Virus record (IMG/VR): IMGVR_UViG_3300035180_001778
Coordinates: 1 to 64,000 of that record
Reading direction: 5' to 3' (one strand)
Length of the DNA stretch: 64,000 bases
Each line of letters starts with the position of its first letter. The first letter of the stretch is position 1. This document shows, piece after piece, positions 1-64,000 of the stretch. Both the position numbers and the translations under genes were made by a program. The notes below the pieces were generated by a model. That model had not been told where the DNA came from. It searched no databases and worked only from the letters and a program-made list of their open reading frames with translations.

Positions 1-117
1 CTTGTACCACCAGACGTGGAACATGTTGCTCCACCAGGCGACGCTTGCGACGTTCTCCGGCAAGCTGCACGCCTTGCGGACAGCCTTCAGAGAGATGGGG
101 GGCTTTTTCTCTTTCAT
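1..117 (-). CDS. Hypothetical protein, 5' part (runs off window edge)
   Basis: ATG at 117 overlaps the upstream stop (ATGA); frame MKEKKPPISLKAVRK... is open to position 1. Confidence 0.5.
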   Translation of the reverse strand, partial: MKEKKPPISLKAVRKACSLPENVASVAWWSNMFHVWWYK

Positions 118-351
118 TTCGCGAACTTCCTCTGGATCAGATCCCGGAAGCCGCGGAGATGTTCCATCTCCGCTGTTTCGTCGGGGGCTCCGAAGGTCCC
201 GATGTACTTGTGGTGAGCGTGGGTCCCCACGCTTTTTGTGACGTACACCACCATCCCCCCGGACCGCAAGGGTGACGATGTAGGGGTTGATGGCCCACGA
301 AATGGCCATGCAAGCGGGTTCTTTTTCGGCTTTCGTTTCGGGTTCGCTCAT
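114..351 (-). pseudogene. Hypothetical protein with apparent frameshift
   Basis: MSEPETKAE...; removing one base from the C6 run at 255-260 gives ...VRGMVVYVTKSVG...RKFAK* ending in an ATGA overlap with the next gene. Confidence 0.45.
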
Positions 352-674
352 TGCTCGTGTCCTACACGACGGCGTTTGAACCGATCAACCTTCTTCTTGG
401 TCGACTTGCCGACCGGCGGCCTCAGCATCCGGCGAGCCTTGTGGTAGGCCTCCTGGATCGTCCGGCCGTAGAAGCTGTGGATGTTCATCCCGGCGAGGAG
501 ATATACCTTCCAGACGAAGCAGACACCCCGCTGCGTCTCGGGCGGGGTCGGATGCACCCCAACCTCTGTCGCCCTCGAAGCGTCCACGTAGACCTGCGAG
601 ATGCCCGCCAAGGTGTCCCGATCGCTTGCCCACTTCGCCAATTCCGTCAGGGCTTTGTCGACGTTCCACTTCAT
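348..674 (-). CDS. Hypothetical protein with basic C-terminus
   Basis: ORF MKWNVDKAL...; stop overlaps the next start. Confidence 0.7.
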   Translation of the reverse strand: MKWNVDKALTELAKWASDRDTLAGISQVYVDASRATEVGVHPTPPETQRGVCFVWKVYLLAGMNIHSFYGRTIQEAYHKARRMLRPPVGKSTKKKVDRFKRRRVGHEQ

Positions 675-691
675 GGTGTAATCTCTTGGGG

Positions 692-1081
692 ATGGCCTAC
701 GAAATTGGGGATTGGCTGGAGCTTGAAGGACCCGCCTACTGGGCTGAAGTGGTCGCTCTTTCTGCGGATGGTATCTGGCTTCTGGCGGTGGGCGAATCCG
801 TAGACACCTCATTCGAGAAGATCGAGCTTGGCTGGGCCCCGTTCAAACCGAGAGAAGGGGGCACGCTGGTCCCTCATTGGGTACACCATGACGCGGTGTT
901 CGTGGACAAGGATCCCACACACTTCCGAAATATGGTCTCCGTCGTGACCATCAAAAAGGGCTGGCTGTCTTACCGCCGGGACGACTCGAAACAATTCAGG
1001 ATTTCGTCTTGGGATGACTTCTGTTTGGAATGGTCGCCTTTGAAGCATCCCACGGCCTGGGATGCCATCCTGGAGGATTGA
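692..1081 (+). CDS. Hypothetical protein with C-terminal tag (HPTAWDAILED)
   Basis: GGTGTA motif at 675-680, 11 nt before ATG 692. Confidence 0.75.
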   Translation: MAYEIGDWLELEGPAYWAEVVALSADGIWLLAVGESVDTSFEKIELGWAPFKPREGGTLVPHWVHHDAVFVDKDPTHFRNMVSVVTIKKGWLSYRRDDSKQFRISSWDDFCLEWSPLKHPTAWDAILED

Positions 1082-1082
1082 T

Positions 1083-1445
1083 ATGCCTGACCTGGTTATT
1101 TGGGATCTGAGATTCCCCACCTCGAACTCCGAGGAGTTCACTCGTTTCCGTCACTTTCAATCAGTCTTGAGAAGCGACGAGCATGTTCAAGAGGTGCATG
1201 TCTATTCACCCCCAAACAGTGCTCAGTCTGAAATGACTGTCTGCTTCCGAGACGGGTATAGCCGGCCTCACACCCATGAAGTCCAAGGGCTCAATGTTCT
1301 GTATCCCGCTCGATGGGCGATGGGGCAACCCCAGCTCATTCGCAAATTCGTGAGCCACATCGACTATAAGCACTATGGGCCGTCTTCGGTGCCGAGTGTT
1401 CGGACGTGGCATGAGCGTCTGATGAAAGAAGACGAAGACTTCTGA
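1083..1445 (+). CDS. Hypothetical protein with C-terminal tag (RTWHERLMKEDEDF)
   Basis: Starts 1 nt after the previous stop. Confidence 0.75.
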   Translation: MPDLVIWDLRFPTSNSEEFTRFRHFQSVLRSDEHVQEVHVYSPPNSAQSEMTVCFRDGYSRPHTHEVQGLNVLYPARWAMGQPQLIRKFVSHIDYKHYGPSSVPSVRTWHERLMKEDEDF

Positions 1446-1571
1446 TTTCTGTCCGAGACACGATATCTCTGGTGTAGAGTGGGTATACGACCGGGGCTCA
1501 GAGGAGTCTCTGTCTCCCTCGGAGTCCTCAGTGGAGGACCGAGGGTCGAAACACTCACACAGAGGTGTGTC

Positions 1572-2420
1572 ATGGCGAAGATCAAGGAAGGCTCGAACTC
1601 GTTTCTACTCCAGACCCTCACGGCGGTTCTCGCTTCGGAGGGCGCTCTCCGGCCCGACAAGGTGGACGCGGTGCGGACCAAGTTCCTGGAGCGGCTGATG
1701 TCGGAGCCGATGGGCAAGCAGTACCCGGCGGAGACGAACCGCCACGCCTGGACGATACTATCCAGGCTCTTCCCCGTCACGGAACAGGCGCCGGTTCTGG
1801 ATCTTCACAAGGAGGTTCCGATCGAGGCGCTCAAGCTTCCGGAGGCTGTCCGTTCCAAGACGGAAGAGGCTCTTCGGAACTTCCTTCAGGGGAAGGAGGA
1901 GAAGACTCCGCCCTCGAACCCGGGCGTGAATCTCGCGCTCGATCCGGCGGACATGGACCTCCTTTTGGAGGACGTGAACGATGCCGCTCCGGCTGCCCTG
2001 AAGGATGGCCTTCAGGTGGCTCTGGAGGAAACGGCAGACCGTTTCGCGAAGGGGTTGAAGCACCCCTTCATCGATACTCTCCGTCACGACGGGAAGTACT
2101 ACACGGTCGTCGGTACGGCGGTCATTCACTCGGCGAAGCGGGCGGGTTGCACGAGGAACTCGAACTGCACGGTCAACAACCTCCGTCGCATCAAGGACGC
2201 GGATGAGCGCATCCTGGTCCACCGCGACGGTCGTCCGATGGTCGTCTCTCGCGAGCTGGAGAATGGTGGCGGGGTCTGCTTCGTCTGGCTTCTTCACCAG
2301 AAGCCGGGGCTGGGCATCCGGTTCTGGCTGAACGAGAGGGACAACGGGACCTCGAAGGACAACCCGCGGGGGACCTTCCGGGTCACGCTGACTGAGGATG
2401 GCTGGAAGAAGGCCGGCTGA
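1572..2420 (+). CDS. Hypothetical protein, 282 aa
   Basis: AGAGG SD before ATG 1572; followed by a terminator. Confidence 0.8.
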   Translation: MAKIKEGSNSFLLQTLTAVLASEGALRPDKVDAVRTKFLERLMSEPMGKQYPAETNRHAWTILSRLFPVTEQAPVLDLHKEVPIEALKLPEAVRSKTEEALRNFLQGKEEKTPPSNPGVNLALDPADMDLLLEDVNDAAPAALKDGLQVALEETADRFAKGLKHPFIDTLRHDGKYYTVVGTAVIHSAKRAGCTRNSNCTVNNLRRIKDADERILVHRDGRPMVVSRELENGGGVCFVWLLHQKPGLGIRFWLNERDNGTSKDNPRGTFRVTLTEDGWKKAG

Positions 2421-2424
2421 AACG

Positions 2425-2463
2425 AAAAAAGCCCCCGGAGCGAGATGCTCCGGGGGCTTTTTT
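2425..2463. terminator. Bidirectional intrinsic terminator
   Basis: AAAAAA-GCCCCCGGAGC-gagat-GCTCCGGGGGC-TTTTTT between convergent genes. Confidence 0.9.
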
Positions 2464-2467
2464 GCGT

Positions 2468-2761
2468 TCACTTCCCGTAGGGGAGCGAAGCGAGGCGGTC
2501 CTTGACGGCCTTCAGCACGCTGGGGCTGAGGTTCGCGAGGAGCGCAGCCTGAGCGCTGGCGAGCTGGTTGAGTAAGCCGGCGGCGGCTTCGAACATGGCG
2601 CGGTCACCCTTCTTGGCCTTGGCCTTGGTGGTCGCCCACGCAGCCACGGCGTTGATGGTGGTGTCCACGGTCTTCTTGGCCACGGTCTTCTTGGCCGAGC
2701 GCTTGGTGCGCTTCGGGGTTGCAGTTGCGGTCGCGGTCGGAATCGAAGTGAGGTCGGTCAT
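2468..2761 (-). CDS. Small basic Lys/Ala-rich protein (possible DNA binding)
   Basis: KRTKRSAKKTVAKKTV; GGTGTA motif 10 nt upstream. Confidence 0.7.
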   Translation of the reverse strand: MTDLTSIPTATATATPKRTKRSAKKTVAKKTVDTTINAVAAWATTKAKAKKGDRAMFEAAAGLLNQLASAQAALLANLSPSVLKAVKDRLASLPYGK

Positions 2762-2804
2762 ACTTCCGTAGTACACCAGAAATTATCCCGGACATTCAGA
2801 GATT

Positions 2805-3230
2805 TCACAGAGGATGCGAAATCTCTGTTGCCAACCGCTGTCCGAGGTCATAGGCAGTCCGGGTTCCCTCGGAAGGGAATCTAGCTGCATCGCACCCCGC
2901 GAAGAATGAGATAGTCCCGGCGACCCCGACGCCGAGGAGCCTGCTTACCGTGGCGGTGGGAGCATACCTAACCCGCATTTCGTAGATGTAGGTCTCGGCG
3001 CCTTGATTCTCGTTGAGAATCAAGGCGCCGAGGAGATTCACAGGAAGTCCTGGGTTCGATCTCCATGGTGTGCCTTGTACCCACACGTGGGAGTCTTCGT
3101 CATAGGTGACGCCCCAGTCGCCGGACTGGACGATGATGCCGCGGGCTTTGCAGGCGAGGCAGGCCGCCGTGATCCGTTCTTCGATCTCATCGAAGTCGTT
3201 GAGGATCAGGTCCCAAGCCGTCGTGCTCAT
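2805..3230 (-). CDS. Hypothetical protein with N-terminal tag (MSTTAWDLILNDFD)
   Basis: ORF; GGTGTA motif 9 nt upstream. Confidence 0.75.
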   Translation of the reverse strand: MSTTAWDLILNDFDEIEERITAACLACKARGIIVQSGDWGVTYDEDSHVWVQGTPWRSNPGLPVNLLGALILNENQGAETYIYEMRVRYAPTATVSRLLGVGVAGTISFFAGCDAARFPSEGTRTAYDLGQRLATEISHPL

Positions 3231-3469
3231 GGCCCGGCATACACCAGAAGCTTCTTGGCCATCAACGACATGAGGATCGCGTCGTTGAGGATGGGGCTCT
3301 TTTTTTGAAGGTCAGGGATCGGATCCGGGGCGTAGTACTCCGTGAGGAGGTCGCGCACGGCTGTCTCCGGCATCGGTGGCAACTTGAAGTCGTTGCAGCC
3401 GTGATTGCCGAACTCGTCGGCCGCCATCTCCAGGAGGATGCCCGCCAGCCGCATCTCGCTTGGGGTCAC
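3227..3469 (-). CDS. Hypothetical protein
   Basis: 80-aa ORF with 4-nt overlaps on both sides. Confidence 0.7.
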   Translation of the reverse strand: MTPSEMRLAGILLEMAADEFGNHGCNDFKLPPMPETAVRDLLTEYYAPDPIPDLQKKSPILNDAILMSLMAKKLLVYAGP

Positions 3470-3948
3470 AGGTCATCCTCCAGGATCTTGGCCCAAGCAT
3501 TCAACGGGCCCGCGACAACAGCCGGCGTGTCCTCCCAGAGGAGCTGCCCCTTCAGGTGAACCGGCCGCCAGAGGTGAGCCCGCCGCTCCCTCTTCCATGT
3601 GTTGTAGGGCACCTTCTGGTAGTCCCCGCCCTCGGTCGGCCAGTAAACGAAGGTCGGATTCCCGATTTCTTCGTCGGCGGTCATGTCCTGGTTCGGGTGG
3701 AAGAAGGCGTGGCCGGGGCCCTTCGCGAGCTGGACATAGCTCGGATTTGCGCCTTCCGGCTTCATGAGCTTGCGGGCGGTGAGTTCCGCGCAGCCCTTCA
3801 CCTCCATGGCGTTCTCCACGAACGCCTTCCTGAAGAGGTCTGCAACCCGGTCAGTCATTTCTGAGTTCGGAGTGAGAAAGAGGACGGATCCTCCATCGAG
3901 CACAGTCTGTGCGACTTCCAGGCGGAGTTTCTTGTCGAGCTTGGGCAT
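3466..3948 (-). CDS. Hypothetical protein with C-terminal tag (LNAWAKILEDDL)
   Basis: ORF; GGTGTA motif 13 nt upstream. Confidence 0.8.
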   Translation of the reverse strand: MPKLDKKLRLEVAQTVLDGGSVLFLTPNSEMTDRVADLFRKAFVENAMEVKGCAELTARKLMKPEGANPSYVQLAKGPGHAFFHPNQDMTADEEIGNPTFVYWPTEGGDYQKVPYNTWKRERRAHLWRPVHLKGQLLWEDTPAVVAGPLNAWAKILEDDL

Positions 3949-3968
3949 GGCTTTTTTTACTTACACCA

Positions 3969-3996
3969 GTTGATCCGAATCCAGGTCGGACTGTAG
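3969..3996 (+). promoter_or_regulatory. Class I promoter-like motif
   Basis: GTTGATC-N16-TGTAG-N7-ATG 4004. Confidence 0.8.
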
Positions 3997-4003
3997 AGGC
4001 TAC

Positions 4004-4690
4004 ATGAAGCACACCGTTCTGGTCATACTCTCTGGTTTTGTCCTCGGTTGCGGCACGGACTACACGGTCCCGTGGCCCGACACCACCTCCAGCTCGTCTT
4101 CGACGGCCTCCAGCTCGTCTTCGACGACTTCATCCAGCTCCTCGGCTTCCTCCAGCTCCGGCACGGGCGGCGAAGGTGGAACCACGGTCTCCGTGTCGTC
4201 CAGCTCCAGCTCCTCGGGTACGGGCGGCTCCAGCGAGACCTCGTCCGGTACGGGCGGCACGGGAGGGACGTCTGGACTCGGCGGAGCTGGGGGTGAGATG
4301 GGGACGACGGGTGGGATGGACGGAGGGACGAGCGATACCAGCTCGTCGACCTCCGTTTCGGCGTCTTCGTCTTCGGGTGGCGGATTCTGCGCGACGGATG
4401 GGGATCTCTGTCCCGACGGAGTCTGCCTCGACGAAGTCTGCCTGCCCCATGTGCCCGTCGTCTGTGCTGTTCCGCAGCCTGGCGGCGGGTACTACACGGT
4501 GCTCGGGTGCTACGGGTCGGGGGATACTTCCCCAAACGGGTACAAGCTCTACCAGGGGAAGTGGAACGACCCGATGAGGAAGCTCCTCTGCTCGGGTGAC
4601 CCGGCCGACCTCGGCTTCTGCAAGCACGGAAGCATCTGCACGGCAGAGAGCAAGGTCGGCGGATGGTTCATCGAGGGGACCTGCTTCTAG
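4004..4690 (+). CDS. Lipoprotein with Ser/Gly/Thr low-complexity linker and Cys-rich C-terminal domain
   Basis: Signal peptide with lipobox VLGC; SSSSSGTGG repeats; CPDGVC and further Cys. Confidence 0.8.
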   Translation: MKHTVLVILSGFVLGCGTDYTVPWPDTTSSSSSTASSSSSTTSSSSSASSSSGTGGEGGTTVSVSSSSSSSGTGGSSETSSGTGGTGGTSGLGGAGGEMGTTGGMDGGTSDTSSSTSVSASSSSGGGFCATDGDLCPDGVCLDEVCLPHVPVVCAVPQPGGGYYTVLGCYGSGDTSPNGYKLYQGKWNDPMRKLLCSGDPADLGFCKHGSICTAESKVGGWFIEGTCF

Positions 4691-5124
4691 GCCCGCTTCC
4701 CGCCGTGAAGATGCGCGCGCCCTGCGTTCATCAGCATCTTCACGGCGACAGCCTTCGCCACATCGACGTTGAAGGCTTCGGCCCGATCGAGAGTCCGAAT
4801 GAAGGAGTCCGCGACTTCTTCTTCGGCGCTCGTGAGAACGGGTAGCCCCATCGAGCGCATCTTCTCGGCCTTATCGCACTCCGAGAAGAGAGTCCCATCC
4901 CGAAACGATTCCCAAAACTCGGCCAGCTCGCCGACCTCGTTCATCGTCATCACGGCAGCTCGGATGAGGATGCCGATCGGGCCCGCGATCTGAGTTGCCG
5001 TCAAGCCCTCCATGAGCTTCTCACGGAAGCCCTTCTTCGTCGAGTTCTCGACGACAAGGTCCTTGAGGTTGTTGAGGATGCTGAGGCCCTTGATGAAGGA
5101 CTCGGGAGAGGACATGTCTAGCAT
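4687..5124 (-). CDS. MazG-like nucleotide pyrophosphohydrolase
   Basis: GELAEFWE...EEEVADSFIR...VDVAKAVAVKM..N..R..LHG pattern. Confidence 0.75.
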   Translation of the reverse strand: MLDMSSPESFIKGLSILNNLKDLVVENSTKKGFREKLMEGLTATQIAGPIGILIRAAVMTMNEVGELAEFWESFRDGTLFSECDKAEKMRSMGLPVLTSAEEEVADSFIRTLDRAEAFNVDVAKAVAVKMLMNAGRAHLHGGKRA

Positions 5125-5924
5125 GGGGCGGGACTACACCGCCCCATGCTGTCCAGCTCAGTGCATGGTGGGGGTGTCGGTCGAGGGGCTTGAGCCCTGA
5201 AGAGCCGGTAGCGATGAAACCGGACCAGCTCGACCGGAAGGATCTGCACAAGGGCCGTCGACTTTGCGCAGTCGAGGATGCATTGAGCAATCACACCATC
5301 GATTTGCGTCAGGCTCAGACCAACCAACTCGTTGGCGATGCCAGGAGCGTTGTACTTCATGCCCTGAACTTGCGCGGTGCTGCTATTCGACTGGGGCGCC
5401 ATCTCTTGAAACATCTTGTCCAAGGTGTCCAGGTGCGTCTGAATGCTCTCCAGGTCCTCGACGAACCGCTCCGGAACGACATGCACGATGTCCGCGAGGT
5501 CCTCGGGGATTCCCTTGGAGCTGCCCACGAAGACCAAAGTGTGCGTGTCGCACGGATCCAAGGTGCGCCGGCTCGCCTTGTCCCGAATGTGGCGATGAGC
5601 TTCCGGGTCCTGAAGCCAGCGATCTCCGTCGAGGATGATGTAGATCCGACGGAAGTCGTCGGACTGGGGGAGCGAAAGAAAGAACTTTCGAAAGCGGACC
5701 GGCACCAAGCGGACCGGGGGTCGCACCCCTTGCGCAAGATACTCGCGCAGAGGAACAAGACCGCGTTCGGAGTTGAACACCTCGATCCTCGTGTGGTTCT
5801 CGGGGTCTGTCGTATCCGCCGCCTTCATCCCATTCAAGATGCGGAGCAAAGCCCCTTCCTCCGCATTGACGTAGATGTGCGGGAGCATGCCGCGAAGCAG
5901 TCGAACGAATGCGTCCTTGTCCAT
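5118..5924 (-). CDS. Hypothetical protein (weak likeness to N-terminal half of Ycf46-type AAA+ proteins, no Walker A)
   Basis: 268-aa ORF; GGTGTA motif 10 nt upstream. Confidence 0.65.
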   Translation of the reverse strand: MDKDAFVRLLRGMLPHIYVNAEEGALLRILNGMKAADTTDPENHTRIEVFNSERGLVPLREYLAQGVRPPVRLVPVRFRKFFLSLPQSDDFRRIYIILDGDRWLQDPEAHRHIRDKASRRTLDPCDTHTLVFVGSSKGIPEDLADIVHVVPERFVEDLESIQTHLDTLDKMFQEMAPQSNSSTAQVQGMKYNAPGIANELVGLSLTQIDGVIAQCILDCAKSTALVQILPVELVRFHRYRLFRAQAPRPTPPPCTELDSMGRCSPAPC

Positions 5925-5964
5925 GGCTCTAGGTTACACCACGGACCCCCAAGACGACCCCAAA

Positions 5965-6792
5965 TCAGTCGTCGTCTTCGAGGAAGGGCCTCTGTAGAAC
6001 CTCGAACGCCGTCGGGAGCTTCGCATGCTCCGCAGCTCGAATCGCCGCAGTACGGGCGTTTGCTTGAGGGGCAGGCACAGCCCTGGAGGTGTGCTCGATG
6101 AAGCTCGGACGGGGCGCGGGTTCGTCAACCGAGCGGGTGCTCCGATCCGAGAAGATGACCTGCCCGTTTCGGGTTCGTCCGATCTCTCGCATGTTGGCCC
6201 CAACCAGCTCTCGACGGAACGCGGTCTGATCCGTCGGGGGGCGCGTGACATTGAAGCGCGGCTGGCTGGCTGCCCCCATTCCCGAAGGCCTCGCTTGCTG
6301 CACAGGGGGATCGTAATCCAGCTCCCCGGTCGAGAAATCGATGTCGAGGCTTCCTCGCCGCCCGGTATCCCTCGCCACAGCCCCACCCCAGATGTCCTCC
6401 AGGCTCCCCAGGGACGCCGCCGGGTCCTCAGCGGGCTCATCTTCGGAGTCGAAGGAGGCTGCATACTCACGCCGAAAGACGTTCCTGTCCTCTCGGGGAG
6501 CCCGAGGAACGGGCATGCGCTGCGTGTAGCCTTCGGCGGCCCTCATCTCTCGGAGGGCGCTGCTCGATAGGAGCATCTCGGGGGTGAGGTCGGGGAGCTG
6601 TTGACGGATCGCAGCTTGACTCGCGGTTCGGGCCATTGTTGCTGGTCGTTGTAGCTTGACTCGCGGTTCGTGTTGCTTCTGAGCGAGAAGCTGACGCAAG
6701 GAGCCTTCAAGACAGGAGCAAGCTCCCGCGATGTGGTCCTCCCAATAGATCATCTGATGACAGCTCTTGCATTGAGCAATGACGGTGGCCAT
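5965..6792 (-). CDS. Hypothetical protein with N-terminal CxxC and C-terminal tag (PTAFEVLQRPFLEDDD)
   Basis: 275-aa ORF with Cys pairs. Confidence 0.7.
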   Translation of the reverse strand: MATVIAQCKSCHQMIYWEDHIAGACSCLEGSLRQLLAQKQHEPRVKLQRPATMARTASQAAIRQQLPDLTPEMLLSSSALREMRAAEGYTQRMPVPRAPREDRNVFRREYAASFDSEDEPAEDPAASLGSLEDIWGGAVARDTGRRGSLDIDFSTGELDYDPPVQQARPSGMGAASQPRFNVTRPPTDQTAFRRELVGANMREIGRTRNGQVIFSDRSTRSVDEPAPRPSFIEHTSRAVPAPQANARTAAIRAAEHAKLPTAFEVLQRPFLEDDD

Positions 6793-6840
6793 ACCTATTT
6801 CCTACGATTCTTTGGGGAGTCCTGCAACGATAAAAGTGTC

Positions 6841-6846
6841 GGTGTA
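6841..6846 (+). promoter_or_regulatory. Class II motif GGTGTA (representative)
   Basis: 10 nt before ATG 6857. Confidence 0.65.
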
Positions 6847-6856
6847 GGGACGGGGG

Positions 6857-7246
6857 ATGTGGCAAGAGACGGAAGACGACTTGGGGTTCCCTGTTTCCTA
6901 CGTGGCCCCCGCAGCAAAAGTCCCGTCTGTGAAGAGACCTTCCCGCACCAAAAAACCCGTCCCTGTTCCTGGAAACCCCAAGAACAAGTTCGATCACCGG
7001 CTCTCGGATGTGCGGGCTCCCGCTCTCACGGACCCTTGTTGGGTGGGGTGGACCGCCCCCATCTCCAAGTACTTGTCGGAACCTCGGACGTGGCCCCAGC
7101 TCGAAGCGTGGCGGAAGACGTCGGGGGTCTCCTCTGCCCTTCTACGGCATGGTCTCGCATGGCTCGAAGAGATGGGGCACGCGAGGTCGTACTCTCAGAA
7201 GGACGTCATCTACTGGGCTTCAAACATCACAGATTGTAGCGTTTGA
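6857..7246 (+). CDS. Hypothetical protein
   Basis: GGTGTA at 6841, 10 nt before ATG. Confidence 0.7.
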   Translation: MWQETEDDLGFPVSYVAPAAKVPSVKRPSRTKKPVPVPGNPKNKFDHRLSDVRAPALTDPCWVGWTAPISKYLSEPRTWPQLEAWRKTSGVSSALLRHGLAWLEEMGHARSYSQKDVIYWASNITDCSV

Positions 7247-8270
7247 GGCTCTTCTCCAGCATCTCGCTCTGACGTGAAGAGAGGGGCTTCTTGTCCCTCA
7301 TCAGGGTGTTGACGTTCTTCGCGAAGTTCGCGACCCACATGTCATCCTGCTCCGTTGCTGTGTCGATGAGCTTGATGCAGCGAATCCGCAATTTGGTGAT
7401 GCGCTCTTCCTCCTCGAACTTGGATCGGGCCCCCTGTTGCTTCTCGGCCAACAGCCTGGAGATCTCCGCCGGCTGCGACATCAAGAGACGGTAGCGAGCG
7501 AACCCCTTTTCGAGGGTGGCACTTTGAGCCGGGGATAGGTTCCAGGTGGTGCCCGCTCGTTCGAGCCTTGTTGCGATATCCCGAGCGAAGTTGTGCATCC
7601 ATGCGTCGTCGGAGACTTCCGCAGCACGGGCAAGAAGCCTTGCTCGGTCGATGAAGACTCGCTTCTCGGTGCGAGCTTCTTGGTCGTGCTCGTAGGGCCG
7701 GTTTGCAGCTCGTGACATGGCCTGTCGAACGGCCTGTCGAAATGGGCTCAGAGAGAAGGGGGTTGTCACCATGATGGTCTGCTTTCCTTTATCACCCCCA
7801 AAAAGCACAGCTTCATGGGCGCCCCACTCGACCGTAGGGAAAGTTTCGTCGAATACGTGATCTGCGTCGACCAACGGGTCTTCAGAATACCCCAAAGTCA
7901 CATGAGGCTTGAACTCGGGCCATTTCTTCGAGAAATCGACCCCGGCTGAGTCGAAGGCGTCCTGGAGAACTCGGTGGAAGTCGTGAAGGGCGTTGGAGTC
8001 CACCAGAGCGATCATGGGGGTCTTCTTCCCCTCCTGAGAAGGGAAAGTTGCCGCTCGACTCGTCTGCACTGAGAATGGCCTGGTCTTCGAGGCTACATCG
8101 TACAGCACACGAATGGCCTCGGTCAGAGTCTCAATGGGCACATCGTCCCCCAGATGGAGCAGCGTGATGTGCGCCTGATCCATGGGTTCCGGATTCCCAA
8201 ATCCCTTGAGGTCGATCTGCTTCAAGAGTTGAGCAGTCTCGGGCGGTACACGAAGTCTGATCATGGCCAT
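7227..8270 (-). CDS. 2H phosphoesterase (2'-5' RNA ligase-like) with C-terminal helical extension
   Basis: Two HxT motifs: AHITLLHL and PHVTLGY. Confidence 0.8.
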   Translation of the reverse strand: MAMIRLRVPPETAQLLKQIDLKGFGNPEPMDQAHITLLHLGDDVPIETLTEAIRVLYDVASKTRPFSVQTSRAATFPSQEGKKTPMIALVDSNALHDFHRVLQDAFDSAGVDFSKKWPEFKPHVTLGYSEDPLVDADHVFDETFPTVEWGAHEAVLFGGDKGKQTIMVTTPFSLSPFRQAVRQAMSRAANRPYEHDQEARTEKRVFIDRARLLARAAEVSDDAWMHNFARDIATRLERAGTTWNLSPAQSATLEKGFARYRLLMSQPAEISRLLAEKQQGARSKFEEEERITKLRIRCIKLIDTATEQDDMWVANFAKNVNTLMRDKKPLSSRQSEMLEKSLKRYNL

Positions 8271-8303
8271 CGTGTATAGGGTTTTTTTAGGAAGATCCTC
8301 AGT

Positions 8304-9047
8304 GTGATCCTGAACCTTCCTCCGTCCGCTGGGCTTGCTCGTGAGCAGGCGATCCGAGCACTCGTCGCAGACGGGACCTTCGACCCTATTCTGTGGTCCA
8401 CGGTCACCTCCGACCATGGCGAGCACCACGCCGAGTTCCAGGTCTTCTCGGATGCCCTCAAAATCGAGGGCATCCGGATCAACGCTTCCGCCGAGACAGA
8501 GCAACACCTCGCGGATCTTCTCGGCTGCTCTCTGCTCACCCCGAAGCTGGCGGATCTCATCTGGGCGCAGAAGTCCGTCTCTTTGGAGCCGTCGATTCAG
8601 CCGTTCGATTCTTCCACGGCGGCGATGCTCGCACACAGCTCACGGATCGATGCAGCTCTTGCCGCTCAAGGCAACCCCCAGGGCATCGTGTGCAACGTCG
8701 GCAAGCACTGGGTCATCGACAACGCGATTCTCTCCCACCCGGGCTTCGTCGAGAACTACGGCTGGCACTTCGAGGGCGTGGGGTTCAAGGGCATCCGAGG
8801 GGAAGCCAATGTCTCTCTCACGAAGGACTCCAAGGGGCGCTTCGTCCGCGTCATTCAGGGTTGTGGGTGGCAACACAACATGGCGCACACGGACTACAGC
8901 CAGACGGTCACCCTCGTCTCGTTGGGCTGCACGGTCGACGGTCAGGACATGCACCTGTTCGACGTGTTCCGGAGCCCGGAGCTGGCGCCCCTCGTGAGCC
9001 ACAACGGAGCGCTGAAGCTCGTGCGTCTTCCTGGCGTGGGCCAATGA
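8304..9047 (+). CDS. Hypothetical protein (NYGWH...HN.AHTDYSQ motif)
   Basis: 247-aa GC3-rich ORF ending at a terminator. Confidence 0.75.
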   Translation: MILNLPPSAGLAREQAIRALVADGTFDPILWSTVTSDHGEHHAEFQVFSDALKIEGIRINASAETEQHLADLLGCSLLTPKLADLIWAQKSVSLEPSIQPFDSSTAAMLAHSSRIDAALAAQGNPQGIVCNVGKHWVIDNAILSHPGFVENYGWHFEGVGFKGIRGEANVSLTKDSKGRFVRVIQGCGWQHNMAHTDYSQTVTLVSLGCTVDGQDMHLFDVFRSPELAPLVSHNGALKLVRLPGVGQ

Positions 9048-9079
9048 AAAAAGCCCGGGAAGCCAAGACTTCCCGGGCT
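9047..9079 (-). terminator. Intrinsic terminator
   Basis: AGCCCGGGAAG-ccaaga-CTTCCCGGGCT stem with adjacent A-run (U-tract on the minus strand). Confidence 0.8.
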
Positions 9080-9118
9080 CCCATGCCCACTCACCACGAC
9101 CGACCCAGAGAAACCAGC

Positions 9119-9844
9119 CTACTTCGCCGTCGTCGCTTTTGCAAGCGGCTTCTTCAGTGCGTCCAATACAGTTTGGATCCGCTTGAACCGAGCGTGAGAG
9201 ACCGCGTCCAGATCGCCGATGGCCCTGGGGATCGAGGGCGCGTCGAGCCAGGCCTGAAGCGTGTCCGGGTGCTCGGTGGACCCGAGGTGGACATAGTGCG
9301 GACGAAGGGGGAGCAGCTCCTTGACCAGGTCCTTGCTGTGAGAAACCACGAAGGCGGCCTTGGTGTGTTTCGGGATCTCTGTGACGAAATCTCGAATCGC
9401 AATCCCGACGCCCGCCGACCATCCGCCGGAGAGCCCGAAGTCCGGCTCATCCCAGAAGATGACGTGGTCTTTGTCACGGCTCTTACATGTGTTGATCCCG
9501 GCGGTCACGGTGTTGCCTGAAAGTTGCCCCGTCGAGTTGTACATCTCGTCGCCGTAAATCAATGCGGTCACAATCGGGGGCGCGAAGCCTCCTCGACGGC
9601 CCTCCATCGAGATGGTCATGCACTCCATCTCCGACCGCTGGCACATGCCCTGGACGATCCGACGCATGAAGCTCTTCCCGCTGGCGTTCTCGCCCACGAT
9701 GACCACGAGCGGGCAGTTGCCCGGAACCCAGAGGTGCGGGATGGCTGGCTCGGTGAACCCGTCTTCCTCGAAGGTGTGGAAGTAGTCGAGATCGAACGCC
9801 TTTTCGAGGAGCTGATCAACCGTCTCGAAGGAGAAGTCTTTCAT
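9119..9844 (-). CDS. ABC-type P-loop ATPase
   Basis: Walker A GENASGKS; Walker B IFWDEPD; C-terminal SH. Confidence 0.8.
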   Translation of the reverse strand: MKDFSFETVDQLLEKAFDLDYFHTFEEDGFTEPAIPHLWVPGNCPLVVIVGENASGKSFMRRIVQGMCQRSEMECMTISMEGRRGGFAPPIVTALIYGDEMYNSTGQLSGNTVTAGINTCKSRDKDHVIFWDEPDFGLSGGWSAGVGIAIRDFVTEIPKHTKAAFVVSHSKDLVKELLPLRPHYVHLGSTEHPDTLQAWLDAPSIPRAIGDLDAVSHARFKRIQTVLDALKKPLAKATTAK

Positions 9845-9874
9845 TACTGTTCTACGAATTGAAGGATGCGAGGG

Positions 9875-10606
9875 TCAACCAGAATTCCTGGTAGAGCATC
9901 GACGCTGCCTGAAATCCCAAGCAGCTCCGCACACGCAAGGCCCAACGCCATTGCCGAACCCAGGCGCGAGCCTGTGCTCCGTGGAGCGACGAATAGCAGC
10001 CTCTTCGAGTCTGTTCGTCATAATGTCCCACGCATCTTGTCGAATGGAGGGTCGCGGGGTCGGAGGGGGATCCACGATGGGAGACGAGTTGTAGTCGACA
10101 GGGGGCCCGTCTATGATGGGGTCAGGGTCGGGCACGATGGGAGCCGGAGGATCCGGGCGAGCAACCAAGCCCCGTCCAAATTCGATCGTCTGGTGGACGA
10201 TCGCTTCGAGGTTGCGAAGGGCCATCTCTGCTTGGAAGCGATCGTGGTCCGTGGCGCCCTCAGCTTGCGCTTGCCTCCGTCGGTTCTCATAGTTGAGGTC
10301 GGCGTTCCCCATGCGAATGAGCATCGACTCGACGACTCCGAGGTGCATCACCCGCTCTTCGGACTCCAAACGACGGACGCACATCTGCGTCCAGAACTCG
10401 ACCGCAGCTTCATCCGGCGTGTAGTCCGGGCCGTAGGTCAGAGTGCCGTCAGGGTGAATCCGAACGAGGACCCGATCTTTGTATGTCCCGATGACGAGGT
10501 CTCCAGGATGCTTCCCGTAGAAGTTCGGGAGCGCGGGTTCAGGGACCGGCCCAACCTGTAGGTCTTCCCAGTATTCTTTGAGGTTGTCGTCGTCAGGGGT
10601 AGGCAT
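9875..10606 (-). CDS. Hypothetical protein
   Basis: 243-aa ORF in a co-oriented run. Confidence 0.75.
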   Translation of the reverse strand: MPTPDDDNLKEYWEDLQVGPVPEPALPNFYGKHPGDLVIGTYKDRVLVRIHPDGTLTYGPDYTPDEAAVEFWTQMCVRRLESEERVMHLGVVESMLIRMGNADLNYENRRRQAQAEGATDHDRFQAEMALRNLEAIVHQTIEFGRGLVARPDPPAPIVPDPDPIIDGPPVDYNSSPIVDPPPTPRPSIRQDAWDIMTNRLEEAAIRRSTEHRLAPGFGNGVGPCVCGAAWDFRQRRCSTRNSG

Positions 10607-10609
10607 CGT

Positions 10610-11077
10610 CTACTTCTTCTCGGTGTTCTCGACCGTCCCGATCTCATCGCCCTCTTCGAGGAGCTTTGAGTGCCAAGTGGTCGGCTCCGGCGGGATCTTC
10701 TTTGCCCGAGACTTTCGCGGGGCCTTCTTGGGAGGCGAAGGGATCTCGGGGAAGAGTTCAGGTGAGGTGTCGCCCGCGGGGCGAAGGGCCGCGATCTGTT
10801 CTCGAAGATCCGCAATCGCTTGTTGGGCTCGACCTTGGAGGTGGGTGCGCCTCTGCACCTCCTCTTCCAGTCCTTGGATCTTCGCTCTGTCCAGGCGTTG
10901 CAAGGCGTCTGCAATGCGACGGTGCTTGCGAGCCCCTCTCAGGTAGGAGTCGAAACACCCGAGGAAGAAGAACGCGTTGAGCGCAAGAACCCCCCAGGGA
11001 TGCACCTTGCACCACTCGAAGATAGGGAGCGCCCACGTCTTCAAGTCTTGCCACACTGCAACGGCGTCGGGGTTCAT
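10610..11077 (-). CDS. Membrane-anchored coiled-coil protein with tag (TTWHSKLLEEGDE)
   Basis: Hydrophobic WGVLALNAFFFLGC segment; ATG 11077 lies 10 nt from GGTGTA. Confidence 0.7.
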   Translation of the reverse strand: MNPDAVAVWQDLKTWALPIFEWCKVHPWGVLALNAFFFLGCFDSYLRGARKHRRIADALQRLDRAKIQGLEEEVQRRTHLQGRAQQAIADLREQIAALRPAGDTSPELFPEIPSPPKKAPRKSRAKKIPPEPTTWHSKLLEEGDEIGTVENTEKK

Positions 11078-11086
11078 CGCCATAGA

Positions 11087-11299
11087 TTACACCTTCGAAC
11101 TGGGCGCGGGCTCTTTTATCAGCCACGGTCCGCCTCGACACCACGAGCAGCAACACGAGGAGCCCGGCATAGGTCCCAGCGGACGGTTGTGCTCGCAGTG
11201 AACCACCGGGCATCGTTGCGTAGCATCCCCATGGGAGTGCAACGATGCCCAAGAGAGACGACGGCGCTCTTCCAGGGAGAGGTTCTGAGGGGTCGACAT
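11087..11299 (-). CDS. Small Cys/His-rich protein
   Basis: CPVVHC...CCCSWC. Confidence 0.55.
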   Translation of the reverse strand: MSTPQNLSLEERRRLSWASLHSHGDATQRCPVVHCEHNRPLGPMPGSSCCCSWCRGGPWLIKEPAPSSKV

Positions 11300-11301
11300 G
11301 G

Positions 11302-11541
11302 TCAGAAGATGGGGGTGGACTTGGGGCGCTTGGGGGTGCCCACCTGACGGAAGCCCCCACCTTCTGCCATCACGGTGATGTTGCCGTCGCCGACGAGGGC
11401 GAGGAACTTCTTCCCGGAGACATTCAGGGTCCAGATGTCGCCCTGCGTCACCCCTTTCTTCACGACCTCCACATATTTGGGGTACATGACGCGGGTCAGA
11501 CGACGGATGGTGCGATCTTCGTAGTTGGTTCGACGGTCCAT
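11302..11541 (-). CDS. Hypothetical protein
   Basis: Directly downstream of a class I promoter motif. Confidence 0.75.
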   Translation of the reverse strand: MDRRTNYEDRTIRRLTRVMYPKYVEVVKKGVTQGDIWTLNVSGKKFLALVGDGNITVMAEGGGFRQVGTPKRPKSTPIF

Positions 11542-11548
11542 GTTTCAC

Positions 11549-11576
11549 CTACAGCAAGAGGGTGGCCGGGATCAAC
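11549..11576 (-). promoter_or_regulatory. Class I promoter-like motif
   Basis: N16; N7 to ATG 11541. Confidence 0.8.
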
Positions 11577-12897
11577 CGCAGTCGTAGATGGCCCCGGTTT
11601 CCCGCGTGTGTATCCTCCCGTTTTTCGGCGAGAGGGTCAACCTCGCCCCCTTGGGGTAGCGAGTCAGAGCGTCGGGGACAAGCAGGATCGGGACGCAGTG
11701 CTCCATCGCCACCAGAGCCAGGTGCGCGAGCCTTCCTCCCGCTTGCGTGATGACGGCCTTCGACTTCATCACGGCTTCGAGGTTCTTGGGGTCGAGGTCG
11801 GACAGAACGAGGATGTCCTTGCCGACCTCCCCCGTCACATCCTCCCCCGAGACGACGACACCACACTCCCAGTTGCCGAGCTTCCGTTGAAGGTCGAAGC
11901 GTGCAGTCCAGGAGGCATCCTTGACCAGGCCCTCGTAAGCCGACTTGAGGGTCTGCCAGGCTCCGAGAACCCAGTCCGTGTGGTTGACATCGTCCCCCGG
12001 CATCTTCATACCCGGACTGGAGATACACTTCCACGGCGGGGCAAGGTGGCTCAGCGACGTGTTCCGGAGGGCCCAGTTCTCGAAGGGTGCCCGCGGGACC
12101 TTGATCGTCGACCCGTCCTCCAAGGGCAGCTCGAACGTATCGTCGCCAGCTTGAAGCACCACCTGAGCCCCGATGGTGATGCACTTCATCGAGAAGGCAG
12201 CGATCTCCTTCCGATCCTCTTCGTCCTCCTTGGCCCGCTTGGCAGCAATGGCCTGCTTATCGTCGTCCGTGAGGGGCGGCGGGGTGATCTTCTTGGTGTG
12301 GGCCTGGTAGCGACGCGACCAGCCATACAGCTCCAGCTTGCGCCCGGCGGCCAGGAAGTCCTTGAGAGCGGCATCCGTCGTCCGGTTGACTGGCCACCAA
12401 TGCGGCGGCTCTCCGGTCGGTTCGAAGATGAGGGAGTCCCCCTCGACATCGAAGACGCGCTCATCCTTGAGCCCGTAGTGAGCGACGCGCTGACGTCCGA
12501 TCTCGTGGAGCTGTGCCTTGCCTGCCGTGGTAGCCCGGTCGCCTGCCACGGCACCCTTCGGCCAATCCTCGGGGCCGAAGTTCGTGACCTTGGCTCTCGG
12601 CCGCCACCATCGTCCCTCTTTACGGATGCGGCCGGCGTAGATGTACCGGGCCTGCTTTTGGAAGTCCGCCGCGTCATCGTCGACCGGCTCCAGGCCCACC
12701 GTCTCGTTGCCGACGAGCTTGGTCTTCCCGTTGAGGATGAGCTTGGCGTAGTACTCGGCTTGTCCCGGCTCCCCGCCCATCAGGCCTTCCGTGATGAAGC
12801 GCCACGCAGCATCAGGGCGCTCCTCCAGAAAGAAGTCCCTGGCGATGCGGGTGAAGTCGTCTCCGTCGATCCGAAAGTGCATTTGGCCGGTCGTCAT
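11572..12897 (-). CDS. Protein with C-terminal PEP-utilising enzyme mobile (phospho-His swivel) domain
   Basis: AVITQAGGRLAHLALVAMEHCVPILLV matches the swivel-domain His motif. Confidence 0.7.
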   Translation of the reverse strand: MTTGQMHFRIDGDDFTRIARDFFLEERPDAAWRFITEGLMGGEPGQAEYYAKLILNGKTKLVGNETVGLEPVDDDAADFQKQARYIYAGRIRKEGRWWRPRAKVTNFGPEDWPKGAVAGDRATTAGKAQLHEIGRQRVAHYGLKDERVFDVEGDSLIFEPTGEPPHWWPVNRTTDAALKDFLAAGRKLELYGWSRRYQAHTKKITPPPLTDDDKQAIAAKRAKEDEEDRKEIAAFSMKCITIGAQVVLQAGDDTFELPLEDGSTIKVPRAPFENWALRNTSLSHLAPPWKCISSPGMKMPGDDVNHTDWVLGAWQTLKSAYEGLVKDASWTARFDLQRKLGNWECGVVVSGEDVTGEVGKDILVLSDLDPKNLEAVMKSKAVITQAGGRLAHLALVAMEHCVPILLVPDALTRYPKGARLTLSPKNGRIHTRETGAIYDCG

Positions 12898-13166
12898 ACT
12901 TCCCAGTCTTCGTCGTTCAGTTGGAGGTACTCAGCGGCGAGAAGAAGGGCAGCTTCCTCATCCCCGTCTGTATTCGGTCGCCAGGCCAGATCCCGAAAGT
13001 TGAAGCTCGCAGCCCCAACCAGACGCGGGTTCTTGAAGTCCTCCAGGTCCTCAGCCAGGTCCTCAGCCAGGTGCATGATCGCCCAGTACGCGCGGGTACT
13101 CTGCGAAACCAGGGCTGCGATCTCTCGAAGTTGTTTCGAGATTTCAGGGAGGGTGGCGAGGGCCAT
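12894..13166 (-). CDS. Hypothetical protein
   Basis: Class I promoter motif at canonical spacing. Confidence 0.7.
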   Translation of the reverse strand: MALATLPEISKQLREIAALVSQSTRAYWAIMHLAEDLAEDLEDFKNPRLVGAASFNFRDLAWRPNTDGDEEAALLLAAEYLQLNDEDWEV

Positions 13167-13173
13167 GACCTTC

Positions 13174-13201
13174 CTACAAAAACACCAGGCAGAGGATCAA
13201 C
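13174..13201 (-). promoter_or_regulatory. Class I promoter-like motif
   Basis: N16; N7 to ATG 13166. Confidence 0.8.
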
Positions 13202-13214
13202 CAGGGAAAATCTG

Positions 13215-13242
13215 GTTGATCCTCCTCGGGCTTCCTGTGTAG
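13215..13242 (+). promoter_or_regulatory. Class I promoter-like motif
   Basis: N16; N8 to ATG 13251. Confidence 0.8.
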
Positions 13243-13250
13243 AGGTACAC

Positions 13251-13720
13251 ATGCCGAAGGTTATCGTTCTGCAAGGTCCGTCTGGGGTGGGGAAGTCCAC
13301 GATCGCCAAGAAGTTGATCGATGGCGTCCCCCAGTCCGTCATCGTCTCCACGGACGATTCGTTCATCAACGAGGCAGGCGTGTACGAACACGATCTGTCC
13401 AAGCTCGGAGAGGCTCACGGGGCGTGCTTCCGCTCGTTCCTCCGCGCTCTGGAAGCGGACAAGGCGCTCATCATCGTGGACAACACGAATACGTGCGCCT
13501 CCGAGATTTCGCCCTACATGCTCGCGGCTTCGGCCTTCGGGTACGAAGCGGCCATCCTGCGCATCGAGTGCTCCGTCGAGAAGGCGGCAGCTCGGAACCT
13601 GCACGGGACTCCCCTGGACGTCGTCCAGGCCATGGCCGCTCGGGTCGCCGAGCCCCTCCCGCTCGGGTCGCCGAGCCCCTCCCGCCCTACTGGACGGTCG
13701 AGACGATCACCAACGACTAG
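13251..13720 (+). CDS. AAA_33-like P-loop nucleotide kinase; C-terminus frameshifted by a 23-bp tandem duplication
   Basis: Walker A QGPSGVGKST; IIVDNTN motif; duplication at 13638-13683. Confidence 0.8.
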
Positions 13721-14004
13721 TCAAAGTCGTCCGTGAGAAGCTGTTCCTCAAAGGACTTCGGGGGCAGCTTCTTTTTCTGGTACTTCGGCGTTCCGTCATA
13801 CTCGGCCGCAATCCGAGACACGCAGTCCGGCCAGTGCTTGCAGCCGTAGAAGCGGCCGTAGGGACCGTCGATAAGCCTCATGGGCCCACGCTCGCAGACA
13901 GGGCAAGACAGCTTCATCCTGTGGGTGATAGCTATCTGGTTCATCCTCAACTGAACCCCCGGCAAACGCTGTTTGGGGACCCATCCTTCAGGGTAGCGTT
14001 TCAT
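13717..14004 (-). CDS. Topoisomerase-type C4 zinc-finger protein with tag (KSFEEQLLTDDFD)
   Basis: CPVC...GPYGRFYGCKHWPDC. Confidence 0.75.
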   Translation of the reverse strand: MKRYPEGWVPKQRLPGVQLRMNQIAITHRMKLSCPVCERGPMRLIDGPYGRFYGCKHWPDCVSRIAAEYDGTPKYQKKKLPPKSFEEQLLTDDFD

Positions 14005-14008
14005 CGCG

Positions 14009-14584
14009 TCACTCCCCAATGGAGTCGTCGAGGATTGCTTCCCACGCGTTCGTGACCCCGAAGTGTTCTCGCACCAAGATGGCAAGCTTTCCGCACATCT
14101 CGATGGAGAATCGGGCGATGTGGGCCTCTGTGGGGAGGATGCCCATGGTCTCAGCCATCCAGGTGTAGGCCTGGATTCGGCTCAGATTGGAGCCGGGCTG
14201 GTTCCAGATACGGTCGAAGACCAGGTGGACCGCAGTGCGGGCTTGACGGGTCGCGAGATCCCCAGGGATACCTTTCGGAGCGCCGTCTGCATTGGCCCCG
14301 TGAGTGCCCTTGCACGCGGGGTAGGAAGGGCACCCGTAGAAGAGCCCGTGCATGGACTTTCGGAGCTGCATGAATGTCTTCGCGCAGTCGGGGCACTTCA
14401 AGTCGAAGCGCTCACCCGAGAGACCCATGCCCACGGGTTTCTCGTCCATGTCGATGTCGTAGATGGTCTGAACCTTGGGGTTCTTGAACAGGTCCTCAAC
14501 CGAGATGTGGTCACACGAGGTGTACGGCTCGTTGGGGTTGAAGATGGCCCGGCAGATGAGGCAGCGCGGAGGGCTCATCCCCAT
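14009..14584 (-). CDS. DUF3268-like zinc-finger protein with tag (TNAWEAILDD)
   Basis: CPDC...FYGCPSYPAC...GIPGDLATRQAR..VH.VFD.IW...AY.WMA...HIARF. Confidence 0.75.
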   Translation of the reverse strand: MGMSPPRCLICRAIFNPNEPYTSCDHISVEDLFKNPKVQTIYDIDMDEKPVGMGLSGERFDLKCPDCAKTFMQLRKSMHGLFYGCPSYPACKGTHGANADGAPKGIPGDLATRQARTAVHLVFDRIWNQPGSNLSRIQAYTWMAETMGILPTEAHIARFSIEMCGKLAILVREHFGVTNAWEAILDDSIGE

Positions 14585-14635
14585 GCCGCTTTGGGGGTCT
14601 AGCTGATGGGGCATCCCTTATATGGACACCAAGAG

Positions 14636-15148
14636 CTAGATGTCGTCGTCGTCCATCTTCTCCCAGGCCGTCGGACGACGCTGATCGTTCGGCTTCCCCG
14701 TGTCGATCGACGTGACTTGGCCGTTTTCGATGTGGATGGTCGTACGATCTGCGCCGGTCTTGACAGGATCGAAGTTGCCCATGATCCAGAACGCAGGGGT
14801 GCTCCCAGGCTCGATCGTGAGCTTGAGATTTCGGCCCCCCGTGTGTTCGATGGATAGGTCGAAATTCCGATGCGATTCTTTCCCATTGCGGACCGCCGAG
14901 CGGATTTGATACTTCCCCGGCTGAGTGGCTTGTCTCTCTCGATAGACCAGTCCCCCCGTCGAGCGGGCTCCCGCTGCAATCGGAATGTCGTCCCATTCCC
15001 CCGTTGCTGCGAACTGATGCTGCACATGGTCATTCCCCCCGATGGGGGTTGTGGCCGTGGCGACGAGCATGAGGAGGTCTTCGTCCCCTTCATCAACGTC
15101 GAGAGGTTCGAGTTCGACGACATCACATGTGAAGTTGATCCGGATCAT
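14636..15148 (-). CDS. Hypothetical protein with tag (PTAWEKMDDDDI)
   Basis: ATGA overlap with the upstream gene. Confidence 0.7.
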   Translation of the reverse strand: MIRINFTCDVVELEPLDVDEGDEDLLMLVATATTPIGGNDHVQHQFAATGEWDDIPIAAGARSTGGLVYRERQATQPGKYQIRSAVRNGKESHRNFDLSIEHTGGRNLKLTIEPGSTPAFWIMGNFDPVKTGADRTTIHIENGQVTSIDTGKPNDQRRPTAWEKMDDDDI

Positions 15149-15978
15149 GACTTGGACCAGGCGAGCCCGGCCTCCAATTCGGCGGTGAGGTTTTGATTGA
15201 GCTTGCGGAGTTTTGCGGTATCGCTTCGAGTCGTCGAGAATCCAAGGAGTATGCCGATCGGGCAATGGGTGATCAGCGCCCATCGTCGGACTTCAGAGGC
15301 GAGAGACACGAGCTGGCGAAGAGCATCCTTGTTCTCCGCTTGAATGGCCTGGTCCAACCCATTGAAGGCCAGAACCAAGCTGCTCTGGATCTCATTCTGA
15401 GAGGCGAGGGTGCGGAGGAAGCACAGCACTTCCACTTTCTCTCGGAAGGATGTGCGAAACTTCGAGACTCCGAGGGCCCGGAGCCTCTGTACCTCATGCT
15501 CTCGGAGGTGTGCATCACGGATCCACCGTCGAAAGATATCGAACAGCTCCTCAGCTTGAACCGAGTTCTCTCGACGCAAGAACCTGATTTCCCAGAGGAG
15601 CCGGAACACATCGTGCTCCAGGTAGTGGGTCGTGTCGGCCATCGTTCGGATGGTGCCCTCCAGATCGAGGTCCTGACAGGAGACGAGCGCTGCTATGGTC
15701 GTGTCGAGGCCCACCTCCAACCAGGCGTCGTTTTCCGGGTCGCACTCAAAATGGGTGATCCCCCCGATTCGGGCCACTGCTCGAAAAGTCAGGCATCGCT
15801 CCATCGGTGTGCCCGGGACAACCATGAGAGGGGTGTGACCCGGCGAGCCGAGGGTCTTGGCCCATTCGGTCGCGGTCTCAAGGGAGATCACAGGGGACGG
15901 CATGGGCTCAGGGGTTCGCCTCTGCGGCTCGGGCCGCAGCACGGCCCAGTAATCGTCCAGCGAGGCATCGTCGTACAT
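15145..15978 (-). CDS. Hypothetical protein, 277 aa
   Basis: GGTGTA motif 10 nt upstream. Confidence 0.75.
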   Translation of the reverse strand: MYDDASLDDYWAVLRPEPQRRTPEPMPSPVISLETATEWAKTLGSPGHTPLMVVPGTPMERCLTFRAVARIGGITHFECDPENDAWLEVGLDTTIAALVSCQDLDLEGTIRTMADTTHYLEHDVFRLLWEIRFLRRENSVQAEELFDIFRRWIRDAHLREHEVQRLRALGVSKFRTSFREKVEVLCFLRTLASQNEIQSSLVLAFNGLDQAIQAENKDALRQLVSLASEVRRWALITHCPIGILLGFSTTRSDTAKLRKLNQNLTAELEAGLAWSKS

Positions 15979-15988
15979 GGGGAGAGGT

Positions 15989-15994
15989 TACACC
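15989..15994 (-). promoter_or_regulatory. Class II motif GGTGTA (representative)
   Basis: 10 nt before ATG 15978. Confidence 0.65.
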
Positions 15995-16069
15995 GACTTC
16001 GACAGGTAGCTTCTAGTATGTTAGATCACGTACTAGACGGAAACTTGAAAGTCTCCTCTCCAGATAGAC

Positions 16070-16585
16070 TCACTGTTCCTCGACTCCGGCGAACATGTCC
16101 ACTGCAACAGGCACGGAGATAAGCTTGTCACGCATCCAGGTCGGGACAGGATCGGATGCGAGGTAGCTGTAGGACACCCAGTGGGCCGGGGGCTCGTCAA
16201 ACTGCGTGGAGATCCCGATACGAAGGTTGTTGAAGAAAGAGGCGATGAGCTTTGCAGCTTTCACCTTGGCCTCCTTCTGACTGGGCATCTTCTTGAGGCG
16301 CTCGAAGAAGCCTTTGGCAATCTCCTTGAGCCTTTTCAGACACCAGACCAGCTCGTCTGCGGACCGAACCAAGAAGAACACCTGGTTCGGTTCCTCTTCG
16401 TTTTCGGGCCACGTTTGGGCTAGCCCCAAAATGATGGTGGCGTCCAGAATCGACAGATCACGTTCGTTGTGGGAGAACCCTCGTGCTTTGGGGTATGCTG
16501 CATAGAGATGTTCTTGAGTCGAGTCCGGAGACTTGCTCAGGAACATCTCGTGAATCGCCTTGAGCTTCTTTGAGTCGATGGGCAC
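16070..16585 (-). CDS. Hypothetical protein
   Basis: GTG start 9 nt from GGTGTA. Confidence 0.7.
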   Translation of the reverse strand: MPIDSKKLKAIHEMFLSKSPDSTQEHLYAAYPKARGFSHNERDLSILDATIILGLAQTWPENEEEPNQVFFLVRSADELVWCLKRLKEIAKGFFERLKKMPSQKEAKVKAAKLIASFFNNLRIGISTQFDEPPAHWVSYSYLASDPVPTWMRDKLISVPVAVDMFAGVEEQ

Positions 16586-16619
16586 GAAGGCGTCTACACC
16601 AGAAGTGAAGGCGTTCTAG

Positions 16620-16667
16620 AAATTATGAGCCTTTTGGGGATCAACACCCCCAAAAGGCTCATAATTT
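16620..16667. repeat. Perfect inverted repeat, 20-bp arms and 8-nt loop
   Basis: AAATTATGAGCCTTTTGGGG-atcaacac-CCCCAAAAGGCTCATAATTT. Confidence 0.95.
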
Positions 16668-16751
16668 GGTCGATTTCTCTTGATTTCGACTTTATCTGGT
16701 GTAGAAAGGCCAGCCCTGCTCTTTTTGGGGCAGGCTTTCAGGAGGTTGATT

Positions 16752-17450
16752 GTGAAGTTTCTTGTTTCTTGGATCCTGGCGTTCTTGGTGGCCAAGGCTC
16801 CGCCGGGTCACACCCAATATGGGGGAGGTCTCGAAACTCCCGAGCAAACCCAGGCACGGTATGAGCAGACCGCCCAAGACCTTGCTGAAGTGGTCATGAG
16901 CGAGCCCTCGTTCTACAGCGCATCGACGAAGGGCTCTGATCACGGCTTGGTCCGCACGGCGGCGGCAATGCTCGGAGGGGCCTACTTCGAGTCGGGTCGT
17001 TTCGCTGTGAAGGTGGACAATGGCATCCTTCGAGGCGATGGTGGGAAGAGCGTCTGCTTGATGCAGATCAACGTGGGCAAGGGGCGAACGAGGGACTGGA
17101 ACAAGACCCTGAGTCGATGGGCTTCTCCCTACGATGATGCCGCTGATGTCCAGGTTGGCTGGACGGCTGACGAGCTGCTTGCGGATCGGAAGAAGTGCTT
17201 CCGAGCTGCGCACCACTTGATGAAGTCGTCCGTGGCTTCGTGCTCGCGTCTCGGCACACTGGAGGGTCTCCGGGCCTATGCGAGCGGCTCGTGCGATGGA
17301 GGCTCCAAGGAGAGCCAGCTCCGCATGGGGGTTGCTGTCCGCTGGTTCGGGACGCACATCCCGAGCTTCACGACCGCGGACATCCTGAAGCCGGAGGCTC
17401 CCGCAGAGCCGGTCGAGTCGATGACCATCCCGACGATCTCGATGCTCTGA
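16752..17450 (+). CDS. Putative secreted lytic transglycosylase (SLT/lysozyme-like)
   Basis: Signal-like N-terminus; FESGRF...GDGGKSVCLMQI; GGAGG SD. Confidence 0.6.
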   Translation: MKFLVSWILAFLVAKAPPGHTQYGGGLETPEQTQARYEQTAQDLAEVVMSEPSFYSASTKGSDHGLVRTAAAMLGGAYFESGRFAVKVDNGILRGDGGKSVCLMQINVGKGRTRDWNKTLSRWASPYDDAADVQVGWTADELLADRKKCFRAAHHLMKSSVASCSRLGTLEGLRAYASGSCDGGSKESQLRMGVAVRWFGTHIPSFTTADILKPEAPAEPVESMTIPTISML

Positions 17451-17470
17451 TGTCGGTGTAGATGTGGGAG

Positions 17471-17665
17471 ATGCACCCCATCTCCCACATCTACAGACTT
17501 GGGGCTACAGGTTCCGCTGGGGCAGCAACGTGTATGCGAAGCTGCCAGGTCGAGCGCAAACTTGACCCTGCTTCTGGGGGTTTCCTCTACAGGATCAATC
17601 GCGGGCCCTGGCAGAAACAAGCCCCTTCCTGCATCCCTCGACGCAGGTTTTGGCGGCCCGTCTAG
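17471..17665 (+). CDS. Small hypothetical protein
   Basis: GGTGTA at 17455, 10 nt before ATG. Confidence 0.5.
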   Translation: MHPISHIYRLGATGSAGAATCMRSCQVERKLDPASGGFLYRINRGPWQKQAPSCIPRRRFWRPV

Positions 17666-18786
17666 TTCCTCATCTGCCACTCGGCCAGAAGCGCCTTCCG
17701 GGTCATGGGTCCGATGATCCCGTCGACCTTGAGCCCGTGGACCCCCTGGAAAGCGAACAGGGCATCCGTGGTCTTGATCCCGATCCGCCCATCAGCTCCC
17801 GCCGGTCCGAGGTCATAGCCCTCTGCGATCAGCTCCGTCTGAACCTCTTTCGGGGTCAGGAAAGGAGGCATCGAGTCTGTAGGGTCGATCCCCAGCTTCG
17901 CGCTCCAAGCCCGGAGATCCGCTGCGAAGTCGGGCAGGTCCACACCGTAGATCCGCTCGATGAGCGGCCGGATCCCGTTGTAGCGAACCGGGTAGATTGT
18001 GATCTGCGGCCCAAACGTGAGCTGCTTCAAGATGTCGATGCACCAGTCCGAGGACCACTTCGGAGCCTTCGACTTCGCGACGGCGATCTTGAGCTGGTTG
18101 CTTGCGACGGTGGGGAGATTGGCGGCAAAGGAAAGGTAGGCCGAACGGAGAGCCCCGATCCAGCCTGAAGACATGGAAGAAGCCTCCGTCGAGAGAGAAC
18201 CCCCCCATAGAATGGCGTGGGCTTCCGGCGTGACGAAGCCCATGAGCTTCGGGACCGTGAAGGCTACTTGGACCTTCTGCGCCTCGGGGAGTGCCAGGGT
18301 GTTTGCAATGGCTGCCGCCCAGCTCTTGGCATACTCCTTTGAGCCCTCGTCCCAAGTTCCCTTCAAGCCGTTCGAGCGGAGCAAGAAGAGCTGCTTCTGC
18401 TCATCGAGCCGGTCGACCTCACCTCGGAAGTCACGGAAGAAGAACCTCCAGCGGCCCTTGGCATTCTTCTCGAAGTTGATGCCGGCGTTGGAGAGCTGAG
18501 TCTGGAAAGGCTTCGGGAAGCCCCCTGCCTGGTCAACGATGGCCCCGAGCATATCGGAGACGCTGTACTGGCCCGCCTCGCCCCACTGAATGATCCCTGC
18601 TGTGCAGATCATCCGGTCGTAGAGGTTCATGGCATCGTAGCGTCCGCCTTCGGTCGCTGTGATCACCGCCATGACCTTGTCCATGCTCGACGGGTCGGCC
18701 GGAAGGGTATAGGGAACGGACCCTCGAAAGAAGGGTCCCTCGTAGCCCTTGTAGGATCCCCACCCGATGTCTTCGATCTTCGCCAT
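17662..18786 (-). CDS. Putative endolysin: lysozyme-like N-terminal domain plus PG_binding_1 domain
   Basis: C-terminal ADGRIG..T..AL..FQ..HGL.VDGIIGP.T; N-terminal TEGG.YDAMNLYD...AGIIQW. Confidence 0.75.
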   Translation of the reverse strand: MAKIEDIGWGSYKGYEGPFFRGSVPYTLPADPSSMDKVMAVITATEGGRYDAMNLYDRMICTAGIIQWGEAGQYSVSDMLGAIVDQAGGFPKPFQTQLSNAGINFEKNAKGRWRFFFRDFRGEVDRLDEQKQLFLLRSNGLKGTWDEGSKEYAKSWAAAIANTLALPEAQKVQVAFTVPKLMGFVTPEAHAILWGGSLSTEASSMSSGWIGALRSAYLSFAANLPTVASNQLKIAVAKSKAPKWSSDWCIDILKQLTFGPQITIYPVRYNGIRPLIERIYGVDLPDFAADLRAWSAKLGIDPTDSMPPFLTPKEVQTELIAEGYDLGPAGADGRIGIKTTDALFAFQGVHGLKVDGIIGPMTRKALLAEWQMRN

Positions 18787-18822
18787 GTTGAGCCTCCACA
18801 TCGAGAGGCTCAACAAGAAGAA

Positions 18823-19107
18823 TCAAGGAGATTCGGGCTTCGGTCCCTGAGCGGCGATCAGGAGTTGCAGGTTCTCAGCTCCGAAATCGCGGTCATCTCC
18901 CCAACCCTCTGCGGTCTGCTTTTCCACGACGGCGATCTTCTTGGACAAGCACTGTGCGTCACACAGGTGGATCAGAGCAAGATGCTCCTCGGACCCCTCC
19001 GCCATTTTGACCGTGAGGAAGGGTCGGATCTGTCGAGTCCCGCTGGTCAACATGGTCCGGCAAAAGTCACAGATCGTTGCGCCCCTGCCTCCGTTGAACT
19101 TGAACAT
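18823..19107 (-). CDS. Hypothetical Zn-binding protein
   Basis: CDFC and HLCDAQC. Confidence 0.6.
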   Translation of the reverse strand: MFKFNGGRGATICDFCRTMLTSGTRQIRPFLTVKMAEGSEEHLALIHLCDAQCLSKKIAVVEKQTAEGWGDDRDFGAENLQLLIAAQGPKPESP

Positions 19108-19115
19108 GGGACTCC

Positions 19116-19292
19116 CTACTTCCCTTCCACAGCCTTCCCCCGCACCCAGGTGAAGAGGTGGTCGAGGGTCGAGAAGGTGGCCGCCCCGAAGAGGAAGCAG
19201 GCGATGAGGTGATGATCCACTCCGCTTCCCCACAGGAGAAGGGCCACGAGGGTCATCACGAACAGGACGGGAGTGTTTCTTTGCAGATTCAT
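19116..19292 (-). CDS. Small two-TM membrane protein (holin-like position)
   Basis: Two hydrophobic segments and a basic tail; upstream of the lysin. Confidence 0.5.
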   Translation of the reverse strand: MNLQRNTPVLFVMTLVALLLWGSGVDHHLIACFLFGAATFSTLDHLFTWVRGKAVEGK

Positions 19293-19294
19293 GG

Positions 19295-20209
19295 TCACAC
19301 CTTGGGGGGCATCTCGAACTTGAAGTACTTCGGCGGGCCGATCACTCGTCGAAGTACCTCGTTGAATTTCTCGACGAGGTCCCATGCGTTGTTCGGCCGG
19401 AGGTGTTGCATGGGAGACAGGCACTCCCTCAAGAACCTCTGAATGGGCTCCGGTGTGGTATCCGGCATCGCGTTCGTGGTGACGTCCCCGCCTTGCAGGG
19501 CGACCATGCACTTGGCCAGCATGTAGATGTCCGTCGCCGCCGTCGGGATCTCCTTGGCGAGAATCTCGGGAGCGTAGAAGCTACGCCAAGGGGCGGACAT
19601 GGCCCGAACCTTGTTCCGCCGTGTGTTCGCGTTGGTGACGGCGTAAGACCAGTCGATCAGCTTGGCCCCGTGGTCGGCCGGATGGATCAGCAAGTGCGGA
19701 GGGAGGACCGCTCCGTGAAGGACGTTCTTCTCATGGACGTACCCGAGGCCTTCCAGCCCGCGCTTGAACATCCAGACCATGTTCTGGTACTCGATGCCCG
19801 CGGGGTAGGCCTTCAGGATGTCCGCGACGGAGACGTGCTCCCCAAGCCAGGGAAAGACGTTGATCCGTTTCCCCTCCCGTTCGTTGTGGAAGGAGTAGCT
19901 GAGCTTGGAAAGGTAGCGGAGGAACCCAGCGTTCGCCTCTTCTGCGGGGAAGAGGTGCCGGATGACGTCCGCCTCGTGCTCGACGAGGTCGTTGACGTCG
20001 ACCCCATGAGAGACCTTCAGGGCCGCAGGGCGGCCGTTGTAGGTGCCTCGGTAGATGTCGCAGAGGTCCCCTTCCGCAACCTTCATGTCGAAGGTGAAGA
20101 TTGCGGTGTCCCCCTCGAGGTTACCATCGTCATCCGCCATGAGCGCTTCCCACGCATTGGTGGCGTGACGTGGTCGCGTGGGGGGCAGAATAATCGTGAT
20201 GAGGTCCAT
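19295..20209 (-). CDS. Atypical Ser/Thr protein kinase-fold protein with N-terminal tag (TNAWEALMADDD)
   Basis: AALK, HEAD, LHGAVLPPHLLI, LIDWSYA, YAPE, TDIYMLA subdomains. Confidence 0.8.
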   Translation of the reverse strand: MDLITIILPPTRPRHATNAWEALMADDDGNLEGDTAIFTFDMKVAEGDLCDIYRGTYNGRPAALKVSHGVDVNDLVEHEADVIRHLFPAEEANAGFLRYLSKLSYSFHNEREGKRINVFPWLGEHVSVADILKAYPAGIEYQNMVWMFKRGLEGLGYVHEKNVLHGAVLPPHLLIHPADHGAKLIDWSYAVTNANTRRNKVRAMSAPWRSFYAPEILAKEIPTAATDIYMLAKCMVALQGGDVTTNAMPDTTPEPIQRFLRECLSPMQHLRPNNAWDLVEKFNEVLRRVIGPPKYFKFEMPPKV

Positions 20210-21552
20210 TATCGCTTGTCCTTGGCCGTGGGGCCGAACGACTTGATGGTGATCGGCGTCTTCAGGAGGTCTTCGATCGTGGGGATGAACATTCCCCAGT
20301 TGACCTTCTCTTCCAAGTACACCGGACACGCCTGAGAGAGATTCAAAGAGATTTTCTCTCGGTCGTCAAAACGCCCCCGGATATCGGACACCCAAGACAC
20401 ATCCCTCAACTCCGATGCAACACCCAGGCCCCCCAGGTAGTCCACACATATCCTGTGCGGTTCATTCGTCCGCAGACACGCCACATCGCAGTGCGTCATG
20501 GCGATCTCGTCGACACCCCCAATAACCCTCAGAGCGTATTGGGTGGCAAACGCGTCGAAGGCCCCCAACCTGAAATCCTGTTGCCAGGAGTTGAGCGCGT
20601 TGTGCTCGACCTTCGGGGTCGGGAGAAAGACGCCCTTGCCTTCCGTGACGAACGGACCCGCCCCGTGCCGGGTCATGTAGGACCGGAGGATACCGATCTT
20701 CCTGATGTCCCCCGAGAAGCCTTCGATCAGGTTGAGGGCGTTGCCGAATGTCGTGTCGGACCAGGTCGTGTAGGGGTGGAACCCGTAGTCTTGGTCGAGC
20801 AGGACACCCTGAGCGCCCTCGAAGATCGTGGTCCCTTCTTTCATGATGCGCTGGAGATAGGCTGAACCGACAACCTGGAGCGGGAGCTGGCGGAAACCAT
20901 TCAGCAAATCCCTGATCACAGGGTGAAGGCTGTTGCTCAACAGCATGTTCCACTCTGCCTTGAAAGAGCAGATGCAGTCGAGGTCCCTGGACTTGCACTC
21001 GGGGCTGTGGAGATGAGACAGCTCTGTGAGGTAGCGATCCCGGACCTTCGTCAACTGGATCCCAACCTTAGCCCGGTCTTCCAGGTCTCCGACTTGAAGG
21101 TCGTGATCCGGGAAGCTCAAGTGACTGCTCACCGTCTCGCCGATCCCCATTCCACAGGAGCCGTGGCGGTTCGAGCGGGCCATCTCCCGGATGCGGTTCG
21201 CCGTCACATGGTAGGGCGTTGTGACCAGAGCTTCTCTCTCGATGGTCAGCCGCTCGAAGGCGTCGAGGACACCCACAGAACGGAGGTGCTTCTCCTCGGA
21301 GAGCATGAAGATCGGGTTCACGAGCATGTGCCGGCTGAGGTGCGTCTTCACTCCGGGCACGAAGGTGGCGCTCCCGAACTGAGCGAAGGTGTGATGCCGA
21401 CCATCCTCCAGGACCACGTTGTGACCAGCCTGTGCTCCTCCGTTAAATCGGCACACTACCTTTGCGTTGTGTTTTCGGGCCAAATAATCAACGATGGTTC
21501 CTTTACCTTCGTCACCATAATTCAACCCAAGAACAATCAACGCTTCAGACAT
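20209..21552 (-). CDS. Adenylosuccinate synthetase (PurA)-fold ligase, divergent
   Basis: GLNYGDEGKG, GGAQAGHNV, FEGAQGVLLD...HPYTTWSDT. Confidence 0.85.
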   Translation of the reverse strand: MSEALIVLGLNYGDEGKGTIVDYLARKHNAKVVCRFNGGAQAGHNVVLEDGRHHTFAQFGSATFVPGVKTHLSRHMLVNPIFMLSEEKHLRSVGVLDAFERLTIEREALVTTPYHVTANRIREMARSNRHGSCGMGIGETVSSHLSFPDHDLQVGDLEDRAKVGIQLTKVRDRYLTELSHLHSPECKSRDLDCICSFKAEWNMLLSNSLHPVIRDLLNGFRQLPLQVVGSAYLQRIMKEGTTIFEGAQGVLLDQDYGFHPYTTWSDTTFGNALNLIEGFSGDIRKIGILRSYMTRHGAGPFVTEGKGVFLPTPKVEHNALNSWQQDFRLGAFDAFATQYALRVIGGVDEIAMTHCDVACLRTNEPHRICVDYLGGLGVASELRDVSWVSDIRGRFDDREKISLNLSQACPVYLEEKVNWGMFIPTIEDLLKTPITIKSFGPTAKDKR

Positions 21553-22114
21553 GACTAACCTCGAAATGCTTGAGATATATACTCTTCACGTGCTCTAGGA
21601 ACGCTTCGAGTGAAAGAGACCTCTTGGCGTAGTTGCAAATTGCGCAACATGTGACGACGTTATCAGTCGTGTACCCAAGGGAGTTGTTCTTCCGATCGAT
21701 ACCGTTGTATGTGATGGAACTACCAGTCTTTCGGACCCCTTTGGGGATGCGCCGGCAAACACTTTTGGGGGGAGCGCCGCAGTAGTAGCACGCACACTTG
21801 ATGAGCGTCTGGAAGGCGGCAGCCGACAAGTCCCAGGAATGGCCCCTTCGAGTGGCGTGTCTCTGGTAATTCTTCGACAGAGCTGCAAGTGCTGAAGCTT
21901 CTCTATCCTGACGAGGCTTGGACCCATGAGGCAAACACCCACAACTTTTGGTGTTCCCTTTCTTCAAGGATTCTGCAAACCCCGTCCAATCGTTCCCGCA
22001 CGCGCACTTCCCTCGGACGATTTGGCCCCTGTGCTTGTACCCGAGCTTGTGTGCCCCTCCCAGCGATTCGCACACAGTAATCAGTCCGAATGTTTGTCCG
22101 AGCAAGTCTTCCAT
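21545..22114 (-). mobile_element. Free-standing HNH homing endonuclease gene
   Basis: GQTFGLITV, CACG, SCGC, CYYCG, YNGIDRKNNSLGYT..NVV.CCAICNYAK; visibly lower GC. Confidence 0.8.
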
Positions 22115-22169
22115 GAGGGTGCGGTGTAAGAGAGGATCGATAACCCTTTCGTACTACCGCACCCGACGG

Positions 22170-22538
22170 TCAGTCCGCCTGGTAGTACATGCTGATGTTG
22201 TCCCAGCCCGCGTTGACGAGGTGGTCACAGAGAGCTTCCGCGGCCTTCGTTCGCGAGTAGGCCTGCCCGCCACAGCCGGGACCGAAGACGAAGCGACGGT
22301 TCTTGTGATTACCGAACGAGTCTCCCGTCCAGTAGCCGGGAACCCCTGCTTCCGTGGCGGCCTTCTCGAACTCCGCCCGCACCTTGGGGGACGGAGAACG
22401 GCTGAAGTGGAACTTGGGGGCGTCGAAGTTACAGGTGCCGCCATCGTGGGTGGCCGCCGCAACCTGCTTGGCCACGATGAGGCCATCCTTGAGGTCCGCA
22501 GTGAGCTTGGTGAAGTCGTACGTGGTCTTGGTGGGCAT
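22170..22538 (-). CDS. Hypothetical protein
   Basis: Class I promoter at canonical spacing. Confidence 0.8.
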   Translation of the reverse strand: MPTKTTYDFTKLTADLKDGLIVAKQVAAATHDGGTCNFDAPKFHFSRSPSPKVRAEFEKAATEAGVPGYWTGDSFGNHKNRRFVFGPGCGGQAYSRTKAAEALCDHLVNAGWDNISMYYQAD

Positions 22539-22545
22539 GGTAGTC

Positions 22546-22573
22546 CTACAGCCGGGGCGGGTTTCGGATCAAC
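22546..22573 (-). promoter_or_regulatory. Class I promoter-like motif
   Basis: N16; N7 to ATG 22538. Confidence 0.8.
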
Positions 22574-22928
22574 CTCGGCGGGGGTAAAACTTCTCTTCGG
22601 CGGTACGAACGCAATCCCAGGCGAGATCCCATTCCGCTTTGGCGTCCACCGCGGGCTGGCCCGTCTTCGTGGGCTTCAGGGCTCGTTCGAAGAGCACTCG
22701 GGCCATCGCCGCGATGTCTTCGGTCGTGGCCACACCCTCGCCACGGTGCGTCGAGCTGGCCGGGAGGTGGTGATCCGAACGTGAGTAGTCGTCGCAGCGT
22801 TCGGGATGCGGTACCCCATCAGCATCTCGGGGGCAGTACACGCAAGTACCCCAGTGCCCGTTGCGAGCGACCAGGATTTCACGGTAGGAGGTTCTGAGAG
22901 CAAGAGCACGATCGATGGTATTCAGCAT
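22569..22928 (-). CDS. Hypothetical protein with CxxC
   Basis: ORF 1 nt after the upstream stop. Confidence 0.65.
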   Translation of the reverse strand: MLNTIDRALALRTSYREILVARNGHWGTCVYCPRDADGVPHPERCDDYSRSDHHLPASSTHRGEGVATTEDIAAMARVLFERALKPTKTGQPAVDAKAEWDLAWDCVRTAEEKFYPRRG

Positions 22929-22929
22929 T

Positions 22930-23163
22930 TCAGTTCTCCACGGAATCAAGGCCGTTTACCCAGGACCACAGCTCATTCCGCCCCATGAGCATGTATCCGT
23001 GAGTCTTCAGGGCGCGCTTCTTTCCTTCGGGGATGATCCCGAAGAACATGATTCCTGCGAAACCCTTCTTCGGGTCGATCGTGAAGCCTTTGCCCGTTTC
23101 GGGCACTCGGACTTTCACCGGCTTGTTGGCGAATAGGGCGTCAACCATTTCTTCAGGAGTCAT
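22930..23163 (-). CDS. Hypothetical protein
   Basis: Class I promoter at canonical spacing. Confidence 0.75.
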   Translation of the reverse strand: MTPEEMVDALFANKPVKVRVPETGKGFTIDPKKGFAGIMFFGIIPEGKKRALKTHGYMLMGRNELWSWVNGLDSVEN

Positions 23164-23170
23164 GATCAGC

Positions 23171-23198
23171 CTACAGTCCGAGGGAGCCGCCGATCAAC
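23171..23198 (-). promoter_or_regulatory. Class I promoter-like motif
   Basis: N16; N7 to ATG 23163. Confidence 0.8.
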
Positions 23199-23200
23199 CT

Positions 23201-23473
23201 CTACATGCTCGGTCCGTTGCCTCGCGGGGCGAACGTCCGAGCATCAGCAACCGTCCCCGGGGTGATGGGTGCATCACTCGGTTCTCCGTTGACCATTCGC
23301 CATTCGCGAATCGGCGTCGTGGGGTCAGAGAACAGGACGAAGCGAGCCACCCGCCTCTCCTCCTTGGAGTCATGTACCCACTGCTCCGCCTGTTACATGT
23401 ATTCCAGGTTGCGAGCGACCCCAATCAGGGTGCCGCCTTCGTCTGTCGTGTCGTCGTGGATTTCGAGGTTCAC
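23201..23473 (-). pseudogene. Hypothetical ORF interrupted by in-frame TAA (23393-23395)
   Basis: MNLEIHDD...NLEYM*QAEQWVHDSKEERR... continues in frame to TAG at 23201. Confidence 0.55.
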
Positions 23474-23675
23474 AGGTGCCTCACGAGCTGGTTGCGGAAG
23501 TTGTTGGTGTTGTCCGCCAAGGTGTTCACCATCACCTTGCAAAGGATGCCCGGAAACTCGTGCTCCGGGATGTGCCCTTCGTCCCGCAGACGGGCGAACA
23601 GGTCGTCAATGGAAGCACCCCCGCCGATCAAGCCGGCGAGGGTGTTCATGAGCTGGGGGAGAGTTCGATGGGCAT
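23470..23675 (-). CDS. Hypothetical protein; promoter-linked ATG out of frame by one base
   Basis: One extra base in the G5 run at 23655-23659 gives MPIELSPQLMNTLAG... Confidence 0.55.
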
Positions 23676-23683
23676 GGGGATCT

Positions 23684-23711
23684 ATACAAGGCGGGGAGCC
23701 TTTGGATCAAC
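23684..23711 (-). promoter_or_regulatory. Class I promoter-like motif (TGTAT)
   Basis: N16; N8 to ATG 23675. Confidence 0.7.
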
Positions 23712-23726
23712 CCATGCCCTGGGGGT

Positions 23727-24244
23727 TCACCGCGGGTCGTGAGCGTACCGGCGGAGCGCATCCGTGTGGAGCGGGAAGCCCAGCTCCGCATCCCAGAGGG
23801 CGATGGCCACCTCGGATACCTCGCGGTTCGGCTTGAACGCCTTCTGGACGTCTTCCCAGAGAACGATAGGTCCTCCGCAGAAGATGATCAGGCTCGACCC
23901 CGAGGGAGTCGTCTTGACTTCGAGGAGACGGTACTCCGAGGCGGGGGTCACGATCCCCACTTCTTCCTCGATCTCCCGAGCTGCCGCTTGCTCGAAGGAT
24001 TCTCCGAAGTCGACGTAGCCGCCGGGGAGAGCGAGGGTCCCCTTGGCCGGTTCGATGTTGCGCCGGATGACGAGGGCTCCCATCAGGGTTTTGTGCTTAC
24101 TGACGGGGACGATGGCCACCACGACCGGGGCTGGATTGCGGTAGGTGCTGCATTCGCAGGTTGCACACTTCCAGGGCCACAACTTCAGTGCCTCGGAGGA
24201 GTAGTGCTGCCCGCAGAAGTGACAGAAAAGATGGGGGTAGGCAT
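23727..24244 (-). CDS. Nudix hydrolase with N-terminal zinc ribbon (YjhB-like)
   Basis: CHFC..CATC; Nudix box GGYVDFGESFEQAAAREIEEEVG; the ATG at 24244 needs +1 base in G5 at 24233-24237. Confidence 0.85.
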
Positions 24245-24251
24245 GGCGGAA

Positions 24252-24278
24252 GTACAAGAGACGCCCCCGAGGATCAAC
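24252..24278 (-). promoter_or_regulatory. Class I promoter-like motif (TGTAC, N15)
   Basis: Spacer contains a C5 run; N7 to ATG 24244. Confidence 0.65.
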
Positions 24279-24298
24279 CCCAGGGGCGTCTCTTGTTG

Positions 24299-25258
24299 CT
24301 AGAGCCGGATGGTCGAGCTGGTGCTGGCCTTGCCGAGGCTTTCGGCGAGGGGCGTCAGGCTGGCGACGGTGTCGTTGATCAGCTTGCCCGAGACACCCGC
24401 CGTCGCGAGGCCCTGGCGAGCCCGGTCGAGATCGGTCGTCCCTTCGCAGAGCCCCACGGTGAGGGCGATCGTCTCGGCCACGCCCTCGGCGGAGGCCAGA
24501 GCGAGGACGTGGGTCTCGTCGAAGAGCTTGACCCAGTAGTTGCGGATCCTGGAGTCACGCCCGCCGGACGTCTCGGCCGGGATGATGAAGAAGACGTTGT
24601 ACTTCTCCTGGGCTTCCGCGATGATCTGCTCCAGGGGGATGTCCTCCTGGAGCGTCTCGCCGAAGAGCGCCTCGACTTCACGCTTGCTCACCCTCAGGTA
24701 GGCCTCCTCATCGCCGAGGAGGAAGAGGTAGCCCTTCTTGTTGCGCTTCTCGACGCAGTCGATCTGCGTGTGCCGGGCGAAGAAGTAGAGCGCGTTCTGG
24801 TAGCTCTCCTGCTTCGTGCCCCCGCCGCCCGCTTCGAGCCAGACGTTGCTGAAGGTCTCGTCCATCTCGTTGCCCGACTCGAACTCGCCGATCTGGATCG
24901 AGCCCTTGTCGCTGCGGGCATCACCGACGCATCCGAAGAGGAGCTGAGGATGCTGGACGCCGTTCTCCGTGAGGAGGTTCATCAGCCGCGGGAGCTTCTC
25001 CTGAAAGCTCTTCGGGGTCGTCGACATCGAGCCCGTCACGTCGAACATCACGGCCACGGCGAGCGACTCGGGATGAGCCGCCGAGTCGCGGGACTCGCGG
25101 ATGAGCTTGTTCTTGGGGTCGAGCAGAGCGTGCGTCCGCTGCTCGGAACGCGGCTTTGACACGACGGCCGCCGAATAGGCGAACGTCGTGGTTGCCGTGC
25201 GGACACGATCCGCCTTGCGCGCATTGTAGAAGTCTTCGCTGTAGCTGGAACCGCCCAT
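24299..25258 (-). CDS. vWA-domain protein
   Basis: MIDAS-like DVTGSM; GGGG..QESY; FLLGDE. Confidence 0.8.
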   Translation of the reverse strand: MGGSSYSEDFYNARKADRVRTATTTFAYSAAVVSKPRSEQRTHALLDPKNKLIRESRDSAAHPESLAVAVMFDVTGSMSTTPKSFQEKLPRLMNLLTENGVQHPQLLFGCVGDARSDKGSIQIGEFESGNEMDETFSNVWLEAGGGGTKQESYQNALYFFARHTQIDCVEKRNKKGYLFLLGDEEAYLRVSKREVEALFGETLQEDIPLEQIIAEAQEKYNVFFIIPAETSGGRDSRIRNYWVKLFDETHVLALASAEGVAETIALTVGLCEGTTDLDRARQGLATAGVSGKLINDTVASLTPLAESLGKASTSSTIRL

Positions 25259-25333
25259 GGGGGACTCTCTTTCTTCGTCTCAGGTGAGAAGGTGTTGGGG
25301 TCACTCGCACTATGCGGCAACCCCAACATCGCT

Positions 25334-25513
25334 TCAGGGGGTCGCCGGGGTCTCGCCGGTCGGGGTCGTGGTGGGAGCCGGGGTCGTGACCGGGGGCTCT
25401 TCCTTGGTTTCCGGGACCGTCGGAGCGACCACCGCCGGGGTCGCCGGGACGGTCTCGCTCACAGCCTTCTTGGCACTGTCGCTGAACTCTTCGCTGTAGA
25501 CGCTGCTGCCCAT
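25334..25513 (-). CDS. Pro/Thr-rich mini-protein sharing its N-terminus with the vWA gene
   Basis: MGSSVYSEEF vs MGGSSYSEDF, with near-identical leaders. Confidence 0.5.
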   Translation of the reverse strand: MGSSVYSEEFSDSAKKAVSETVPATPAVVAPTVPETKEEPPVTTPAPTTTPTGETPATP

Positions 25514-25523
25514 GGGGGGCCTC

Positions 25524-25603
25524 TTTTCTTCTTGGGGGTCGACTTCGGTAGATGAGAGATACACCAGATACCCTTCATCTACCGAAGTTTTCTTCTTGGG
25601 GTC
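25524..25603. repeat. Direct repeat / inverted repeat cassette enclosing a GGTGTA motif
   Basis: TTTTCTTCTTGGGG(G)TC direct repeats flank the 14-bp IR ACTTCGGTAGATGA / TCATCTACCGAAGT. Confidence 0.85.
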
Positions 25604-26987
25604 AGAAGATGTGACGTTCCGAGATTTTCCGGATCTCGGCGAGGGTCGGCTGAACCAGGATCTTCCCGTTCTCGAAGACCGGGATGAGGGCGCTGTTCCG
25701 GCGCAAGCCCTGGACGGTCTTGTACTCGCCGTTCTCGTGTATGAGGTCGAGGAGCCCTGCCTTCGAGCGCTTGCCCTTGTCGGTGACGGGGTCCTTGAAG
25801 ACATCCCGGGGCTCGCCGTCGACCACGATGTTCGAGCACTTGTAGGCGAAGCGCTGGGTGTCGCGATTGACACCCTGAAGCAGAGCGCCACCCATGCCGA
25901 ATCCGATGTTCGAGGCGCTGTAGCCGTTGGCCATCATCACGTTGAGGATCTCGCGAATCGACTCCTCGTTCACGCCGTCGCCCTGGATCAGGCGGATGTA
26001 CTTCGGAAGGACCTTGAAGCCCTTGGTGTTGGTCGTCATCCCGACCTTGCGCTCCAAGATATGGAGACACTTGAGGATGACCTCCGAAGGATTGCCCGAG
26101 TCCGGCCGGATCACGAGGGTCGCGCCCGACTCCTTGATCTCCTCGCGGAGGGTGTCACCCCAGATGTTCTCGACCGTGTTGTAGAGGTCGTAGGAGTCGC
26201 TGACGCAGGCGAACATCTTGCCCGGCTTCGCGAACTGGTGAACCATGTTGCGGTAGGCGTCGATCTCGTTCGACTTGCCCCAGCTCGTGATCGTCGAGTG
26301 CTCCGACGCGGGGATCGAGAAGCCCGCCATCTTGTCCTTGTAGTAGAAGTTGGCGAAGCGGATGCCCTCGATGGTGTCCGAGCCGAGGAAGTTGACCAGG
26401 TGGCTCATGCCGCCGATGCCGGCCGATTCCCGCGAGCTGACGCCCCGGCTGCCGAAGTCGTGGAGCTTGAATCCGATCTCGCCGACCGGGTCATCCGAGG
26501 ACTTCACGAGGGCCTCGAAGATGATCTTCTTGATGAAGAACGACTGGGTGGCGACGGTGATCGGATACCAGAGGCGCACGAGCTGGTTCTCGATCCACGA
26601 GCCGACCCACGGAGCCTCGGAATCCGTCGACTCGACGGTCATGAGCACGTTGTGCGTCGGGACGAGCGTGCCTTCCGGAACCGCGTTGATCTTCACCGGG
26701 TAGAAGCCGCCCTTGGCCACCAGACGGTCCCAGGCGGCCTTGGGGAAGGGCTCACCATGGAGAGCGGCGAAGTCGGCCGCTTCGTTGACGTGGGCCTGCG
26801 TGAAGCCCTTGCTGAGGTACTCCTGGCACAGGTAGCTGAGGCCGAAGAACAGGGTCGAGCCGTAGCGGCCACCGCGCGACTCGAAGTAGTTGAACATGCG
26901 CGTCATGCCCGGCGGATATTGCAGCTCGGGGTGCGAGAGCTTGTAGCTGTCGGTGTCGAGGATCGGGTTCGTTTCGTACGTGGTCAT
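25602..26987 (-). CDS. nadV: Nicotinamide phosphoribosyltransferase
   Basis: TDSYKLSH, HDFGSRG, ASEHS, VSDSYD, IRPDSG, IQGDG, FGMGGALLQ..NRDT. Confidence 0.92.
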   Translation of the reverse strand: MTTYETNPILDTDSYKLSHPELQYPPGMTRMFNYFESRGGRYGSTLFFGLSYLCQEYLSKGFTQAHVNEAADFAALHGEPFPKAAWDRLVAKGGFYPVKINAVPEGTLVPTHNVLMTVESTDSEAPWVGSWIENQLVRLWYPITVATQSFFIKKIIFEALVKSSDDPVGEIGFKLHDFGSRGVSSRESAGIGGMSHLVNFLGSDTIEGIRFANFYYKDKMAGFSIPASEHSTITSWGKSNEIDAYRNMVHQFAKPGKMFACVSDSYDLYNTVENIWGDTLREEIKESGATLVIRPDSGNPSEVILKCLHILERKVGMTTNTKGFKVLPKYIRLIQGDGVNEESIREILNVMMANGYSASNIGFGMGGALLQGVNRDTQRFAYKCSNIVVDGEPRDVFKDPVTDKGKRSKAGLLDLIHENGEYKTVQGLRRNSALIPVFENGKILVQPTLAEIRKISERHIF

Positions 26988-26998
26988 GGGGGTCTCCA

Positions 26999-27715
26999 TC
27001 AAATCTCGAAGTTGAAACCTTCACGAACAGCTCGCTCGTAAGCAACGCTGTCGAATCTGTAGAGGGTTGCTCGTCGGTGCGGAACACCAACCTGGACACC
27101 CGCCTCTTTGAGGATGCCCATTGCCAGGATGCGCTTGCGGAAGTTCCGCTTGTCGAGCGTCCGATTGAGGATCAGCTCGTAGAGCGATTGCAGCTCCGTC
27201 AGAGAGAACTTCGGCGGAAGAAGGTTGAACCCGATGGGGGCATATCGAACCTTCGCCTGGAGCCTTGCCCAAGCATCCTTGAGAATCTTGTCGTGATCGA
27301 AAGCCTTGTACATCTGGAGGGCTTTCTCGATCGGCCACCACTTGGCCTCTGCCGCATCATCACCACCCTTGACCGGATGGTCTTCCAGGCGGACCAGAGC
27401 GTAGTAGGCGACCGAGATCACCCGGCCTCGCGGGTCTCTCCCGGGGGTTCCGTAGGTGCCGAGCTGCTCCAGAAAGCCCACTTGAGCCCCCGTCTCCTCG
27501 CTCAGCTCACGTTGCGCCGCTTCGTCCAGGGACTCGCCCTGATTCCCGGTATCCGAGGTCTCGACGAACCCGCCCGGAAGAGCCCACAACCCCTGAAAGG
27601 GATCGGAGCCACGGCGGATCAGGAGAACGTGCATCTCCTTGAGATGGTCTGCGACGCCGAAGACAACGCAGTCGACCGTGACGGACGGTCGGGGATATTC
27701 GTACGTGTGACTCAT
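26999..27715 (-). CDS. nrtR: NrtR-family Nudix-related transcriptional regulator
   Basis: TVDCVVF...WALPGGF Nudix domain plus wHTH: [11 protein letters not shown]...[10 protein letters not shown]...ATLYRF. Confidence 0.88.
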
Positions 27716-27756
27716 GGTGTTTCTTCTACACCAACCATGGTGTGCTTTTCACACAA
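27715..27756. promoter_or_regulatory. Two tandem NrtR-operator-like palindromes overlapping the nrtR start and promoter
   Basis: TGGTGT-N7-ACACCA (27715-27733) and TGGTGT-N7-ACACAA (27738-27756). Confidence 0.65.
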
Positions 27757-27799
27757 ATCAACAGGCTGGCGGACGATTGTTGCTAACCCCTCGGAATCC

Positions 27800-27964
27800 C
27801 TAGCGGTTTTTCAGCTTCGGGGTGGGGTTCTTGCGGATCCACTGCGCGACGGCCTTGCACAGGCCGTCGTGAGACTTCGTCCCGAGCGGAATCTTGAGGG
27901 CTCGGGCAAGCCTGACGACGTTCGCGGGGTCCGCGTTGAAGAGGTCGTTGTAGTCGATCGTCAT
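27800..27964 (-). CDS. Small hypothetical protein
   Basis: MTIDYNDLFNADP...; class I promoter variant upstream. Confidence 0.6.
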   Translation of the reverse strand: MTIDYNDLFNADPANVVRLARALKIPLGTKSHDGLCKAVAQWIRKNPTPKLKNR

Positions 27965-27975
27965 GGCGGGGAGCA

Positions 27976-28003
27976 ATACAGCTCGACCCTTCCGCGGATC
28001 AAC
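27976..28003 (-). promoter_or_regulatory. Class I promoter-like motif (TGTAT)
   Basis: N16; N11 to ATG 27964. Confidence 0.7.
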
Positions 28004-28509
28004 TACCAGAGACCTTTCGAGCGGAGAATTTCGGAGGTGTGTTCGATGCCCACATCGTAGGCACGGTAGAACGCATCAGCGTCCTCTTCAGACATCCTGG
28101 AGAGGGTCCCAGAGGGGTCGCAGAACAGGACCCGGCTTTGGACGTCTTCCCCCGAGACAAACCAGAAGCAGTCAATGACGAAGCAATCCATCGTCCCGAT
28201 GAAGGATTGCGTACCCAGCTCTTGGAGCCTGGCAAGGTCGTGTCGTATCTCTTGTCAGTGCTTCGGAGGATAGATCAGACAGGGAAGGAGGCCTGAAATC
28301 TCTTTCTCATGAGAAAAAGCAGAAATCTCCCACCAGAGCTGTTCGATGGCAAACCGGAGACCCTCTATCGTTGTGCCGAGCACGAGATGGGGTTTAGGCT
28401 CCAAACGAAGCCCTCGAAAGCACGAGATGGGTTCGATCTTGCCCGAGGTCCGAGGAGGAGTTGGGGACGGTGGGTGCAAGAGGTCCCACATTTCGTCGAT
28501 CTCGGCCAT
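28003..28509 (-). pseudogene. Hypothetical ORF interrupted by in-frame TGA (28255-28257)
   Basis: ...IYPPKH*QEIRHDLARLQELGTQSFIGTMDCF... is one frame. Confidence 0.55.
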
Positions 28510-28515
28510 GACTTC

Positions 28516-28713
28516 TCAGTCGTCTTCCATGAGGTGATCGTGCCAGGTTGCTTGCTTCGATGCCTCCTCCGGCACCTCGACAATCGTCCCCGAGAAGATA
28601 GAGCGCTGCAACCAGGGCTGCCGCACCAAGTCCTCTTCGGTGATGGTCGCCCCCTTGGCGAAGAGGATGGAGTTGCCTACCCCAAAGAAGTCCTTCATTG
28701 CACGGTATTTCAT
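28516..28713 (-). CDS. Tandem paralog 3 with tag (ATWHDHLMEDD)
   Basis: MKYRAMKDFF...; ATGA overlap. Confidence 0.75.
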   Translation of the reverse strand: MKYRAMKDFFGVGNSILFAKGATITEEDLVRQPWLQRSIFSGTIVEVPEEASKQATWHDHLMEDD

Positions 28714-28898
28714 AGGTCGTCCGCGAGCAAGCGCTCTTGCCAAGTAGGGGGCTCGGATGAGACAAGCCAACCCTGCTTGATAGCGTCCTCCAGATTGTAC
28801 TCTTTCACTTCCCAGTCCGACACGATGTCGTCCTTGTAGACCGTGATGTCGCCGAGCATCAGCGAGTAGTAGAATTCTTGGGTCGCCCTATACGGCAT
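28710..28898 (-). CDS. Tandem paralog 2 with tag (PTWQERLLADDL)
   Basis: MPYRATQEFY...GWLV. Confidence 0.75.
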   Translation of the reverse strand: MPYRATQEFYYSLMLGDITVYKDDIVSDWEVKEYNLEDAIKQGWLVSSEPPTWQERLLADDL

Positions 28899-28900
28899 GC

Positions 28901-29116
28901 TCAGATGATCTCGTCCGCGAGCAAATGGGCTTGCCAGGTAGGATATACTCCACGAGGGACTTCAGGGATTCCCACCAACCATCCCTGGTGAACAGCTCCT
29001 TGAAGTGCAGGATGTTCTCTGAACAGGTCATCAGAAATGATATCCCCTGCTCTGAATACTTGGTCTCTTCCAGGACCATGCTTTACCGTGAAGTTTCGGG
29101 TCGCGCGGTAGCTCAC
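28901..29116 (-). CDS. Tandem paralog 1 with tag (PTWQAHLLADEII)
   Basis: GTG start; MSYRATRNF...GWLV. Confidence 0.75.
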   Translation of the reverse strand: MSYRATRNFTVKHGPGRDQVFRAGDIISDDLFREHPALQGAVHQGWLVGIPEVPRGVYPTWQAHLLADEII

Positions 29117-29418
29117 GGAGCGACTCGGACGCACTTCCCGAAGATGGCTCCTCGGGTCACCCAGCCGTTGACGTGCCCTTTGTTGTTGGATATCTGGTAC
29201 TGGCGGTCGCGCACCGCGGAGATGAGGTGGACGTACTCGTTGCCCTTCACCTTGCAAAGGACGATGTCCCCCATCTCCAGGGGGGTCGCCATCAGCAGGG
29301 GCTCGATCGTCACGAGCTGGCCGCTCTCGATCTTCCCTGTCATCGAGTGGCCGTGAGGTCGAAATTGAACGACCTCACCCTTTTGAAGCTTCGCGATGTG
29401 GTGTGCTGCCCAGCCCAT
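29113..29418 (-). CDS. S24/S26 peptidase-like protein
   Basis: HGHSMTGKIESGQLV...GDIVLCKV...YVHLI. Confidence 0.7.
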   Translation of the reverse strand: MGWAAHHIAKLQKGEVVQFRPHGHSMTGKIESGQLVTIEPLLMATPLEMGDIVLCKVKGNEYVHLISAVRDRQYQISNNKGHVNGWVTRGAIFGKCVRVAP

Positions 29419-29421
29419 GAT

Positions 29422-29684
29422 CTAGCTCTCCAGAAGTTCTTGAAGCTTCTTCTTGGCAGCTTCCTGCCCCACCCCATAGTGCTTTTTGACGCAGGCCATA
29501 CAGCACTGTGTCTTCACCATCCCAGGGAGTATTTTGTGGAGGGTGTCGGGCCAGACGAAGGCGGGCCCCTGTTCTCAAGCTTTTGGAAGGCCGTGAACAG
29601 CTCGACGGCCACGGCTTCACCAATTCGGATGGCTAGCGCGGCGCCTCGGAGGCGTTTTTGATCTTCTGTGAGCTTCTTTGTCAC
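29422..29684 (-). CDS. Hypothetical protein with apparent frameshift
   Basis: GTG 9 nt from GGTGTA; +1 base near 29563-29569 joins ENRG to PAFVWPDTLHK...ELLES*. Confidence 0.55.
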
Positions 29685-29708
29685 GGTGGATCATACACCG
29701 AAATGACC

Positions 29709-30428
29709 TCAGCCAAAGGCCAGAGATTCGGCTGCCTCCCTGGCGCATCTCGCCAGGTCATCGAGCGTCCCATCGTTGACGATGACGACGTCAAAGTTTT
29801 CGTTGGGGATCGACATCTGCTCGACCTCGCTCGCGTGAAGCCCCGTCGCCCCCTTCAGCCCAGCCCCGGGCCGCACGACCCGAATGAGCTTCCCGCCGGC
29901 TTCCTTGATGGCGGTCATCTCGTTCTTGAATCGAACGTCGGAAATGGCCACCCCTTGGCCAAAGGTCGGGATCTCCAGAGCCGTCACGAGGCTGTAGAAG
30001 CCTGTCATCTGGTTGTACCCCACCAGATTCGGCCCGAGTAGCTTCCTGGCGTTCTGGATCGCGAGGTTCACCCAGGTGTTGTCGAAACATGCTCGACCCC
30101 ATTCGGTGCCGAGCATCTGGAGAGCGAATCGAGGCGTGAGGTGGCAAGGACCGCCTTCCTCGAATCCGTCGAGTTTCCCAGGCATGCCGCAGCAAGCGCA
30201 CTTGCTGTCCGTCGTCCAGGGGCCGTGCTTGCGGAGGTATCGCGTGTCCGGCTTGTTGCGGCTTGCCGAGGGACCCCAGAGCTGGTCCTCCGTGAAGTCG
30301 AAGACCTCTCGGCAGATCCTCTTGAGAGGATCCGCTAGGGCGATGGGAACGAAGTTGAGGTTGCGGAGGAAATTGGCAACGGTGTCTTTGCCAGAGCCCG
30401 CAAGACCAGAGATTCCGAGTAGCTTCAT
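29709..30428 (-). CDS. Deoxynucleoside monophosphate kinase
   Basis: GISGLAGSGKDT, LADPLK, TPRFALQMLGTEWGR, ISDVRFKNE. Confidence 0.88.
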   Translation of the reverse strand: MKLLGISGLAGSGKDTVANFLRNLNFVPIALADPLKRICREVFDFTEDQLWGPSASRNKPDTRYLRKHGPWTTDSKCACCGMPGKLDGFEEGGPCHLTPRFALQMLGTEWGRACFDNTWVNLAIQNARKLLGPNLVGYNQMTGFYSLVTALEIPTFGQGVAISDVRFKNEMTAIKEAGGKLIRVVRPGAGLKGATGLHASEVEQMSIPNENFDVVIVNDGTLDDLARCAREAAESLAFG

Positions 30429-30438
30429 GCCCCCCGGC

Positions 30439-30444
30439 TACACC
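30439..30444 (-). promoter_or_regulatory. Class II motif GGTGTA (representative)
   Basis: 10 nt before ATG 30428. Confidence 0.65.
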
Positions 30445-30450
30445 GAGACT

Positions 30451-30924
30451 TCAGCCGATATCGTCGTCGAGAAGAGCCTTGCTGAAAGGCGTCGACTCGG
30501 ATTTGAGAGAAGCGCGCAGCTTGGTGGTGGCATTCTTGGCCGCCCCCGGGCCCGCATCACGATCGAAGAGCCTCTCGTCGAACTCGTCGCCGCTGAGATC
30601 GGCCTTGATGGGCCGCCCCAGGAAGTAATCGATGTTGGACGACTGGGCGAGCTTCTCGGAGGCATTGGCCTCACTCGGAGAGATCCCAGCTTGAAGCCGC
30701 CCCAAACCGAGGGGTTGGGTGGCGTTGCACAGCGCCACCAAAACAGAAGCCTTGTTCAAACCTTTGATACTGATCATGGTGTGTCTTCCTGCCGTGTGGT
30801 CGGCGTCAGGCACCTCTTTGAAGGAGGTGCTTTGCATGTCCGGGTGGAACCTGCACTTCGGGCACATTCCGGTCTGATCCAGGAATTCCCCGCAGTCGTC
30901 ATCATGAAAGAGCTTCTTGGCCAT
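30451..30924 (-). CDS. Hypothetical protein with N-terminal Zn ribbon and tag (STPFSKALLDDDIG)
   Basis: ORF; GGTGTA 9 nt upstream. Confidence 0.75.
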   Translation of the reverse strand: MAKKLFHDDDCGEFLDQTGMCPKCRFHPDMQSTSFKEVPDADHTAGRHTMISIKGLNKASVLVALCNATQPLGLGRLQAGISPSEANASEKLAQSSNIDYFLGRPIKADLSGDEFDERLFDRDAGPGAAKNATTKLRASLKSESTPFSKALLDDDIG

Positions 30925-30946
30925 ACCAACAGGTACACCAAAAAGC

Positions 30947-31111
30947 TCAGCCGACGTAGATTTCGCTGGAGGGGGAGTCGTGGGACTCGGCGGGGGTGAA
31001 GTCGACTGAGTCCGCGGGGACTGCGTTCTTCGCCGCCACGACGAGTAGGATACGGACGACCCACTTGATAATGGGGGTCATCACGACGCGGGAGGAAATG
31101 GGGTCAGACAT
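30947..31111 (-). CDS. Small hydrophobic protein
   Basis: Class I promoter; GC3-rich 54-aa frame. Confidence 0.5.
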   Translation of the reverse strand: MSDPISSRVVMTPIIKWVVRILLVVAAKNAVPADSVDFTPAESHDSPSSEIYVG

Positions 31112-31140
31112 GGTCCCCCTTCTACAGAGGGACCATGTCT
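31106..31140. repeat. 12-bp inverted repeat with the TGTAG promoter core in its loop
   Basis: AGACATGGTCCC-ccttctacaga-GGGACCATGTCT. Confidence 0.9.
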
Positions 31141-31149
31141 CGGATCAAC
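31122..31149 (-). promoter_or_regulatory. Class I promoter-like motif
   Basis: N16; N10 to ATG 31111. Confidence 0.75.
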
Positions 31150-31151
31150 CC

Positions 31152-33722
31152 CTAGACGAGGACCTTTTCCTCTTCCTGCCCGACGATGAAGTCGACCTTG
31201 GAGCCGTCGACCGTCGTCATCGTCGCCAGGGTGCCGAGGAGGTTCCGGGGGTCCTTCTTCGTCGGGATCGTGAAGGCGACCGGGGTCGCGTACTCCGGCT
31301 CGGAGAACCAGACCTGCCCGACGATGATCGAGAAGACCATCTGAGCCTTCTCACGGAGCGCTGCCCGCGTCTCCTTGACCGTCTGGTCGGCCTGCCCCTC
31401 GATCCAGGCCGCGAAGAGCGTCTCCGGGTCCTTCGCCTTCGTGTAGACGTCGGACTTCTTGAAGGCTTCCACCTCCTTGACGACCTCCGCCATGAGAGCC
31501 GCCCCGCCGGCCATCTTGCCGTTCGCGGCGATCTTCTTGTTCAGCTCCGCCATGCTCGGGAGCGTGTCGAGCTTGCCCGTGGCTGCCTTGCCGGCCGCGA
31601 TCTTGTCCTTGGCGCCCTCCTCGTAGAGCATGACCGTGAGGATCCGGCTCATGTAGAAGTCGATCGGGTCGGCCGTCGTCACCTTCGGAGCGAAGCCGCC
31701 GGACTCCGTGAGTCCCAGCTCCTTGAGGAACTTCTCCGCGTGCTCGCCGTAGATGGCCACGAAGCCTTCCGACTTCTTCGCTCCCACCGTCTCGGTCTTG
31801 AAGGCCTTGTAGACCTTCTGCGCCGCCCGGAGCTTGGTGAGGCGGTACTCCAGCTCGAAGAGCTTGAGCGCCGAAGTCTCCTTCACCATCTGGCGGTTCA
31901 TCGTCGGCATCCCCTTCAGGATGATCGTGACGTCGACATCACCCGCCGTCGGGAAGCTCGTGGGCGGGTCCTTGAGCATGGCCATCGTGAAGCCCGCCGC
32001 GACCAGCTCGTCCAGGGTGGCCTTCGTCAGACGAACCGGAAGCTCGTCGGCGTTGCACCAGCCGTCCTTGATGGGGGCGTAGTTGCGGTAGCGGAAGGTG
32101 TCCATCACCTCGGGGATCTTGGCGATCTGGAGGAGCTTGTCCGCGTTCTCGCTGTCGTTTGCGGGGGTCGCCTTGCTGTCCGCGACGAGGCGAGCCATCT
32201 CCGCCTGGATCCGGTCCTTGAGAGCCACCTTGCCCTGACGCGTCGTCAGCACGGAGACGTTGGGGGTCTCCTCGTTGAAGACGAGGCTCGTCATCGGGAT
32301 CCCTTCCGGGACCGGGGTCGCCTCGAACTTGAGGGCCGGAGACTTCGAGTCCAGGATGGCCTGGATCTTCGCCTCGACGACGGCGATCTTCTCCTTGATC
32401 TGCTCGATGACCATCGAGGAGCGCTTGCCCTTCATGTCCGCACGGAGCACGTCGATCTCGGCGTTGTACTCCCCGACCTTCGCGGCCTCATCCACCGTGA
32501 GGTTCTCGGCGGAAGCGATCTTCGCGCGGCCGATCTTCGCGTAGCTCTTCTCGAACTCCTCGATCCGGAGCTTGTTTCCCGGGTTCTTGGTGAGGATCTC
32601 CAGGAGGCGGAAGACCGTGAAGGCGTCGTCCGCGGGGACGGCGTCGGGGTTGTAGCCCTTCTCGAACCGCCCGCGACCGAAGGCCGCCTCGCGAGCGAGC
32701 TTCTCGAAGTCGGAGTACTTCTCCTTGCCGAAGCAGGTCGAGAAGGCCTCGATGAGCTTGACGTCGCCGAGGGCCTTGAGGAGCGGGATCACGACCTCGC
32801 CCTTGAGGCGCACCGCGAAGAGGCTCAAGGCCGCGTAGGCGTTGTCGAGCCCCGTGTAGTCGCCCTTGACCTTGTCGTTGTTGTCCTTGGCGAGCTGCGT
32901 GAGCGAGAGGTGACGGGTTGCATCGCCCACCGCCGTGGCCGAGATGTACGAGATCGCCGTCACATCCTCGGGGACCGAGACGAAGCCGTTGGCGACCGAG
33001 AACGTGAGCAGGTCGTTGCCCTGGAAGCCGTACACGAGGCCCGCGACGGGCTCTCCGTCGAGCTTGACGTCGACACGCTTGCCGCCCGTGAGCTTGCGAC
33101 CCATGGTGGCCTCGAACTCCGGCTCGTAGGCTGCGAAGTTGGCCGCGAAGAGACGACGACCGTTGCCCACGGTGGCCATGTCGGTGAGGAGCGCGCGGTT
33201 GGCGTATCGACCGAACTCGACGACCGTGACGCTGTCCATCTTGGCGGACGCGAGCTTCATGGCATCGATGACCTGAGCCCGGCTGCCCTGGTTCTCGTCA
33301 CCGTCGCTGAGGAACCAGAACGAGTTGGCTCCCGGGTGCTTCGCCCCGACCCGATCACGCATGGCCGCGATCTCCTTCAGGGGGTCGATGAAACCCGTGT
33401 AGTTCGTGGCCCGGACCAGGCGATCGATGAGCGGGTAGACGGACTTGAAATCCGCCATCTTGACGCCCTCGCAGACCTTGTGGACCTCGCCACGGCTGGA
33501 GAAGACGACCATCGAGAGGGTGTCGTTGGGACCCATGATCGACGGGAGCTTCATCTTGACCTGGTTTCGCAGGTCGTCGATGGTCCCGTACATGCTGCCA
33601 GACCCGTCGATGCAGACGTAGTTGTTGACCGGCACGGGGGCCGCAACAGCCGGCGTGGCCGTGCTGACGGCGGCGAGAACGAGGAAGAGACTGGTGGTGA
33701 TTCGGAAAGATCGTGAGGGCAT
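31152..33722 (-). CDS. Large protein (856 aa) with N-terminal vWA domain
   Basis: CIDGSGSM MIDAS, TGFIDPL, FLSDGDEN; strong GC3 bias. Confidence 0.85.
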   Translation of the reverse strand: MPSRSFRITTSLFLVLAAVSTATPAVAAPVPVNNYVCIDGSGSMYGTIDDLRNQVKMKLPSIMGPNDTLSMVVFSSRGEVHKVCEGVKMADFKSVYPLIDRLVRATNYTGFIDPLKEIAAMRDRVGAKHPGANSFWFLSDGDENQGSRAQVIDAMKLASAKMDSVTVVEFGRYANRALLTDMATVGNGRRLFAANFAAYEPEFEATMGRKLTGGKRVDVKLDGEPVAGLVYGFQGNDLLTFSVANGFVSVPEDVTAISYISATAVGDATRHLSLTQLAKDNNDKVKGDYTGLDNAYAALSLFAVRLKGEVVIPLLKALGDVKLIEAFSTCFGKEKYSDFEKLAREAAFGRGRFEKGYNPDAVPADDAFTVFRLLEILTKNPGNKLRIEEFEKSYAKIGRAKIASAENLTVDEAAKVGEYNAEIDVLRADMKGKRSSMVIEQIKEKIAVVEAKIQAILDSKSPALKFEATPVPEGIPMTSLVFNEETPNVSVLTTRQGKVALKDRIQAEMARLVADSKATPANDSENADKLLQIAKIPEVMDTFRYRNYAPIKDGWCNADELPVRLTKATLDELVAAGFTMAMLKDPPTSFPTAGDVDVTIILKGMPTMNRQMVKETSALKLFELEYRLTKLRAAQKVYKAFKTETVGAKKSEGFVAIYGEHAEKFLKELGLTESGGFAPKVTTADPIDFYMSRILTVMLYEEGAKDKIAAGKAATGKLDTLPSMAELNKKIAANGKMAGGAALMAEVVKEVEAFKKSDVYTKAKDPETLFAAWIEGQADQTVKETRAALREKAQMVFSIIVGQVWFSEPEYATPVAFTIPTKKDPRNLLGTLATMTTVDGSKVDFIVGQEEEKVLV

Positions 33723-33748
33723 TTTCGTTGGTTTTCCTTCGGGGGTTA

Positions 33749-33997
33749 CTACACCGAAACGGGCTGAAAAATAGCCCGTAGTTGATCGAGAACGGCCGAA
33801 ACTTTGCGGGTCGTGGGGTAGAGGATGAAGTTCTCCCCCACCTTCTGAGACACCGTCATTTGCGTCCCCGTTCAAGGGACGCAAATGACGGTGTCGGTCA
33901 GGACGACCTCGCCGTCCAGCTCTTCGATGCCCTCGCTATGCGAGAGAACCGGGAGGGAGTTCTTCTTGAAGGACCGTGCAAGCTTGGCTGCTTTCAT
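33749..33997 (-). pseudogene. Promoter-driven hypothetical ORF split by a 47-bp hairpin
   Basis: MKAAKLARSF...TDTVICVP* then ...QKVGENFILYPTTRK...QPVSV*. Confidence 0.45.
33849..33895. repeat. Perfect inverted repeat, 20-bp arms and 7-nt loop
   Basis: GACACCGTCATTTGCGTCCC-cgttcaa-GGGACGCAAATGACGGTGTC. Confidence 0.95.
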
Positions 33998-34004
33998 GGC
34001 CACC

Positions 34005-34032
34005 ATACAGAGGTAGGAGCATAGGGATCAAC
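34005..34032 (-). promoter_or_regulatory. Class I promoter-like motif (TGTAT)
   Basis: N16; N7 to ATG 33997. Confidence 0.75.
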
Positions 34033-34264
34033 CGGGGACCGAGATTTTGGGGGTCCTGACGTAGCCCCGGATGTTGACCCCATCTCGCCGCATTCGAGCC
34101 GCGTTGATGCCGATCATGTGCATCGCGATGGGGAAGATGACCGCGCAGGGGCAGCCAGGATGATGCACGAAATGCGAAGGATCGTAGATCCTGCAAATCG
34201 GGCAGATGTGGGCGTAGTCGGCCTTGGAGGCGACACGGGATTTGGAGGAGGATTTGCGGGCCAT
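34028..34264 (-). CDS. Small Cys/His-rich basic protein
   Basis: CPIC..H..HHPGCPC; class I promoter. Confidence 0.7.
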   Translation of the reverse strand: MARKSSSKSRVASKADYAHICPICRIYDPSHFVHHPGCPCAVIFPIAMHMIGINAARMRRDGVNIRGYVRTPKISVPG

Positions 34265-34271
34265 GCTTCTG

Positions 34272-34299
34272 CTACAAGCTGGAGGCCCTTCGGATCAAC
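34272..34299 (-). promoter_or_regulatory. Class I promoter-like motif
   Basis: N16; N7 to ATG 34264. Confidence 0.8.
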
Positions 34300-34753
34300 T
34301 GATCCCCTCATCTTGAGGGAGAACCAGATCCCACCAGGGCATGGTGGACAGAGGCGAGTCGAGCGCTGTGATTCGGGGCTCGTAGGTCTTGAGGATCTTC
34401 TCGATCCCTTCGCGCCAGCACGAATCGTGGTCGGCGACCTTCTCCCAGGGCTTCGTGGTCTTGACGTAGCCCTTCCCCTCTTTGGGAACCATCTCGCCCG
34501 TCTGATCCTCGGGGTCCGATTCCTCCATGTCGTCGAGCGAGATGACGTTGGATTGCTCCCGGCAGTAGACCTGGACGTAGTTCGACGCGCCGTAGATCAG
34601 GACGTCGAGGTAGCGGTAGCCCTCTTCCACCTCGTGATTGGTCTGAAGGCGGAACGTGAACTTGAAGGCCTGCGGCACGGGCTTCTTGCTCTGCCACTTG
34701 CCGCAGACAGCCTCGAACGTCGTACAGATCATCGACTTGAGAATGCTTCGCAT
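34295..34753 (-). CDS. Hypothetical protein with tag-like tail (PWWDLVLPQDE)
   Basis: Class I promoter variant. Confidence 0.75.
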   Translation of the reverse strand: MRSILKSMICTTFEAVCGKWQSKKPVPQAFKFTFRLQTNHEVEEGYRYLDVLIYGASNYVQVYCREQSNVISLDDMEESDPEDQTGEMVPKEGKGYVKTTKPWEKVADHDSCWREGIEKILKTYEPRITALDSPLSTMPWWDLVLPQDEGIS

Positions 34754-34763
34754 GATGAGGCTC

Positions 34764-34791
34764 ATACAGGCTGAAGCCCGTGGGGATCAAC
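34764..34791 (-). promoter_or_regulatory. Class I promoter-like motif (TGTAT)
   Basis: N16; N10 to ATG 34753. Confidence 0.7.
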
Positions 34792-35539
34792 CTTTGGGGA
34801 TGGGGGACAGCCGCGAGACGGTCGCGACGCCCCACTTGCTACGGGCCCACACCGCCTCGAAGACGAAGTACATGCACAGCCCAGTTCCCTGGCAAGCCAG
34901 GATTACGTGCCAGGGGATGGCGCTGAAGGCCACCTTGAAGAGGGACGTGAGGATCGTGGTCGAGACGAGAGCGTAGGTTGCCGTCTTTGCGCAGACGCGG
35001 CGGAAGAATACGTGATCGGGGTCTCCAGCTCCGTTGTCTCCGATCCCGAAATTCGAGTCGTGCCAGATCCTCTCGTGAATGAACCCGAAGGCGGCCATCA
35101 GCCCGACGAACACCATCAGGATCTTCGGGGAGTACCCGAGGCTCAAGAGAATCGCCACGTACCAGCCTGTACCCGCGACCCCCACAACCGCGACCTTCCC
35201 GGCGCTCCGCCAGTTGGAAGACTGCGCCCCGCGATCCGGCTCCCACGGTTCACGCCCCTGGACTCGGTCGTACATCCGGAAGGCCCAGAAAGCGGCGGGG
35301 TAGACCAGCGGCTCGAAGTGCATGACGAGGAAGAACGGGATGAGCGCGGGCATCCCACATTTCCAGGAGATGAAGGGGAACAGTACGTCCTCGATCAGCT
35401 CCCAGATGACCGCAAAGACGAAGAAGCGGCGGCCGTGCTTCTTCCCGATCTGGAGCAGCGTCTTCCACGTCTCGAAGACGTTGATCTTCTCCCAGGCTTC
35501 TCCGACGAGCCAGCGCAAAGCGCGAACGATGGTCTTCAT
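34787..35539 (-). CDS. Multi-pass membrane protein with two DUF2061-like repeats
   Basis: RSAGKV...FIHERIW and CAKTATY...FVFEAVW. Confidence 0.7.
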   Translation of the reverse strand: MKTIVRALRWLVGEAWEKINVFETWKTLLQIGKKHGRRFFVFAVIWELIEDVLFPFISWKCGMPALIPFFLVMHFEPLVYPAAFWAFRMYDRVQGREPWEPDRGAQSSNWRSAGKVAVVGVAGTGWYVAILLSLGYSPKILMVFVGLMAAFGFIHERIWHDSNFGIGDNGAGDPDHVFFRRVCAKTATYALVSTTILTSLFKVAFSAIPWHVILACQGTGLCMYFVFEAVWARSKWGVATVSRLSPIPKG

Positions 35540-35547
35540 GGGGCAAT

Positions 35548-35575
35548 CTACAGGAAGTCACTGCGTCGGATCAAC
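35548..35575 (-). promoter_or_regulatory. Class I promoter-like motif
   Basis: N16; N8 to ATG 35539. Confidence 0.8.
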
Positions 35576-35576
35576 C

Positions 35577-37259
35577 TCAAGGGGAGGGATCCCAGCCCGC
35601 GGCGTCGAGCGGGCCGTCATCGATCCCCATGTCGGGGATCCGGCCTTCCTTGGTGAACCGGGCCATCAGCTTCTTCACGCGGGCCAACGTCGCAGCATCC
35701 GGAGGGTTGGCGGTCCGAGGCCGGGGGAGGATCGACACGAGGTAGAAGGCCTCTTCGGGGGCCAATCCCATGGCTGAGGTCTTGAAGTACTTCCTGGACG
35801 CCGGGCCGATCCCGTAGAGCCCCTTGCCGAACTCGACCACGTTCACGTAGAGCGCGAGGATCTCTTCCTTCGAGAGGCAGCTCTCCAGCCCCATCGTCAA
35901 GAAGGCCTCCTGAACCTTGCGGCCAATGGTCTTCTCTTGGGTGAGCCAGAGGTTCTTCGCGAGCTGCATCGTGAGGGTCGATCCCCCGCGCACGAACTTG
36001 TTCGCCTTGAGGTTCATCTGGAAAGATTTCTCGATGGCCATCCCGCTGAGGCCCCGATGCTGGAAGAAGCCCGGGTCTTCCATGGTGGTCAAAGCCGTGA
36101 TCACATCGGGGCTCACTTGAGCCAGAGGCGTCCAGTCCTTTCCTCCAGGTCCGATCGCTCGCATCCCCGGCGTCCCGTCCGCCTCCAAGATGTCGTAGGC
36201 GAAGGTCTTCTTGAGGTTCTTGAACAGCGGGACGTCACATGTCGCCTTGCATGTGTAGAGAAAGAAGGCATGCGGAGGGTCCTTCGAGACATCGAAGGAC
36301 ATGTTTCCCGTCATGTCCAGTTGCTTGACGTACTCGTTCTTGAGCTGGTCCGGCATCTCTTCGAGCCATTCCGAACAGGTGCCCTTGCCCGTCAGCGTCT
36401 TCTTCCTGAAGTTGCCCGTGATCACAGGGGTGAAGCCCGAGTCGTGCCAGACCGTGAATTCCCCGCTCTCGAACGTGTAGGCATCCACCGGGATCCGCAT
36501 CTGATGCACAGTCAGAGGCTTGCTGAAGAGCTTCGGGTGCTCGATGGTGGCTGAACCCAGGAGGAGGGCCACCCGGTGGATCTTGTCTTCGCCTATGTAC
36601 TCTTCGAGCCGGACCGCTGAAGCGCTCGCGTTCAGCTCGGCTACTTCAGCGTGTTCGATCGACGCCCGCCATTCCTTTTCGGGGTTGCGGGAGACCTCGA
36701 TAGCCGTGGCGGTCAACGTTCCGAGCTGGTCGGGGCCGTCTTCCGGGATGACCATCGACGCTGAATCGATGTGGGCGAAGTCCAGGTGGTTCTTGTTGAA
36801 CTTGACCCCGTTGAGATAGGCATTCCGGCCATACCTATGAGCCCCGACATTGTCGATGGTCACCATGGGGCCGTGCAGGGAGAGACCTCCGAAAGCAAAG
36901 ACACCTTCGGGAGATATCACCGTACCTTCGAGGTCAGTGATGGTGATGTCTTTGCTCGGGCCCTCCCCAGTCGAGGAGGGTCGCTTCTCGGGGTACACGC
37001 GAACGATTCCGCCCTGTATTGTGATGGCATCCTTCCAGGTGATCATGACCGTATCGAGCTTCCCGCATACCCACCCGCGGTCGAACGTGACTGTGTGGAG
37101 GACCGTCTTCCCCCATTGGGGTTCGATGAAGTCCACCTTCACATCCGGGTAGCGCTCTGCGAGCTTCTCGCTTACCCGCCAGCGAACGAACGCCGGGGCG
37201 TAGTAGTAGAGGGTCAGAGCGATCAGGACGAGAAGGCCGAGGGCAATACGTCGTTTCAT
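35577..37259 (-). CDS. Monofunctional peptidoglycan glycosyltransferase (GT51) with N-terminal membrane anchor
   Basis: EDPGFFQHRG, GGSTLTMQLAKNL, RKVQE, SKEEILALYVN, YGIGPASRKYF. Confidence 0.88.
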   Translation of the reverse strand: MKRRIALGLLVLIALTLYYYAPAFVRWRVSEKLAERYPDVKVDFIEPQWGKTVLHTVTFDRGWVCGKLDTVMITWKDAITIQGGIVRVYPEKRPSSTGEGPSKDITITDLEGTVISPEGVFAFGGLSLHGPMVTIDNVGAHRYGRNAYLNGVKFNKNHLDFAHIDSASMVIPEDGPDQLGTLTATAIEVSRNPEKEWRASIEHAEVAELNASASAVRLEEYIGEDKIHRVALLLGSATIEHPKLFSKPLTVHQMRIPVDAYTFESGEFTVWHDSGFTPVITGNFRKKTLTGKGTCSEWLEEMPDQLKNEYVKQLDMTGNMSFDVSKDPPHAFFLYTCKATCDVPLFKNLKKTFAYDILEADGTPGMRAIGPGGKDWTPLAQVSPDVITALTTMEDPGFFQHRGLSGMAIEKSFQMNLKANKFVRGGSTLTMQLAKNLWLTQEKTIGRKVQEAFLTMGLESCLSKEEILALYVNVVEFGKGLYGIGPASRKYFKTSAMGLAPEEAFYLVSILPRPRTANPPDAATLARVKKLMARFTKEGRIPDMGIDDGPLDAAGWDPSP

Positions 37260-37280
37260 GCCCTCGGTTAGTACACCAAG

Positions 37281-37778
37281 TCAGCCCGCGCTCAACGTGA
37301 GGTACAGCTCGATGGGGCGATCTTCGGGGATCCTGATCTTGGTGGCAATGCTTCGAATGAGCATCGCCATTTCCGTCGTTCCCAGGAGTGACCTCGAAAT
37401 GGCATCTTGGGTAGATCCCCCACGATGACTCCCCGTTGTCAGGAGTTCAATACCGAGCACCGGGGTGATTTCCTTGTCGCTCATGCTGCTGGGAAAGGGT
37501 TGGCCGTCGTAGATTCCGACGTTCTTTTCCCAGTCCCCGATGCTGAAGAGGTCTTCAGGAGGAATCCTCAGCGTCTCTGCATACGCGCGGAGTGCGGCCG
37601 TGGGCCGGCGGATGTACTTTTCCTTGAACGGGGTGCCGTCTTGGGGGCAGAACTCGAAGGAGTTCTCCCTGACGTGCCCCTTTTTACAGAGCACGGAAGG
37701 TTCGGGGTCTCTCGGGAATAGCTCCTCGCGAGAAACGGCCACACCCAAGATCAGATTTGCTGAATAGTCAACGCCCAT
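37281..37778 (-). CDS. Hypothetical protein
   Basis: GGTGTA 10 nt upstream. Confidence 0.75.
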   Translation of the reverse strand: MGVDYSANLILGVAVSREELFPRDPEPSVLCKKGHVRENSFEFCPQDGTPFKEKYIRRPTAALRAYAETLRIPPEDLFSIGDWEKNVGIYDGQPFPSSMSDKEITPVLGIELLTTGSHRGGSTQDAISRSLLGTTEMAMLIRSIATKIRIPEDRPIELYLTLSAG

Positions 37779-37807
37779 GGGGGCGGACTACACCGACTGA
37801 GGCAGCT

Positions 37808-37978
37808 TCACTTGGCGGGAAGCTCGGTGTCCGGCTTGCACTTCTCCTGGCAGGCGTACAGCGCATCGCTGTCACCCTTGTGTGCATCTTCACACTTCGC
37901 CACGCAAGCAGCCTGCTCGTCAGTACACCCGATGAACAGGCAACCCGCGACGAGGATGGACGCAAAGAACGTTTTCAT
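37808..37978 (-). CDS. Small Cys-rich lipoprotein
   Basis: MKTFFASILVAGCLFIGC lipobox; CVAKC and CQEKC. Confidence 0.65.
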   Translation of the reverse strand: MKTFFASILVAGCLFIGCTDEQAACVAKCEDAHKGDSDALYACQEKCKPDTELPAK

Positions 37979-38043
37979 ACTATCTTCTCCGATATATTGC
38001 CGACATTGACGACAAGTGAGTCCTGCCGTACTACGCGGACATA

Positions 38044-38391
38044 CTACACCGGATAGCCGAGAGCCTTACGAAAAGCGTTCCAGGCAGCCCAAGCATCCTC
38101 TTCTTTGGCCCCGGGACCAATGACCTCGAAGTCGACTCCCACCTGGTTATTGGTGTAGAGACGCCAATAACCAGGTGTATTCTCCCAGATCCAGAGCCGG
38201 CATTCCGGCCCCTTGACGAAGGTGGTGGTCTGTCTTCCGAGCTTCAGCTTGAAGAGGTCGAGAAGAGACACCCCAGGGCCCTTCTGCGTGTCGAGCCAGG
38301 CCCGGAGTTCCATCTCTTCATTGATGTACCGATCCCGATCAACATGCACGATGTTGATCATGGGGTTGGACCAGGCGCGTTTTTTGGGCAT
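38044..38391 (-). CDS. Tandem paralog B
   Basis: WIWEN..WRLY.NN..G...DAWAAWNAFRKALGYPV. Confidence 0.75.
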   Translation of the reverse strand: MPKKRAWSNPMINIVHVDRDRYINEEMELRAWLDTQKGPGVSLLDLFKLKLGRQTTTFVKGPECRLWIWENTPGYWRLYTNNQVGVDFEVIGPGAKEEDAWAAWNAFRKALGYPV

Positions 38392-38393
38392 GT

Positions 38394-38729
38394 TCACACC
38401 GGACATCCGACGGCTTTGCGATAAGCCGTCCAGGCAGCGAGAGCATCTTGCTCGGAAGGGGTTCGGTGGTCCTTGGCACAGATGACCTCGACTCCGATCC
38501 CTTTCGTGTTGGAGACGTAGACTCGCCAGCGTTCTTCCAGGTTCTCCCACACCCAGTAACGCTTGAAGCCTTGAAAGGTGTAGGCCTGTTTCCCGAGCAG
38601 CTCTTTATGACGGGCAACGAGGTCCCCATGCCCGATGTACTCACACAGAGCCATGTACTCGGAAACCCAGTTGGGGTAGTTCCAAGCACTGTTGCTCAGA
38701 GGCGTGTATTCAGGGCGCCCTTGAGGCAT
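38394..38729 (-). CDS. Tandem paralog A
   Basis: WVWEN..WRVY.SN..G...DALAAWTAYRKAVGCPV. Confidence 0.75.
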   Translation of the reverse strand: MPQGRPEYTPLSNSAWNYPNWVSEYMALCEYIGHGDLVARHKELLGKQAYTFQGFKRYWVWENLEERWRVYVSNTKGIGVEVICAKDHRTPSEQDALAAWTAYRKAVGCPV

Positions 38730-38731
38730 GA

Positions 38732-39211
38732 TCAGCCGATTCCGTCGTCGAGGAGAGCCTTGCCGAAAGGCGTCGACTCGGGCTTCGGGGGAGGCAGGGG
38801 CTTCTGGGGCTTCGGCTTCCCCACGACGTAGAGGGTCGTCTTCGCCACATGGAAGCCGGCATCACGGGCTTCTCTCTCGCGGTTGATGTCGTCCACCGTA
38901 TCGGGCCCCTCGACGAGGAAAGCCACGACCTCATCGCGAACTTCCTCGGGGATCTGTGCGATGACCTCCGCGACGCTGGGCTTGAAGAAGCCGGCGTAGG
39001 AGAAGCTGTGCAGGGTGCGAAGGGTCAGACCATGAGGTTTGACGATCGCTTCCTCGGTAGTCAGCGTCGTCCACGAGAACGATGTGTTGCGGTGATCGCT
39101 CTTGCTGTCGTAGTAGTAGAGCTTGCCGTCTCTCTTGCCGACGGGACGGATCGTCTTCGCGCGTTTTGCCAGCTCAGGATTCGAGATGGCAGGGATGCTC
39201 AGGGTGGGCAT
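38732..39211 (-). CDS. Hypothetical protein with Pro-rich linker and tag (STPFGKALLDDGIG)
   Basis: GC3-rich ORF. Confidence 0.75.
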   Translation of the reverse strand: MPTLSIPAISNPELAKRAKTIRPVGKRDGKLYYYDSKSDHRNTSFSWTTLTTEEAIVKPHGLTLRTLHSFSYAGFFKPSVAEVIAQIPEEVRDEVVAFLVEGPDTVDDINREREARDAGFHVAKTTLYVVGKPKPQKPLPPPKPESTPFGKALLDDGIG

Positions 39212-39215
39212 GGGA

Positions 39216-39395
39216 TCACCGGGTGAAGAGGGTGAGAAGTCCAACGATACCCAGGCCGAAGAGCCCCGCCAGGGCCATCAACGCCAGGAAGAGGCGGAAG
39301 AGCTGCCGGTTCTCGTTGTCCTGGATCTTCCGGGCGATCTCGACGTTCGCCCGGCGAAACTCATCGTCATTCTTCCGAAGCTCGTGATAGTTCAT
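39216..39395 (-). CDS. Small C-terminally anchored membrane protein
   Basis: LFLALMALAGLFGLGIVGLL. Confidence 0.6.
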   Translation of the reverse strand: MNYHELRKNDDEFRRANVEIARKIQDNENRQLFRLFLALMALAGLFGLGIVGLLTLFTR

Positions 39396-39402
39396 ACGTT
39401 CC

Positions 39403-39615
39403 CTACTTGCAGCCGCAGTGACCGTGGAAGTGGTCGAACTCGTCTGTGCAGCTTGGTTGAGGCCGATCGGCCGCTTCTCGGAGGCGGCGGGCGAATTCCC
39501 GGGCCTCTTTGGGCATCGTGAGCACGTCCACGATTGAGCCGTCCGACAGGGTGAGGTTGAACCCCCCTGTCGGAGTCTGAGAAGCGGATACGATCTTGCT
39601 AATGGTGTTCGTCAG
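39403..39615 (-). CDS. Hypothetical protein (start uncertain)
   Basis: Protein-like frame LTNTISKIV...HGHCGCK* without a clean ATG. Confidence 0.4.
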   Translation of the reverse strand: MTNTISKIVSASQTPTGGFNLTLSDGSIVDVLTMPKEAREFARRLREAADRPQPSCTDEFDHFHGHCGCK

Positions 39616-39803
39616 GATGCCACTGCGGCATCCCAGTCCGGGATCTCGTACAGAAGCCGGGTGCCCGCGATCAACTTCCGGTTGACCGACGTGCTCTGAA
39701 TGAAGACGGCGTACTCTTCGAGGTGCGCCGTCCGAAGACGGATGTCTTCATCATGCAGCGGGAGCGAGAGCAGCTCCCGAGCCTTCTTGGCTTCCCGACT
39801 CAC
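39612..39803 (-). CDS. Hypothetical protein
   Basis: GTGA overlap with the upstream stop. Confidence 0.6.
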   Translation of the reverse strand: MSREAKKARELLSLPLHDEDIRLRTAHLEEYAVFIQSTSVNRKLIAGTRLLYEIPDWDAAVAS

Positions 39804-40239
39804 TTGGCAATCCCCGCCGAGAAGATTTTGACGACACCGTGGTCCACGACCACGACGGCGAGCCCCTTGTGCGCTCGAAGGATCTCGCCCTCTTCCTTGT
39901 CGAGGATGTCGATGACATCCTGAATCCCCTCCCGACCGGCGAGCCCGCGAGCGAAGGGGACCTCACCCCCGTCACGCATCGCCTGCCAGTCGCAACCTGG
40001 CATCAGCACGTCCGCGAGAGGGCCCCGTGGACATCGTCCACGTTGATGACCGTGATGACGACCTCCGACGGGAGCTTGCCGAGGTCTCGGACTCGGTTGA
40101 CGAAGTGCTCGACGCGTTCGGCATGGAGCGCGAGGGTGTTCGCGCAGTTGTGTTTTCCGACGGCTTGGATCATTCCGTTTGCGACGTCGGAATCGTGAGG
40201 GGACAGAACGGCGAGGACTTCGGAAGGGTACTGGGGCAT
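39800..40239 (-). CDS. Hypothetical protein with apparent frameshift
   Basis: +1 base in C4 at 40023-40026 joins VDDVHG to GPLADVLMPGCDWQAMRDGG; class I promoter. Confidence 0.7.
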
Positions 40240-40246
40240 GGGGAAC

Positions 40247-40274
40247 CTACATCTGGCGGGGCCGTGGGATCAAC
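40247..40274 (-). promoter_or_regulatory. Class I promoter-like motif
   Basis: N16; N7 to ATG 40239. Confidence 0.8.
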
Positions 40275-40518
40275 CGGGAGAGACTTCGCTGAGGACCTGC
40301 CAGCCGAAGGACCTCCAGCGGTCCTCGGTCGCCGGCTTCCCGCTGGGACTGAACCGGCGGAGAGTCACCGTCCGTACTTCTTCGGACGTCCTCAGCTTGT
40401 AGGAGTCCTCCTCCGTCTTCGGTCCGCACATGTCGTACCGGAGCATATCCCAGGGGAACTCACCCGACCCGCGGACTTCGAGGATCGTGACGAAGAGCTT
40501 CTCTGCTTTCTTGGGCAT
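40270..40518 (-). CDS. Hypothetical protein
   Basis: GEFPWDMLRYD; GGTGTA 9 nt upstream. Confidence 0.7.
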   Translation of the reverse strand: MPKKAEKLFVTILEVRGSGEFPWDMLRYDMCGPKTEEDSYKLRTSEEVRTVTLRRFSPSGKPATEDRWRSFGWQVLSEVSPG

Positions 40519-40564
40519 GACCCCTCTTACACCGTTTTGGGGGTAGAACAGGGCCAATTTTACG

Positions 40565-40592
40565 GTTGATCCGTCCGACCCCCAACTTGTAG
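40565..40592 (+). promoter_or_regulatory. Class I promoter-like motif
   Basis: N16; N7 to ATG 40600. Confidence 0.8.
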
Positions 40593-40599
40593 GACCCCC

Positions 40600-40851
40600 A
40601 TGACGCCCAAGACTTTCATGACGTGGCTCAAGACCTTCCTCAGCGAGAAGGAAATCTCCCTCGACGAGCCCCTCGAAGTGGAAGGGCCCAGCGGGACCAA
40701 CTACATGACGATCGGGATCCTCCTGGACGTCATGAAGACGGCGCCCTTGAAGGAGCTGGTGGGGATCAAGACGATGCTCGTCCAGATCGACTTCGTGAAC
40801 GCCCCTGTCCGCCCCTACCTGAAGCACCTCGCGACGGCCATCGCGAAGTGA
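40600..40851 (+). CDS. Hypothetical protein
   Basis: Class I promoter. Confidence 0.8.
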   Translation: MTPKTFMTWLKTFLSEKEISLDEPLEVEGPSGTNYMTIGILLDVMKTAPLKELVGIKTMLVQIDFVNAPVRPYLKHLATAIAK

Positions 40852-43167
40852 TCAGTCGATGTTGAGAACCCAGACCCCGGTGGGGTTGTTCTCGTAGGAC
40901 TTGCAACGCCGAACCTCGTACGTGCCAGCCGGCATCGCCTTGATGTTCTCGTGCTCGGGGTGCTTCACCATGAAGATGCCCTCGCAGATGAGGTGCCCCA
41001 GCCGGTTCTTGATCTTCGTGGTGTTTGGAGCCAGGAGCACGGGCTTGTCCTGCTTGGGGACGAAGCAGTGAGACTCGAACTCCTTCACCGGCTTCACCGC
41101 GTCGGTGATCTCGATCTTCTGGTCCGTCTTGATGAAGATGAGGTCGCCCTGCTGTGCGAAGATTTCCTCCGCCCGGATGTTGCCCGCCATGTAGCGGTAT
41201 CCCTCCTCGATGAGCTTGGATGCCGGCGTCTCACGGCCGTCCTTCGAGCGGCACGGGTGGACCCGGTGGAAGTGGACGTGCGTCTTCGAGATGGTCTTGC
41301 GCCGTTCGAAGATGATCAGGAAGGCGGGGTAGCCCGTGTTCCTCGCGGTCCCCGTCAGCGTGAAGTACATCATCCCGTAGTCGTCGCGCCCGTTGAGCTT
41401 CTTCTCCAGCTCACGGACGATCGGGGTGCTCGACTGACGGTCGATGTCCATCGTCTCGAAGACCTGGTAGTCGAGCGAGTAGCAGTAGGTCGTCTGAATG
41501 CCCGAGATCGCCATGGCGACGTAGGGAACCACGACGGTCCGCTTGGCGTTGTTGACGTCGGGAGTCATCGCGGAACGACGCTTGGTGGTCCCCGCTTCTG
41601 ACGCCTCTTCGTCCTTCATCTCCAGCTCGTACTCCGACTTCACGAACTTGGGCATCATCTTCCAGCCCGCGCCCGGCTCCGTGTTCCGATCGAGGTAGTT
41701 GGGCAGCCGGAACAGGAAGGCGAGGTAGGGCGTGATGTCCTTCTCGTACTTGCTCCGCCGGCTCGCATCGTGGGCGATCTCGGAGAGGATCGGCCTCCAG
41801 CCCGGCTGAACGAGAGCCATCTCCCAGAGATCGAACTCCGTGTTCACGAGGGCCAGAGCGTCTCCGTGCTTGTGGAAGAGGCTGAGCGGGATCTCCTGAG
41901 CCTCGATGGCCGCAAGGAGGGTCGGGTGGCCTTCGGGGGACACGCCCAAGCCGATGGCCTGGTTCCGTGCGCCCTTGCGCATGTTCCACTCCTTCTTCGA
42001 GCGCTGCTCCTCGTTCTTCTCGGAAGCACCCGGGAGCGAGAGGCAGATTTCCCGCCGCCCCATCGGCTGCTCGTACGAGTAGGAGTTGGCACCACCCCGA
42101 CGACTCCGCCAGCTCTTGGTGATGGTCACCTTCCCCGGGGCCGCTGCCATGGCCGTACGAAGGCCCGCGACGACAGCATCGTAATCCGTCCCATGCTTCG
42201 TCAGGAAGGCCGCCAGCAACGTGTTGTTGCTGGTCCCGCCAGAGGTCTTGCTCTCGTGGAGCCAGTCGTAGAAGCGAGCGAGAAGCGGCTCCTCGACACG
42301 CAGCCGAGCGAGGACTTCCTTGACAGCCTTCCGACCCTCGATGCCCTTGACCTTCGCGACGTCTTCCCCGTTCTTCGCGTTGTCGTCGAGGAATCGAGTC
42401 CAGAGCGCATCAGCACCCTCTGCGATCTTGTATCCACGGAGAAGCTCGGTCATCTTCGACCACTGCTGATCGCGACCCTCACCATAGCGATTGGTGTCGA
42501 GCGCCAGCGACTCGGTCCACGTCAACGGCAGCCCGAAGAAGTTCAGGGAAGCCTTGAAGTCCAAAGACCCCTGGTTCAGCGTGAGGGTGCCGCCCAAGGG
42601 ACGGTGGATCTTGAGGTTGACCTCCTGTGAGACCGACCCCGCCGTGACCTTCATCTTGCAGAAGTTCCACGGGGCGCCAGGCACATGGCGCTTCAGATCG
42701 TAGTCGTAGCGATCGTTGTAGGTGTCCAGTCGCGAGACGGTCCTTGACGACCAACGACTGAAGTAAGGGGCATTCTGGTTTTCGTACTGCTTGGTGACCT
42801 GGACTTGCCGATGCTCCGGGACTCCGATGACCTGCATCTCGACGAACGGCTCGACCTCTTCAACCCCCCCGACGATCTGGTAGGTGCTGATGTCGGTATA
42901 GTGATGGTCCCCGACGAACACGTAGTCCCCCCACGCGTAGACGTTCAAGGAGAGAGCGCTTGTTGTGGTCTCCTCTTGCTCGATCCAGTACGCCATGAGT
43001 TCATCCCCCTCTTCCGGCGGGGCGACCCCGTTCGTGATCGGAATCGCGACATTGCATTTCAGGACCTTGATTCCGGCCGGAGGAAGCGGGAGGCCATGCT
43101 TCTGGAGGATCCGATGCGGGTCCTGGTTGATTTCGTCTTGCAGAGAGAAGATTTTGAAGTCGCCCAT
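40852..43167 (-). CDS. Large hypothetical protein (771 aa) with His-rich C-terminal module
   Basis: QQGDLIF...ESH...HL...KHPEH...AGTYEVRR; GGTGTA 11 nt upstream. Confidence 0.85.
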   Translation of the reverse strand: MGDFKIFSLQDEINQDPHRILQKHGLPLPPAGIKVLKCNVAIPITNGVAPPEEGDELMAYWIEQEETTTSALSLNVYAWGDYVFVGDHHYTDISTYQIVGGVEEVEPFVEMQVIGVPEHRQVQVTKQYENQNAPYFSRWSSRTVSRLDTYNDRYDYDLKRHVPGAPWNFCKMKVTAGSVSQEVNLKIHRPLGGTLTLNQGSLDFKASLNFFGLPLTWTESLALDTNRYGEGRDQQWSKMTELLRGYKIAEGADALWTRFLDDNAKNGEDVAKVKGIEGRKAVKEVLARLRVEEPLLARFYDWLHESKTSGGTSNNTLLAAFLTKHGTDYDAVVAGLRTAMAAAPGKVTITKSWRSRRGGANSYSYEQPMGRREICLSLPGASEKNEEQRSKKEWNMRKGARNQAIGLGVSPEGHPTLLAAIEAQEIPLSLFHKHGDALALVNTEFDLWEMALVQPGWRPILSEIAHDASRRSKYEKDITPYLAFLFRLPNYLDRNTEPGAGWKMMPKFVKSEYELEMKDEEASEAGTTKRRSAMTPDVNNAKRTVVVPYVAMAISGIQTTYCYSLDYQVFETMDIDRQSSTPIVRELEKKLNGRDDYGMMYFTLTGTARNTGYPAFLIIFERRKTISKTHVHFHRVHPCRSKDGRETPASKLIEEGYRYMAGNIRAEEIFAQQGDLIFIKTDQKIEITDAVKPVKEFESHCFVPKQDKPVLLAPNTTKIKNRLGHLICEGIFMVKHPEHENIKAMPAGTYEVRRCKSYENNPTGVWVLNID

Positions 43168-43224
43168 GGGCAGATCCCTACACCGACAGCGGCCCGAATC
43201 GCCAGGATTTCCAGGGCCGTGTGA

Positions 43225-43251
43225 CGTTTTTGGGGTCCGACCCCAAAAACG
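43225..43251. repeat. 27-bp palindrome abutting a GGTGTA motif
   Basis: CGTTTTTGGGGTC-c-GACCCCAAAAACG. Confidence 0.9.
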
Positions 43252-43256
43252 GTGTA
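43251..43256 (+). promoter_or_regulatory. Class II motif GGTGTA (representative)
   Basis: 10 nt before ATG 43267. Confidence 0.65.
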
Positions 43257-43266
43257 CTAGGGAGAC

Positions 43267-43494
43267 ATGGGCCTGAACCTCAATCTCGTTTCCATGCTGG
43301 GCATGCCGACAAAAGCGGTCTGCCCGCACTGCGAACAGATCAACGAGCTGTACTTCGATGGCTTCGATGTCGAAGGAGTGAAGACTCCAAAGGGCGGAGT
43401 CTTCACTCTCGGCAAAGAGTGCCACACCTGTGAGAAGAACTTCACAGTCGTCTGCAAGTTCGAACCCCCCACCATCTTCATCAAGAAGGCCTGA
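43267..43494 (+). CDS. Zinc-ribbon protein
   Basis: CPHC...CHTC; GGTGTA 10 nt upstream. Confidence 0.75.
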   Translation: MGLNLNLVSMLGMPTKAVCPHCEQINELYFDGFDVEGVKTPKGGVFTLGKECHTCEKNFTVVCKFEPPTIFIKKA

Positions 43495-43495
43495 A

Positions 43496-43930
43496 ATGCT
43501 TCCTCGCCGGGTTATCGTAGATCACGCGCTCGACGTCATGGAGTGCCTCATGCTCCGCCGGCTCGGAGCGGACGAAGCGAATGCTGTGGAGCAGATCGCC
43601 GTTCTGGGGTTGCAGCTCCGGGAGCCCATTCAGAAGCTCGACGATGCTCGTGCGGAGCTGAACAAGCTCTCGGCGCAGTTCCCCAAGGCCACTCCCGAAG
43701 GGAAGGAGGATCTGAAGAAGGCGGCGAACAAGGTCAAGACCATGATCTCGTACTGGGAATCCACGGCTCGTCGGCTCCAGGACGCGATGAAGGAGCACGA
43801 GGGTAGGATCCCCAACATCCCCTCGCCCGACTGTCCGCTTCCTTCGCACCTGACCCCTGACCAGGTCGAGTGGAAGCGGATCCTGCTCCGCCGGGTTCAC
43901 CGTCTCATCGCAGAGGAGAATGGGGGATGA
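43496..43930 (+). CDS. Coiled-coil hypothetical protein
   Basis: ORF in operon. Confidence 0.7.
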   Translation: MLPRRVIVDHALDVMECLMLRRLGADEANAVEQIAVLGLQLREPIQKLDDARAELNKLSAQFPKATPEGKEDLKKAANKVKTMISYWESTARRLQDAMKEHEGRIPNIPSPDCPLPSHLTPDQVEWKRILLRRVHRLIAEENGG

Positions 43931-44244
43931 TTACCTACCCCGGATTCAGCCGCGTTGAATCCGAGAAGCAGCTCTTCATCTGTGAGAACTGCCAGCATGC
44001 TTGGTGGTACGAAACAGGGACGGCTCCTTCCTGTTGCAACGAGCCCAGCCGAGCGGCAACGCCGGAAGAGACTGCTTTGGCCCTGGAGTGCCTCGCGGAA
44101 TCAGATGTTCTTCGGCTCCCACCAGAGAACAAACCTCTTCGTCGTGCTTGGTTGGCACGTTGGCGAGGGCATTGCGAAGTCTGCGGGGAACCGTGGAAAA
44201 ACCACAAATGCCTGAATGGGGTGCGCGTCGGGGAGCCTCGATGA
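43927..44244 (+). CDS. Cys-rich Zn-binding protein (paralog of 44542-44811)
   Basis: MITYPG...ICENC..AWWY...CC; CEVC. Confidence 0.7.
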   Translation: MITYPGFSRVESEKQLFICENCQHAWWYETGTAPSCCNEPSRAATPEETALALECLAESDVLRLPPENKPLRRAWLARWRGHCEVCGEPWKNHKCLNGVRVGEPR

Positions 44245-44249
44245 AACGA

Positions 44250-44277
44250 GTTGATCGTCCCACCCGTTCCCCTGTAG
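44250..44277 (+). promoter_or_regulatory. Class I promoter-like motif
   Basis: N16; N7 to ATG 44285. Confidence 0.8.
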
Positions 44278-44284
44278 GTCCACC

Positions 44285-44779
44285 ATGACGACCCAACTGG
44301 AGGCTGCCCGTCAGGCAGCCCGTGACGAAGTTCTGATTACCCGCGTCCCGAGAGATGGAGGGTACAACGTGCTCCTCGGCCTGGGGAAGCCGTACGAGTT
44401 GTACGTCTGTGTCAACGTCAACCTGGACACGGCCCAGCATCGGGCCCGGATGCTCGCTCACGCGCTCATCTGCACGGCCGACCCCCACTGCCTGATGACC
44501 GAGGTCAACGCGCTCATCGACGGTATCAAGGTGGTCGGAGGATCAAGTATCCCGGCTACAAGGCGAGCAACCCCCGCCACGCTCGCATCGTCATCTGCGA
44601 CAACTGCAAGGAAGCTTGCTGGTACAGCAGCTTCCCCAACCCCCGCTGTGGAAGCTGCCCGTACATCATGCGGGACGGAACCCAGGAAGAGGAAAAGCTC
44701 GCCGAGCAGTGCGCGTCGGAGTGTGAGGTGGCCTACCCCAAAGCCGGAGGCGGCTACCAGCTCTACGACGTCTGGCTGA
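44285..44779 (+). CDS. Hypothetical protein (true stop probably near 44543)
   Basis: Class I promoter; the C-terminal part looks out of frame. Confidence 0.6.
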   Translation: MTTQLEAARQAARDEVLITRVPRDGGYNVLLGLGKPYELYVCVNVNLDTAQHRARMLAHALICTADPHCLMTEVNALIDGIKVVGGSSIPATRRATPATLASSSATTARKLAGTAASPTPAVEAARTSCGTEPRKRKSSPSSARRSVRWPTPKPEAATSSTTSG

Positions 44780-44811
44780 AGAAGTGGCGCCCTGGTGTGC
44801 TCGGACCCTAG
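44542..44811 (+). pseudogene. Start-less paralog of 43927-44244
   Basis: IKYPG...ICDNC..ACWY...C..C...TQEEEKLA..C..E..V...WLKKWR. Confidence 0.65.
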
Positions 44812-44819
44812 AGTACCCC

Positions 44820-45053
44820 ATGCCTAAGATGGACCGGCAGCTTGCCACCAACAAGTTCTTGGACGAAAATCACCCCGGATTGCCCGATTGGGTCCGGGAT
44901 ACGATTGCGTTCAGGGTGGAATACGCCTGGTTGGCGGTTTTGAGGTTCGCCGGGTTCGCCTCCCAAGGGGACGGATTCCGCAACCTCGTTCGCCGCATGA
45001 CCCTTCGGGCTCTCCAGGATTTGGAAGCTGGGGTTCTCGAACGAATCGTGTGA
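44820..45053 (+). CDS. Hypothetical protein
   Basis: ORF in operon. Confidence 0.6.
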   Translation: MPKMDRQLATNKFLDENHPGLPDWVRDTIAFRVEYAWLAVLRFAGFASQGDGFRNLVRRMTLRALQDLEAGVLERIV

Positions 45054-45057
45054 CCTG

Positions 45058-45085
45058 GTTGATCGAGACGGCCCCCAACCTGTAG
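45058..45085 (+). promoter_or_regulatory. Class I promoter-like motif
   Basis: N16; N7 to ATG 45093. Confidence 0.8.
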
Positions 45086-45092
45086 AGGAAGC

Positions 45093-45389
45093 ATGAAACG
45101 TGAAGCCCCTACCTCCGCCGCTGTGAACGACACTGTTGCCAGGTGGTCGGCGAAGCACCCCGACCTCGGTCCCCGTATGGAGCGAGCCAAGGCGCTCGTC
45201 GCCAACGTCAAGCCGGGTCGCTGCGACCACGTCTACTTCGTCGAGTCCGCGCCCACCCAGGACTACATCGTCCGGGTGAACCGCCGTGCCCGGACGTCAA
45301 CCTGCAACTGTCCGGACTCGACCCTTCGGGGCGCCCACTGCAAGCACCGTCTTGCTGCGGCCCTCTTCGAGTCTGCCCACGTCTCCTGA
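45093..45389 (+). CDS. SWIM zinc-finger protein
   Basis: STCNCPD...HCKHRLAA; class I promoter. Confidence 0.8.
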   Translation: MKREAPTSAAVNDTVARWSAKHPDLGPRMERAKALVANVKPGRCDHVYFVESAPTQDYIVRVNRRARTSTCNCPDSTLRGAHCKHRLAAALFESAHVS

Positions 45390-45409
45390 ACCCCGGAAAG
45401 AACCCTCCC

Positions 45410-46096
45410 ATGCTTCGAGAAGTATTCAACATCTCCCGTCAGGACAACACGATTCCGGAGACCCTCGCATTCAGCGCGAGGGTCCTCCACGAAGTGGCTC
45501 TCCCGATCGATCTCGCAACCGTGCTCCGAAAGTCCTGTAACAACTACACCAAGATCCGGTTCACCTCCCTGGAGTCGACCCCTCTCGCTCTGGGGCTCAA
45601 GGTCTACTGGATCGCTGAGCTGGGGGCTATCGTCATCACGGGCCGGATCGCCAGTGCTGGAAACGAGTACAAATCTCCGCCGCGAGGTAACCGCGTCTAC
45701 GGCGAGGGCAAGAAGTGCCTCAACACGACTTCCGCCACCCCGGATGTGGTGGACGAGATCCCGGGCGGCCGGTCGTACATGCGAATCATCCCCGAGGACA
45801 ACTTCTACGCGGCAACGGCCCGCGTCGTGGCCCTGGTCGAAGAGGAAGGACAGCGCATCCGGAACCTCCTCGCCGGTAAGCTCAACCCGACCTCGAACGA
45901 GAAGGGTTTTCAGGAAGCCCTGACCGAGGAAGCTCTCGGTCTTCTGGTGAAGGACCGCCCGATCCTGGAGAAAGAGGAGCCCATGCCGGCTCCGGAACCC
46001 GCTCCGGAGGATCTCGCGACCCTTCCGGAACCGGCGAAGCCCGCGGAGCCCTTCTTCTACCCGCCCAAGGCCGAAGACCCCTTCGCCAAGTCGTAG
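45410..46096 (+). CDS. Hypothetical protein
   Basis: 228-aa GC3-rich ORF. Confidence 0.75.
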   Translation: MLREVFNISRQDNTIPETLAFSARVLHEVALPIDLATVLRKSCNNYTKIRFTSLESTPLALGLKVYWIAELGAIVITGRIASAGNEYKSPPRGNRVYGEGKKCLNTTSATPDVVDEIPGGRSYMRIIPEDNFYAATARVVALVEEEGQRIRNLLAGKLNPTSNEKGFQEALTEEALGLLVKDRPILEKEEPMPAPEPAPEDLATLPEPAKPAEPFFYPPKAEDPFAKS

Positions 46097-46199
46097 ACGC
46101 AAAGTTGGCCTGGGGGGGCCAACCTTCTACCCTACCTACATGGTCAAGCTCACCGCCACGATTCAGATCGACGCCCCGCCGGATGCTCCCGCCGCCGAG

Positions 46200-46589
46200 T
46201 TAGGCGACGTCCTCAAGCAGATCCGGAACATCGTCCTCCCCGAAGGATGGACCATCAAAATCGGACCCGTCGAGATCAATGCCCCGGTCCGCGTCATCCG
46301 CAAGAAAACCAGGTAGAAGCCCATCGTGGACTTCCCGGTGACAGCGGCAGCAAAGAAGCACGCACCTGTCTAGCTCGGGTCGGATCACCTTCCAAGAGGT
46401 CATCCGACCCGAGATGGTGAAGTCCTTCTCTCGGGGGTCCACATGGTGGAAGTCGAAAGCTGTGACGCAGCGATCGTACCCACACTTGGGGTTCATGCAG
46501 CGACCCCCAAGATACGAGACAGCCTTTTCGCGTAGCGCTCGACGGCGTAGCGATGTTTTCAACCGACGATCGGTGTAAGGATCAGCCAT
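46200..46589 (-). CDS. HNH endonuclease with acidic tail
   Basis: GGRC..CGY...FDFHH.DP..K...C.LLC..CHREVH. Confidence 0.75.
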   Translation of the reverse strand: MADPYTDRRLKTSLRRRALREKAVSYLGGRCMNPKCGYDRCVTAFDFHHVDPREKDFTISGRMTSWKVIRPELDRCVLLCCRCHREVHDGLLPGFLADDADRGIDLDGSDFDGPSFGEDDVPDLLEDVA

Positions 46590-46998
46590 GAATTTCGAGG
46601 ATTTCGAGGATGAGGTGCCGCCGACCTGCGAGTCTCGCTATCACGATAGGGTCGAGAAGTTCGTTCAAGACGGTACACCGAACCCGCGACTTCGCCACCA
46701 CCTCTTGTGGCTGGCGCACAACTGCGTCGCTCACCCTCTCCTGGGGGTCCTCCCGAACATGAGGACGGTCGAGCTGCATACGGTCACCTCGAACTGGCTC
46801 AACAAGAACCGCGCGATGCGTGACCTGGTTCCGATGTTCACCGAGATGCGCCTCAAGGAGATCCCCACGAAGCCCGATAAGTGGTGGGTGCTCCACAACG
46901 TGGCCGCGCACATTGCCATCGGCCTCGCTCCCATCAAGCCCTGCTTCGACTTCCACGACTGTAGCGCGAAGAAGATGAACGTGCCGGGGTGGGTCTGA
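46588..46998 (+). CDS. Hypothetical protein with duplicated HN..AH motif
   Basis: GGTGTA 10 nt upstream. Confidence 0.75.
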   Translation: MNFEDFEDEVPPTCESRYHDRVEKFVQDGTPNPRLRHHLLWLAHNCVAHPLLGVLPNMRTVELHTVTSNWLNKNRAMRDLVPMFTEMRLKEIPTKPDKWWVLHNVAAHIAIGLAPIKPCFDFHDCSAKKMNVPGWV

Positions 46999-47462
46999 TG
47001 AGCACCCGAGGTTGCGTGGCAGTGGGCAATTACTCCCAGTGGCAAGGCGTCTACAACCACTGCGATTCGTACCCCACAGGTCTTGGGAAAGAGTTGTGGG
47101 ATTGGGTGCAACAGGCCGGCAAAACGGGTCTGGGTTTTGACTCCCATCTCAAACTCTTGCTCAAATCGAAGAGGTGGGAAGCCTTCGTTGGCAAGAGGGA
47201 GGTAGACGAATCTGAACCCTTGATGACCAGTGAGAGATACAACTTCGATATCAGGTGGATCTATATCATCGACCCCCAAGCAGACACCCTGATCGTCTCT
47301 TACCGCAATGGGGAGGGTGGGCGGGACTCCTACGCTTTCCCGCTGGCTGGGCCCGAACCCGACTGGGCCGAACTCGAACAATGGGTGGGGAAGAACACGA
47401 CGCCGTCCACCCCGGAGCCCCCCAAGACCTTCTGGGACCAGCTCAACACGGACGAGCTGTGA
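46998..47462 (+). CDS. Hypothetical protein with tag (KTFWDQLNTDEL)
   Basis: MSTRG...YNHCDSYPTGLG; TGATG overlap. Confidence 0.75.
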   Translation: MSTRGCVAVGNYSQWQGVYNHCDSYPTGLGKELWDWVQQAGKTGLGFDSHLKLLLKSKRWEAFVGKREVDESEPLMTSERYNFDIRWIYIIDPQADTLIVSYRNGEGGRDSYAFPLAGPEPDWAELEQWVGKNTTPSTPEPPKTFWDQLNTDEL

Positions 47463-47662
47463 GACTCCGTTTCAAATTCAAGGCGGCGGAGCAGGCGCAG
47501 ACTCTCTTCACGTCGTCAAAGACGACCCCCGTTGTGGGTGACGTGATCAAGGTGTACGACAAGGCGACGTGGTCGGGGAACAAGCCCACCTTGGTGCGGG
47601 TCGTCGAGATCGTCACGCACATCAAAGGCGGGGACATCTTCATCATTGAATATCTGGTGTAG
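47459..47662 (+). CDS. Small hypothetical protein
   Basis: GTGA overlap; its stop coincides with a GGTGTAG motif. Confidence 0.6.
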   Translation: MRLRFKFKAAEQAQTLFTSSKTTPVVGDVIKVYDKATWSGNKPTLVRVVEIVTHIKGGDIFIIEYLV

Positions 47663-47670
47663 GCTCGGGT

Positions 47671-48336
47671 ATGCCCGAGCTTCCCTACGATCCTTCGAGC
47701 GACTTCCACATCATCGGCTGTGATGAGGCTGGCTACGGAAGCTGGGCTGGGCCTCTTGTCGCTGCGGTCGTGATCGCCCCAGCGGGTTGGTGTGGCTCGC
47801 CTCGGATTCGGGACTCGAAAGACCTCACGGAGAAGAGGCGCAAGCTCGCTTTTGACGAGCTGATGGCCGACCCCTCCATCAACTGGCTCTGGCGCTTCTC
47901 GGACTCGGTCGAGATCGACGCGAAAGGGGTCTACGTGTGTCTTTGCCAGATGCACACGGCCAACGTCGCATGGGCACAGGCTCTCATGAAGGAGAGCCAC
48001 CCGGGCTCGACCATGGCCATCGTGGATGGGAACCTCAAGATTGAAGGGGCTCGGAGCATACACAAAGCGGACAGCTTCATCCCGGCGGTCTCCGCTGCCA
48101 GCATCATCGCCAAGACCATTCAGAGCGAGATGATGATCGAGATGGGCAAGCTCTACCCCGAGTATGGCTTCGAGCAGCACAAGGGCTACGGCGGAGACGA
48201 CGCCCACCAACACACGCGGGCTCTTCAGGCGCACGGACCTTGCTCGATCCACAGGCGAAGCTACGAACCCGTGGCCCGAGTCCTCCGGGAGCGGTCCGTG
48301 GATGAGCCGCTCCTTTCTTGGGAGGTCGACCTGTAA
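47671..48336 (+). CDS. rnhB: Ribonuclease HII
   Basis: GCDEAGYG..AGPLVAA, DSKDL, DGN, KAD...VSAASIIAK, HKGYG, IHRRSY. Confidence 0.92.
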   Translation: MPELPYDPSSDFHIIGCDEAGYGSWAGPLVAAVVIAPAGWCGSPRIRDSKDLTEKRRKLAFDELMADPSINWLWRFSDSVEIDAKGVYVCLCQMHTANVAWAQALMKESHPGSTMAIVDGNLKIEGARSIHKADSFIPAVSAASIIAKTIQSEMMIEMGKLYPEYGFEQHKGYGGDDAHQHTRALQAHGPCSIHRRSYEPVARVLRERSVDEPLLSWEVDL

Positions 48337-48342
48337 TTCCAG

Positions 48343-48370
48343 GTTGATCCCCAAGCTGGTCGTCCTGTAG
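48343..48370 (+). promoter_or_regulatory. Class I promoter-like motif
   Basis: N16; N7 to ATG 48378. Confidence 0.8.
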
Positions 48371-48377
48371 GAGATCC

Positions 48378-48719
48378 ATGCGTAACACCGGCAAGCTCAT
48401 CGCCTTCCCCGAGTTCGGCTGCTTCATGATGGTGAAGGAGGGACCCCTCCCCGCTGAAGTGCCCATCGAGTTCGAGGACATCTGGCTGGACGGCACCCTT
48501 CTGACGTGCGCGATGTTCAACGACAACACCCCCGACATCGAGAACATCGGGGAGTTCGAGATCATCTGCGGGCACGTCGTGAACGCGGCCAACAAGACGT
48601 TCGGCACCACCTTCGTCTGCGAGGACTTCAACCAAATGGGGGTCGAGAGTCACGCCAGCGACCCCTGTGAGTGCCGCGAGGAAGCTCGGGCTCTGCACTC
48701 GGACGGCGTGGGGAACTGA
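48378..48719 (+). CDS. Hypothetical protein
   Basis: Class I promoter. Confidence 0.8.
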   Translation: MRNTGKLIAFPEFGCFMMVKEGPLPAEVPIEFEDIWLDGTLLTCAMFNDNTPDIENIGEFEIICGHVVNAANKTFGTTFVCEDFNQMGVESHASDPCECREEARALHSDGVGN

Positions 48720-48721
48720 CC

Positions 48722-49022
48722 ATGATCAAAGCAAGCGAAATCGAAGAGCGCGTCCGCGTCGTGGACGCGCAAATCATCAAGCAGGGGAGGAACACATCGA
48801 TCGGGTGATCGAAACGGATTGGCAGCCGGGGTCAACGATCCTCGTCAGCTTCGATCAGCAGTTCACGTCTCGTATCCTCGACGAGCTGAAGTCGAGGATA
48901 CGAGACCGAAGGCGGGTGGCACGTCGAGAAGGGCGGGGGCGACCAGAGGGATGAGGGATGGTGGCTACTGGCTCAAGCTCACGAAGCGTGTGGCCTCCGC
49001 CAGCAGCTTCTACGAACGATAG
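48722..49022 (+). pseudogene. Hypothetical gene with three apparent lesions
   Basis: G4 at 48784-48787, an extra base near 48898 and a 7-bp duplication at 48946-48959; repaired text reads MIKASEIEER...DQRDGGYWLKL...FYER*. Confidence 0.55.
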
Positions 49023-49043
49023 GCGGTGTAGCCGGGGGAGGGC

Positions 49044-49976
49044 ATGTCCTCCCCCGCGCGCCCCTTTCTCAAATGGGTTGGTGGCAAGACCACCCTTCTA
49101 TCCTTCCTCCTCAAGACCTACCCCAAGAAGATCGGGACCTACTACGAACCCTTCCTTGGGGGTGGCGCTAGTTTCTGGGCGCTCGCTCAAGAGAAGAGGT
49201 TCGAGAAGGCCGTCCTGACCGACTTGAATGCCGAGCTGGTCAACGCATACCTGATGGTCGGCGGCTTCGGTGAAGAGGTGATTCGAGACCTTCTTGCGGT
49301 ACAAACCGCGTATCGCATCGCCCCCAAGGAAACGTTCACGACCTGGCGGCAGATGGACCCGGCGCTTCTGGAGCCGGTCACCCGAGCTGTCAGGATGATC
49401 TTCCTGAATAAGACCTGCTTCAACGGCTTGTACCGGACCAACAAGAAGGGGCAGTTCAACTCTCCCTGGGGGAAAGAAGAGAACGCCTCGATTTGCGATG
49501 GGGCCAATATCTCGGCTTGTGCGGAGGTCCTCCGGAGGGTCGATTCGACACTGGACGGACTCACCATTCAGCACAAGCCGTGGTGGCAAGAGGTCTCTCA
49601 GGCTCAGCCGGGGGACCTCGTCTACTTCGATCCCCCCTACGTGCCGGTCTCTGACACCGCGAGCTTCACGGGATACACTTCAGAGGGCTTCCCTGAAGCG
49701 GAACAGAGAGCCCTCGCCAAGAGCTTCTCTGAGCTGGCAGAACGTGGGGTGGCCGTCGTCCTCTCGAACTCGGATACGCCCCTTGTGAGAGAGCTGTACG
49801 AGGGGTGGGAAATTCACGAGGTGAAGATGGGGCGCTCTATCAACTCGGACGGAGCGAAGCGCGAAGCTGTGGGCGAAGTGGTCGTGGTGGGTCGCCGGGA
49901 CGGACTCACCCCTTTCATCTCGGAGCACCAAGAAGACCCCTTCGCCTACATGAACGCCCTCATGGAAGAGTTCTAG
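49044..49976 (+). CDS. dam: Dam-like (D12 class) N6-adenine DNA methyltransferase
   Basis: FLKWVGGK, EPFLGGG, FNGLYR.NKKG.FN.P.G, YFDPPY. Confidence 0.9.
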   Translation: MSSPARPFLKWVGGKTTLLSFLLKTYPKKIGTYYEPFLGGGASFWALAQEKRFEKAVLTDLNAELVNAYLMVGGFGEEVIRDLLAVQTAYRIAPKETFTTWRQMDPALLEPVTRAVRMIFLNKTCFNGLYRTNKKGQFNSPWGKEENASICDGANISACAEVLRRVDSTLDGLTIQHKPWWQEVSQAQPGDLVYFDPPYVPVSDTASFTGYTSEGFPEAEQRALAKSFSELAERGVAVVLSNSDTPLVRELYEGWEIHEVKMGRSINSDGAKREAVGEVVVVGRRDGLTPFISEHQEDPFAYMNALMEEF

Positions 49977-51225
49977 CGAACTTGACCTTCCCAGGGATGG
50001 CGATGTGGAGCCAGTGTCGGACTTGCTCCGGCACTCGGCCGGGACCGTAGGCGACCATGAGCCCAATGGCCTCGCAGAAGGCCTCCTCGGGGTTCTTGTT
50101 GGCGTAGGCTGTGATGGGTGTCGAGGGGACTCGAACGGTCTTGGTGCCCTCTGAGAGGAGCTTCTCGAAGTCGTCTCGGTTGAAGCGGTCGTGCAGGTAG
50201 GCACGGTCGTGAGACAGCGCATCGAGCTGGAGCGCAAGAACGGGGTCCGATGTCTCCAGGTGCTTCATCAGCGAATGCGTGAAATGTCCGACGTTGGGGG
50301 GCCACTTGCTCAACAGCTCGGCGATGTCGAGTTCCTTCAGGTCCCCGCTGATCACGGCGTACCAGAAGTCGCTCCCATCCTTGCCGAGGTGCTTGAACAG
50401 GTGGTGGCCCATCTCGTGAGCCATCACATGGGTTGCCCACTCGGGCCGTTCTGAGATCAAGGAGGCCGTCGAGAGAGTGATGGTGCCGTCTCCGTTGTAG
50501 CGGCCCCCCTCATCGAGGGTCATCCCGAAGTCCAGGATGACCGGGAGCTGGTTCTGGATCAACCAGGGGAGAATCTTGGCGGCTTTGGTCTTGTAGTCCT
50601 GGAGCCCCTGCTTCAGCTTCGAGAGAACCTTCTCATTCCAATGCGTATCGGACAAGTCGGTTCGATCGGACTTGAACCCGTGCATGATCACCTGGAATCC
50701 TTCCAAGGTGATCGTCTCATCCTTCGGGACATCAACAGGGATTTCGGGCGCCATCCCATTTGTCTTGAGCATCTCGAAGACTTCACGCATCGCTGTCCAG
50801 AAGACTCGGGCTTTGGCTTGAACGCGAGCCTTCCACTTGGGGGCATTGCGCTCGAACTCCAAGAACCGGCTCTCCTCGGAGTAATACTCGTTGGCAAACC
50901 CGATGGGCATGCTCTTCAGCTCCGACATCCATGTCCAAGCGACCGCACGAGTCTTGTGGTCGATCCAAGAGACATCGTGTCCTGTTGCCTTGGAAATGTC
51001 GTACTTGACGGCGTCCCCAAGGAAGTGCTTGAAGAACATGTCATCGAACCGATTGGAGTAGATCCGAATCGCTACCCGCAGCTCATGCGCTGTCTTGTAG
51101 TCTTTGACCAGGGGTATGTTCTTGACCAGCGTCAAGAAGTCCTTCCGGAGCTTCTCGATGAGAGCAAGGTCGACCATGACCTTGTCGGCGATCAGGAACC
51201 TGGCGAGAACTCGGTGAGCGATCAT
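49960..51225 (-). CDS. Zincin metallopeptidase-like protein with N-terminal RVLARF motif
   Basis: HEMGH; PITAYANKNPEEAFCE. Confidence 0.8.
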   Translation of the reverse strand: MIAHRVLARFLIADKVMVDLALIEKLRKDFLTLVKNIPLVKDYKTAHELRVAIRIYSNRFDDMFFKHFLGDAVKYDISKATGHDVSWIDHKTRAVAWTWMSELKSMPIGFANEYYSEESRFLEFERNAPKWKARVQAKARVFWTAMREVFEMLKTNGMAPEIPVDVPKDETITLEGFQVIMHGFKSDRTDLSDTHWNEKVLSKLKQGLQDYKTKAAKILPWLIQNQLPVILDFGMTLDEGGRYNGDGTITLSTASLISERPEWATHVMAHEMGHHLFKHLGKDGSDFWYAVISGDLKELDIAELLSKWPPNVGHFTHSLMKHLETSDPVLALQLDALSHDRAYLHDRFNRDDFEKLLSEGTKTVRVPSTPITAYANKNPEEAFCEAIGLMVAYGPGRVPEQVRHWLHIAIPGKVKFARTLP

Positions 51226-52958
51226 CGGAAGGACACCGGGCGCAGGAAGTAGTAGGCAAACCACTTCTCGCTCTCATACCCCTTCATCGCGTCCAAGAGG
51301 TCGTACATCTTGTCGCTCGGGGCCTCTCGTCGGATTTCTGCGTCCGCTGCCTTGATGCGGCGTTCGAGATTGTCGAGCCAGTGATCGAGGGCTTGGGCCA
51401 TCTTGGGATCGCTCATGTCCTGGGGGACCATCTCCGCCGTGACCTCCCGGGCGTACCGCGTCCCCTTGAAGAAGAACTGGAACCACTTGGTGTGTTGGCG
51501 CTCGCCGATGGCATCCGTGAGCTGCACGAAGGCCTTCCCGGGTGTGCCCTGCCCCCGAAGCTCCTGGTTGGCCCGCTGAGTCAACTGGAGCAGGTTGTCG
51601 AGCCACTTGTCGAGGTCCTTCGACATCGTTCCGGGGTCAACCCAGGAATCGGAGTTGTCGTCGTAGTAGCTCGCTTCCTTGTACTTCGACATGAAGCGGG
51701 CGAGGATCCGTTCCGACTGGTCATGCTCTTCGGGTTTCCCGTGGCAGCTACAGCTCTCGCACCCCTGCTTGAGGGACGCCGCCTTCTCGTGGAGCTTGTC
51801 CATGACCGTCCCATCCTTCAGATATGTGTCCTCCAGTCCGGGGACGAGATACTGGCTCTTCAGCGTGGCAGGCTCGTGGCCCACGGCTTCCGCTGTGACT
51901 TCGAGGGCTTCCTTGAACTCTTCCTTGAGCTGCTTCTCCCGCTTCTTGGGGTCTTCGGGGAGCTTGCCGCCCTTCTTCCTGGAGGCCTTGAGCTGGTCCT
52001 GCATCTCGACGTTCGCGTGCAACCCACGGATGTCCTTTGCCGAGATGTCAAATTCCTTCAGGTAGGCGTTCACCTTCTCGGCTGAGACCTTGCCCCCGTC
52101 CCACTCGAAGATACAGGACGTCTCGTTCTCGGCCGCCTCACAGGCATCCTTGAGCGCCTTGGTGATGGTCGAGTCGGTCACCTTCTTGACGTGCTTGACG
52201 CCGGACTTGCCGACGTACTTGATGGTCGCCCCGCCCTTGCTGAAGGTGATGTGGTCCTTCTGCCAGCCCGTGACCCCGAAGTGCCCGTCGTCCGCGCTCT
52301 CGTCGTTCCCGACCCGCTCGAACGTGTGATCCATCAGCATCACGGCGAGGGCCGTGAGCATCTTCTCGGGATCGCTCGACTTCAGGTCCTTCTTGGCCTT
52401 CGAGCGGACGTCGTCGATCTTGCCCCGGAGCTTCTCGATTCGCTTCGCCTTCTCCCGGTTCCGGTTGGCGATCTGCTTGTCGGAGTACTCGTAGACGGTC
52501 ATATCCTCGCCGTCTTGAGTCTTGACCTTCTTTTTCTTCTTGTAGCGGGCCGCGACTTTTTCGGTGATACCCATCATCTTGAGTTCGATCGGGGAGTAGA
52601 ACTGGAACACAGGGTTGGGAATGGTCACGGTCGACGCCGAAGAGATGTCGTCCCGCTGGAACACGTAGGGATTCCCGATGGTGCCTCCCTTGGGGTCGCG
52701 GGATGTCCACAGCTCGGACTTCCCATACACTCCCACGAAGACGATCCAAGAGCCTCCGTCGATGACCCCGAGGTAGCCTCCAACCTCTTTGGGGTTGGAG
52801 TAAATCTCCGTCAGGCCCGCGGTCAGAGCAGGGTGGTCCGCCATCTCCGGCGGTAGAGGCATCCCCCCGGAGCTTCCCCTTGCCACGACGGATCGTAGAG
52901 CGGCCTCCCGGCGGGAGACGACATGTTGAGCAGCTACTCGGAGGGACCGGCTGTGCAT
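51222..52958 (-). CDS. Type IB DNA topoisomerase embedded in a multidomain protein
   Basis: FERVGN, YVGKSG, KDIRGLHAN, VGHEPATLKSQY (R/K/R/H/Y catalytic set). Confidence 0.85.
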   Translation of the reverse strand: MHSRSLRVAAQHVVSRREAALRSVVARGSSGGMPLPPEMADHPALTAGLTEIYSNPKEVGGYLGVIDGGSWIVFVGVYGKSELWTSRDPKGGTIGNPYVFQRDDISSASTVTIPNPVFQFYSPIELKMMGITEKVAARYKKKKKVKTQDGEDMTVYEYSDKQIANRNREKAKRIEKLRGKIDDVRSKAKKDLKSSDPEKMLTALAVMLMDHTFERVGNDESADDGHFGVTGWQKDHITFSKGGATIKYVGKSGVKHVKKVTDSTITKALKDACEAAENETSCIFEWDGGKVSAEKVNAYLKEFDISAKDIRGLHANVEMQDQLKASRKKGGKLPEDPKKREKQLKEEFKEALEVTAEAVGHEPATLKSQYLVPGLEDTYLKDGTVMDKLHEKAASLKQGCESCSCHGKPEEHDQSERILARFMSKYKEASYYDDNSDSWVDPGTMSKDLDKWLDNLLQLTQRANQELRGQGTPGKAFVQLTDAIGERQHTKWFQFFFKGTRYAREVTAEMVPQDMSDPKMAQALDHWLDNLERRIKAADAEIRREAPSDKMYDLLDAMKGYESEKWFAYYFLRPVSFR

Positions 52959-52963
52959 GGGTT

Positions 52964-54841
52964 CTACATCAGGGGCGACGTACAAGAGAAATCTCCCCCA
53001 AGAAGCTGGAACCGAGCGAGGACTTGCTCAGCGGTCACGAGGGAGGATCGCTTCAGGATGAGCTTGAAGGTTTCGAGCTGGTCACGAGACATGTCCCAGT
53101 TCATGACGTAGGACCGAAACACCTCGGCCCATGCTTCGCCAATGTTGCTCCGGCCATAATCAGAGACAGGGAGGACCTCACGAGGATCAGCATCCCACTC
53201 GTCTTCCCAGGCCTTGGTGCGAAGCTCGATGTTGGTTTCTTGAAGCTCCTTCGCGTTCGAGTCCTTGATCGATTCGTCGATGAATGCGAAGGAGGTCTTC
53301 ATCGATTCGTCGATGAGAGCAATGCCCTTTTTGGCCCAAGCCGCCAAGATAGCCTTGAACGCAGTGTTCTTTGCCTCCTCGTCAGGGTACTTGGTGAGCT
53401 TCAGGGCCAGCTTGGGTGCCGCTTTGAAGTACACGTAAAGAGCCTTGCTCTTGGCGAAGGCATCCCAGTACAGCTTCTCGATCTCGGGGGTCCCTCGCTT
53501 CCAGGTGGTGTTCGTGAACACACTGGAAAGTTCATCCCGATGCTTCTTCGCAGCCTCTTCCAGAGGGGGCCCGAACTTGGCGAGAGTCTCCTGATACCCC
53601 AATTTGGAGTCCGTCATGTTCCCCAAGGGCTCTGCAATCGCCCCGAGGAGATCGAGAATCTGGTTTTTGCCCTTCTTGATCTTCTCGGGAGGGATGATGT
53701 AGGGGTCCCTCGTCTTCTCGGGCTTCTTGTTCTTATGCACCCGGACGAGGCTCTCAAAGAACTCTCGCTGTCTTGAGGAGAGCTGATGGAACCAGTACCT
53801 ATGGCCCAGCTCGTGGGCCATATAGCCCACGATGTGTTCGCTAGGGCGGGCGTAAATCATGACGACGTCTTTGCCGATATTGTATCTACCGGCTACTCCC
53901 AGGTCCGCCCCATTTTGATTGACCCCACCGCACGACTCACATTGAATGAAGACGACACCATACCACGCAGACTCAAGCTTCTTGGCTCGAAGGCGGTTGT
54001 AGGTCTCGTCGAGGTATCTGATGTAGAGACGGGTGTCGTCAGGGGTGACCTTCGAGTCCTCGATGATGACCCGCATCCCGTACATGTCAAAGTCGGTGAC
54101 TGTCGGAGTAGGGTTCGCTTCTTGGGCTTGTGCTGAGAACTTCTCGATGAGGTCCTTTTGAACGACGTCCACCCAATCCATGATCCATCCCCCGAACCCA
54201 GAGGGAGACTTGAGCAGAAGCTTCTTGCTGGCAGCGGTGAACCCCGACTGAGTCAGGTACTCCCAACGCCGCTTGCTGTCCGCGTCGTCTCCAAAAGACT
54301 CGGCCATGCCGTTCTTGAAGGCGGCGATCAGCTCGGGGGTTGTGATGCCCTTGAGGGCTTTCTGGACAAGGCTGTCCCGCTTCGGTAGGTCCACCCTCCA
54401 GTAGTACTTGATGTAGTCGAGCAGCGTGGAGACCTGGTCTTTGAAGGCGTACTCGATGTCAATACGTATCGTCCACTTGAGATACCCCTCGATATCCCCC
54501 GGAGCCGGAGTAGGGACAGATGTCAACATCTCCGCTGACTTCTGAGCCACCATGAGGTTCTCGGCCATGATCTTGTACCGAGTGTTGATGTACTCCCGGG
54601 CCGGGGCGAACGTGATGATGCTGTTGAAGTCTTCCTGGAATTCCAGGAAGAAGGTCTTCAAGTCCGTCATGACCTTGTACGCCACGTCCTCGGGGCTATT
54701 CGAGTTCCCCAGGGGAGTCTTGAGGCGCTTCCGCAATTCGGCCTTCTTCTCTTTGAAGAACTTGCTCGAAAGGAAGAACTCCGGGTCAGGAGCCTTCTTC
54801 GCCCCAAGGAATCGGGAAACTACACGAGAGGATAGAGACAT
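52964..54841 (-). CDS. Large zincin metallopeptidase-like protein with RVVSRF and QVLARF motifs
   Basis: HELGH; PVSDYGRSNIGEAWAE. Confidence 0.8.
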   Translation of the reverse strand: MSLSSRVVSRFLGAKKAPDPEFFLSSKFFKEKKAELRKRLKTPLGNSNSPEDVAYKVMTDLKTFFLEFQEDFNSIITFAPAREYINTRYKIMAENLMVAQKSAEMLTSVPTPAPGDIEGYLKWTIRIDIEYAFKDQVSTLLDYIKYYWRVDLPKRDSLVQKALKGITTPELIAAFKNGMAESFGDDADSKRRWEYLTQSGFTAASKKLLLKSPSGFGGWIMDWVDVVQKDLIEKFSAQAQEANPTPTVTDFDMYGMRVIIEDSKVTPDDTRLYIRYLDETYNRLRAKKLESAWYGVVFIQCESCGGVNQNGADLGVAGRYNIGKDVVMIYARPSEHIVGYMAHELGHRYWFHQLSSRQREFFESLVRVHKNKKPEKTRDPYIIPPEKIKKGKNQILDLLGAIAEPLGNMTDSKLGYQETLAKFGPPLEEAAKKHRDELSSVFTNTTWKRGTPEIEKLYWDAFAKSKALYVYFKAAPKLALKLTKYPDEEAKNTAFKAILAAWAKKGIALIDESMKTSFAFIDESIKDSNAKELQETNIELRTKAWEDEWDADPREVLPVSDYGRSNIGEAWAEVFRSYVMNWDMSRDQLETFKLILKRSSLVTAEQVLARFQLLGGDFSCTSPLM

Positions 54842-54844
54842 GGT

Positions 54845-55852
54845 TCAGTCTTCCCCGTCGTCGAGCATGGCGGCCTGGGTGTAACGAGCGAGCACCTTCT
54901 GAGCAAGAGCCGGCGGAGGGTCGTGCCAGATCTTGTAGAGGCCGATGATTTGGTTCTTCTTCCGGCCCTTGGGGACGGGCTCAATCTCGATGATGGGGTT
55001 CCCCTTGACGTCGAGCCCCACGGAGACGATCCTGCCCTTCTTGTTCTTGTACTTGCCGTACAGAATCCGGTCCCCCACATCGAAGAATCCCCGAGCGGAC
55101 ACGCTTTTCGAGGCGGTCATGTGGTGCGAGTAGACTTCGAGAAACTGCGCCTCGAACTCCCCAATCCGAGTTGAATCGTTCTCGTCGATCTTCACGTTCG
55201 CTGGGACCAAGACGTAAGCAGTTGCCATCTCGTATTCTTCGCTGATGTTCGTCTGAAGGATGGACCCACCCATTGCCGCCAGCTCGTGTTCGAGCCTCTT
55301 GACCATGGTCTGTGCGAGTTCCACAGACCATCCGCCAAAAGGGATGTCGAACTCGACGTAGCCCTTGAGAGGGAGTTGCTGTCCCTTCTCGTGGTGGCTC
55401 TTTCGAAAGCGAACCAGGTACTCGATGTACTTCGCGTCGTGGGGGGAAACGAAGACAGCGACCACGTCAGCTACCCGGACGCTGGCCGTCACGACCTCAT
55501 ACCCTCGCATCTGGGCGAAGTGTGTTGCCATCTTGAAGGACGGCGTCCAGGAGAGGAACTTCCGGACGATCGCCGGCTTGTCCACGGGCTCCCCTCGGTA
55601 GAGCGTGACCTCTGCCCCATGCTTGCTGTGGACCAGGTTGCGGACTGGCGTGTAGAGGTCGTACAGCTCGTCAGCATGGGCTTCCAGGGCCGGCGCAGAG
55701 CCTCCGAACACCCCGTGAAGGAAAGTCTCCACGCCGTGCTTCAAGTCGCTCGGAAGAGCCTCGAACACCGCAAGAGCGGCCTCTCGAACAGCCCCGTCCG
55801 TAGCGAGAGTCCCCGCGTATCTTTGCGCCACTTTTGAGGAAGCCGGAGCCAT
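54845..55852 (-). CDS. ADP-ribosyltransferase-like domain plus C-terminal SH3-like domain
   Basis: R-S-E pattern TLYRG / LSWT / IEYLV; KVAQRY and KVLARY motifs. Confidence 0.6.
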   Translation of the reverse strand: MAPASSKVAQRYAGTLATDGAVREAALAVFEALPSDLKHGVETFLHGVFGGSAPALEAHADELYDLYTPVRNLVHSKHGAEVTLYRGEPVDKPAIVRKFLSWTPSFKMATHFAQMRGYEVVTASVRVADVVAVFVSPHDAKYIEYLVRFRKSHHEKGQQLPLKGYVEFDIPFGGWSVELAQTMVKRLEHELAAMGGSILQTNISEEYEMATAYVLVPANVKIDENDSTRIGEFEAQFLEVYSHHMTASKSVSARGFFDVGDRILYGKYKNKKGRIVSVGLDVKGNPIIEIEPVPKGRKKNQIIGLYKIWHDPPPALAQKVLARYTQAAMLDDGED

Positions 55853-55886
55853 GTATCTACGGAGAGGGCCCTATCAATACTTTCCG

Positions 55887-55914
55887 GTTGATCCCCAAGG
55901 TTCTCGGTGTGTAG
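55887..55914 (+). promoter_or_regulatory. Class I promoter-like motif
   Basis: N16; N7 to ATG 55922. Confidence 0.8.
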
Positions 55915-55921
55915 TAGGGAC

Positions 55922-56271
55922 ATGATTATCGACGCGTATGCCGAATGGGACGACCCCCACGCTTTCCGTGTCTACCTCGTTGAGGAATACGACGAGTTCG
56001 AGAACAAGCCCCTGAAGGCGTCCTACACGGAGAACGACACTCACGGTCGGCTTTTCCGGGCCTGTTTTCTGGCCAACCCGAAGGACTTCGCGGGTCAGAC
56101 CGTGGGGATCCTCTGGTCGGCTGGGCGAAGGTGGCCCCCGCCAAGCGAGCGGCCACGGCTGTCAAGAAGGAGCTGAAGAAGATCGCGAAAGGTCTTCCCG
56201 GCCCGACCATGGCCGATGTCGCGTTCGCGGCTCAGCTCGCCATGATCATGACGAAGAAGCCGAAGGGTTGA
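55922..56271 (+). CDS. Hypothetical protein with apparent frameshift
   Basis: Class I promoter; +1 G at 56104-56107 joins GQTVG to DPLVGWAKVAP...KKPKG*. Confidence 0.65.
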
Positions 56272-56294
56272 TCCCGGATCCCTTCCTCCTGTAG
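56267..56294 (+). promoter_or_regulatory. Class I promoter-like motif
   Basis: N16; N7 to ATG 56302. Confidence 0.8.
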
Positions 56295-56301
56295 GACTCC
56301 C

Positions 56302-56595
56302 ATGAGCACCCAACAAAACGCATTCGACGCGGGCATCATCGAGATCGTTCTACGTCTCGGAGGCTGGCAAGGTGTCCGCGAGGCCCTCTACATCAAAACC
56401 CTGGCGGGCCCTCTTCGCGTTCTTCCGCAGTGGGACTATGTCGACTGTCGGTTCGACGACCCCAAAGCGGCCAGCCAGCTCACGGGCGACCCCATCGACC
56501 CTCAGACGGGCAAGTGGAACCACGAATACCTCGGAAAGTCCATCCGCACAGCGCTGAAGGAATTCGAGGAGACTCTCCGAAAGGTGCTGCCGTGA
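56302..56595 (+). CDS. Tandem paralog C
   Basis: AFDAG..EI..RLGG...CRFDDP.AA...GKWN; class I promoter. Confidence 0.8.
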   Translation: MSTQQNAFDAGIIEIVLRLGGWQGVREALYIKTLAGPLRVLPQWDYVDCRFDDPKAASQLTGDPIDPQTGKWNHEYLGKSIRTALKEFEETLRKVLP

Positions 56596-56969
56596 TCAAG
56601 AAGTTGACCAAGAAGCAAAAGGCGGCTCAAGAGGTCGCCTTCAATGCCGGGGTGGTCGAGATCGGTACCCGTCTGGGTGGGGTCTCTCAGGGCAAGGAAT
56701 GGCTCCCCAACTACTACGAGATCACGACCCGAGCAGGGTATCTCAGCATTGCCACCTACGGTAACTGGGTCGCCTGCAAGTTCAACGACCCTGACGCGGC
56801 GAAGGCTGTCGTGGGGACATCTGGGCTCAACCCATTCTCCGGGAAGTGGAACCAGAACTACTTCGACGTGCCCGTCAAAGACGCCTTGGAAGACTTCGAA
56901 CGAGTTCTCCGGAGGATTTTGCCTCCCGAGGTTGATCGTCTCGCCCCCGTTCGTGTACTGGCTTCGTAA
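56592..56969 (+). CDS. Tandem paralog D
   Basis: AFNAG..EI..RLGG...CKFNDP.AA...GKWN. Confidence 0.8.
   Translation: MIKKLTKKQKAAQEVAFNAGVVEIGTRLGGVSQGKEWLPNYYEITTRAGYLSIATYGNWVACKFNDPDAAKAVVGTSGLNPFSGKWNQNYFDVPVKDALEDFERVLRRILPPEVDRLAPVRVLAS
56931..56958 (+). promoter_or_regulatory. Class I promoter-like motif (TGTAC), with leader
   Basis: N16; 45 nt and an SD before ATG 57004. Confidence 0.6.
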
Positions 56970-57003
56970 ACGGGCTTTGCCCCATCTCACAGAGGAGTTT
57001 CGA

Positions 57004-57363
57004 ATGTTCATCCCCGATGCAACCCACACCGCGCTGTTCCAGGCCATGAGCGACCTCGACAAGAGCCGCACAGCACTCAAGTCGGGCCAGTGGGCCGCGA
57101 AAGTGCTCACCATGCTCCTGACCTCCGCTGATGTCGGTGCCCTCGATTCGAGCATCGCGTTCCTGAAGGCGAACGCGGACAAGATCAACAAGATCCCCGG
57201 CGTTTGCGCCGAAGGTTCCGAGGCGATCGAGAAGGCGAACTCCGCCCTGGAGAGGGCCCGCTCCAAGATCCCCAACACCACGCCCCCGGATCCCCGCGGC
57301 TTCGAGTCCTGTGCGGCTCCGAGCGAGCCGGTGGACGAGTGGGCATTCATCCCCCCGACCTGA
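57004..57363 (+). CDS. Hypothetical helical protein
   Basis: GAGGAG SD; TGTAC-variant promoter upstream. Confidence 0.7.
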   Translation: MFIPDATHTALFQAMSDLDKSRTALKSGQWAAKVLTMLLTSADVGALDSSIAFLKANADKINKIPGVCAEGSEAIEKANSALERARSKIPNTTPPDPRGFESCAAPSEPVDEWAFIPPT

Positions 57364-57369
57364 CCTTCG

Positions 57370-57397
57370 GTTGATCGCGTCGAGCTTGGCCTTGTAG
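57370..57397 (+). promoter_or_regulatory. Class I promoter-like motif
   Basis: N16; N7 to ATG 57405. Confidence 0.8.
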
Positions 57398-57404
57398 GAC
57401 CCCC

Positions 57405-57653
57405 ATGAAGGCCAAGCTCGACAAGAAGACGAACAAGTACGAGTTCGAGTTCGAGTTCAACGGGCGGGAGTACACGGTTGACGGCGACCGCTTGTTCGAT
57501 GCCCTCGCCGTCAGTATCGGTGGCACTTGCTACCATGTGGGCTGGTTGGCTGAGGTTCTGGGCCGTAACTCCCTGACTCTCAGCCCCCTCAGCATGGGAG
57601 ATGTCATCCCCGGCTGGCAGATCGCCCCCGCCAAACTCCTCCCCCAGTTCTGA
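57405..57653 (+). CDS. Hypothetical protein
   Basis: Class I promoter. Confidence 0.75.
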   Translation: MKAKLDKKTNKYEFEFEFNGREYTVDGDRLFDALAVSIGGTCYHVGWLAEVLGRNSLTLSPLSMGDVIPGWQIAPAKLLPQF

Positions 57654-57654
57654 G

Positions 57655-58650
57655 CTACCCGTCGATGAGATTCCTGTAGGGCTCGTCGTTGACCTCCGAG
57701 TAGAAGGTCTCCTTGGGGCCTTCGAACAGCGCGAGAGTCCGACGGATCATCTCGTAAGGCTGCGGATCAGTCGGGACCATCGTCCGATTGAACCCCGCGG
57801 CTTTCGTGTGTCCGCCACCCCCGAAGACCTTCGCGAACTTCGCACAGTCGAACGTCGTGTGGCTCCGCGTCGAGAACGCGAGCTTGTGGTTCTCCCCGTC
57901 GAACTGGCATGAGAACCCGATGACGAGGTCTGCATCCTCGCCAAGCAGCTCCGCTGCATCGCTCGTCGTCGTGAGCCCCTGGAAGACCACCACCCGCGTC
58001 CCGACCGGCGTCGTGTAGCGGTAGGCCCTCGCCACAATGCTCTCGACCTTGGCTTGCTGCTTCTGGACAAGGACGGGCCCGATCTCCGCAAGGTCGGACC
58101 AATCGATCGCATCACACTTGAGCCACTTCTCTCGCGGCCAGAACAGAAGCGCTTCAGCCTGAGCACAGGCTTCGAGCCAGCGAGGGCTTCTCCTCTGCCA
58201 GGTGTCCCGGATGCCAGCGAGGGTTGCGAAGTCTTCGATCAGCTTCTCATAGGCCGTGGGCCTCGTTCGGCCTGCGAGCCGGCACATCGGACGCCACACC
58301 TCACGGAAAGCGAGGACCGCTCCGGAGACACCCGGTTCCAGAGCTTCGTCTGCGTAGACGCTGTTCTCCCCGAAGGACTTGATGGTCGCCTCCGAGGACT
58401 TGTGGTGGTCGAGCACGATGGCGCCCGCGTCCACGAACTTCTGGGCCTGGTCGGCGTGAGGGGTGAAGTCGCAGAAGAGCATCCCCGGCTTGGGCTCCAG
58501 GGCGGCCAGCTCGGGGGACATGTGCCGCATGAAGACGATCTCGGCCTTGGGCAGAGCGTCATGCAGGATCATCGCTGAGGCGAGACCATCCGGGCAGTTG
58601 TCGTGAACGATGAGGGTGGTGACGGCGTCGAGCTTGTCGAGGGAGATCAT
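57655..58650 (-). CDS. DHH/DHHA1 phosphoesterase
   Basis: HDNCPDG, DFT, LDHH, GGGGHTKAAG. Confidence 0.88.
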   Translation of the reverse strand: MISLDKLDAVTTLIVHDNCPDGLASAMILHDALPKAEIVFMRHMSPELAALEPKPGMLFCDFTPHADQAQKFVDAGAIVLDHHKSSEATIKSFGENSVYADEALEPGVSGAVLAFREVWRPMCRLAGRTRPTAYEKLIEDFATLAGIRDTWQRRSPRWLEACAQAEALLFWPREKWLKCDAIDWSDLAEIGPVLVQKQQAKVESIVARAYRYTTPVGTRVVVFQGLTTTSDAAELLGEDADLVIGFSCQFDGENHKLAFSTRSHTTFDCAKFAKVFGGGGHTKAAGFNRTMVPTDPQPYEMIRRTLALFEGPKETFYSEVNDEPYRNLIDG

Positions 58651-58659
58651 CCCACGCAG

Positions 58660-58931
58660 CTACACCAAGAACGTGCGCCCAAGCTGGAGAGCGCGAGCAT
58701 CCGCCGCTTCTTTTGCCTTCTCGAAGTCCAGATCGAAGCCCTTCCAGTCATTGGACCCATGACAGACCTTCCAGATCCATCCCAGCCCCGGCTTTCTTTG
58801 GAGCCAAGTCTTCTTCTCGGTTTCATCGATCTCTTTTGGGGAAAGAGACATGATTGACGACCCAGTCTCGTGATCACGACGACAGAGAAAACGAGCGTCT
58901 GCTGAGGCAGGTTCCCAGATCGAAGGATCAT
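58660..58931 (-). CDS. Hypothetical protein (probable 5' frameshift; alternative start 58851)
   Basis: ATGA overlap at 58931; +1 base in C3 at 58914-58916 gives MILRSGEPASADARFLCRRD... Confidence 0.55.
58661..58666 (-). promoter_or_regulatory. Class II motif GGTGTA (representative)
   Basis: 10 nt before ATG 58650. Confidence 0.65.
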
Positions 58932-59461
58932 GCTCGGTAGGTCCCTCCAGGGACGTCGTACACGTAGACATCGAGGCCACCCATGGTCTCTTCGATGATC
59001 TTGGAGACCTCCGCCCAAGACCCACCCGCGAGCCCACAGCCGATCCTCGGCATGTGGATCGTGGCTTGGGTGGTCCTGGCAGCCTTTGCCACCTTCTGGA
59101 GGCACTTCCTCAGTGCGTCGTAGCGAATCGGAGGCCCGTCATCGTCTGCGCCCTTGTGCTGCGTCTTCTTGGAGCCGTAGCCGGTTTGGGCGATCATGTT
59201 CATCACCCAGATCCCGTTGTCCTCATGGGTCTTCCCCTGGACGCTCACGCTTTGAACCTCCCCAAGAGCGAACGGTCCGCTTCGAGGATGCTTCCCGTTT
59301 CGATACCACTCTCGGTAGGCGATCTCGGGGTCAAACCAACGCCCCGAGATCGCGAGGACGAATCCAGCGCCCCATCCCCCGACGTCGTTGCAGATGTGGA
59401 CGATGTATCGCGTCCCCGTGCCTTGGGGTCGGACGGCATTGCCGATGAGGTAGTGGATCAT
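58928..59461 (-). CDS. Macro-domain protein (Poa1p-like ADP-ribose-processing type)
   Basis: HICND.GGWGAGF, NMIAQ, IRYDAL..CL, MPRIGCGLAGG.W. Confidence 0.88.
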   Translation of the reverse strand: MIHYLIGNAVRPQGTGTRYIVHICNDVGGWGAGFVLAISGRWFDPEIAYREWYRNGKHPRSGPFALGEVQSVSVQGKTHEDNGIWVMNMIAQTGYGSKKTQHKGADDDGPPIRYDALRKCLQKVAKAARTTQATIHMPRIGCGLAGGSWAEVSKIIEETMGGLDVYVYDVPGGTYRA

Positions 59462-59464
59462 GCT

Positions 59465-59710
59465 TCACCAACAGAATCCGACAAGGCCGATACCAGATTC
59501 TCCTCGAACACGAAGAACTCGCTGGAAAGGGCCACAGAGGACCAAGAGTTCTTCGTCTTCGGGTGCCATATCCCAAAGAGGGACTTTGACCCATGTATCC
59601 GTTGTGTGCCCAATGCTGCGATCTGCCTGAAGGAAGAAAGCAGAACCTCCCTTGGGGACATCGTAACTGGGTGAGGCCCCAAGGGGTAGATTGTCTTCTT
59701 CGGTAGTCAT
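59465..59710 (-). CDS. Hypothetical protein
   Basis: ATGA overlap with the upstream gene. Confidence 0.55.
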   Translation of the reverse strand: MTTEEDNLPLGASPSYDVPKGGSAFFLQADRSIGHTTDTWVKVPLWDMAPEDEELLVLCGPFQRVLRVRGESGIGLVGFCW

Positions 59711-60053
59711 GCTTCCAGGAGAACGGGGAAACGGGTTGCTTGCCACATCGAGGTGGGGTGTGGCAAGCAACCCGGTAGCAGTCGTGGGGTATGCTGTTCT
59801 CAGGCGCCCCGATGAGCCCCGCTGTCTTCAGACGCGAGAAGACCCACGCCACGAGCGCTTGCTTGGCTCGCATCGAGTTGACGAACGACTCGATGCACAC
59901 ATGGTAGCGGTACTTGTGGTGCGGAAGAGCTGCGAAGTCCTTCTTGATGGCCTCTCGGATCGCAACAAGAAGCTTCTCCCTCTCCCACCGCCTCATCGAG
60001 GCACGGATCTGGGATTTGCGTCGAAGCGACCCGCCGGATCGGTAGGTGATCAT
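59707..60053 (-). CDS. Tandem paralog F (winged-helix-like), frameshift near the C-terminus
   Basis: RRWEREKLL...AKQALVAWVFSRLKTAGLIG; +1 base at 59755-59758 restores MWQAT. Confidence 0.7.
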
Positions 60054-60382
60054 GGCTTCAGAGTTACGATGAAACAGGTTGCTTGCCAAATCATGCCGGC
60101 TCGTTTGCCGGAGTACATTTCTTGGGGGACGGCATTGCAGGGCGGTCCGATGAGCCCCTCCGCCTTCAACCTGGAGAAGCACCAAGCGACCAGGCTCCGC
60201 TTGGCTCGGTACTTCTCAGCCACCTTCTCGATGAAGAGGCCGATCATTGATCGGTGATACGCCAAGATGTCCTGGACATCTTGGCGTATCACGGAGAGGA
60301 GCTTCTCCTTGTTCCACCGCCGGCACGATGGACGCATCCCCTGTTTTCGCTCAGGGGAATTGTAGTGCCTGGAGGTGTGCAT
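60050..60382 (-). CDS. Tandem paralog E (winged-helix-like)
   Basis: RRWNKEKLL...AKRSLVAWCFSRLKAEGLIG...WQAT; GGTGTA 10 nt upstream. Confidence 0.75.
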   Translation of the reverse strand: MHTSRHYNSPERKQGMRPSCRRWNKEKLLSVIRQDVQDILAYHRSMIGLFIEKVAEKYRAKRSLVAWCFSRLKAEGLIGPPCNAVPQEMYSGKRAGMIWQATCFIVTLKP

Positions 60383-60403
60383 CCTCCAATCTTACACCGA
60401 AAC

Positions 60404-60799
60404 CTACGGGAAGAGGAGCATCTTGATCCCCGCCGCCCTCGCTCGGGTGTGGCAGTCCTTCGTCCCCCGGCTGCGCTCCAGGTCGGGGGTGAAGGCGATC
60501 CCGAGGTCGAAGGACGTCCCGTCCTTGTGGGGGTGCTCGTCGCGGATCATCTTCGCGTTCCGGATCGGGCCCGCAGACTTGGGGTTGCCCGCTGCTTTCG
60601 CCGCGTCCCAGTCGGCGGGGTAGGCCCGCACCTCGAAGCCGTACTCCTTGGCCAGCTCGGTCGCCATGGCATCAGCCCCCGTCGGACAGTCCCCGTGGAC
60701 GATGATGATGCGGAGGGTCTTCTCGGCGAGCTTGTCGAAGACCCTCCGCATCCCGAGCTGGTTCTTGTAATCCCTCGACCCGGTCACGAGCACTTTCAC
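60404..60799 (-). CDS. SLOG-family (DUF2493/YspA-like) protein
   Basis: VLVTGSRDY, IVHGDCPTGAD, YPADW, AGPIRN, SRGT. Confidence 0.85.
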   Translation of the reverse strand: MKVLVTGSRDYKNQLGMRRVFDKLAEKTLRIIIVHGDCPTGADAMATELAKEYGFEVRAYPADWDAAKAAGNPKSAGPIRNAKMIRDEHPHKDGTSFDLGIAFTPDLERSRGTKDCHTRARAAGIKMLLFP

Positions 60800-61317
60800 T
60801 GGTTCTGTTCTCCTTCTGCGGACTTCTTGAGACCCCACGCTGTCAACAGCGATTTACGACTCCGGATCGCATCGAAGAGAGCGTTCCGAAGGCTCGATGT
60901 CTTCACCATCTCTCGGCGCTCTTTGGTGAGGCTGTACCACTCATTGAGCTTATCCAGCTCAGCCAACTGCTCCAGCTCCGAGAGCAGAGCGCGTTGAATG
61001 TCGTACTCGTAGTACTGCGCCGGGGGATTCTTGTACTCCTCCGCGGCCTTGGAAGTTGCAGCCTCCGGGATGTCCTTGAGCTGCTCGGTCACCTCGGTCA
61101 CCTTGCGGCCCAACTCAAGGGACATGTCCAGGGCCTTTCGGCCTTCCGTCTCCTGAGCCAGGTTTCCCGCGCAGATTTCGTTGAAGGTGAAGCGAAGCGC
61201 GTCAAACGATGCCATGAAGGCGTTGAACTGCGCCTGGCTCGTGACCGCCGGCATTTGTGCCTGAAGGGCACGGGCAAACTCCTCGTTCGGTTCCAGGGGC
61301 TCTCTGTTGTCGCTCAT
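60796..61317 (-). CDS. Hypothetical coiled-coil protein
   Basis: GC3-rich ORF in operon. Confidence 0.7.
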   Translation of the reverse strand: MSDNREPLEPNEEFARALQAQMPAVTSQAQFNAFMASFDALRFTFNEICAGNLAQETEGRKALDMSLELGRKVTEVTEQLKDIPEAATSKAAEEYKNPPAQYYEYDIQRALLSELEQLAELDKLNEWYSLTKERREMVKTSSLRNALFDAIRSRKSLLTAWGLKKSAEGEQNQ

Positions 61318-61325
61318 ACATATCC

Positions 61326-61613
61326 TCAGTGGGTGGGATGGTTGGCCCCACGAATCAGAAAATCGTAATACTTCCGAGCCTTTGACTCTGCATCGGGGAC
61401 CCCCTCCGAGCGCAAAGCGAGCTGGAATGTCCCCCGGATGAGCTGTGCGCCCTGCTCCGGGTTCGAGAGTAGTCGAAAGCATGGTCGACAATACTCGTAC
61501 TCATTTTGAGGCTCTTGCCCCATTTGTCGTACCGACTCCTTCTCGGAGTCCGATAGTCGAAGCGTGACACAGGCCGACGACTCGATCTTCTTCGAGCAAA
61601 CACAGCATTTCAT
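61326..61613 (-). CDS. Zn-binding hypothetical protein
   Basis: CCVC and CRPC. Confidence 0.7.
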   Translation of the reverse strand: MKCCVCSKKIESSACVTLRLSDSEKESVRQMGQEPQNEYEYCRPCFRLLSNPEQGAQLIRGTFQLALRSEGVPDAESKARKYYDFLIRGANHPTH

Positions 61614-62242
61614 CCGACGTCCCCATACTCTTTCAAGAGCGTGTGCTGTACGTCTTCTATCGCAAGTTTACCCGAACAGACACGCTCCGCGAGTAGTAGC
61701 GCTTTGGAGATAGGTAGAGGGATATGTTTCAACACATGCTGACGGAGCTTGGAAGCCTCCATCTGGTGGAAATCTCGAATGGTGTCCGCTCTCGGGACGA
61801 TCCCTGTTCGAGGTCCGAATCGGTGCGGGTGGCAATCGTAGGGGTCCCCCGTCGACCAGGTTGTCCTACAGACGAAGGGTCGGCCCTCGTGTGCAGAGCA
61901 CTTGCTCTCAGAGAGAAGTGGGCAAGGGATGTTGCTCAGGAACCAGACTTCATGAGCAAGGCCCCATACCTGCGTCGAGTGAGTCTGGAGCTTTGCCTGT
62001 AGGCTCGCAGTCCAAAGCCCTCGTTCGACCAGCCATCGGAAGAGACTGATACCCTCAAGAATAGAGATCCCCACAGGGTGGGAACAGCAGGCGGAGCACT
62101 TCACGACACACGAGATTACCCGTCCGAGATCCTCTGCCGTGTCACGAACCGAAGCCTCGAAGGCCCCAGCTCGCTCGAAGCGTTGAGCTTCGACCTCATG
62201 TGTGTCTCTCTCCAAAAGAAGGGGGAGCGACCGTCGGGTCAT
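61610..62242 (-). CDS. YkgJ-like (CxxCxxCC) Fe-S/Zn cluster protein
   Basis: CVVKCSACC...CPLL...CSAHEGRPFVCR. Confidence 0.75.
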   Translation of the reverse strand: MTRRSLPLLLERDTHEVEAQRFERAGAFEASVRDTAEDLGRVISCVVKCSACCSHPVGISILEGISLFRWLVERGLWTASLQAKLQTHSTQVWGLAHEVWFLSNIPCPLLSESKCSAHEGRPFVCRTTWSTGDPYDCHPHRFGPRTGIVPRADTIRDFHQMEASKLRQHVLKHIPLPISKALLLAERVCSGKLAIEDVQHTLLKEYGDVG

Positions 62243-62757
62243 TCGTCGAACTCGGCGTCATCGAGAAGATGGGTATAGGCGTTCTTCTCGGGTTTCGGCT
62301 TGACGGCGACGTGGGCGATTCGTTGCTTGACCGTCTTGAATTGCGCGGTGATGTCGATCCGCGAGCGGCCTTTCTCGTGAACGGCCACGAGGAGGTTCCC
62401 AGATTGCAGCCCCAACATGGGCGAGAAGAACACGGGCCCACCCATTCGAGCGGGGTCGCTCGCCACCCAGTCAACGTACAACCTCAAGGGTTCTTCCGTC
62501 GGAGTTGCCAGAGGCCCGATGATGCGAGCGATGTACTGCAACCGGCCCAAGCTGGGCCTGGACTGCATGACCACGAACGGCCACTCCGTCTGCGGGTTGG
62601 AGAGAACCGTCGCCTCTCCCTTGAGATCCGCATCGAAGCGAATCTCCTTCACCTGCCCGGAGGCTGCGAGAAGCTCCGACATGTGCGTACGCTTCAGGTC
62701 GTACTTGCGGACAATCCAGTGCTGCCCATCGTGCAGAAGAAGGTCTCCGAGCTTCAT
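62239..62757 (-). CDS. Hypothetical protein with tag (KNAYTHLLDDAEFDE)
   Basis: ATGA overlaps. Confidence 0.75.
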   Translation of the reverse strand: MKLGDLLLHDGQHWIVRKYDLKRTHMSELLAASGQVKEIRFDADLKGEATVLSNPQTEWPFVVMQSRPSLGRLQYIARIIGPLATPTEEPLRLYVDWVASDPARMGGPVFFSPMLGLQSGNLLVAVHEKGRSRIDITAQFKTVKQRIAHVAVKPKPEKNAYTHLLDDAEFDE

Positions 62758-63125
62758 GCTTCCACCACTGCCGGAATCAGGAGGTCTTGAGGCGTGAACT
62801 GCTCCTCGAACTTCTTGAGGATGGGGAACGCCGTTGCTGCGTCATCTTCGAACGACCGACGCACGTCGTAAAGCGCATTCCGGAAGGAATTCTCTATGAC
62901 GTGCGTCAGGATGGCTTTTTGAGGAGGATCCGAGAGATCCCAGGTCTTGAGGTGCCCCACCCACTCGGCGTGAGCGGACTTCTCGATGTCGTCTTCCAAC
63001 CCGAGCATGCGATGGTAGGGACCGATGTCCCCCTCCTCTCGACTTCTCGGGAGGTAGACAGTCCTTCGAGCCAGACTGCGAAGAAGGCGTTGGGCGAGGT
63101 GTTGAGCGAGAAGAGCGGAGGGCAT
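62754..63125 (-). CDS. Hypothetical protein
   Basis: ORF in operon. Confidence 0.7.
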   Translation of the reverse strand: MPSALLAQHLAQRLLRSLARRTVYLPRSREEGDIGPYHRMLGLEDDIEKSAHAEWVGHLKTWDLSDPPQKAILTHVIENSFRNALYDVRRSFEDDAATAFPILKKFEEQFTPQDLLIPAVVEA

Positions 63126-63170
63126 CGCCTATACTGACACCGAATCCGCTCCCAAGCAGAGAGGGATCGT

Positions 63171-63965
63171 TCAGCCGCCGAAAGGACCGCCGAGTTCGAG
63201 GCCGGCATCCTTGAGGACGTCGTCCGTGCTCTTGCGCTTCACGACGGACGCCTTGGGAGTCGTGGCGGGAGCCTCGTCTTCGACGGGAGCTGCCTTCACT
63301 TCCGATTCCGCCTTCTTGTCTTCGTCCGAGGACGCCTTGACAGGCTCGACGGCAGCCTTGGGCGAGCTGCCCTTGGCGAGCTTCTGCGCGACGAGGGCAG
63401 GGGGAGCCTCGTACGAGGACACGACGCGATAGAAGCCGCGTCCCTTGGCCGGGACCTTCTCGAAGGTCTCCTTGGCCGAGGAGAGGGTGTACGAGATGTA
63501 TCCTCGCGGGTTGTCCGAGAAGGGCAACCAGCCCATCTCCTTCATCTCCGTGAAGAGGGTGTCCGCGTTCACGATGCGATCCCCAGCCGTGACTGCCATG
63601 GCGTCGTGCAGCTTGGGACGATCCCCATTGGCCACCTGGCGACGGCCTTCCGCGGCTCGGCTCATGCCCGCCACCTTGGGCTTCGGGTCTGCGGCGGACT
63701 CGTCCTTGGCCTTCGGCTTGCGACCCGGCTTGCCCTTCGGCTTCACAGGTTCCGGAGTGCTCGTGGCATCCTCCGTTGCAGCCTTCGGCTTGCGGCCGGG
63801 CTTGCCCTTGGGGGCCGCTGCGGGAGCTGCTGAGGCCGACGATCCGTCACCGAAGATTTCGACGAACTTCGTCACCTTGTCCGCGGCCTTCACCGCTTCG
63901 GCCTGCTTCGTGGCAACTTCGGCCTGAAGCTCGGATAGGGTGCTCTCGTACGTGATCTTGTTCAT
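63171..63965 (-). CDS. Basic histone/nucleoid-like protein with duplicated KGKPGRKPKA
   Basis: Lys/Ala/Pro-rich repeats around a central globular segment. Confidence 0.75.
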   Translation of the reverse strand: MNKITYESTLSELQAEVATKQAEAVKAADKVTKFVEIFGDGSSASAAPAAAPKGKPGRKPKAATEDATSTPEPVKPKGKPGRKPKAKDESAADPKPKVAGMSRAAEGRRQVANGDRPKLHDAMAVTAGDRIVNADTLFTEMKEMGWLPFSDNPRGYISYTLSSAKETFEKVPAKGRGFYRVVSSYEAPPALVAQKLAKGSSPKAAVEPVKASSDEDKKAESEVKAAPVEDEAPATTPKASVVKRKSTDDVLKDAGLELGGPFGG

Positions 63966-64000
63966 ATTGGGATGATCTCCAGATGCACATGCCGTCTCTC

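What the first reader, a model, noticed from the sequence alone, without database searches (positions are those of the whole stretch)
19295..27715. Co-oriented kinase / PurA-like / Nudix / vWA / NAMPT / NrtR block: candidate nucleotide-stress counter-defence system
SEEN: one minus-strand block holds an atypical protein kinase translationally coupled (TAATG) to a PurA-fold ligase, then a Zn-ribbon Nudix, a vWA protein, NAMPT and NrtR, with an HNH and small ORFs inserted. KNOWLEDGE: NAMPT is the first enzyme of nicotinamide salvage and, paired with an NMN adenylyltransferase, forms the phage NARP2 pathway that counters NAD-depleting defences. vWA/kinase pairs recur in stress-response neighbourhoods. 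INFERENCE: a larger module linking NAD repair to an unknown PurA-type nucleotide modification and phospho-signalling. No NMNAT or PRPP synthetase is visible in this window.
Basis: partly seen in the sequence, partly recalled or inferred. Interest (0 to 1): 0.68.

Follow-up and report, generated by a model that had tools for sequence, protein, structure and literature searches.

The report
NrtR-led NAD-salvage operon with PurA-like/vWA/kinase triad
A giant phage carries a regulator-led gene block that joins an NAD-rebuilding enzyme to a widespread but unstudied trio (a remodelled adenylosuccinate-synthetase look-alike, a vWA protein and a crippled kinase) that phages and a few bacteria keep together, often under the same ADP-ribose-type sensor, so it probably belongs to the fight over NAD, though its chemistry is unknown.

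Summary
Every gene named is on the minus strand at 19295-27715, including the TAATG overlap.

Related phage contigs carry the same genes as an uninterrupted operon: nrtR-NAMPT-vWA-PurA-like-kinase-(CinA/NadD-like NMNAT). The Zn-ribbon Nudix, the four small ORFs between it and the HNH, and the HNH are inserts of this lineage.

- **Conserved core:** the core is not kinase+PurA but vWA+PurA-like. The two are adjacent and co-oriented in 79 of 80 viral loci. A third gene sits beside them, either a mostly catalytically dead kinase or an unrelated ~200-aa protein.
- **Also in known phages and bacteria:** the trio occurs in Bxz1-type mycobacteriophages. It also occurs on bacterial chromosomes, where three actinobacteria have nrtR-kinase-vWA-PurA-like with no NAMPT.
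- **PurA-like enzyme:** it keeps the PurA catalytic residues (D13, K16, H41, Q224, T239). It has lost the L-aspartate pocket and R143. It is neither PurA nor PurZ.
- **NMNAT candidate:** a CinA/NadD-like gene exists in this genome about 32 kb from the block. No Prs/Adps or NadE gene was found.

My best reading is an NrtR-controlled, NARP2-like NAD salvage set coupled to a new purine-C6 ligase module. What that module does has not been shown.

The parts
27715..27756 (-). Two palindromes, TGGTGT-N7-ACACCA, 23 bp apart: 27715-27733 (12/12, overlapping the nrtR ATG) and 27738-27756 (11/12). Candidate NrtR operators at the operon start.
   Evidence: This is the only perfect site in the 350-kb record. 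GTGT-N7-ACAC-type repeats also lie upstream of nrtR in L097, L102 and L094. Sequence read. NrtR binding was not tested.
26999..27715 (-). NrtR-family regulator: a Nudix sensor domain with an intact REx2EE box, plus a winged-helix DNA-binding domain.
   Evidence: Pfam NUDIX 78.9 bits and NrtR_WHD 83.8 bits. NF050029 scores 176.9, below its cut-off of 400. Best PDB matches are AraR 5bs6 (7e-41) and Shewanella NrtR 3gz5 (2e-35).
25602..27002 (-). Nicotinamide phosphoribosyltransferase (NAMPT/NadV type), translationally coupled to nrtR through TGATG.
   Evidence: NF006629 596 bits, above its cut-off of 405. Pfam NAMPT_N and NAPRTase. phrog_448 1e-148.
25334..25513 (-). 59-aa ORF whose N-terminus (MGSSVYSEEF) repeats the conserved N-terminal motif of the vWA protein. 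Function unknown.
   Evidence: 84% identical in L004. It is also called as a gene in public assemblies.
24299..25258 (-). vWA-fold protein with a MIDAS-like site (D73-x-T75-G76-S77 invariant) and a conserved N-terminus M-G-x-x-x-[W/Y/F]. It is the obligate partner of the PurA-like gene.
   Evidence: phrog_2971 1e-50 and no Pfam hit. Alignment A1. AF2 pLDDT 90.1. Foldseek finds vWA folds. Adjacent to the PurA-like gene in 79 of 80 viral loci.
23727..24257 (-). Short Zn-ribbon Nudix hydrolase with NudC-like architecture. Substrate unknown. A lineage-specific insert.
   Evidence: NUDIX 50 bits. NAD(+) diphosphatase NF001299 scores 43, below its cut-off of 158. Aligns with NudC 5iw4/1vk6 over the ribbon and Nudix box. 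Found only in L003 and L004 among the loci.
22170..23649 (-). Four small ORFs of unknown function: 23470-23649 (59 aa), 22930-23163 (77 aa), 22569-22949 (126 aa) and 22170-22538 (122 aa). A lineage-specific insert between the vWA and PurA-like genes.
   Evidence: 75-88% identical at protein level in L004 and absent from other relatives. Only phrog_23592 (unknown function) matches the 122-aa ORF. No Pfam hit.
21545..22114 (-). Free-standing HNH/endonuclease VII-type homing endonuclease, inserted directly upstream of the PurA-like gene.
   Evidence: PHROG endonuclease VII 7e-13 and HNH 1e-9. Absent at this site in L004. Overlaps the PurA start by 8 nt.
20209..21552 (-). PurA-fold ligase paralogue. 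The catalytic core is kept, and the L-aspartate pocket and R143 are replaced. It is neither PurA nor PurZ.
   Evidence: Pfam 215.6 bits, but NCBIfam PurA scores 170 against a cut-off of 402 and PurZ scores 45 against 300. Residue mapping against E. coli PurA. Single copy in the genome.
19295..20209 (-). Atypical protein-kinase-fold protein with HRD changed to HGA. In this copy the VAIK Lys and the DFG Asp (as DWS) are kept. Coupled to the PurA-like gene through TAATG.
   Evidence: Pkinase 32.5 bits against a cut-off of 31.7. phrog_3043 3e-38. Family alignment. Junction sequence.

Best explanation
The block is one regulator-led operon of a ~363-kb jumbo phage from sediment and microbial-mat metagenomes. 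It combines two things.

**(1) An NAD+ salvage arm of the NARP2 kind.**
- NAMPT makes NMN from nicotinamide.
- A CinA/PncC-like plus NadD-like adenylyltransferase would complete the dinucleotide. It lies about 32 kb from the block here and directly downstream of the kinase in relatives.

**(2) A widespread, uncharacterised three-gene module.**
- A PurA paralogue keeps the machinery that phosphorylates a 6-oxopurine nucleotide with GTP, but it has a rebuilt amine-substrate pocket.
- Its obligate partner is a vWA/MIDAS protein.
- The third subunit is exchangeable: a pseudokinase-like protein here, a Met-rich ~200-aa protein in many other phages.

**Regulation (inferred).** The first gene encodes an NrtR-family Nudix-wHTH repressor. 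It probably binds the two palindromes at its own start and releases them when ADP-ribose or a related NDP-sugar accumulates, for example after NADase defences cleave NAD+.

**Chemistry of the module (inferred, not shown).** The PurA-like enzyme activates C6 of an IMP-like nucleotide and joins it to an amine other than L-aspartate. The vWA protein either completes the active site in place of the lost dimer contact (R143) or presents the amine or peptide. The module acts in the same NAD/ADPR stress response.

The Zn-ribbon Nudix, the HNH and the small ORFs are later inserts.
For: **Shown: gene identities and junctions**
- Gene identities. Junctions.

**Shown: conservation of the module**
- An uninterrupted nrtR-NAMPT-vWA-PurA-like-kinase-NMNAT-like operon in L097-99, and nrtR-vWA-PurA-like-kinase-x-NMNAT-like in L102.
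- vWA and PurA-like adjacent and co-oriented in 79 of 80 viral loci, median gap -14 nt. Upstream lies either a kinase-like gene (17 loci) or the X200 family (46 loci).
- The trio in Bxz1-type mycobacteriophage LRRHood as gp253/254/256.
- The trio in bacteria: Labilithrix has kinase-vWA-PurA-like, and three actinobacterial genomes have nrtR-kinase-vWA-PurA-like without NAMPT. Each of these genomes also has a separate purA match: 527-552 bits, above cut-off, in the three actinobacteria; split into two below-cut-off pieces of 300 and 179 bits in Labilithrix.

**Shown: PurA-like residues across 81 family members**
- Invariant: G12, D13, G15, K16, G17, H41, Q224, T239, G274.
- Changed: N38 to Q, V273 to H, T301 to Q, T300 to an aromatic residue, R303 deleted, R305 to a hydrophobic residue, R143 lost.

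**Shown: NAD arm**
- NMNAT-like gene: PF01467 above cut-off; 40% and 35% identity to the operon-linked genes of L102 and L097; AF2 pLDDT 92.9 with NadD and CinA as top folds.
- NAMPT-family gene in 18 of 50 cassette-bearing viral records. For comparison, NARP1 plus NARP2 occur in 5.4% of phages (preprint 10.1101/2024.02.11.579819).

**Shown: operator-like palindromes**
- In the phage loci and in the actinobacterial operons.
Against: - No biochemical or genetic data exist. I found no paper on this module.
- Two thirds of cassette-bearing phages have no NAMPT, so the trio does not need NAD salvage genes.
- The NrtR family also includes regulators with other effectors (AraR is the best PDB match), and the NrtR equivalog cut-off is not reached. 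ADPR sensing is therefore an assumption.
- In this genome the NMNAT-like gene is far from the block and on the other strand.
- Its CinA-like domain could route NMN to NaMN, which would need an NAD synthetase. None was found in the record.
- The complex prediction for PurA-like with vWA gave no verdict.
- Large phages collect nucleotide-metabolism genes in islands, so part of the NAMPT association may reflect genome size.
Confidence: 0.5

Rival explanations
1. The trio makes a modified purine nucleotide, an N6-substituted (deoxy)adenylate, for phage DNA or RNA hypermodification. This would resemble PurZ making the 2-aminoadenine precursor. The NAD genes would simply share a nucleotide-metabolism island.
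For: - PurA-type chemistry with a changed amine pocket.
- A dNMP kinase lies just upstream in the window (29709-30428) and in L097 and L102. Nucleoside deoxyribosyltransferase-like genes and an N6/N4 methyltransferase lie nearby in relatives.
- MetK, glycosyltransferases and Metallophos recur beside the cassette in other phages.
- A preprint notes adenylosuccinate-synthetase-coding operons predicted to make modified bases.
Against: - The bacterial nrtR-kinase-vWA-PurA-like operons have no polymerase, dNMP kinase or other DNA-modification genes.
- The protein is not PurZ (45 bits against a cut-off of 300), and no MazG/MazZ was found.
- A role for the vWA protein and a dead kinase is not obvious in a nucleotide-pool pathway.
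Confidence: 0.17
2. The trio is a self-contained conflict or signalling module: a vWA-kinase-type sensor with a nucleotide-transforming effector. It would be used by bacteria as inducible immunity and by phages for superinfection exclusion or host takeover, and would be unrelated to rebuilding NAD.
For: - Patchy and rare in bacteria: 3 of 401 sampled genomes of one phylum.
- Nudix-HTH regulators and vWA chaperones are noted in predicted ADPr-related conflict systems (PMC9503650).
- The kinase resembles defence kinases weakly: MkoA 9e-15, PD-T4-6, mad6.
Against: - No recognisable toxic effector such as a nuclease, NADase or pore.
- PurA-like and vWA match no PADLOC model.
- No PP2C partner as in TerY-P triads.
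- The module is very common in lytic phages.
- Most of the kinases lack catalytic residues.
Confidence: 0.15
3. The PurA-like gene is an ordinary auxiliary metabolic adenylosuccinate synthetase that boosts AMP synthesis during infection. The other genes are unrelated neighbours.
For: - Strong Pfam PurA match (215.6 bits) with an intact P-loop, D13, H41 and Q224.
- Deposited genomes annotate it as "PurA-like adenylosuccinate synthetase".
Against: - The aspartate-binding residues are replaced or deleted in all 81 family members: T300, T301, R303 and R305.
- It scores far below both PurA equivalog cut-offs.
- No PurB is present in the record to finish the pathway.
- It is always paired with vWA.
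- Bacteria with the operon keep a separate purA gene elsewhere in the genome.
Confidence: 0.05

Closest known systems
NARP2 (phage NAD+ reconstitution pathway 2: Nampt + Nmnat, e.g. Vibrio phage KVP40 NadV/NatV)
   Same: A bona fide NAMPT scoring above the equivalog cut-off, plus an NMN/NaMN adenylyltransferase-fold gene in the same phage genome. No Adps/Prs is present, as NARP1 would need. In relatives the two genes sit in one operon.
   Different: - The adenylyltransferase is a CinA/PncC-like plus NadD-like fusion. From my own recollection, the KVP40 enzyme is a NadM-type adenylyltransferase fused to a Nudix domain; no tool result here confirms this.
- In this genome it lies about 32 kb from the block.
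- The operon is headed by an NrtR-family regulator.
- It carries the vWA/PurA-like/kinase trio, which is not part of NARP2.
- Activity against NADase defences is untested.
Adenylosuccinate synthetase PurA (EC 6.3.4.4)
   Same: The same fold (Pfam PF00709), and the same P-loop GDEGKG, catalytic D13, K16, H41, Q224 and T239. In this copy the guanine-specificity D333 and S414 are also kept.
   Different: - T300, T301, R303 and R305 (the L-Asp site) are replaced or deleted.
- R143 and R131 are lost.
- N38 is Q and V273 is H in essentially all members.
- It scores below the NCBIfam cut-offs.
- It is always encoded beside a vWA protein.
- Host genomes keep a separate purA gene elsewhere.
PurZ (succino-2-amino-deoxyadenylate synthase of Z-genome phages)
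   Same: A phage-borne PurA-superfamily enzyme that uses PurA chemistry on a non-IMP substrate. PHROGs places both in phrog_1211.
   Different: - NCBIfam PurZ scores 45 bits against a cut-off of 300, and only over the N-terminal 134 residues.
- PDB PurZ chains match at E about 1e-4, against 1e-32 for PurA.
- The protein is about 447 aa, against about 365 aa for PurZ.
- No MazG/MazZ was found.
NrtR regulons of bacterial NAD metabolism (Rodionov et al. 2008, cited in PMC9503650)
   Same: A Nudix-wHTH regulator is encoded first in an operon that contains an NAD salvage gene. Palindromic sites overlap its own promoter and start region.
   Different: The Nudix box is catalytically intact. The effector is unknown. 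In bacteria the regulator heads an operon made only of kinase-vWA-PurA-like, genes not known to belong to NAD metabolism.
vWA-kinase stress modules (TerY-P triad) and vWA-MoxR pairs
   Same: A vWA/MIDAS protein is encoded next to a protein-kinase-fold gene and a P-loop NTPase-fold partner.
   Different: No PP2C phosphatase and no AAA+ MoxR are present. The NTPase-fold partner is a PurA paralogue, and the kinase is mostly catalytically dead.

Membership tests
PurA (adenylosuccinate synthetase) | PurA fold and family HMM | tested here: met
   PF00709 215.6 bits, covering 6-444. PDB PurA chains match at 1e-32.
PurA (adenylosuccinate synthetase) | Score above the curated equivalog cut-off | tested here: not met
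   NF002223 scores 170.2 against 402. TIGR00184 scores 149.4 against 395.6. The bacterial operon copies score 102-141 bits. The separate purA gene scores 527-552 in the three actinobacteria; in Labilithrix it matches as two pieces below cut-off.
PurA (adenylosuccinate synthetase) | Catalytic residues D13, K16, H41, Q224 and the P-loop | tested here: met
   Invariant in 81 of 81 family members.
PurA (adenylosuccinate synthetase) | L-aspartate site (T300, T301, R303, R305) and IMP 5'-phosphate contact R143 | tested here: not met
   The family motif is [Y/W/F]-Q-G-(deletion)-x-[L/I/F/M]-R. R143 is not conserved.
PurZ | PurZ HMM above cut-off | tested here: not met
   NF038379 scores 45.2 against 300, N-terminal part only.
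PurZ | Companion genes MazZ, DatZ and DpoZ | tested here: inconclusive
   No MazG-family gene in the 350-kb record. DatZ and DpoZ were not searched.
NARP2 | NAMPT | tested here: met
   NF006629 scores 595.9 against 405. Pfam NAMPT_N and NAPRTase.
NARP2 | NMN adenylyltransferase in the same phage | tested here: inconclusive
   A 388-aa ORF at record position 349133-350299. PF01467 scores 24.2 against 21. The HxGH motif is present as FHDGH. Top Foldseek matches are NadD and CinA. Homologues are auto-named NaMN adenylyltransferase or PncC. The preference for NMN or NaMN is unknown.
NARP2 | The two genes linked in one operon | tested here: not met
   They are about 32-37 kb apart and on opposite strands in this genome. 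They are linked in relatives L097 and L102.
NARP2 | Restores NAD+ and overcomes NADase defences | not testable with these tools
   Needs infection assays and metabolomics.
NARP1 | Adps (Prs-like) next to Namat | tested here: not met
   No PF13793 or PF14572 match in the record. Genes called in 9.9 kb of the 12.4-kb stretch missing from the record carry no Pfam hit.
NrtR | Nudix domain plus NrtR winged helix | tested here: met
   PF00293 78.9 bits and PF21906 83.8 bits. Shewanella NrtR 3gz5 matches at 2e-35.
NrtR | Equivalog score and ADPR as effector | tested here: inconclusive
   NF050029 scores 176.9 against 400. The best PDB match is the arabinose sensor AraR. The effector cannot be tested here.
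NrtR | Palindromic operator at the regulated promoter | tested here: inconclusive
   Two TGGTGT-N7-ACACCA sites at 27715-27756, unique in the genome. Comparable repeats occur in relatives and in the bacterial operons. Binding was not shown.
vWA / MIDAS | vWA fold with a DxSxS-type metal site | tested here: met
   AF2 pLDDT 90. Foldseek matches the integrin beta I-domain, Ku80 and SpaC vWA at E about 1e-5. D73-x-T75-G-S77 is invariant. No Pfam VWA model matches.
Eukaryotic-type protein kinase | Catalytic HRD Asp, VAIK Lys and DFG Asp | tested here: not met
   In the window HRD reads HGA, while the Lys and the DFG Asp (as DWS) are kept. Most family members lack all three. Pkinase scores 32.5 against 31.7.
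NudC (NAD(H) diphosphatase) | Zn ribbon, Nudix box and family score | tested here: inconclusive
   The ribbon and box align to NudC, but NF001299 scores 43 against 158. By eye I saw no SQPWPFPxS-type motif in the translation. That this motif marks NudC is from my memory.
TerY-P triad | vWA plus kinase plus PP2C phosphatase | tested here: not met
   No PP2C_2 match in the record, and none appears beside the cassette in any locus.

The most novel reading that the evidence does not exclude
The vWA/PurA-like/third-subunit trio is a new enzyme system. On an ADP-ribose-type signal it uses GTP (possibly another NTP in the D333N branch) to couple a 6-oxopurine nucleotide at C6 to a non-aspartate amine. 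That amine could be the near-invariant N-terminal glycine of the vWA protein itself, which would give a protein-linked or otherwise N6-substituted adenylate. Phages and bacteria would use it in the conflict over NAD+ and nucleotide pools.
Probability: 0.25. Interest if true: 0.9.

Novelty: new variant of a known kind. Interest (0 to 1): 0.72.

Why it matters
NAD+ depletion is one of the commonest bacterial anti-phage strategies, and only three phage NAD-rebuilding pathways are described.

- **A different layout.** This locus has an ADPR-type sensor at the head of the operon, NAMPT, and a CinA/NadD-type adenylyltransferase.
- **A new link.** It ties that pathway to a three-gene module that nobody appears to have studied.
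- **The module is widespread.** It occurs in at least 80 viral contigs (165 matching stretches), in about 200 Bxz1-type mycobacteriophage records, in Vibrio and Rhizobium phages, and in a few bacterial chromosomes.
- **Probable new chemistry.** The PurA paralogue has a conserved catalytic core and a rebuilt substrate pocket. This points to a reaction not yet on the books.
- **It can be tested.** Bxz1-type phages of Mycobacterium smegmatis are genetically tractable.

Tried and rejected
**Nucleotide and RNA searches**
- Megablast of the block against deposited phages: no match.
- Rfam scan of 18500-28500: nothing. No tRNAs in the window.
- Terminator and promoter scan: no convincing internal terminator, only weak hairpins at 23336-23355.

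**Protein-level tests**
- Complex prediction of PurA-like with vWA: \"no answer\", score 0.00. This is not evidence either way.
- PADLOC: no model matches PurA-like, vWA, NAMPT or X200. The kinase and the Nudix proteins give only generic matches.
- Pfam on the small ORFs and on conserved flanking ORFs of relatives: nothing.
- The 252-aa gene upstream of the Labilithrix operon is not NrtR-like.

**Genes not found in the record**
- PurB, Prs/Adps, NadE, MazG and PP2C.

**Searches that could not be completed**
- I looked for model coordinates, to measure how far the vWA N-terminus lies from the MIDAS site. None are exposed.
- RNA evidence: no RNA runs hold the locus, only four sediment or mat DNA runs.

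**Literature**
- Ten full-text searches found only genome announcements and annotation tables for this PurA-like/vWA pair.

**Rejected readings**
- Housekeeping PurA, PurZ, NARP1 and the TerY-P triad (see membership tests).

Full report
**Context.** The window is the first 64 kb of an IMG/VR virus record of 350,469 bp with about 60% G+C. Public assemblies of the same phage include a 362,830-bp contig and an 88-kb Logan contig. These show that the record lacks about 12.4 kb between its end and its start. The genome is therefore about 363 kb, which is jumbo-phage size. The DNA is held by sediment and microbial-mat metagenome runs, and no RNA run holds it.

| Gene | Coordinates |
|---|---|
| NrtR-family regulator | 27715-26999 |
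| NAMPT | 27002-25602 |
| 59-aa ORF | 25513-25334 |
| vWA protein | 25258-24299 |
| Zn-ribbon Nudix | 24257-23727 |
| Four small ORFs | 23649-22170 |
| HNH endonuclease | 22114-21545 |
| PurA-like protein | 21552-20209 |
| Kinase-fold protein | 20209-19295 |

Three junctions overlap: TAATG between PurA-like and kinase, TGATG between nrtR and NAMPT, and ATGTCTGA between HNH and PurA-like. The vWA assignment has no Pfam support. It is confirmed instead by a confident AlphaFold model (pLDDT 90.1) whose best PDB matches are vWA domains of integrin beta subunits, Ku80 and SpaC. It also carries an invariant D-x-T-G-S MIDAS-like motif.

**What is conserved.** A scan of viral contigs with the PurA-like protein returned 80 loci.
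- Clustering all their ORFs de novo shows the vWA gene next to the PurA-like gene on the same strand in 79 of 80 loci, with a median gap of -14 nt.
- Immediately upstream of vWA there is one of two genes. One is a kinase-fold gene (17 loci; profile-profile probability 100% to the window's kinase). The other belongs to an unrelated family that I call X200, with a ~130-aa beta-rich domain and a Met/Gly-rich tail (46 loci).
- In the window's lineage (L003, L004, L005) the kinase is downstream of PurA-like instead.
- The same trio is annotated in Bxz1-type mycobacteriophages. In LRRHood, gp253 is a serine/threonine kinase, gp254 is a hypothetical protein (the vWA homologue), and gp256 is a PurA-like adenylosuccinate synthetase. 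About 200 such records match, plus Vibrio and Rhizobium phages.

**Relatives closer to the window show its block uninterrupted.**
- L097-99 carry nrtR-NAMPT-vWA-PurA-like-kinase-379-aa gene.
- L102 carries nrtR-vWA-PurA-like-kinase-131 aa-369-aa gene-lysin.
- L094-96 carry nrtR-65 aa-kinase-vWA-PurA-like.

The Zn-ribbon Nudix, the four small ORFs between it and the HNH, and the HNH occur only in the window's closest relatives (L003, L004), and the HNH is missing from L004. They are therefore recent inserts that split vWA from PurA-like.

**Bacterial copies.** The vWA protein has many ~50%-identical homologues, some on bacterial chromosomes.
- Labilithrix luteola has kinase-vWA-PurA-like.
- Actinorugispora endophytica and two more actinobacterial genomes have nrtR-kinase-vWA-PurA-like with no NAMPT. 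These three were the only hits among 401 sampled genomes of that phylum.
- The surroundings are not phage-like.
- Each of these four genomes also has a separate purA match elsewhere. In the three actinobacteria it scores 527-552 bits, above the TIGR00184 cut-off. In Labilithrix it appears as two pieces of 300 and 179 bits, both below cut-off. The operon copies score only 102-141 bits.

An NrtR-family regulator is thus tied to the trio itself, independently of NAMPT. This is the strongest evidence that the trio belongs to an NAD/ADP-ribose-related response.

**The PurA-like enzyme.** I mapped it on E. coli PurA using literature numbering, checked against the PDB chain alignment. Across 81 family members:
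- **Catalytic core invariant:** G12, D13, G15, K16, G17, H41, Q224, T239 and G274.
- **Family-specific changes, equally invariant:** N38 to Q (80 of 81), V273 to H (81 of 81), T301 to Q (81 of 81), T300 to Y/W/F, R303 deleted (81 of 81), R305 to L/I/F/M. R143 and R131 are not conserved.

From established knowledge of PurA, T300/T301/R303/R305 bind L-aspartate, and R143 reaches across the dimer to the IMP 5'-phosphate. The enzyme therefore very probably still phosphorylates a 6-oxopurine nucleotide but does not use L-aspartate as PurA does.

D333, the guanine-specificity residue, is D in the window and in all kinase-type cassettes. It is N in 30 of 46 X200-type cassettes, which suggests a different NTP there.

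The protein is not PurZ. NF038379 scores 45 against a cut-off of 300, PurZ chains match at only about 1e-4, and the record has no MazG. The record also has no PurB.

**The kinase.** The window's copy keeps the VAIK-type Lys and the DFG-type Asp (as DWS), but HRD reads HGA. Most family members lack all three catalytic residues. It is best regarded as a pseudokinase-like scaffold. This fits its replacement by the unrelated X200 protein at the same position.

**The NAD arm.**
- NAMPT is a clear NadV-type enzyme, scoring 596 bits against a cut-off of 405.
- The record holds one nucleotidyltransferase candidate, a 388-aa ORF at 349133-350299.
- That ORF is 40% and 35% identical (E 2e-83 and 2e-61) to the genes that follow the kinase in L102 and L097.
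- Its homologues carry PF01467, and one carries PF02464. They are auto-named NaMN adenylyltransferase or PncC.
- Its model (pLDDT 92.9) matches NadD structures with one domain and CinA/PncC structures with the other.
- In this genome it lies about 37 kb from the vWA gene, which is about 32 kb beyond the kinase end of the block, on the other strand.
- No Prs/Adps gene and no NadE gene was found.

The set therefore resembles NARP2 (preprint 10.1101/2024.02.11.579819), not NARP1 or NARP3 (PMC13464706). It differs in having a different type of adenylyltransferase and a regulator.

Among 50 cassette-bearing viral records, 18 carry a NAMPT-family gene. Among those at least 90% complete, 7 of 21 do. 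This is well above the 5.4% of phages reported to have NARP1 or NARP2, though genome size confounds the comparison. It also shows that most cassette-bearing phages lack NAMPT.

**Regulation.** Two palindromes, TGGTGT-N7-ACACCA, lie 23 bp apart right at the nrtR start (27715-27733 and 27738-27756). The first is the only perfect match in 350 kb. Similar GTGT-N7-ACAC repeats precede nrtR in L097, L102 and L094. The three actinobacterial operons share a different palindrome, TCTCAG-N15-17-CTGAGA, at -37 to -46.

The regulator's Nudix box is intact, as read from the translation. Its best solved relatives are AraR and Shewanella NrtR, so the effector is not certain. ADP-ribose is the family's classical ligand, but this is established knowledge rather than something tested here.

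**How it most likely works.**
- *Shown:* the gene content, the conserved architecture, the residue pattern and the folds.
- *Inferred:* the regulator holds the operon off until an ADPR-type ligand accumulates. NAMPT and the NadD-like enzyme then rebuild a pyridine dinucleotide. The trio performs a GTP-dependent C6 ligation on an IMP-like nucleotide with a non-aspartate amine. The vWA protein either completes the active site, since the dimer contact R143 is lost, or presents the amine.

The vWA N-terminus M-G-x-x-x-[W/Y/F] is strikingly conserved. It is repeated in the small ORF at 25334-25513. This is why the N-terminal glycine is a candidate nucleophile, but that idea is speculation.

I give 0.5 to the overall reading and about 0.25 to the specific new-chemistry reading. 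The rivals are listed with their tests: a base-hypermodification pathway, an autonomous conflict module, and an ordinary PurA acting as an auxiliary metabolic gene.

**Novelty.** I found no study of this trio in ten full-text searches. The hits were only annotation lists and one remark that some predicted base-modification operons encode adenylosuccinate synthetase. PADLOC and Pfam have no model for the vWA partner or the pair.

I file the block as a new variant of a known kind: phage NAD+ reconstitution, here regulator-led and with another adenylyltransferase. The embedded trio may turn out to be categorically new.

Noticed in passing
window 25334-25513 (-): A 59-aa ORF starts MGSSVYSEEF. This copies the conserved N-terminal motif of the vWA protein (MGGSSYSEDF; family motif M-G-x-x-x-[W/Y/F]). 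The rest is a Pro/Thr-rich tail. It is conserved in L004.
   Followed up: partly
window 21545-22114 (-): A free-standing HNH/endonuclease VII-like gene overlaps the PurA-like start by 8 nt. It is absent at this site in the 70%-identical relative L004. PurA-like is also the most diverged gene of the block between the two phages (70%, against 84-95% for most of its neighbours).
   Followed up: partly
L018:8521-9126, L012:8368-9081 and 44 other viral loci: The 'X200' family is a ~130-aa beta-rich domain followed by a Met/Gly-rich, acidic-ended tail. It replaces the kinase upstream of vWA and matches no Pfam, PHROG or PADLOC model. Cassettes with X200 are the only ones in which PurA residue D333 is N.
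   Followed up: partly
kinase family alignment (e.g. L009:6008-7042, L083:5558-6688): Most kinase-like members start with a conserved W-H-P-D motif followed by a helix. This is reminiscent of the HPD loop of J-domains, but it lacks the preceding helices. The window's copy has lost this N-terminal part.
   Followed up: no
G000 record 349133-350299 (outside the window; L002:841-2007): A CinA/PncC-like plus NadD-like fusion protein. In the Logan variant of this phage (L105:1097-1660) an ADP-ribosylglycohydrolase-family gene lies about 0.7 kb upstream of it.
   Followed up: partly
L009, L013, L014, L016, L017, L060 (flanks of the cassette): In one group of phages the cassette sits among RNA-repair-like genes: an ATP-dependent ligase, a calcineurin-like phosphoesterase and an RlaP-like nucleotidyltransferase. 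LRRHood has a polynucleotide kinase nearby.
   Followed up: no
window 29709-30428 (-) and 17662-18816 (-): The block is flanked by a dNMP kinase (DNMK, 52.6 bits) upstream and a lysin with a PG_binding_1 domain downstream. The same flanks occur in relatives L097 and L102, so the whole region is syntenic in this phage group.
   Followed up: partly
L092 (G319 chromosome): In one actinobacterial genome the housekeeping purA lies only about 9.5 kb from the nrtR-kinase-vWA-PurA-like operon.
   Followed up: no
whole record: CheckV rates the record 73% complete. A 362,830-bp assembly of the same phage exceeds it by only about 12.4 kb and bridges its two ends. The record is therefore probably about 97% of a circular or circularly permuted genome.
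   Followed up: partly

What the first reader, a model, noticed from the sequence alone, without database searches (positions are those of the whole stretch)
25602..27756. Phage NAD salvage gene wired to its own ADP-ribose-sensing repressor, with two operator-like sites
SEEN: nrtR lies directly upstream of NAMPT. Two tandem palindromes, TGGTGT-N7-ACACCA and TGGTGT-N7-ACACAA, overlap the nrtR start codon and its GGTGTA motif. KNOWLEDGE: NrtR regulators bind palindromes with a GT-N7-AC core and are released by ADP-ribose; host SIR2/TIR NADases produce ADP-ribose and nicotinamide. INFERENCE: the phage may sense host NAD destruction and switch on salvage only when attacked, i.e. an inducible anti-defence circuit.
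Basis: partly seen in the sequence, partly recalled or inferred. Interest (0 to 1): 0.68.

Follow-up and report, generated by a model that had tools for sequence, protein, structure and literature searches.

The report
Phage NAD-salvage operon with NrtR repressor
A giant phage from sediment and microbial-mat metagenomes carries a nicotinamide-salvage gene behind its own NrtR-type repressor and two matching operator sites, so it probably ties NAD rebuilding to ADP-ribose, a product of NAD-destroying host defences, although no experiment shows this yet.

Summary
On the minus strand, nrtR (27715..26999; Nudix plus NrtR winged helix) lies 11 nt upstream of a NadV-type NAMPT (26987..25602). Two 19-bp palindromes precede it: TGGTGT-N7-ACACCA at 27715-27733 and a one-mismatch copy at 27738-27756. 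They are the only intergenic copies in the 350-kb phage record.

Comparative evidence makes them very likely NrtR operators:
- The same two-site layout, with conserved arms and free spacers, recurs upstream of nrtR in diverged jumbo phages.
- Bacterial clade-mates that sit in pncB/pncA/nadE operons carry the same motif.
- Where the half-site changes from GTGT to GGT, a residue next to the conserved NFRK segment of the winged helix changes from R to S.
- Operator A fills the spacer of a sigma-70-like promoter.

Linkage of nrtR to NAMPT is common in viral loci (12 of 29) and absent in the 80 closest bacterial loci.

ADP-ribose sensing and defence-triggered induction remain inference.
- An incoming genome has no repressor, so the likely logic is on at entry, self-shutoff, and relief by ADP-ribose.
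- The Nudix catalytic core is intact, so the protein may also hydrolyse ADP-ribose.
- One complete relative keeps nrtR and both operators but has no NAMPT.

I found no paper that describes a phage NrtR.

The parts
27738..27756 (.). Operator A (distal). It reads TTGTGT-N7-ACACCA on the coding (minus) strand, with one arm mismatch. It fills the spacer of the putative promoter.
   Evidence: Equivalent sites at the same offset (-41) in L019, and in L006, L009 and L010.
27715..27733 (.). Operator B (proximal), a perfect TGGTGT-N7-ACACCA. Its last base is the A of the nrtR ATG. It covers the purine-rich stretch upstream of the ATG and the predicted transcription start.
   Evidence: Same offset (-18) in L019.
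27756..27761 (-). Putative -35 hexamer TTGATT, directly abutting operator A (inferred).
   Evidence: TTGACA or TTGACG sits at the same place in L023, L036, L028 and L181. The strict consensus scan found no promoter.
27734..27739 (-). Putative -10 hexamer CATGGT, 16 nt after the -35 and between the two operators (inferred).
   Evidence: xAxxxT hexamers occupy the same position in relatives, including CATAAT in L036.
26999..27715 (-). nrtR: a 238-aa Nudix plus NrtR winged-helix regulator. Its REUXEEXGU core is intact.
25602..26987 (-). NadV-type nicotinamide phosphoribosyltransferase (NAMPT), 11 nt downstream of the nrtR stop.
   Evidence: phrog_448, 2.9e-148; PRK09198, 596 bits.
25542..25588 (-). 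Long hairpin just after the NAMPT stop, with no U-tract. Its tip carries CTGGTGTA, which is an operator half-site. It is flanked by a 14-nt direct repeat at 25524-25537 and 25588-25601. It may mark the operon boundary or an RNA element; its function is unknown.
   Evidence: (-32.9 kcal/mol, z -4.5), (L019 has a different stem but the same tip sequence).

Best explanation
This is a self-repressed two-gene operon, nrtR-NAMPT, carried by a jumbo phage. A sigma-70-like promoter, presumably read by host RNA polymerase, is bracketed by two NrtR operators. Operator A fills the -35/-10 spacer. Operator B covers the predicted transcription start and the stretch just before the ATG. When the genome enters, no repressor is present and the operon fires. 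NrtR then accumulates, binds both sites as dimers and shuts off its own gene and NAMPT, which limits the PRPP drain that NAMPT causes. ADP-ribose, which appears when NAD is cleaved (for example by SIR2, TIR or SEFIR defence NADases), binds the Nudix domain and releases NrtR. NAMPT is then made for as long as NAD is being destroyed. NAMPT converts the other cleavage product, nicotinamide, to NMN. An NMNAT-like protein encoded elsewhere in the genome (G000 349133-350299) would complete NAD synthesis, giving a NARP2-type pathway. Because the Nudix catalytic core is intact, NrtR probably also hydrolyses ADP-ribose to AMP and ribose-5-phosphate. That would feed PRPP synthesis and reset the switch. 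Shown here: gene identities, operon layout, uniqueness of the operators, conservation and covariation of the operators, and a phage-specific nrtR-NAMPT linkage. Inferred: the promoter, ADP-ribose as effector, catalysis, and the counter-defence role.
For: Domains and full-length similarity to solved NrtR and AraR. An 11-nt gap between the two genes. The two sites are the only intergenic copies in 350 kb. Two-site architecture upstream of nrtR in phage relatives at 67%, 56%, 55% and 37% protein identity, with arms conserved and spacers free. In 31 non-redundant viral loci, GT-N7-AC palindromes occur at 3.2 per kb in the -150..0 region against 0.22 per kb elsewhere. Forty-five of 80 bacterial clade-mates carry T(A/G)GTGT-N7-ACAC(T/C)A, 12 of them in tandem, mostly 22-26 bp apart. 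The bacterial neighbours sampled in five of these loci are pncB, pncA and nadE. R190 pairs with the GTGT half-site in 9 lineages, and S pairs with the GGT half-site in 5 lineages. A -35 hexamer abuts operator A in 5 lineages. NAMPT at 46% identity or more lies within 3 kb in 12 of 29 viral loci and in 0 of 80 bacterial loci; counting all NAMPT-like hits, 13 of 29 against 5 of 80, Fisher p = 1e-5. In the five close homologues looked up, NAMPT is the next or next-but-one gene. The NMNAT-like P0122 has the GSFNPFHDGH and ISSTELR motifs. No Prs/Adps-type gene was found. Literature: ADP-ribose releases NrtR, tandem sites exist at prs-nadV, and an intact Nudix signature goes with activity (PMC2330246). 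NARP2 makes NAD even without a defence system, consumes PRPP, and was toxic to clone (10.1101/2024.02.11.579819).
Against: There are no binding, expression or infection data, and no RNA run holds the locus. The effector is inferred from family membership only. NrtR-family effectors vary, and the best PDB match is the arabinose sensor AraR. The score against the curated NtrR equivalog is 177 bits, below its cut-off of 400. An active Nudix site would consume the inducer. The NMNAT-like gene has no operator, so only half of the pathway would be gated. The complete relative G001 keeps nrtR and both operators without any NAMPT. The promoter hexamers are weak in this window (7 of 12), and the consensus scan reports none. 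The host is unknown.
Confidence: 0.6

Rival explanations
1. This is housekeeping control only. The module limits NAMPT output (PRPP drain, toxicity) and tracks ordinary NAD turnover during infection, as bacterial NrtR regulons do. It has no specific link to NADase defence systems.
For: Bacterial clade-mates use the same motif in ordinary pncB/pncA/nadE operons. NARP2 was reported to be costly and toxic. Negative autoregulation alone gives a self-limiting pulse.
Against: Phage NrtRs are re-linked to NAMPT, the enzyme that uses nicotinamide, the other product of NAD cleavage, in 12 of 29 viral loci against 0 of 80 bacterial loci. NARP2 has a demonstrated counter-defence function. The two readings are not mutually exclusive.
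Confidence: 0.3
2. The protein is mainly an enzyme, a self-regulated ADP-ribose pyrophosphatase that removes ADP-ribose or supplies ribose-5-phosphate. The operators only set its own level, and NAMPT is a co-transcribed passenger.
For: The REUXEEXGU core is intact and nearly invariant in the clade. NuhA, with an intact signature, is a highly active ADPR pyrophosphatase (PMC2330246). G001 keeps nrtR and its operators without NAMPT. The Nudix domain resembles NadM-type ADPR pyrophosphatase domains.
Against: The winged helix, its conserved NFRK segment and the cognate operators are all conserved and co-vary, so DNA binding is under selection. The GX5E part of the Nudix box carries an insertion. 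Whatever the protein's main role, co-transcription would place NAMPT under the same control.
Confidence: 0.25
3. The effector is not ADP-ribose but another metabolite, such as NAD(P)H, NaAD, phospho-ADPR, a defence signalling nucleotide derived from ADPR, or a sugar.
For: NaAD, NADH, NADP and pADPR also released Shewanella NrtR in vitro. AraR-type family members sense arabinose.
Against: ADPR was the most effective ligand for both NrtRs tested. This clade sits in NAD operons and keeps a Nudix core of the kind seen in ADPR pyrophosphatases.
Confidence: 0.15
4. The palindromes are not protein operators but chance repeats, RNA hairpins or a terminator of the upstream 58-aa ORF.
For: Each could form a 6-bp stem. 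They lie 44-85 nt after the upstream ORF's stop codon.
Against: The arm sequence, not merely the pairing, is conserved from phages to Planctomycetota, Myxococcota and Cyanobacteria, while the spacers vary. There is no U-tract and no terminator call here. The sites show 14-fold enrichment upstream of nrtR and covariation with the protein.
Confidence: 0.03

Closest known systems
Bacterial NrtR regulons, especially Shewanella oneidensis nrtR-prs-nadV with tandem operators (Rodionov et al. 2008, PMC2330246)
   Same: A Nudix plus winged-helix repressor. A 19-21 bp palindrome with a GT-N7-AC core. Tandem sites. A nadV (NAMPT) target. ADP-ribose as anti-repressor in the studied members.
   Different: This one is encoded by a jumbo phage. 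There is no prs in the operon or the genome record. nrtR heads the operon, so it represses itself. The Nudix catalytic core is intact, whereas soNrtR, syNrtR and MsNrtR are degenerate and inactive. Its closest bacterial clade-mates control pncB/pncA/nadE, not nadV.
NARP2, the phage Nampt plus Nmnat pathway of Vibrio phage KVP40 (Osterman et al. 2024 preprint, 10.1101/2024.02.11.579819)
   Same: A NadV-type NAMPT together with an NMNAT-like gene in one phage genome, with no Adps. The expected product is NAD made from nicotinamide and PRPP.
   Different: KVP40 NARP2 is described as constitutive and costly. Here NAMPT sits behind a metabolite-sensing repressor. The Nudix domain is fused to a DNA-binding domain rather than to the NMNAT, as it is in NadM/NatV. 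The NMNAT-like gene lies about 28 kb from nrtR if the record is circularly joined (about 321 kb apart in the linear record), carries an unknown 210-aa N-terminal domain, and has not been tested.
[quoted passage not shown]
   Same: NrtR architecture with a conserved catalytic signature. Cyanobacterial proteins are among the 50-53% identical relatives.
   Different: I could not retrieve NuhA itself to compare. The phage protein has a 4-6 residue insertion in the GX5E part of the box.
Aca repressors of anti-CRISPR operons
   Same: A phage counter-defence gene placed under a phage-encoded repressor that binds inverted repeats in its own promoter, giving an early burst followed by shutoff.
   Different: Aca proteins are not known to sense a ligand. 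Here the repressor has a small-molecule-binding, probably catalytic, domain. This comparison is from my own knowledge and was not tested here.

Membership tests
NrtR family of Nudix-related transcriptional regulators | N-terminal Nudix domain related to ADPR pyrophosphatases | tested here: met
   PF00293, 4.7e-22, residues 12-146. NadM-type Nudix models reach 4.7e-20.
NrtR family of Nudix-related transcriptional regulators | C-terminal NrtR-type winged helix-turn-helix domain | tested here: met
   PF21906 NrtR_WHD, 9.6e-24, residues 162-221, full profile. Full-length alignment to 5bs6 and 3gz5.
NrtR family of Nudix-related transcriptional regulators | Cognate palindromic operator with a GT-N7-AC core upstream of target genes | tested here: met
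   Two sites at 27715-27756. They are conserved in phage and bacterial relatives and co-vary with the winged-helix domain.
NrtR family of Nudix-related transcriptional regulators | Genomic linkage to NAD metabolism genes | tested here: met
   NAMPT lies 11 nt downstream. Bacterial clade-mates sit next to pncB, pncA and nadE.
NrtR family of Nudix-related transcriptional regulators | Score above the curated NCBIfam equivalog NF050029 (ADPR-responsive repressor) | tested here: not met
   177 bits against a cut-off of 400. It is a family member but not the curated equivalog, so function cannot be transferred automatically.
NrtR family of Nudix-related transcriptional regulators | Specific DNA binding that ADP-ribose relieves | not testable with these tools
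   This needs EMSA or ITC. The structural paper listing the ADPR-contact residues (PMC2896262) is not held.
NARP2 (phage Nampt plus Nmnat NAD reconstitution) | Nampt of the NadV type rather than the Namat type | tested here: met
   PRK09198 at 596 bits, above the 405 cut-off, and phrog_448 at 2.9e-148. No Adps/Prs-like gene in the record (the record is about 73% complete).
NARP2 (phage Nampt plus Nmnat NAD reconstitution) | Nmnat encoded in the same genome | tested here: inconclusive
   P0122 has a C-terminal CTP_transf_like domain scoring 22-24 bits, just over the cut-off. It carries the GSFNPFHDGH and ISSTELR motifs. There is no PDB sequence match, and substrate specificity is unknown.
NARP2 (phage Nampt plus Nmnat NAD reconstitution) | Rescues the phage from NAD-depleting defence systems | not testable with these tools
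   This needs infection assays.
Intrinsic terminator or RNA hairpin (as an alternative reading of the palindromes) | GC-rich stem followed by a U-tract, or compensatory rather than sequence-specific conservation | tested here: not met
   No terminator is called at 27715-27756. The arms are conserved in sequence across phyla.

The most novel reading that the evidence does not exclude
Jumbo phages have taken an ADP-ribose-sensing repressor from bacterial NAD regulons and rewired it onto NAMPT. The reaction product of a host NADase defence would then switch on, and keep on, the phage's NAD reconstitution. That would be a counter-defence that is transcriptionally induced by the defence it counters. 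The sensor would double as the ADPR pyrophosphatase that recycles the second cleavage product.
Probability: 0.3. Interest if true: 0.8.

Novelty: new variant of a known kind. Interest (0 to 1): 0.6.

Why it matters
Phage NAD reconstitution pathways are known, but they are described as constitutive, and NARP2 is reported as costly because it consumes PRPP and overproduces NAD even when no defence is present. A phage-encoded, metabolite-gated version would show how phages avoid that cost. It would also be a rare case of a virus sensing a host immune reaction through its small-molecule product. The module is compact: one promoter, two 19-bp operators and a 238-aa repressor. It can be tested directly in vitro and in reporter strains. 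The survey also shows that proteins annotated as MutT/NUDIX hydrolase or 8-oxo-dGTP diphosphatase in phage catalogues (phrog_1198, JGI names) include transcription factors. I found no paper describing a phage NrtR in three full-text searches or in the text of the papers opened.

Tried and rejected
- The strict sigma-70 and terminator scan of 24800-28600 found no promoter, and its only terminator-like site is unrelated. The promoter proposal therefore rests on comparative geometry.
- Further operator copies: the sites at 75503, 111748 and 280946 all lie inside long ORFs and were dismissed as chance. The GTGT-N7-ACAC core occurs 4 times against 3.1 expected.
- No operator lies upstream of the NMNAT-like gene, where the upstream sequence is coding.
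- A Prs/Adps gene (NARP1) was sought and not found.
- The NAMPT-less relative G001 was searched for NAMPT and for extra operators. It has neither.
- Bacillus phage G gp273 and the NrtR of the 636-kb phage LR756504 show no GTGT-type site directly upstream of nrtR. LR756504 has one just before a NadM-like gene.
- The NrtR structure paper (PMC2896262) is not held, so ADPR-contact residues could not be checked.
- A PDB sequence search of the NMNAT-like protein and of the vWA-like protein gave nothing.
- The alignment-based fold of the post-NAMPT hairpin was uninformative, with 3 sequences and a poor alignment.
- Host assignment failed. The nearest named relatives are spread over Myxococcota, Planctomycetota, Bacteroidota, Cyanobacteria and other phyla.
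- No structure prediction or complex prediction was run. The fold is already fixed by sequence, and no protein-protein binding claim is made.
Full report
**Setting.** The window is the first 64 kb of a 350,469-bp IMG/VR virus record (59.7% GC, no terminal repeats found, CheckV completeness about 73%). Near-identical DNA occurs in sediment and microbial-mat metagenomes, and no RNA run holds it. Relatives carrying the same gene neighbourhood are contigs of 116-448 kb, so this is a jumbo-phage lineage.

**The observation.** Genes run on the minus strand in this order:
- a 58-aa ORF (27976..27800);
- an 84-bp gap;
- nrtR (27715..26999, P0001, 238 aa);
- an 11-nt gap containing GGAG;
- NAMPT (26987..25602, P0002);
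- a long hairpin;
- a 62-aa ORF;
- a 319-aa phrog_2971 protein;
- a zinc-ribbon Nudix protein;
- further downstream, purA.

P0001 has a Nudix domain (4.7e-22) and an NrtR winged helix (9.6e-24). It aligns over its full length with the solved regulators AraR (7e-41) and Shewanella NrtR (2e-35). It also hits the NCBIfam model for the ADPR-responsive repressor at 4.6e-52, though at 177 bits it is below that narrow model's cut-off of 400. P0002 is a NadV-type NAMPT, scoring 596 bits on PRK09198 against a cut-off of 405 and 2.9e-148 on phrog_448.

A perfect TGGTGT-N7-ACACCA lies at 27715-27733 and a one-mismatch copy at 27738-27756. The proximal site shares its last base with the ATG. Across the whole 350 kb, the only other match at up to one mismatch, and the only other GTGT-N7-ACAC cores, lie inside long ORFs. 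The core alone occurs 4 times against 3.1 expected. What stands out is therefore the adjacent pair with extended arms in front of nrtR, not the core count.

**Are the palindromes NrtR operators?** Four independent lines say yes.

1. *Phage footprinting.* Relatives whose NrtR is 67% (L019), 56% (L006), 55% (L007-9) and 37% (L010) identical each have two sites of the form xxGTGT-N7-ACACxx upstream of nrtR. The arms are conserved and the spacers unrelated. In L019 the sites sit at the same offsets (-41 and -18) as in the window. Over 31 non-redundant viral NrtR loci, GT-N7-AC palindromes occur at 3.2 per kb in the 150 bp before nrtR and at 0.22 per kb elsewhere.

2. *Bacterial clade-mates.* Eighty bacterial loci with 49-59% identical NrtRs were examined. 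They come from Planctomycetota, Myxococcota, Bacteroidota, Cyanobacteria, Verrucomicrobiota and Acidobacteriota. Forty-five carry T(A/G)GTGT-N7-ACAC(T/C)A, mostly within 150 bp of nrtR. Twelve carry tandem pairs, mostly 22-26 bp apart. The operon partners sampled in five of these loci are pncB, pncA and nadE, so this is an NAD-regulon clade and not a sugar-regulon clade. Archangium and Corallococcus also have tandem pairs downstream of nrtR, in front of a PP2C phosphatase gene.

3. *Protein-DNA covariation.* Nine lineages with the GTGT half-site have ..DKR-NFRK.. in the conserved segment of the winged-helix domain. This segment is probably the recognition helix, which was not tested here. Five lineages whose sites read GGT-N7-ACC (L026, L031, L033, L036, L181) have serine in place of R190. 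These lineages are not phylogenetically independent, so the evidence is suggestive only.

4. *Promoter geometry.* In the window and in L023, L036, L028 and L181, a TTGAxx hexamer abuts operator A. Operator A fills a 16-17 nt spacer and an xAxxxT hexamer follows. L036 has TTGACA-16-CATAAT. In the window the hexamers are weak (TTGATT and CATGGT), and the strict scan reports no promoter. The promoter, and a transcription start inside operator B, are therefore inferences.

Most NrtR sites are 21-bp palindromes with a GT-N7-AC core. Shewanella prs-nadV has two functional tandem sites. ADP-ribose was the most effective of the metabolites that released both tested NrtRs from DNA (PMC2330246). MsNrtR is an auto-repressor that ADP-ribose releases (PMC6800001).

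**What is phage-specific?** NAMPT at 46% identity or more to P0002 lies within 3 kb of nrtR in 12 of 29 non-redundant viral loci. It does so in none of the 80 closest bacterial loci, whose partners are NAPRTase/PncB-type genes. Counting all NAMPT-like hits, the figures are 13 of 29 against 5 of 80 (Fisher p = 1e-5). In all five close metagenomic homologues that I looked up, NAMPT is the next or next-but-one gene. At least one of those contigs may be bacterial.

More distant phage NrtR-like genes also sit with NAD genes. Bacillus phage G gp273 lies upstream of an isochorismatase (pncA-like) and an NAPRTase. The 636-kb phage LR756504 has a CTGTGT-N7-ACACAA site 9 nt before a NadM-like gene. Phages have thus repeatedly coupled this sensor to salvage enzymes. 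In this lineage the enzyme is the one that consumes nicotinamide.

**Is the pathway complete?** The record has no Prs/Adps-like gene, which argues against NARP1. It encodes a 388-aa protein (P0122, G000 349133-350299) with a C-terminal nucleotidyltransferase domain just above the Pfam cut-off. That domain carries GSFNPFHDGH and ISSTELR motifs, which I recognise as NadD/NMNAT signatures (my own knowledge). The protein belongs to a mostly viral cluster. It has no operator. This fits a NARP2-type pathway in which only the NAMPT step is gated, but the NMNAT assignment is untested.

The repressor is made from the promoter it controls and is absent when the DNA enters. The expected behaviour is therefore an early burst, then self-shutoff, then relief for as long as the effector is present. 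A host NrtR with the same specificity could pre-repress the operon. That is possible in principle, because bacterial clade-mates use the same motif, but the host is unknown.

The Osterman et al. preprint reports that NARP2 overproduces NAD even without a defence system, consumes PRPP, and could not be cloned in E. coli because of toxicity. That gives a rationale for gating.

The REUXEEXGU core is intact in P0001 (RELSEETGA) and nearly invariant in the clade. It is degenerate in soNrtR, AraR and MsNrtR. Rodionov et al. note that an intact signature goes with catalysis, NuhA being the example. The protein may therefore also hydrolyse ADP-ribose. That would supply ribose-5-phosphate for PRPP synthesis and would make the induction self-limiting. 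A 4-6 residue insertion in the GX5E segment leaves activity uncertain.

**Evidence that cuts against the simple model.** G001, a complete 407-kb relative with terminal repeats, keeps nrtR and exactly two operators but has no NAMPT anywhere. There nrtR is followed directly by the phrog_2971 protein (50% identical to window 24299-25258), then purA and a kinase. NrtR therefore has a value beyond NAMPT, either as an enzyme or as the regulator of that conserved downstream block. In the window the block lies beyond the post-NAMPT hairpin, so its co-regulation is open.

**Novelty.** Three full-text searches found no paper that describes a phage-encoded NrtR (NrtR with phage and NAMPT; NrtR with bacteriophage; NARP1, NARP2 and ADPR). 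The NARP3 paper, the Aravind survey of viral NAD-ADPr systems and the NARP1/2 preprint mention NrtR, or ADPR-dependent transcription, only for bacteria. Catalogues name these proteins MutT/NUDIX hydrolase or 8-oxo-dGTP diphosphatase. The parts are known kinds: an NrtR regulon and NARP2. Their combination in a phage, and the regulatory logic it implies, are new.

**Verdict.**
- That this is an NrtR-family repressor acting on these two sites and controlling nrtR-NAMPT: about 0.85.
- That ADP-ribose is the effector: about 0.6.
- That the physiological purpose is defence-triggered NAD reconstitution: about 0.3-0.4.

Noticed in passing
window 25524-25601: A 47-nt hairpin (-32.9 kcal/mol, z -4.5, no U-tract) lies right after the NAMPT stop, flanked by a 14-nt direct repeat (CCCCAAGAAGAAAA). 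Its tip carries CTGGTGTA, which equals an operator half-site. In L019 the stem sequence is different but the tip is the same. It could be a terminator, an RNA stability element or an extra NrtR half-site. Only two independent lineages show it.
   Followed up: partly
window 23727-24257 (minus strand): A second Nudix protein (176 aa) with an N-terminal Cys-rich zinc ribbon. Its best NCBIfam hit is NudC-type NAD diphosphatase (3.8e-11, well below the cut-off). It lies in the same gene block as NAMPT.
   Followed up: partly
window 24299-25258 (minus strand); L009 4758-5693: A phrog_2971 protein of unknown function, with a DVTGSM motif that resembles a vWA MIDAS site, is syntenic downstream of nrtR or NAMPT in several jumbo phages. 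It is 50% identical in the NAMPT-less phage, where it directly follows nrtR.
   Followed up: partly
window 20209-21552 (minus strand): A phage-encoded adenylosuccinate synthetase (purA, 1.4e-63) is conserved in the same block in L009, L019 and L181, followed there by a protein-kinase-like gene.
   Followed up: no
G000 349133-350299 (outside the window; L011 841-2007): A 388-aa protein with an unknown 210-aa N-terminal domain and a C-terminal NadD/NMNAT-like domain (GSFNPFHDGH, ISSTELR). It is the candidate second enzyme of a NARP2-type pathway and has no operator.
   Followed up: partly
G001 (407,078-bp complete phage; L009, L182, L183): This phage keeps nrtR and exactly two TGTGT-N7-ACACA sites, at 308264 and 308300, and has no NAMPT homologue anywhere in the genome.
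   Followed up: yes
L017 5705-5745 and 8456-8496; L124 and L163 about 3753-3795: In Archangium and Corallococcus, tandem TGGTGT-N7-ACAC sites 22 bp apart lie between nrtR and a PP2C-type phosphatase gene. In Archangium a further pair lies before an unannotated 356-aa gene. This would be an NrtR regulon that is not obviously NAD-related.
   Followed up: no
L015 (Bacillus phage G, gp273-gp277); L016 6078-7073 (LR756504): The NrtR-like gp273 of phage G lies upstream of an isochorismatase (pncA-like) and an NAPRTase. The 636-kb uncultured phage has an NrtR and a CTGTGT-N7-ACACAA site 9 nt before a NadM-like NMNAT-Nudix gene.
   Followed up: partly
L031 2940-3000; L181 3420-3500; L036 2915-2985: Some phage lineages use GGT-N7-ACC half-sites. 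L031 has three overlapping CCATGGT-N7-ACCATGG sites at 15-bp steps. These lineages have Ser instead of Arg before the NFRK motif of the winged helix.
   Followed up: partly
neighbourhood of P0088 (no DNA held): A close nrtR-NAMPT homologue pair lies three genes upstream of an ADP-ribosylglycohydrolase-family gene and next to a nucleoside deoxyribosyltransferase-like gene.
   Followed up: no

Follow-up and report, generated by a model that had tools for sequence, protein, structure and literature searches.

A short helical tag on four adjacent enzyme genes of an uncultured huge phage, a candidate address signal in a predicted split polyvalent-protein locus

The DNA analyzed here (the window, 64 kb) is the first part of a 350-kb IMG/VR viral contig from an uncultured phage and carries phage-type genes. 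Four open reading frames lie head to tail on its minus strand, encoding a putative ADP-ribosyltransferase-like (ART-like) protein (54845..55852, 335 aa), the zincin peptidase Pep2 (52964..54841, 625 aa), a topoisomerase (Topo) protein (51222..52958, 578 aa, ATG at 52958) and a second zincin peptidase, Pep1 (49960..51225, 421 aa, ATG at 51225). The TGA stop of the ART-like gene (54845..54847, minus strand) is in frame with the Pep2 ATG two codons on (GED*TM), an arrangement also present in a 77%-identical phage (L005), and the ATG of Pep1 overlaps the Topo stop (ATGA). This cassette is surrounded by DNA-metabolism and counter-defence genes, with no head genes among its neighbours, and relatives of its genes are found on contigs of 200-550 kb. 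A promoter and terminator scan of the cassette returned no more sites than shuffled sequence. Megablast with 20 kb of the window gave zero matches, and tblastn of Pep1, Pep2, Topo and the barrel described below against 50,697 phage records retrieved only LR745208.1, an unannotated, uncultured relative with a complete 485-kb genome, which was also the sole match of Topo; a cultured relative with a virion proteome, sought among the same records, was not found. The cassette is also present in four public sediment or microbial-mat DNA runs, where its tags show no variation; the search, made over runs of any kind, listed no RNA run.

The feature common to the four proteins is a short RVLARF-type word, the tag, of which each has an N-terminal copy within residues 5-12. 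Eight copies are encoded in the cassette, all on the minus strand and all at the termini or domain boundaries to which the sequence-only reading had assigned them. The ART-like protein has KVAQRY at residues 7-12 (55817-55834; position-weight matrix (PSSM) score 15.1) and KVLARY at residues 319-324, 11 residues from its C-terminus (54881-54898; PSSM 26.1), the latter within helix 315-330 of the AF2 model. Pep2 is tagged at both ends, by RVVSRF at residues 6-11 (54809-54826; PSSM 26.6) and by QVLARF at residues 606-611 (53009-53026), which is identical in L005/P0002. The Topo protein carries RVAAQH at residues 7-12 (52923-52940, conserved in L005), KVAARY at residues 134-139 (52542-52559), immediately ahead of the KKKKK with which the Topo IB domain begins, and RILARF at residues 417-422 (51693-51710), after that domain, with RVIARF at the same site in L005; the single copy of Pep1 is RVLARF at residues 5-10 (51196-51213; PSSM 26.3). 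A regular expression covering all eight copies had 8 matches in the six-frame translation of the window, every one of them these copies, and none in the ~15,900 residues of the window's other predicted genes, while shuffled versions of the four proteins gave an expected mean of 0.013 matches versus the 8 observed. As the expression was built from the same eight copies that it then counted, independent support comes from conservation in homologues. Codons vary among the copies (for example, AAAGTGGCGCAAAGATAC versus CGTGTAGTTTCCCGATTC), which indicates that the signal is a peptide feature; a DNA-level repeat or a promoter is ruled out by the same differences.

The word forms the central part of an approximately 12-residue helix (hydrophobic, A, x, R/K, V, A, A/S, R, Y/F, L, x, A), and the residue that follows the invariant R is Y in 43%, F in 40%, His in 15% and W in 2% of 222 copies collected from relatives. 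A literature search for the motif strings and for the barrel gave no match. The tag helix is a portable, amphipathic element that occurs on flexible ends and in linkers.

In the Topo protein, the order is tag, N-domain, tag, Topo IB, Cys-rich linker, tag and duplicated C-terminal domain, with no C-terminal tag facing Pep1. Pfam Topoisom_I (PF01028) matches residues 164-368 (51855-52469, minus strand; E=1.5e-25, 90.3 bits against a cut-off of 23.7), and KSQYL at residue 367 is, by inspection, the likely active-site Tyr motif, so that the protein has the Topoisom_I core and the predicted active-site tyrosine of a type IB topoisomerase. It shares this core and an SKxxY-type tyrosine motif with pox-like and bacterial type IB topoisomerases and with the Topo I of some cultured jumbo phages (PMC7824862); unlike those enzymes, it lies between additional domains and tags, and relatives have Topo IB fused to peptidases or other enzymes, the longest such protein reaching 2,425 residues. 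P0293, P0290, P0308, P0218 and P0269 (1,409-2,425 aa) join it to GGACT, GNAT, 2H phosphoesterase or PolyA_pol, and Topo-Pep1 fusions have the tag at about residue 270. Topo homologues start M-x5-[RK]VAARY-K-x-KKK, the tag abutting the domain, and in L005 the Topo gene is split exactly at the second tag, KVAARY, with a 92-aa tagged ORF inserted in the fission.

Both peptidases show the HExxH plus distal Glu signature of zincin hubs, and they have the Glu-helix motif in common. Pep2 has HELGH at residues 343-347 (53801-53815) and GEAWAE (with the hub-type EAWAE) at residues 568-573, and its H343, E344 and H347 are invariant in 24 homologues. Pep1, with HEMGH at residues 270-274 (50404-50418) and EEAFCEA (with the corresponding EAFCE) at 380, belongs to a second zincin family of 260 homologues, many of them fused to Topo IB. 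The AF2 model of Pep2 (pLDDT 84.7) contains a four-helix-bundle insert and a helical N-domain. Foldseek with the whole model against the PDB returned nothing significant, and a sequence-profile search of the PDB returned helical-bundle noise only; the fold likeness was seen by VIA-align, with anthrax lethal factor at Z 10.7 and the Pro-Pro endopeptidase (PPEP) PPEP-3 at Z 9.8. Pep2 thus resembles lethal factor and PPEP in its HExxH motif, distal Glu and superposable catalytic domain, and differs from them in lacking a significant sequence match and in its large four-helix insert and helical N-domain. The tag helices at the two Pep2 ends were modeled with low confidence (pLDDT 43-49 for helix 3-16 and about 54 for helix 604-615), values that do not support packing of the tags on the enzyme that carries them.

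The ART label, proposed in the sequence-only reading, has a weak basis: three homologues (including P0035 and P0036) show conservation of YRG, SWTPS and IEY, and the protein has no Pfam family except a weak KOW match and no PHROG family with known function. Protein-atlas matches to DRAT (score 0.86, TM 0.44) are leads only. The AF2 model has a mean pLDDT of 66, with residues 102-163 poor and the C-terminal helix at 72-75, and its quality was probably lowered mid-protein by an alignment that misplaced P0035 and P0036 there. The well-modeled part (pLDDT 93-96) is a basic SH3-like (KOW/Tudor-like) barrel, 'GKYKNK', at residues about 255-312 (54917..55090, minus strand), between the putative ART region and the C-terminal tag. 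It is 50-72% identical to segments in 40+ otherwise unrelated proteins, and its profile finds 362 cluster representatives. Its fold matches Tudor (Z 9.0), NusG KOW (7.6) and Spt5 KOW (7.2), with the five strands and the G-D-x-I-x-x-G-K-x-K-x-K-x-G pattern of KOW motifs. Unlike KOW, Tudor and chromo barrels, it is strongly basic, restricted to huge-phage contigs and marked by its own invariant EP-x-PKG-x-K-x-N loop; by sequence it is absent from Pfam and the PDB, Pfam KOW reaching only E=0.073 and 13.4 bits against a cut-off of 22.3. We conclude that the GKYKNK barrel is a new, very conserved SH3-like domain family. Tags flank it, lying 6-8 residues before the first strand in barrel proteins. 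An obligatory role as tag receptor was rejected for the barrel, given that LR745208.1 encodes about ten tagged proteins and no barrel (hmmsearch E<=10). Neither the barrel nor the split-polyvalent-protein nature of the locus formed part of the sequence-only reading.

The tag recurs in hundreds of related huge-phage proteins. By family, it is N-terminal in 23, C-terminal in 10 and internal in 1 for Pep2 (n=32), 42, 26 and 18 for Pep1 (n=118), and 44, 11 and 54 for the barrel (n=137), as counted with a PSSM trained on the same protein set; shuffled sequences gave 0 matches. Among the 222 copies in relatives, 92 are internal and 35 C-terminal, and tandem pairs also occur. Stand-alone enzymes have the tag 5-8 residues from the N-terminus or 4-12 residues from the C-terminus. 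It is kept in relatives just 30-50% identical, and it is shared by unrelated domains, namely Topo IB, the two zincin families, ART-like, 2H phosphoesterase, GNAT, nucleotidyltransferase, GGACT and the barrel. Where genes are split (ART|Pep2, Pep2|Topo and the L005 Topo fission), each side retains a tag. In some Pep1 relatives, a second tag, YSYDRR (Y-S-Y-D-R-R), occupies the same N- and C-terminal places, 52 relatives having only the RVLARF-type motif, 21 only YSYDRR and 0 both. Collectively, specificity in the window and conservation in homologues bear out the earlier claim that termini and module boundaries are marked by a genuine functional signal at the peptide level.

Two details of that claim were not upheld. 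The '[KR]-x-A words' said to follow the motif are not conserved in the residue frequencies of the 222 copies, and the Glu just before it is found in only 25% of internal, 12% of N-terminal and 11% of C-terminal copies; across all 222, neither a prohead-protease-type x-x-Glu site before the motif nor any site after it is conserved. Matches in capsid, scaffold or other head proteins had also been predicted. No recognizable structural or head protein is tagged in the window or in LR745208.1, whose tagged proteins are enzymes and small proteins lacking assigned roles, a negative that is soft because the structural proteins of this clade can hardly be annotated. Taken as a whole, the earlier interpretation is partly supported.

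Our preferred reading, which we hold tentatively and rate at just short of an even chance, is that the tag is a shared address or docking signal for a separate partner, likely the procapsid interior, on the modules of a polyvalent locus. The four genes would be separated modules, comprising a Topo IB hub, two lethal-factor-like zincins, a putative ART and a basic SH3-like barrel, and the tag helix would bring these unrelated enzymes to one common place by way of the partner. The procapsid interior would be the most likely destination, from which the enzymes would be delivered with the DNA, and the zincins would probably cut fused modules apart. Unpacked terminal helices, tandem tags and the replacement by YSYDRR argue for a partner-binding tag over a mere cleavage site. 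The motif, its conservation and placement, the shuffling of modules and the fold or family of the parts are what the analysis shows, whereas a common binding partner, its identity as the capsid and any cleavage are inferred. Against an address tag stand the lack of a tagged recognizable head protein noted above, the location of the locus among DNA-metabolism and counter-defence genes instead of head genes, and the many giant fusion proteins that carry just one tag.

That the motif is instead a processing site, recognized and cut by Pep1, Pep2 or the prohead protease so that polyproteins become modules and ends are trimmed, strikes us as unlikely. Such a site would account for the motif at module joints in fused relatives (the Topo-Pep1 proteins and a 2H-phosphoesterase polyprotein of three M-x5-tag modules) and for the presence of zincins alongside the tag in all genomes examined to date, and an invariant R followed by Y or F would, judging from general zincin specificity, suit a hydrophobic S1' pocket; autoproteolytic release by zincin peptidases has moreover been proposed for polyvalent proteins (PMC5512222). 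Stand-alone enzymes, however, keep the tag close to their termini, where cutting gains little, several giant fusions have no tag at most of their joints, and the preceding Glu is not conserved. C-terminal, internal and tandem copies, and copies retained by both halves of split genes, fit a binding tag better than a cut-only site.

Quite unlikely, in our estimate, is mutual docking, in which the helices would bind each other or a groove of a sister module (the Pep2 four-helix insert, for example) and assemble a capsid-independent multi-enzyme complex in the manner of the docking domains of split PKS/NRPS. Twice in the window a protein with a C-terminal tag precedes one with an N-terminal tag, fusion and fission occur exactly at the tag, and the small A-A residues on one helix face may suit tight packing; the resemblance of the Pep2 insert to FAT/vinculin-type bundles that bind helical peptides is a weak hint from a generic fold. 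With a single tag sequence for all partners, however, pairing would not be specific, the Topo protein lacks a C-terminal tag toward Pep1, a relative (L006) has stand-alone tagged peptidases without tagged neighbours within ~20 kb, and the barrel is not a receptor.

We consider it improbable that the word is a functionless relic of structure or history, a helix that begins or ends the flanking domains (for example, the N-terminal helix of this Topo IB subfamily) and was spread by domain shuffling. The directly abutting tag of Topo homologues, its short distance from the first strand in barrel proteins and the moderate pLDDT of the ART C-terminal helix would be expected of such a relic, but the same helix is found on more than eight unrelated folds at either end, the Pep2 tag helix is low-confidence and unpacked, the tag residues are better conserved than their carrier proteins (30% overall identity), and YSYDRR replaces the motif at the same site. 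A timed-destruction tag, a degron possibly exposed by a cut before the aromatic residue that would keep potentially toxic early enzymes short-lived, seems most improbable: it would suit terminal tags with an aromatic residue after the invariant R, bacterial AAA+ protease tags occurring at either terminus and N-terminal F, Y or W being N-degrons in bacteria, but His, which is not one, replaces the aromatic residue in 15% of copies, and a degron does not explain the internal and tandem copies.

Extending the address-tag reading, it is possible, if rather doubtful, that huge phages run an encapsulin-like cargo loading of their own capsids in which this tag or at least one alternative, YSYDRR, on either end of any enzyme, marks an arsenal for entry into the head and co-injection, with the barrel anchoring it to the DNA. 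Such an arsenal would be swappable, drawing on Topo IB, peptidases, ART, 2H phosphoesterase, GNAT and others. Should the tag prove to be an address label, no general cargo signal defined by sequence would precede it for huge-phage particles or compartments. Gene fusion and fission at the tag would then account for the mix-and-match of counter-defence enzymes, a simple rule would list the delivered proteins of uncultured phages from their sequence alone, and foreign proteins could be loaded by the same handle. Independently of the mechanism, a short linear motif and an SH3-like domain family, both new, and a class of Topo IB-centred polyvalent proteins have been defined; they make testable the long-standing question of what proteins accompany the DNA that huge phages inject.

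Short terminal address peptides have precedents in protein shells. Encapsulin cargo-loading peptides and microcompartment encapsulation peptides are short, sit at the N- or C-terminus and address unrelated co-encoded enzymes to a protein shell; microcompartment peptides are helical, and encapsulin shells have the phage HK97 capsid fold. The cassette likewise has one short terminal peptide on unrelated co-encoded enzymes, but with a different sequence motif and in a lytic-type huge phage instead of a cellular compartment. In phage T4, a capsid-targeting sequence is the sole common feature of diverse anti-defence proteins (PMC3012670, PMC5694885), the precedent on which the sequence-only reading had drawn and which holds. 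The T4 signal, like the tag, is a short peptide (10-20 residues), and one of its carriers is an ART; capsid targeting by the tag is a plausible prediction. Unlike the tag, the T4 signal is found at the N-terminus only and is cut off after glutamate by the prohead protease; the tag is also C-terminal, internal and tandem, lacks a conserved Glu and has no sequence similarity to the T4 signal.

The closest likeness is to the polyvalent proteins of phages and conjugative elements, which, according to Iyer et al. 2017 (PMC5512222), array ART, GNAT, nucleotidyltransferase and 2H phosphoesterase domains around zincin hubs akin to anthrax lethal factor, seem to have a role in counter-defence and are believed to be packaged and injected. 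The cassette, of phage origin itself, likewise brings together unrelated phage-encoded enzyme domains and zincins, and its gene types (zincin peptidases and a putative ART, to which Topo IB is added) are, as the earlier reading had proposed, those of polyvalent proteins. It differs in that its hub is a type IB topoisomerase, a word that occurs once in that text, in that its modules are four separate ORFs split by stops, with the Topo protein alone multi-module, and in that they are marked by a conserved 12-residue tag and an SH3-like barrel. Relatives fuse the modules around Topo IB and a 77%-identical phage splits the gene at the motif, from which the cassette is predicted to be a split polyvalent-protein locus of an uncultured huge-phage clade.

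The window is the initial 64 kb of a 350-kb viral contig from IMG/VR. Its four cassette genes, arranged head to tail between 55852 and 49960 on the minus strand, encode, in order, the ART-like protein (335 aa), Peptidase 2 (Pep2, 625 aa), the topoisomerase protein (Topo, 578 aa; Pfam Topoisom_I in its middle part, residues 164-368, E=1.5e-25) and Peptidase 1 (Pep1, 421 aa), and the cassette sequence also occurs in four sediment or microbial-mat metagenomes. The Pep2 ATG stands in frame two codons past the ART-like stop, with only TGA-ACC between (54839-54847); a shared frame has an a priori chance of one in three, and the arrangement is also kept in the related contig L005 (77% identical). Pep2 and Topo are 5 nt apart, and the Topo stop overlaps the Pep1 start in ATGA; MHSRSL and MIAH were used as the starts of Topo and Pep1, respectively, because homologues support them. 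All eight RVLARF-type words (hereafter, the tag) described in the sequence-only reading were found where it had placed them. An expression covering these copies matched eight times in a six-frame translation of the whole window, every time inside the cassette, with no match in ~15,900 residues of other predicted genes and a mean of 0.013 matches when the four cassette proteins were shuffled. Codon choice varies freely between the copies, so the signal resides in the peptide.

As the expression had been built from these very copies, its real test is conservation in homologues. Pep2 homologues (n = 32; 30-45% identical; contigs of up to 465 kb) have RVAARY, RVAARF, RVASRY, KVVARY or RIAARF at residues 5-13, frequently with another copy lying a few residues short of the C-terminus; the Pep1 family (260 matches) follows the same pattern, many members being fused to a type IB topoisomerase (Topo IB), with tags at the N-terminus, the Topo-peptidase joint and the C-terminus. 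Across 222 copies, per-position residue frequencies show the word to be part of a longer helix, of ~12 residues (L/I, A, x, R/K, V, A, A/S, R, Y/F, L, x, A), with N-terminal copies beginning 5-7 residues past Met and C-terminal copies finishing 4-10 residues ahead of the stop. A PSSM, trained on the same Pep1 and Pep2 families that it then counted, placed tags at the N-terminus, C-terminus and internally in 23, 10 and 1 of 32 Pep2 relatives and in 42, 26 and 18 of 118 Pep1 relatives, and found none in shuffled sequences. Within the 222 copies, Glu immediately precedes the tag in just 11-25%, and the short [KR]-x-A words previously noted after it are not conserved. Small Cys-containing words adjoin C-terminal or internal tags in the Pep2 tail (52967-53005), the Topo linker (~51711-51760), the homologues P0142, P0013 and P0021, and L005; they include FSCTSPLM and EDCSCTST (both C-terminal), SSCTSPM, GNCQS and GSCQS. 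GCESCSCHG stands ahead of the third Topo tag, and some relatives have tails rich in CxxC.

The tagged modules are also rearranged among relatives. The split of the Topo gene in L005 falls precisely on the second tag, RVAARY being retained by the upstream ORF. A new ORF of 92 aa, opening with MNDLTL-RVAARY, has been inserted, and Topo itself starts again as M-x9-RVLAKY-K-x-KKK; Pep1 is missing from this contig, and the ART-like gene is cut down to an SH3-like barrel plus tag. Each of five giant relatives (1,409-2,425 aa) contains Topo IB and this barrel, together with GGACT, GNAT, 2H phosphoesterase or nucleotidyltransferase modules. A 4-kb contig of a related phage from the same habitat, in which Topo-like sequence is joined straight to barrel-like sequence with Pep2 skipped (window 52481 / 54912; run X3, record 18), is a further sign of module shuffling. 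The cassette is flanked by genes for RNase HII (47671-48336), a Dam-type methyltransferase (49044-49976), a DHH-family protein (57655-58650) and a macro-domain-like protein (58928-59461), assigned by eye from their similarity to annotated neighbours in related contigs. In distant huge phages, the macro and DHH genes likewise precede the cassette and Topo, and Dam and RNase HII come next on the opposite strand; the flanking-gene order is shared with contigs of 310-549 kb. In L007, a relative of 464 kb, the syntenic region includes two IS605 OrfB / Cas12f-like (TnpB) genes (1690-2808 and 14350-16299). Topo residues ~425-578 (51225-51690), for which no matching family was found, look like an internal duplication of a ~65-residue unit (DKWLDNL...KWFQFFF and DHWLDNL...KWFAYYF).

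The ART-like identity proposed in the sequence-only reading for the 335-aa protein is weakly supported. The barrel, flanked by the tag, is a domain that this reading missed: at 50-72% identity, most matches to the protein are confined to its C-terminal 60-90 residues. This small, strongly basic SH3-like domain has a G-K-Y-K-N-K-x-G core and an EP-x-PKG-x-K-x-N loop; it is absent from Pfam (the sole match being a sub-threshold KOW) and, by sequence search, from the PDB, and its AF2 model (pLDDT 93-96) superposes on Tudor and KOW barrels (Z 7.6-9.0). In most relatives, a tag stands 6-8 residues ahead of the barrel and again past a linker, followed by a variable enzyme. Of 1.84 billion cluster representatives, a profile search recovered 362, the smallest being stand-alone forms of 80 aa and the largest having 2,425 residues; 185,579 species genomes yielded only four MAG contigs (60-205 kb), presumably phage, and deposited phage genomes yielded none.

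The sole deposited genome with cassette-type proteins is the uncultured LR745208.1 (485 kb), examined whole, in which the barrel was not found. About ten of its proteins are tagged near a terminus, including three zincins, a Topo protein with two C-terminal copies and a 2H phosphoesterase protein whose three modules each start M-x5-tag. The head-protein matches that had been predicted did not appear, no recognisable structural protein being among these ten or so, a soft negative since annotation barely reaches the structural proteins of this clade; the window likewise holds no recognisable head gene.

Elsewhere in the window, a promoter-like motif (GGTTGATCC - 16/17 nt - TGTAGGAC - 4 nt - ATG) occurs in ten copies, serving ATGs at 22538, 23163, 34264 and 40239 on the minus strand and at 40600, 44285, 48378, 55922, 56302 and 57405 on the plus strand, ahead of small genes (77-164 aa). 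The ATG lies ~6 nt past the -10-like box, a spacing suggestive of leaderless transcripts. The motif is probably the class I motif of the earlier reading; no copy stands ahead of any of the four cassette genes, and one serves their divergent neighbour. The window also encodes an adenylosuccinate-synthetase homologue (20212-21585) matching a PHROG named 2-aminooxy adenylosuccinate synthetase, NAMPT (25605-27020) beside a Nudix hydrolase (27002-27748; NAD salvage), and a 2H phosphoesterase (7230-8639) with a weak Acb1 (anti-CBASS) match.

Binding of the tag to a separate partner is suggested by six features. It is an amphipathic helix, short and with specific invariant residues, placed at free ends or within linkers, and its models have low confidence and leave it unpacked against its own protein, as in Pep2 (helices 3-16 and 604-615; AF2, pLDDT 43-54). 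It appears on more than eight unrelated folds, and is retained on both sides of split genes and sometimes found in tandem. Finally, in Pep1 homologues such as P0092, P0098, P0101 and P0081, an alternative peptide, M(x)Y-[ST]-Y-D-R-R (YSYDRR), takes the same N- or C-terminal place; it replaces the tag in a third of tagged Pep1 relatives (52 with the tag only, 21 with YSYDRR only) and never accompanies it. That the tag is a peptidase processing site we consider unlikely. Mutual docking of the split modules seems slightly less likely still, a structural relic is improbable, and a degron is very hard to credit. These readings are not fully exclusive of the one we rank first, a shared address or docking tag, to which we would give somewhat less than an even chance; T4, for instance, also cleaves its address off. 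The capsid is the most plausible destination, itself a doubtful proposition overall.

Polyvalent proteins are described from phages and conjugative elements, with zincin peptidases as the commonest hub in that account (PMC5512222). Pep2 matches this hub type: its HExxH and distal Glu are invariant among homologues, and anthrax lethal factor (Z 10.7) and PPEP-3 (Z 9.8) both superpose on its catalytic domain. Pep1 has the Glu-helix motif in common with Pep2. The fused giants, the split in L005 and the shared synteny argue that the cassette is a split version of such proteins. Collectively, the eight-word observation is confirmed and considerably extended, and the interpretation given in the sequence-only reading is partly supported. 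The products are polyvalent effector proteins, a known kind, here with a proposed addressing peptide. The shared address is ranked first because its six features are those that mark cargo or encapsulation peptides as well as the capsid-targeting sequence of T4, the sole feature common to that phage's diverse anti-defence internal proteins (PMC3012670, PMC5694885).
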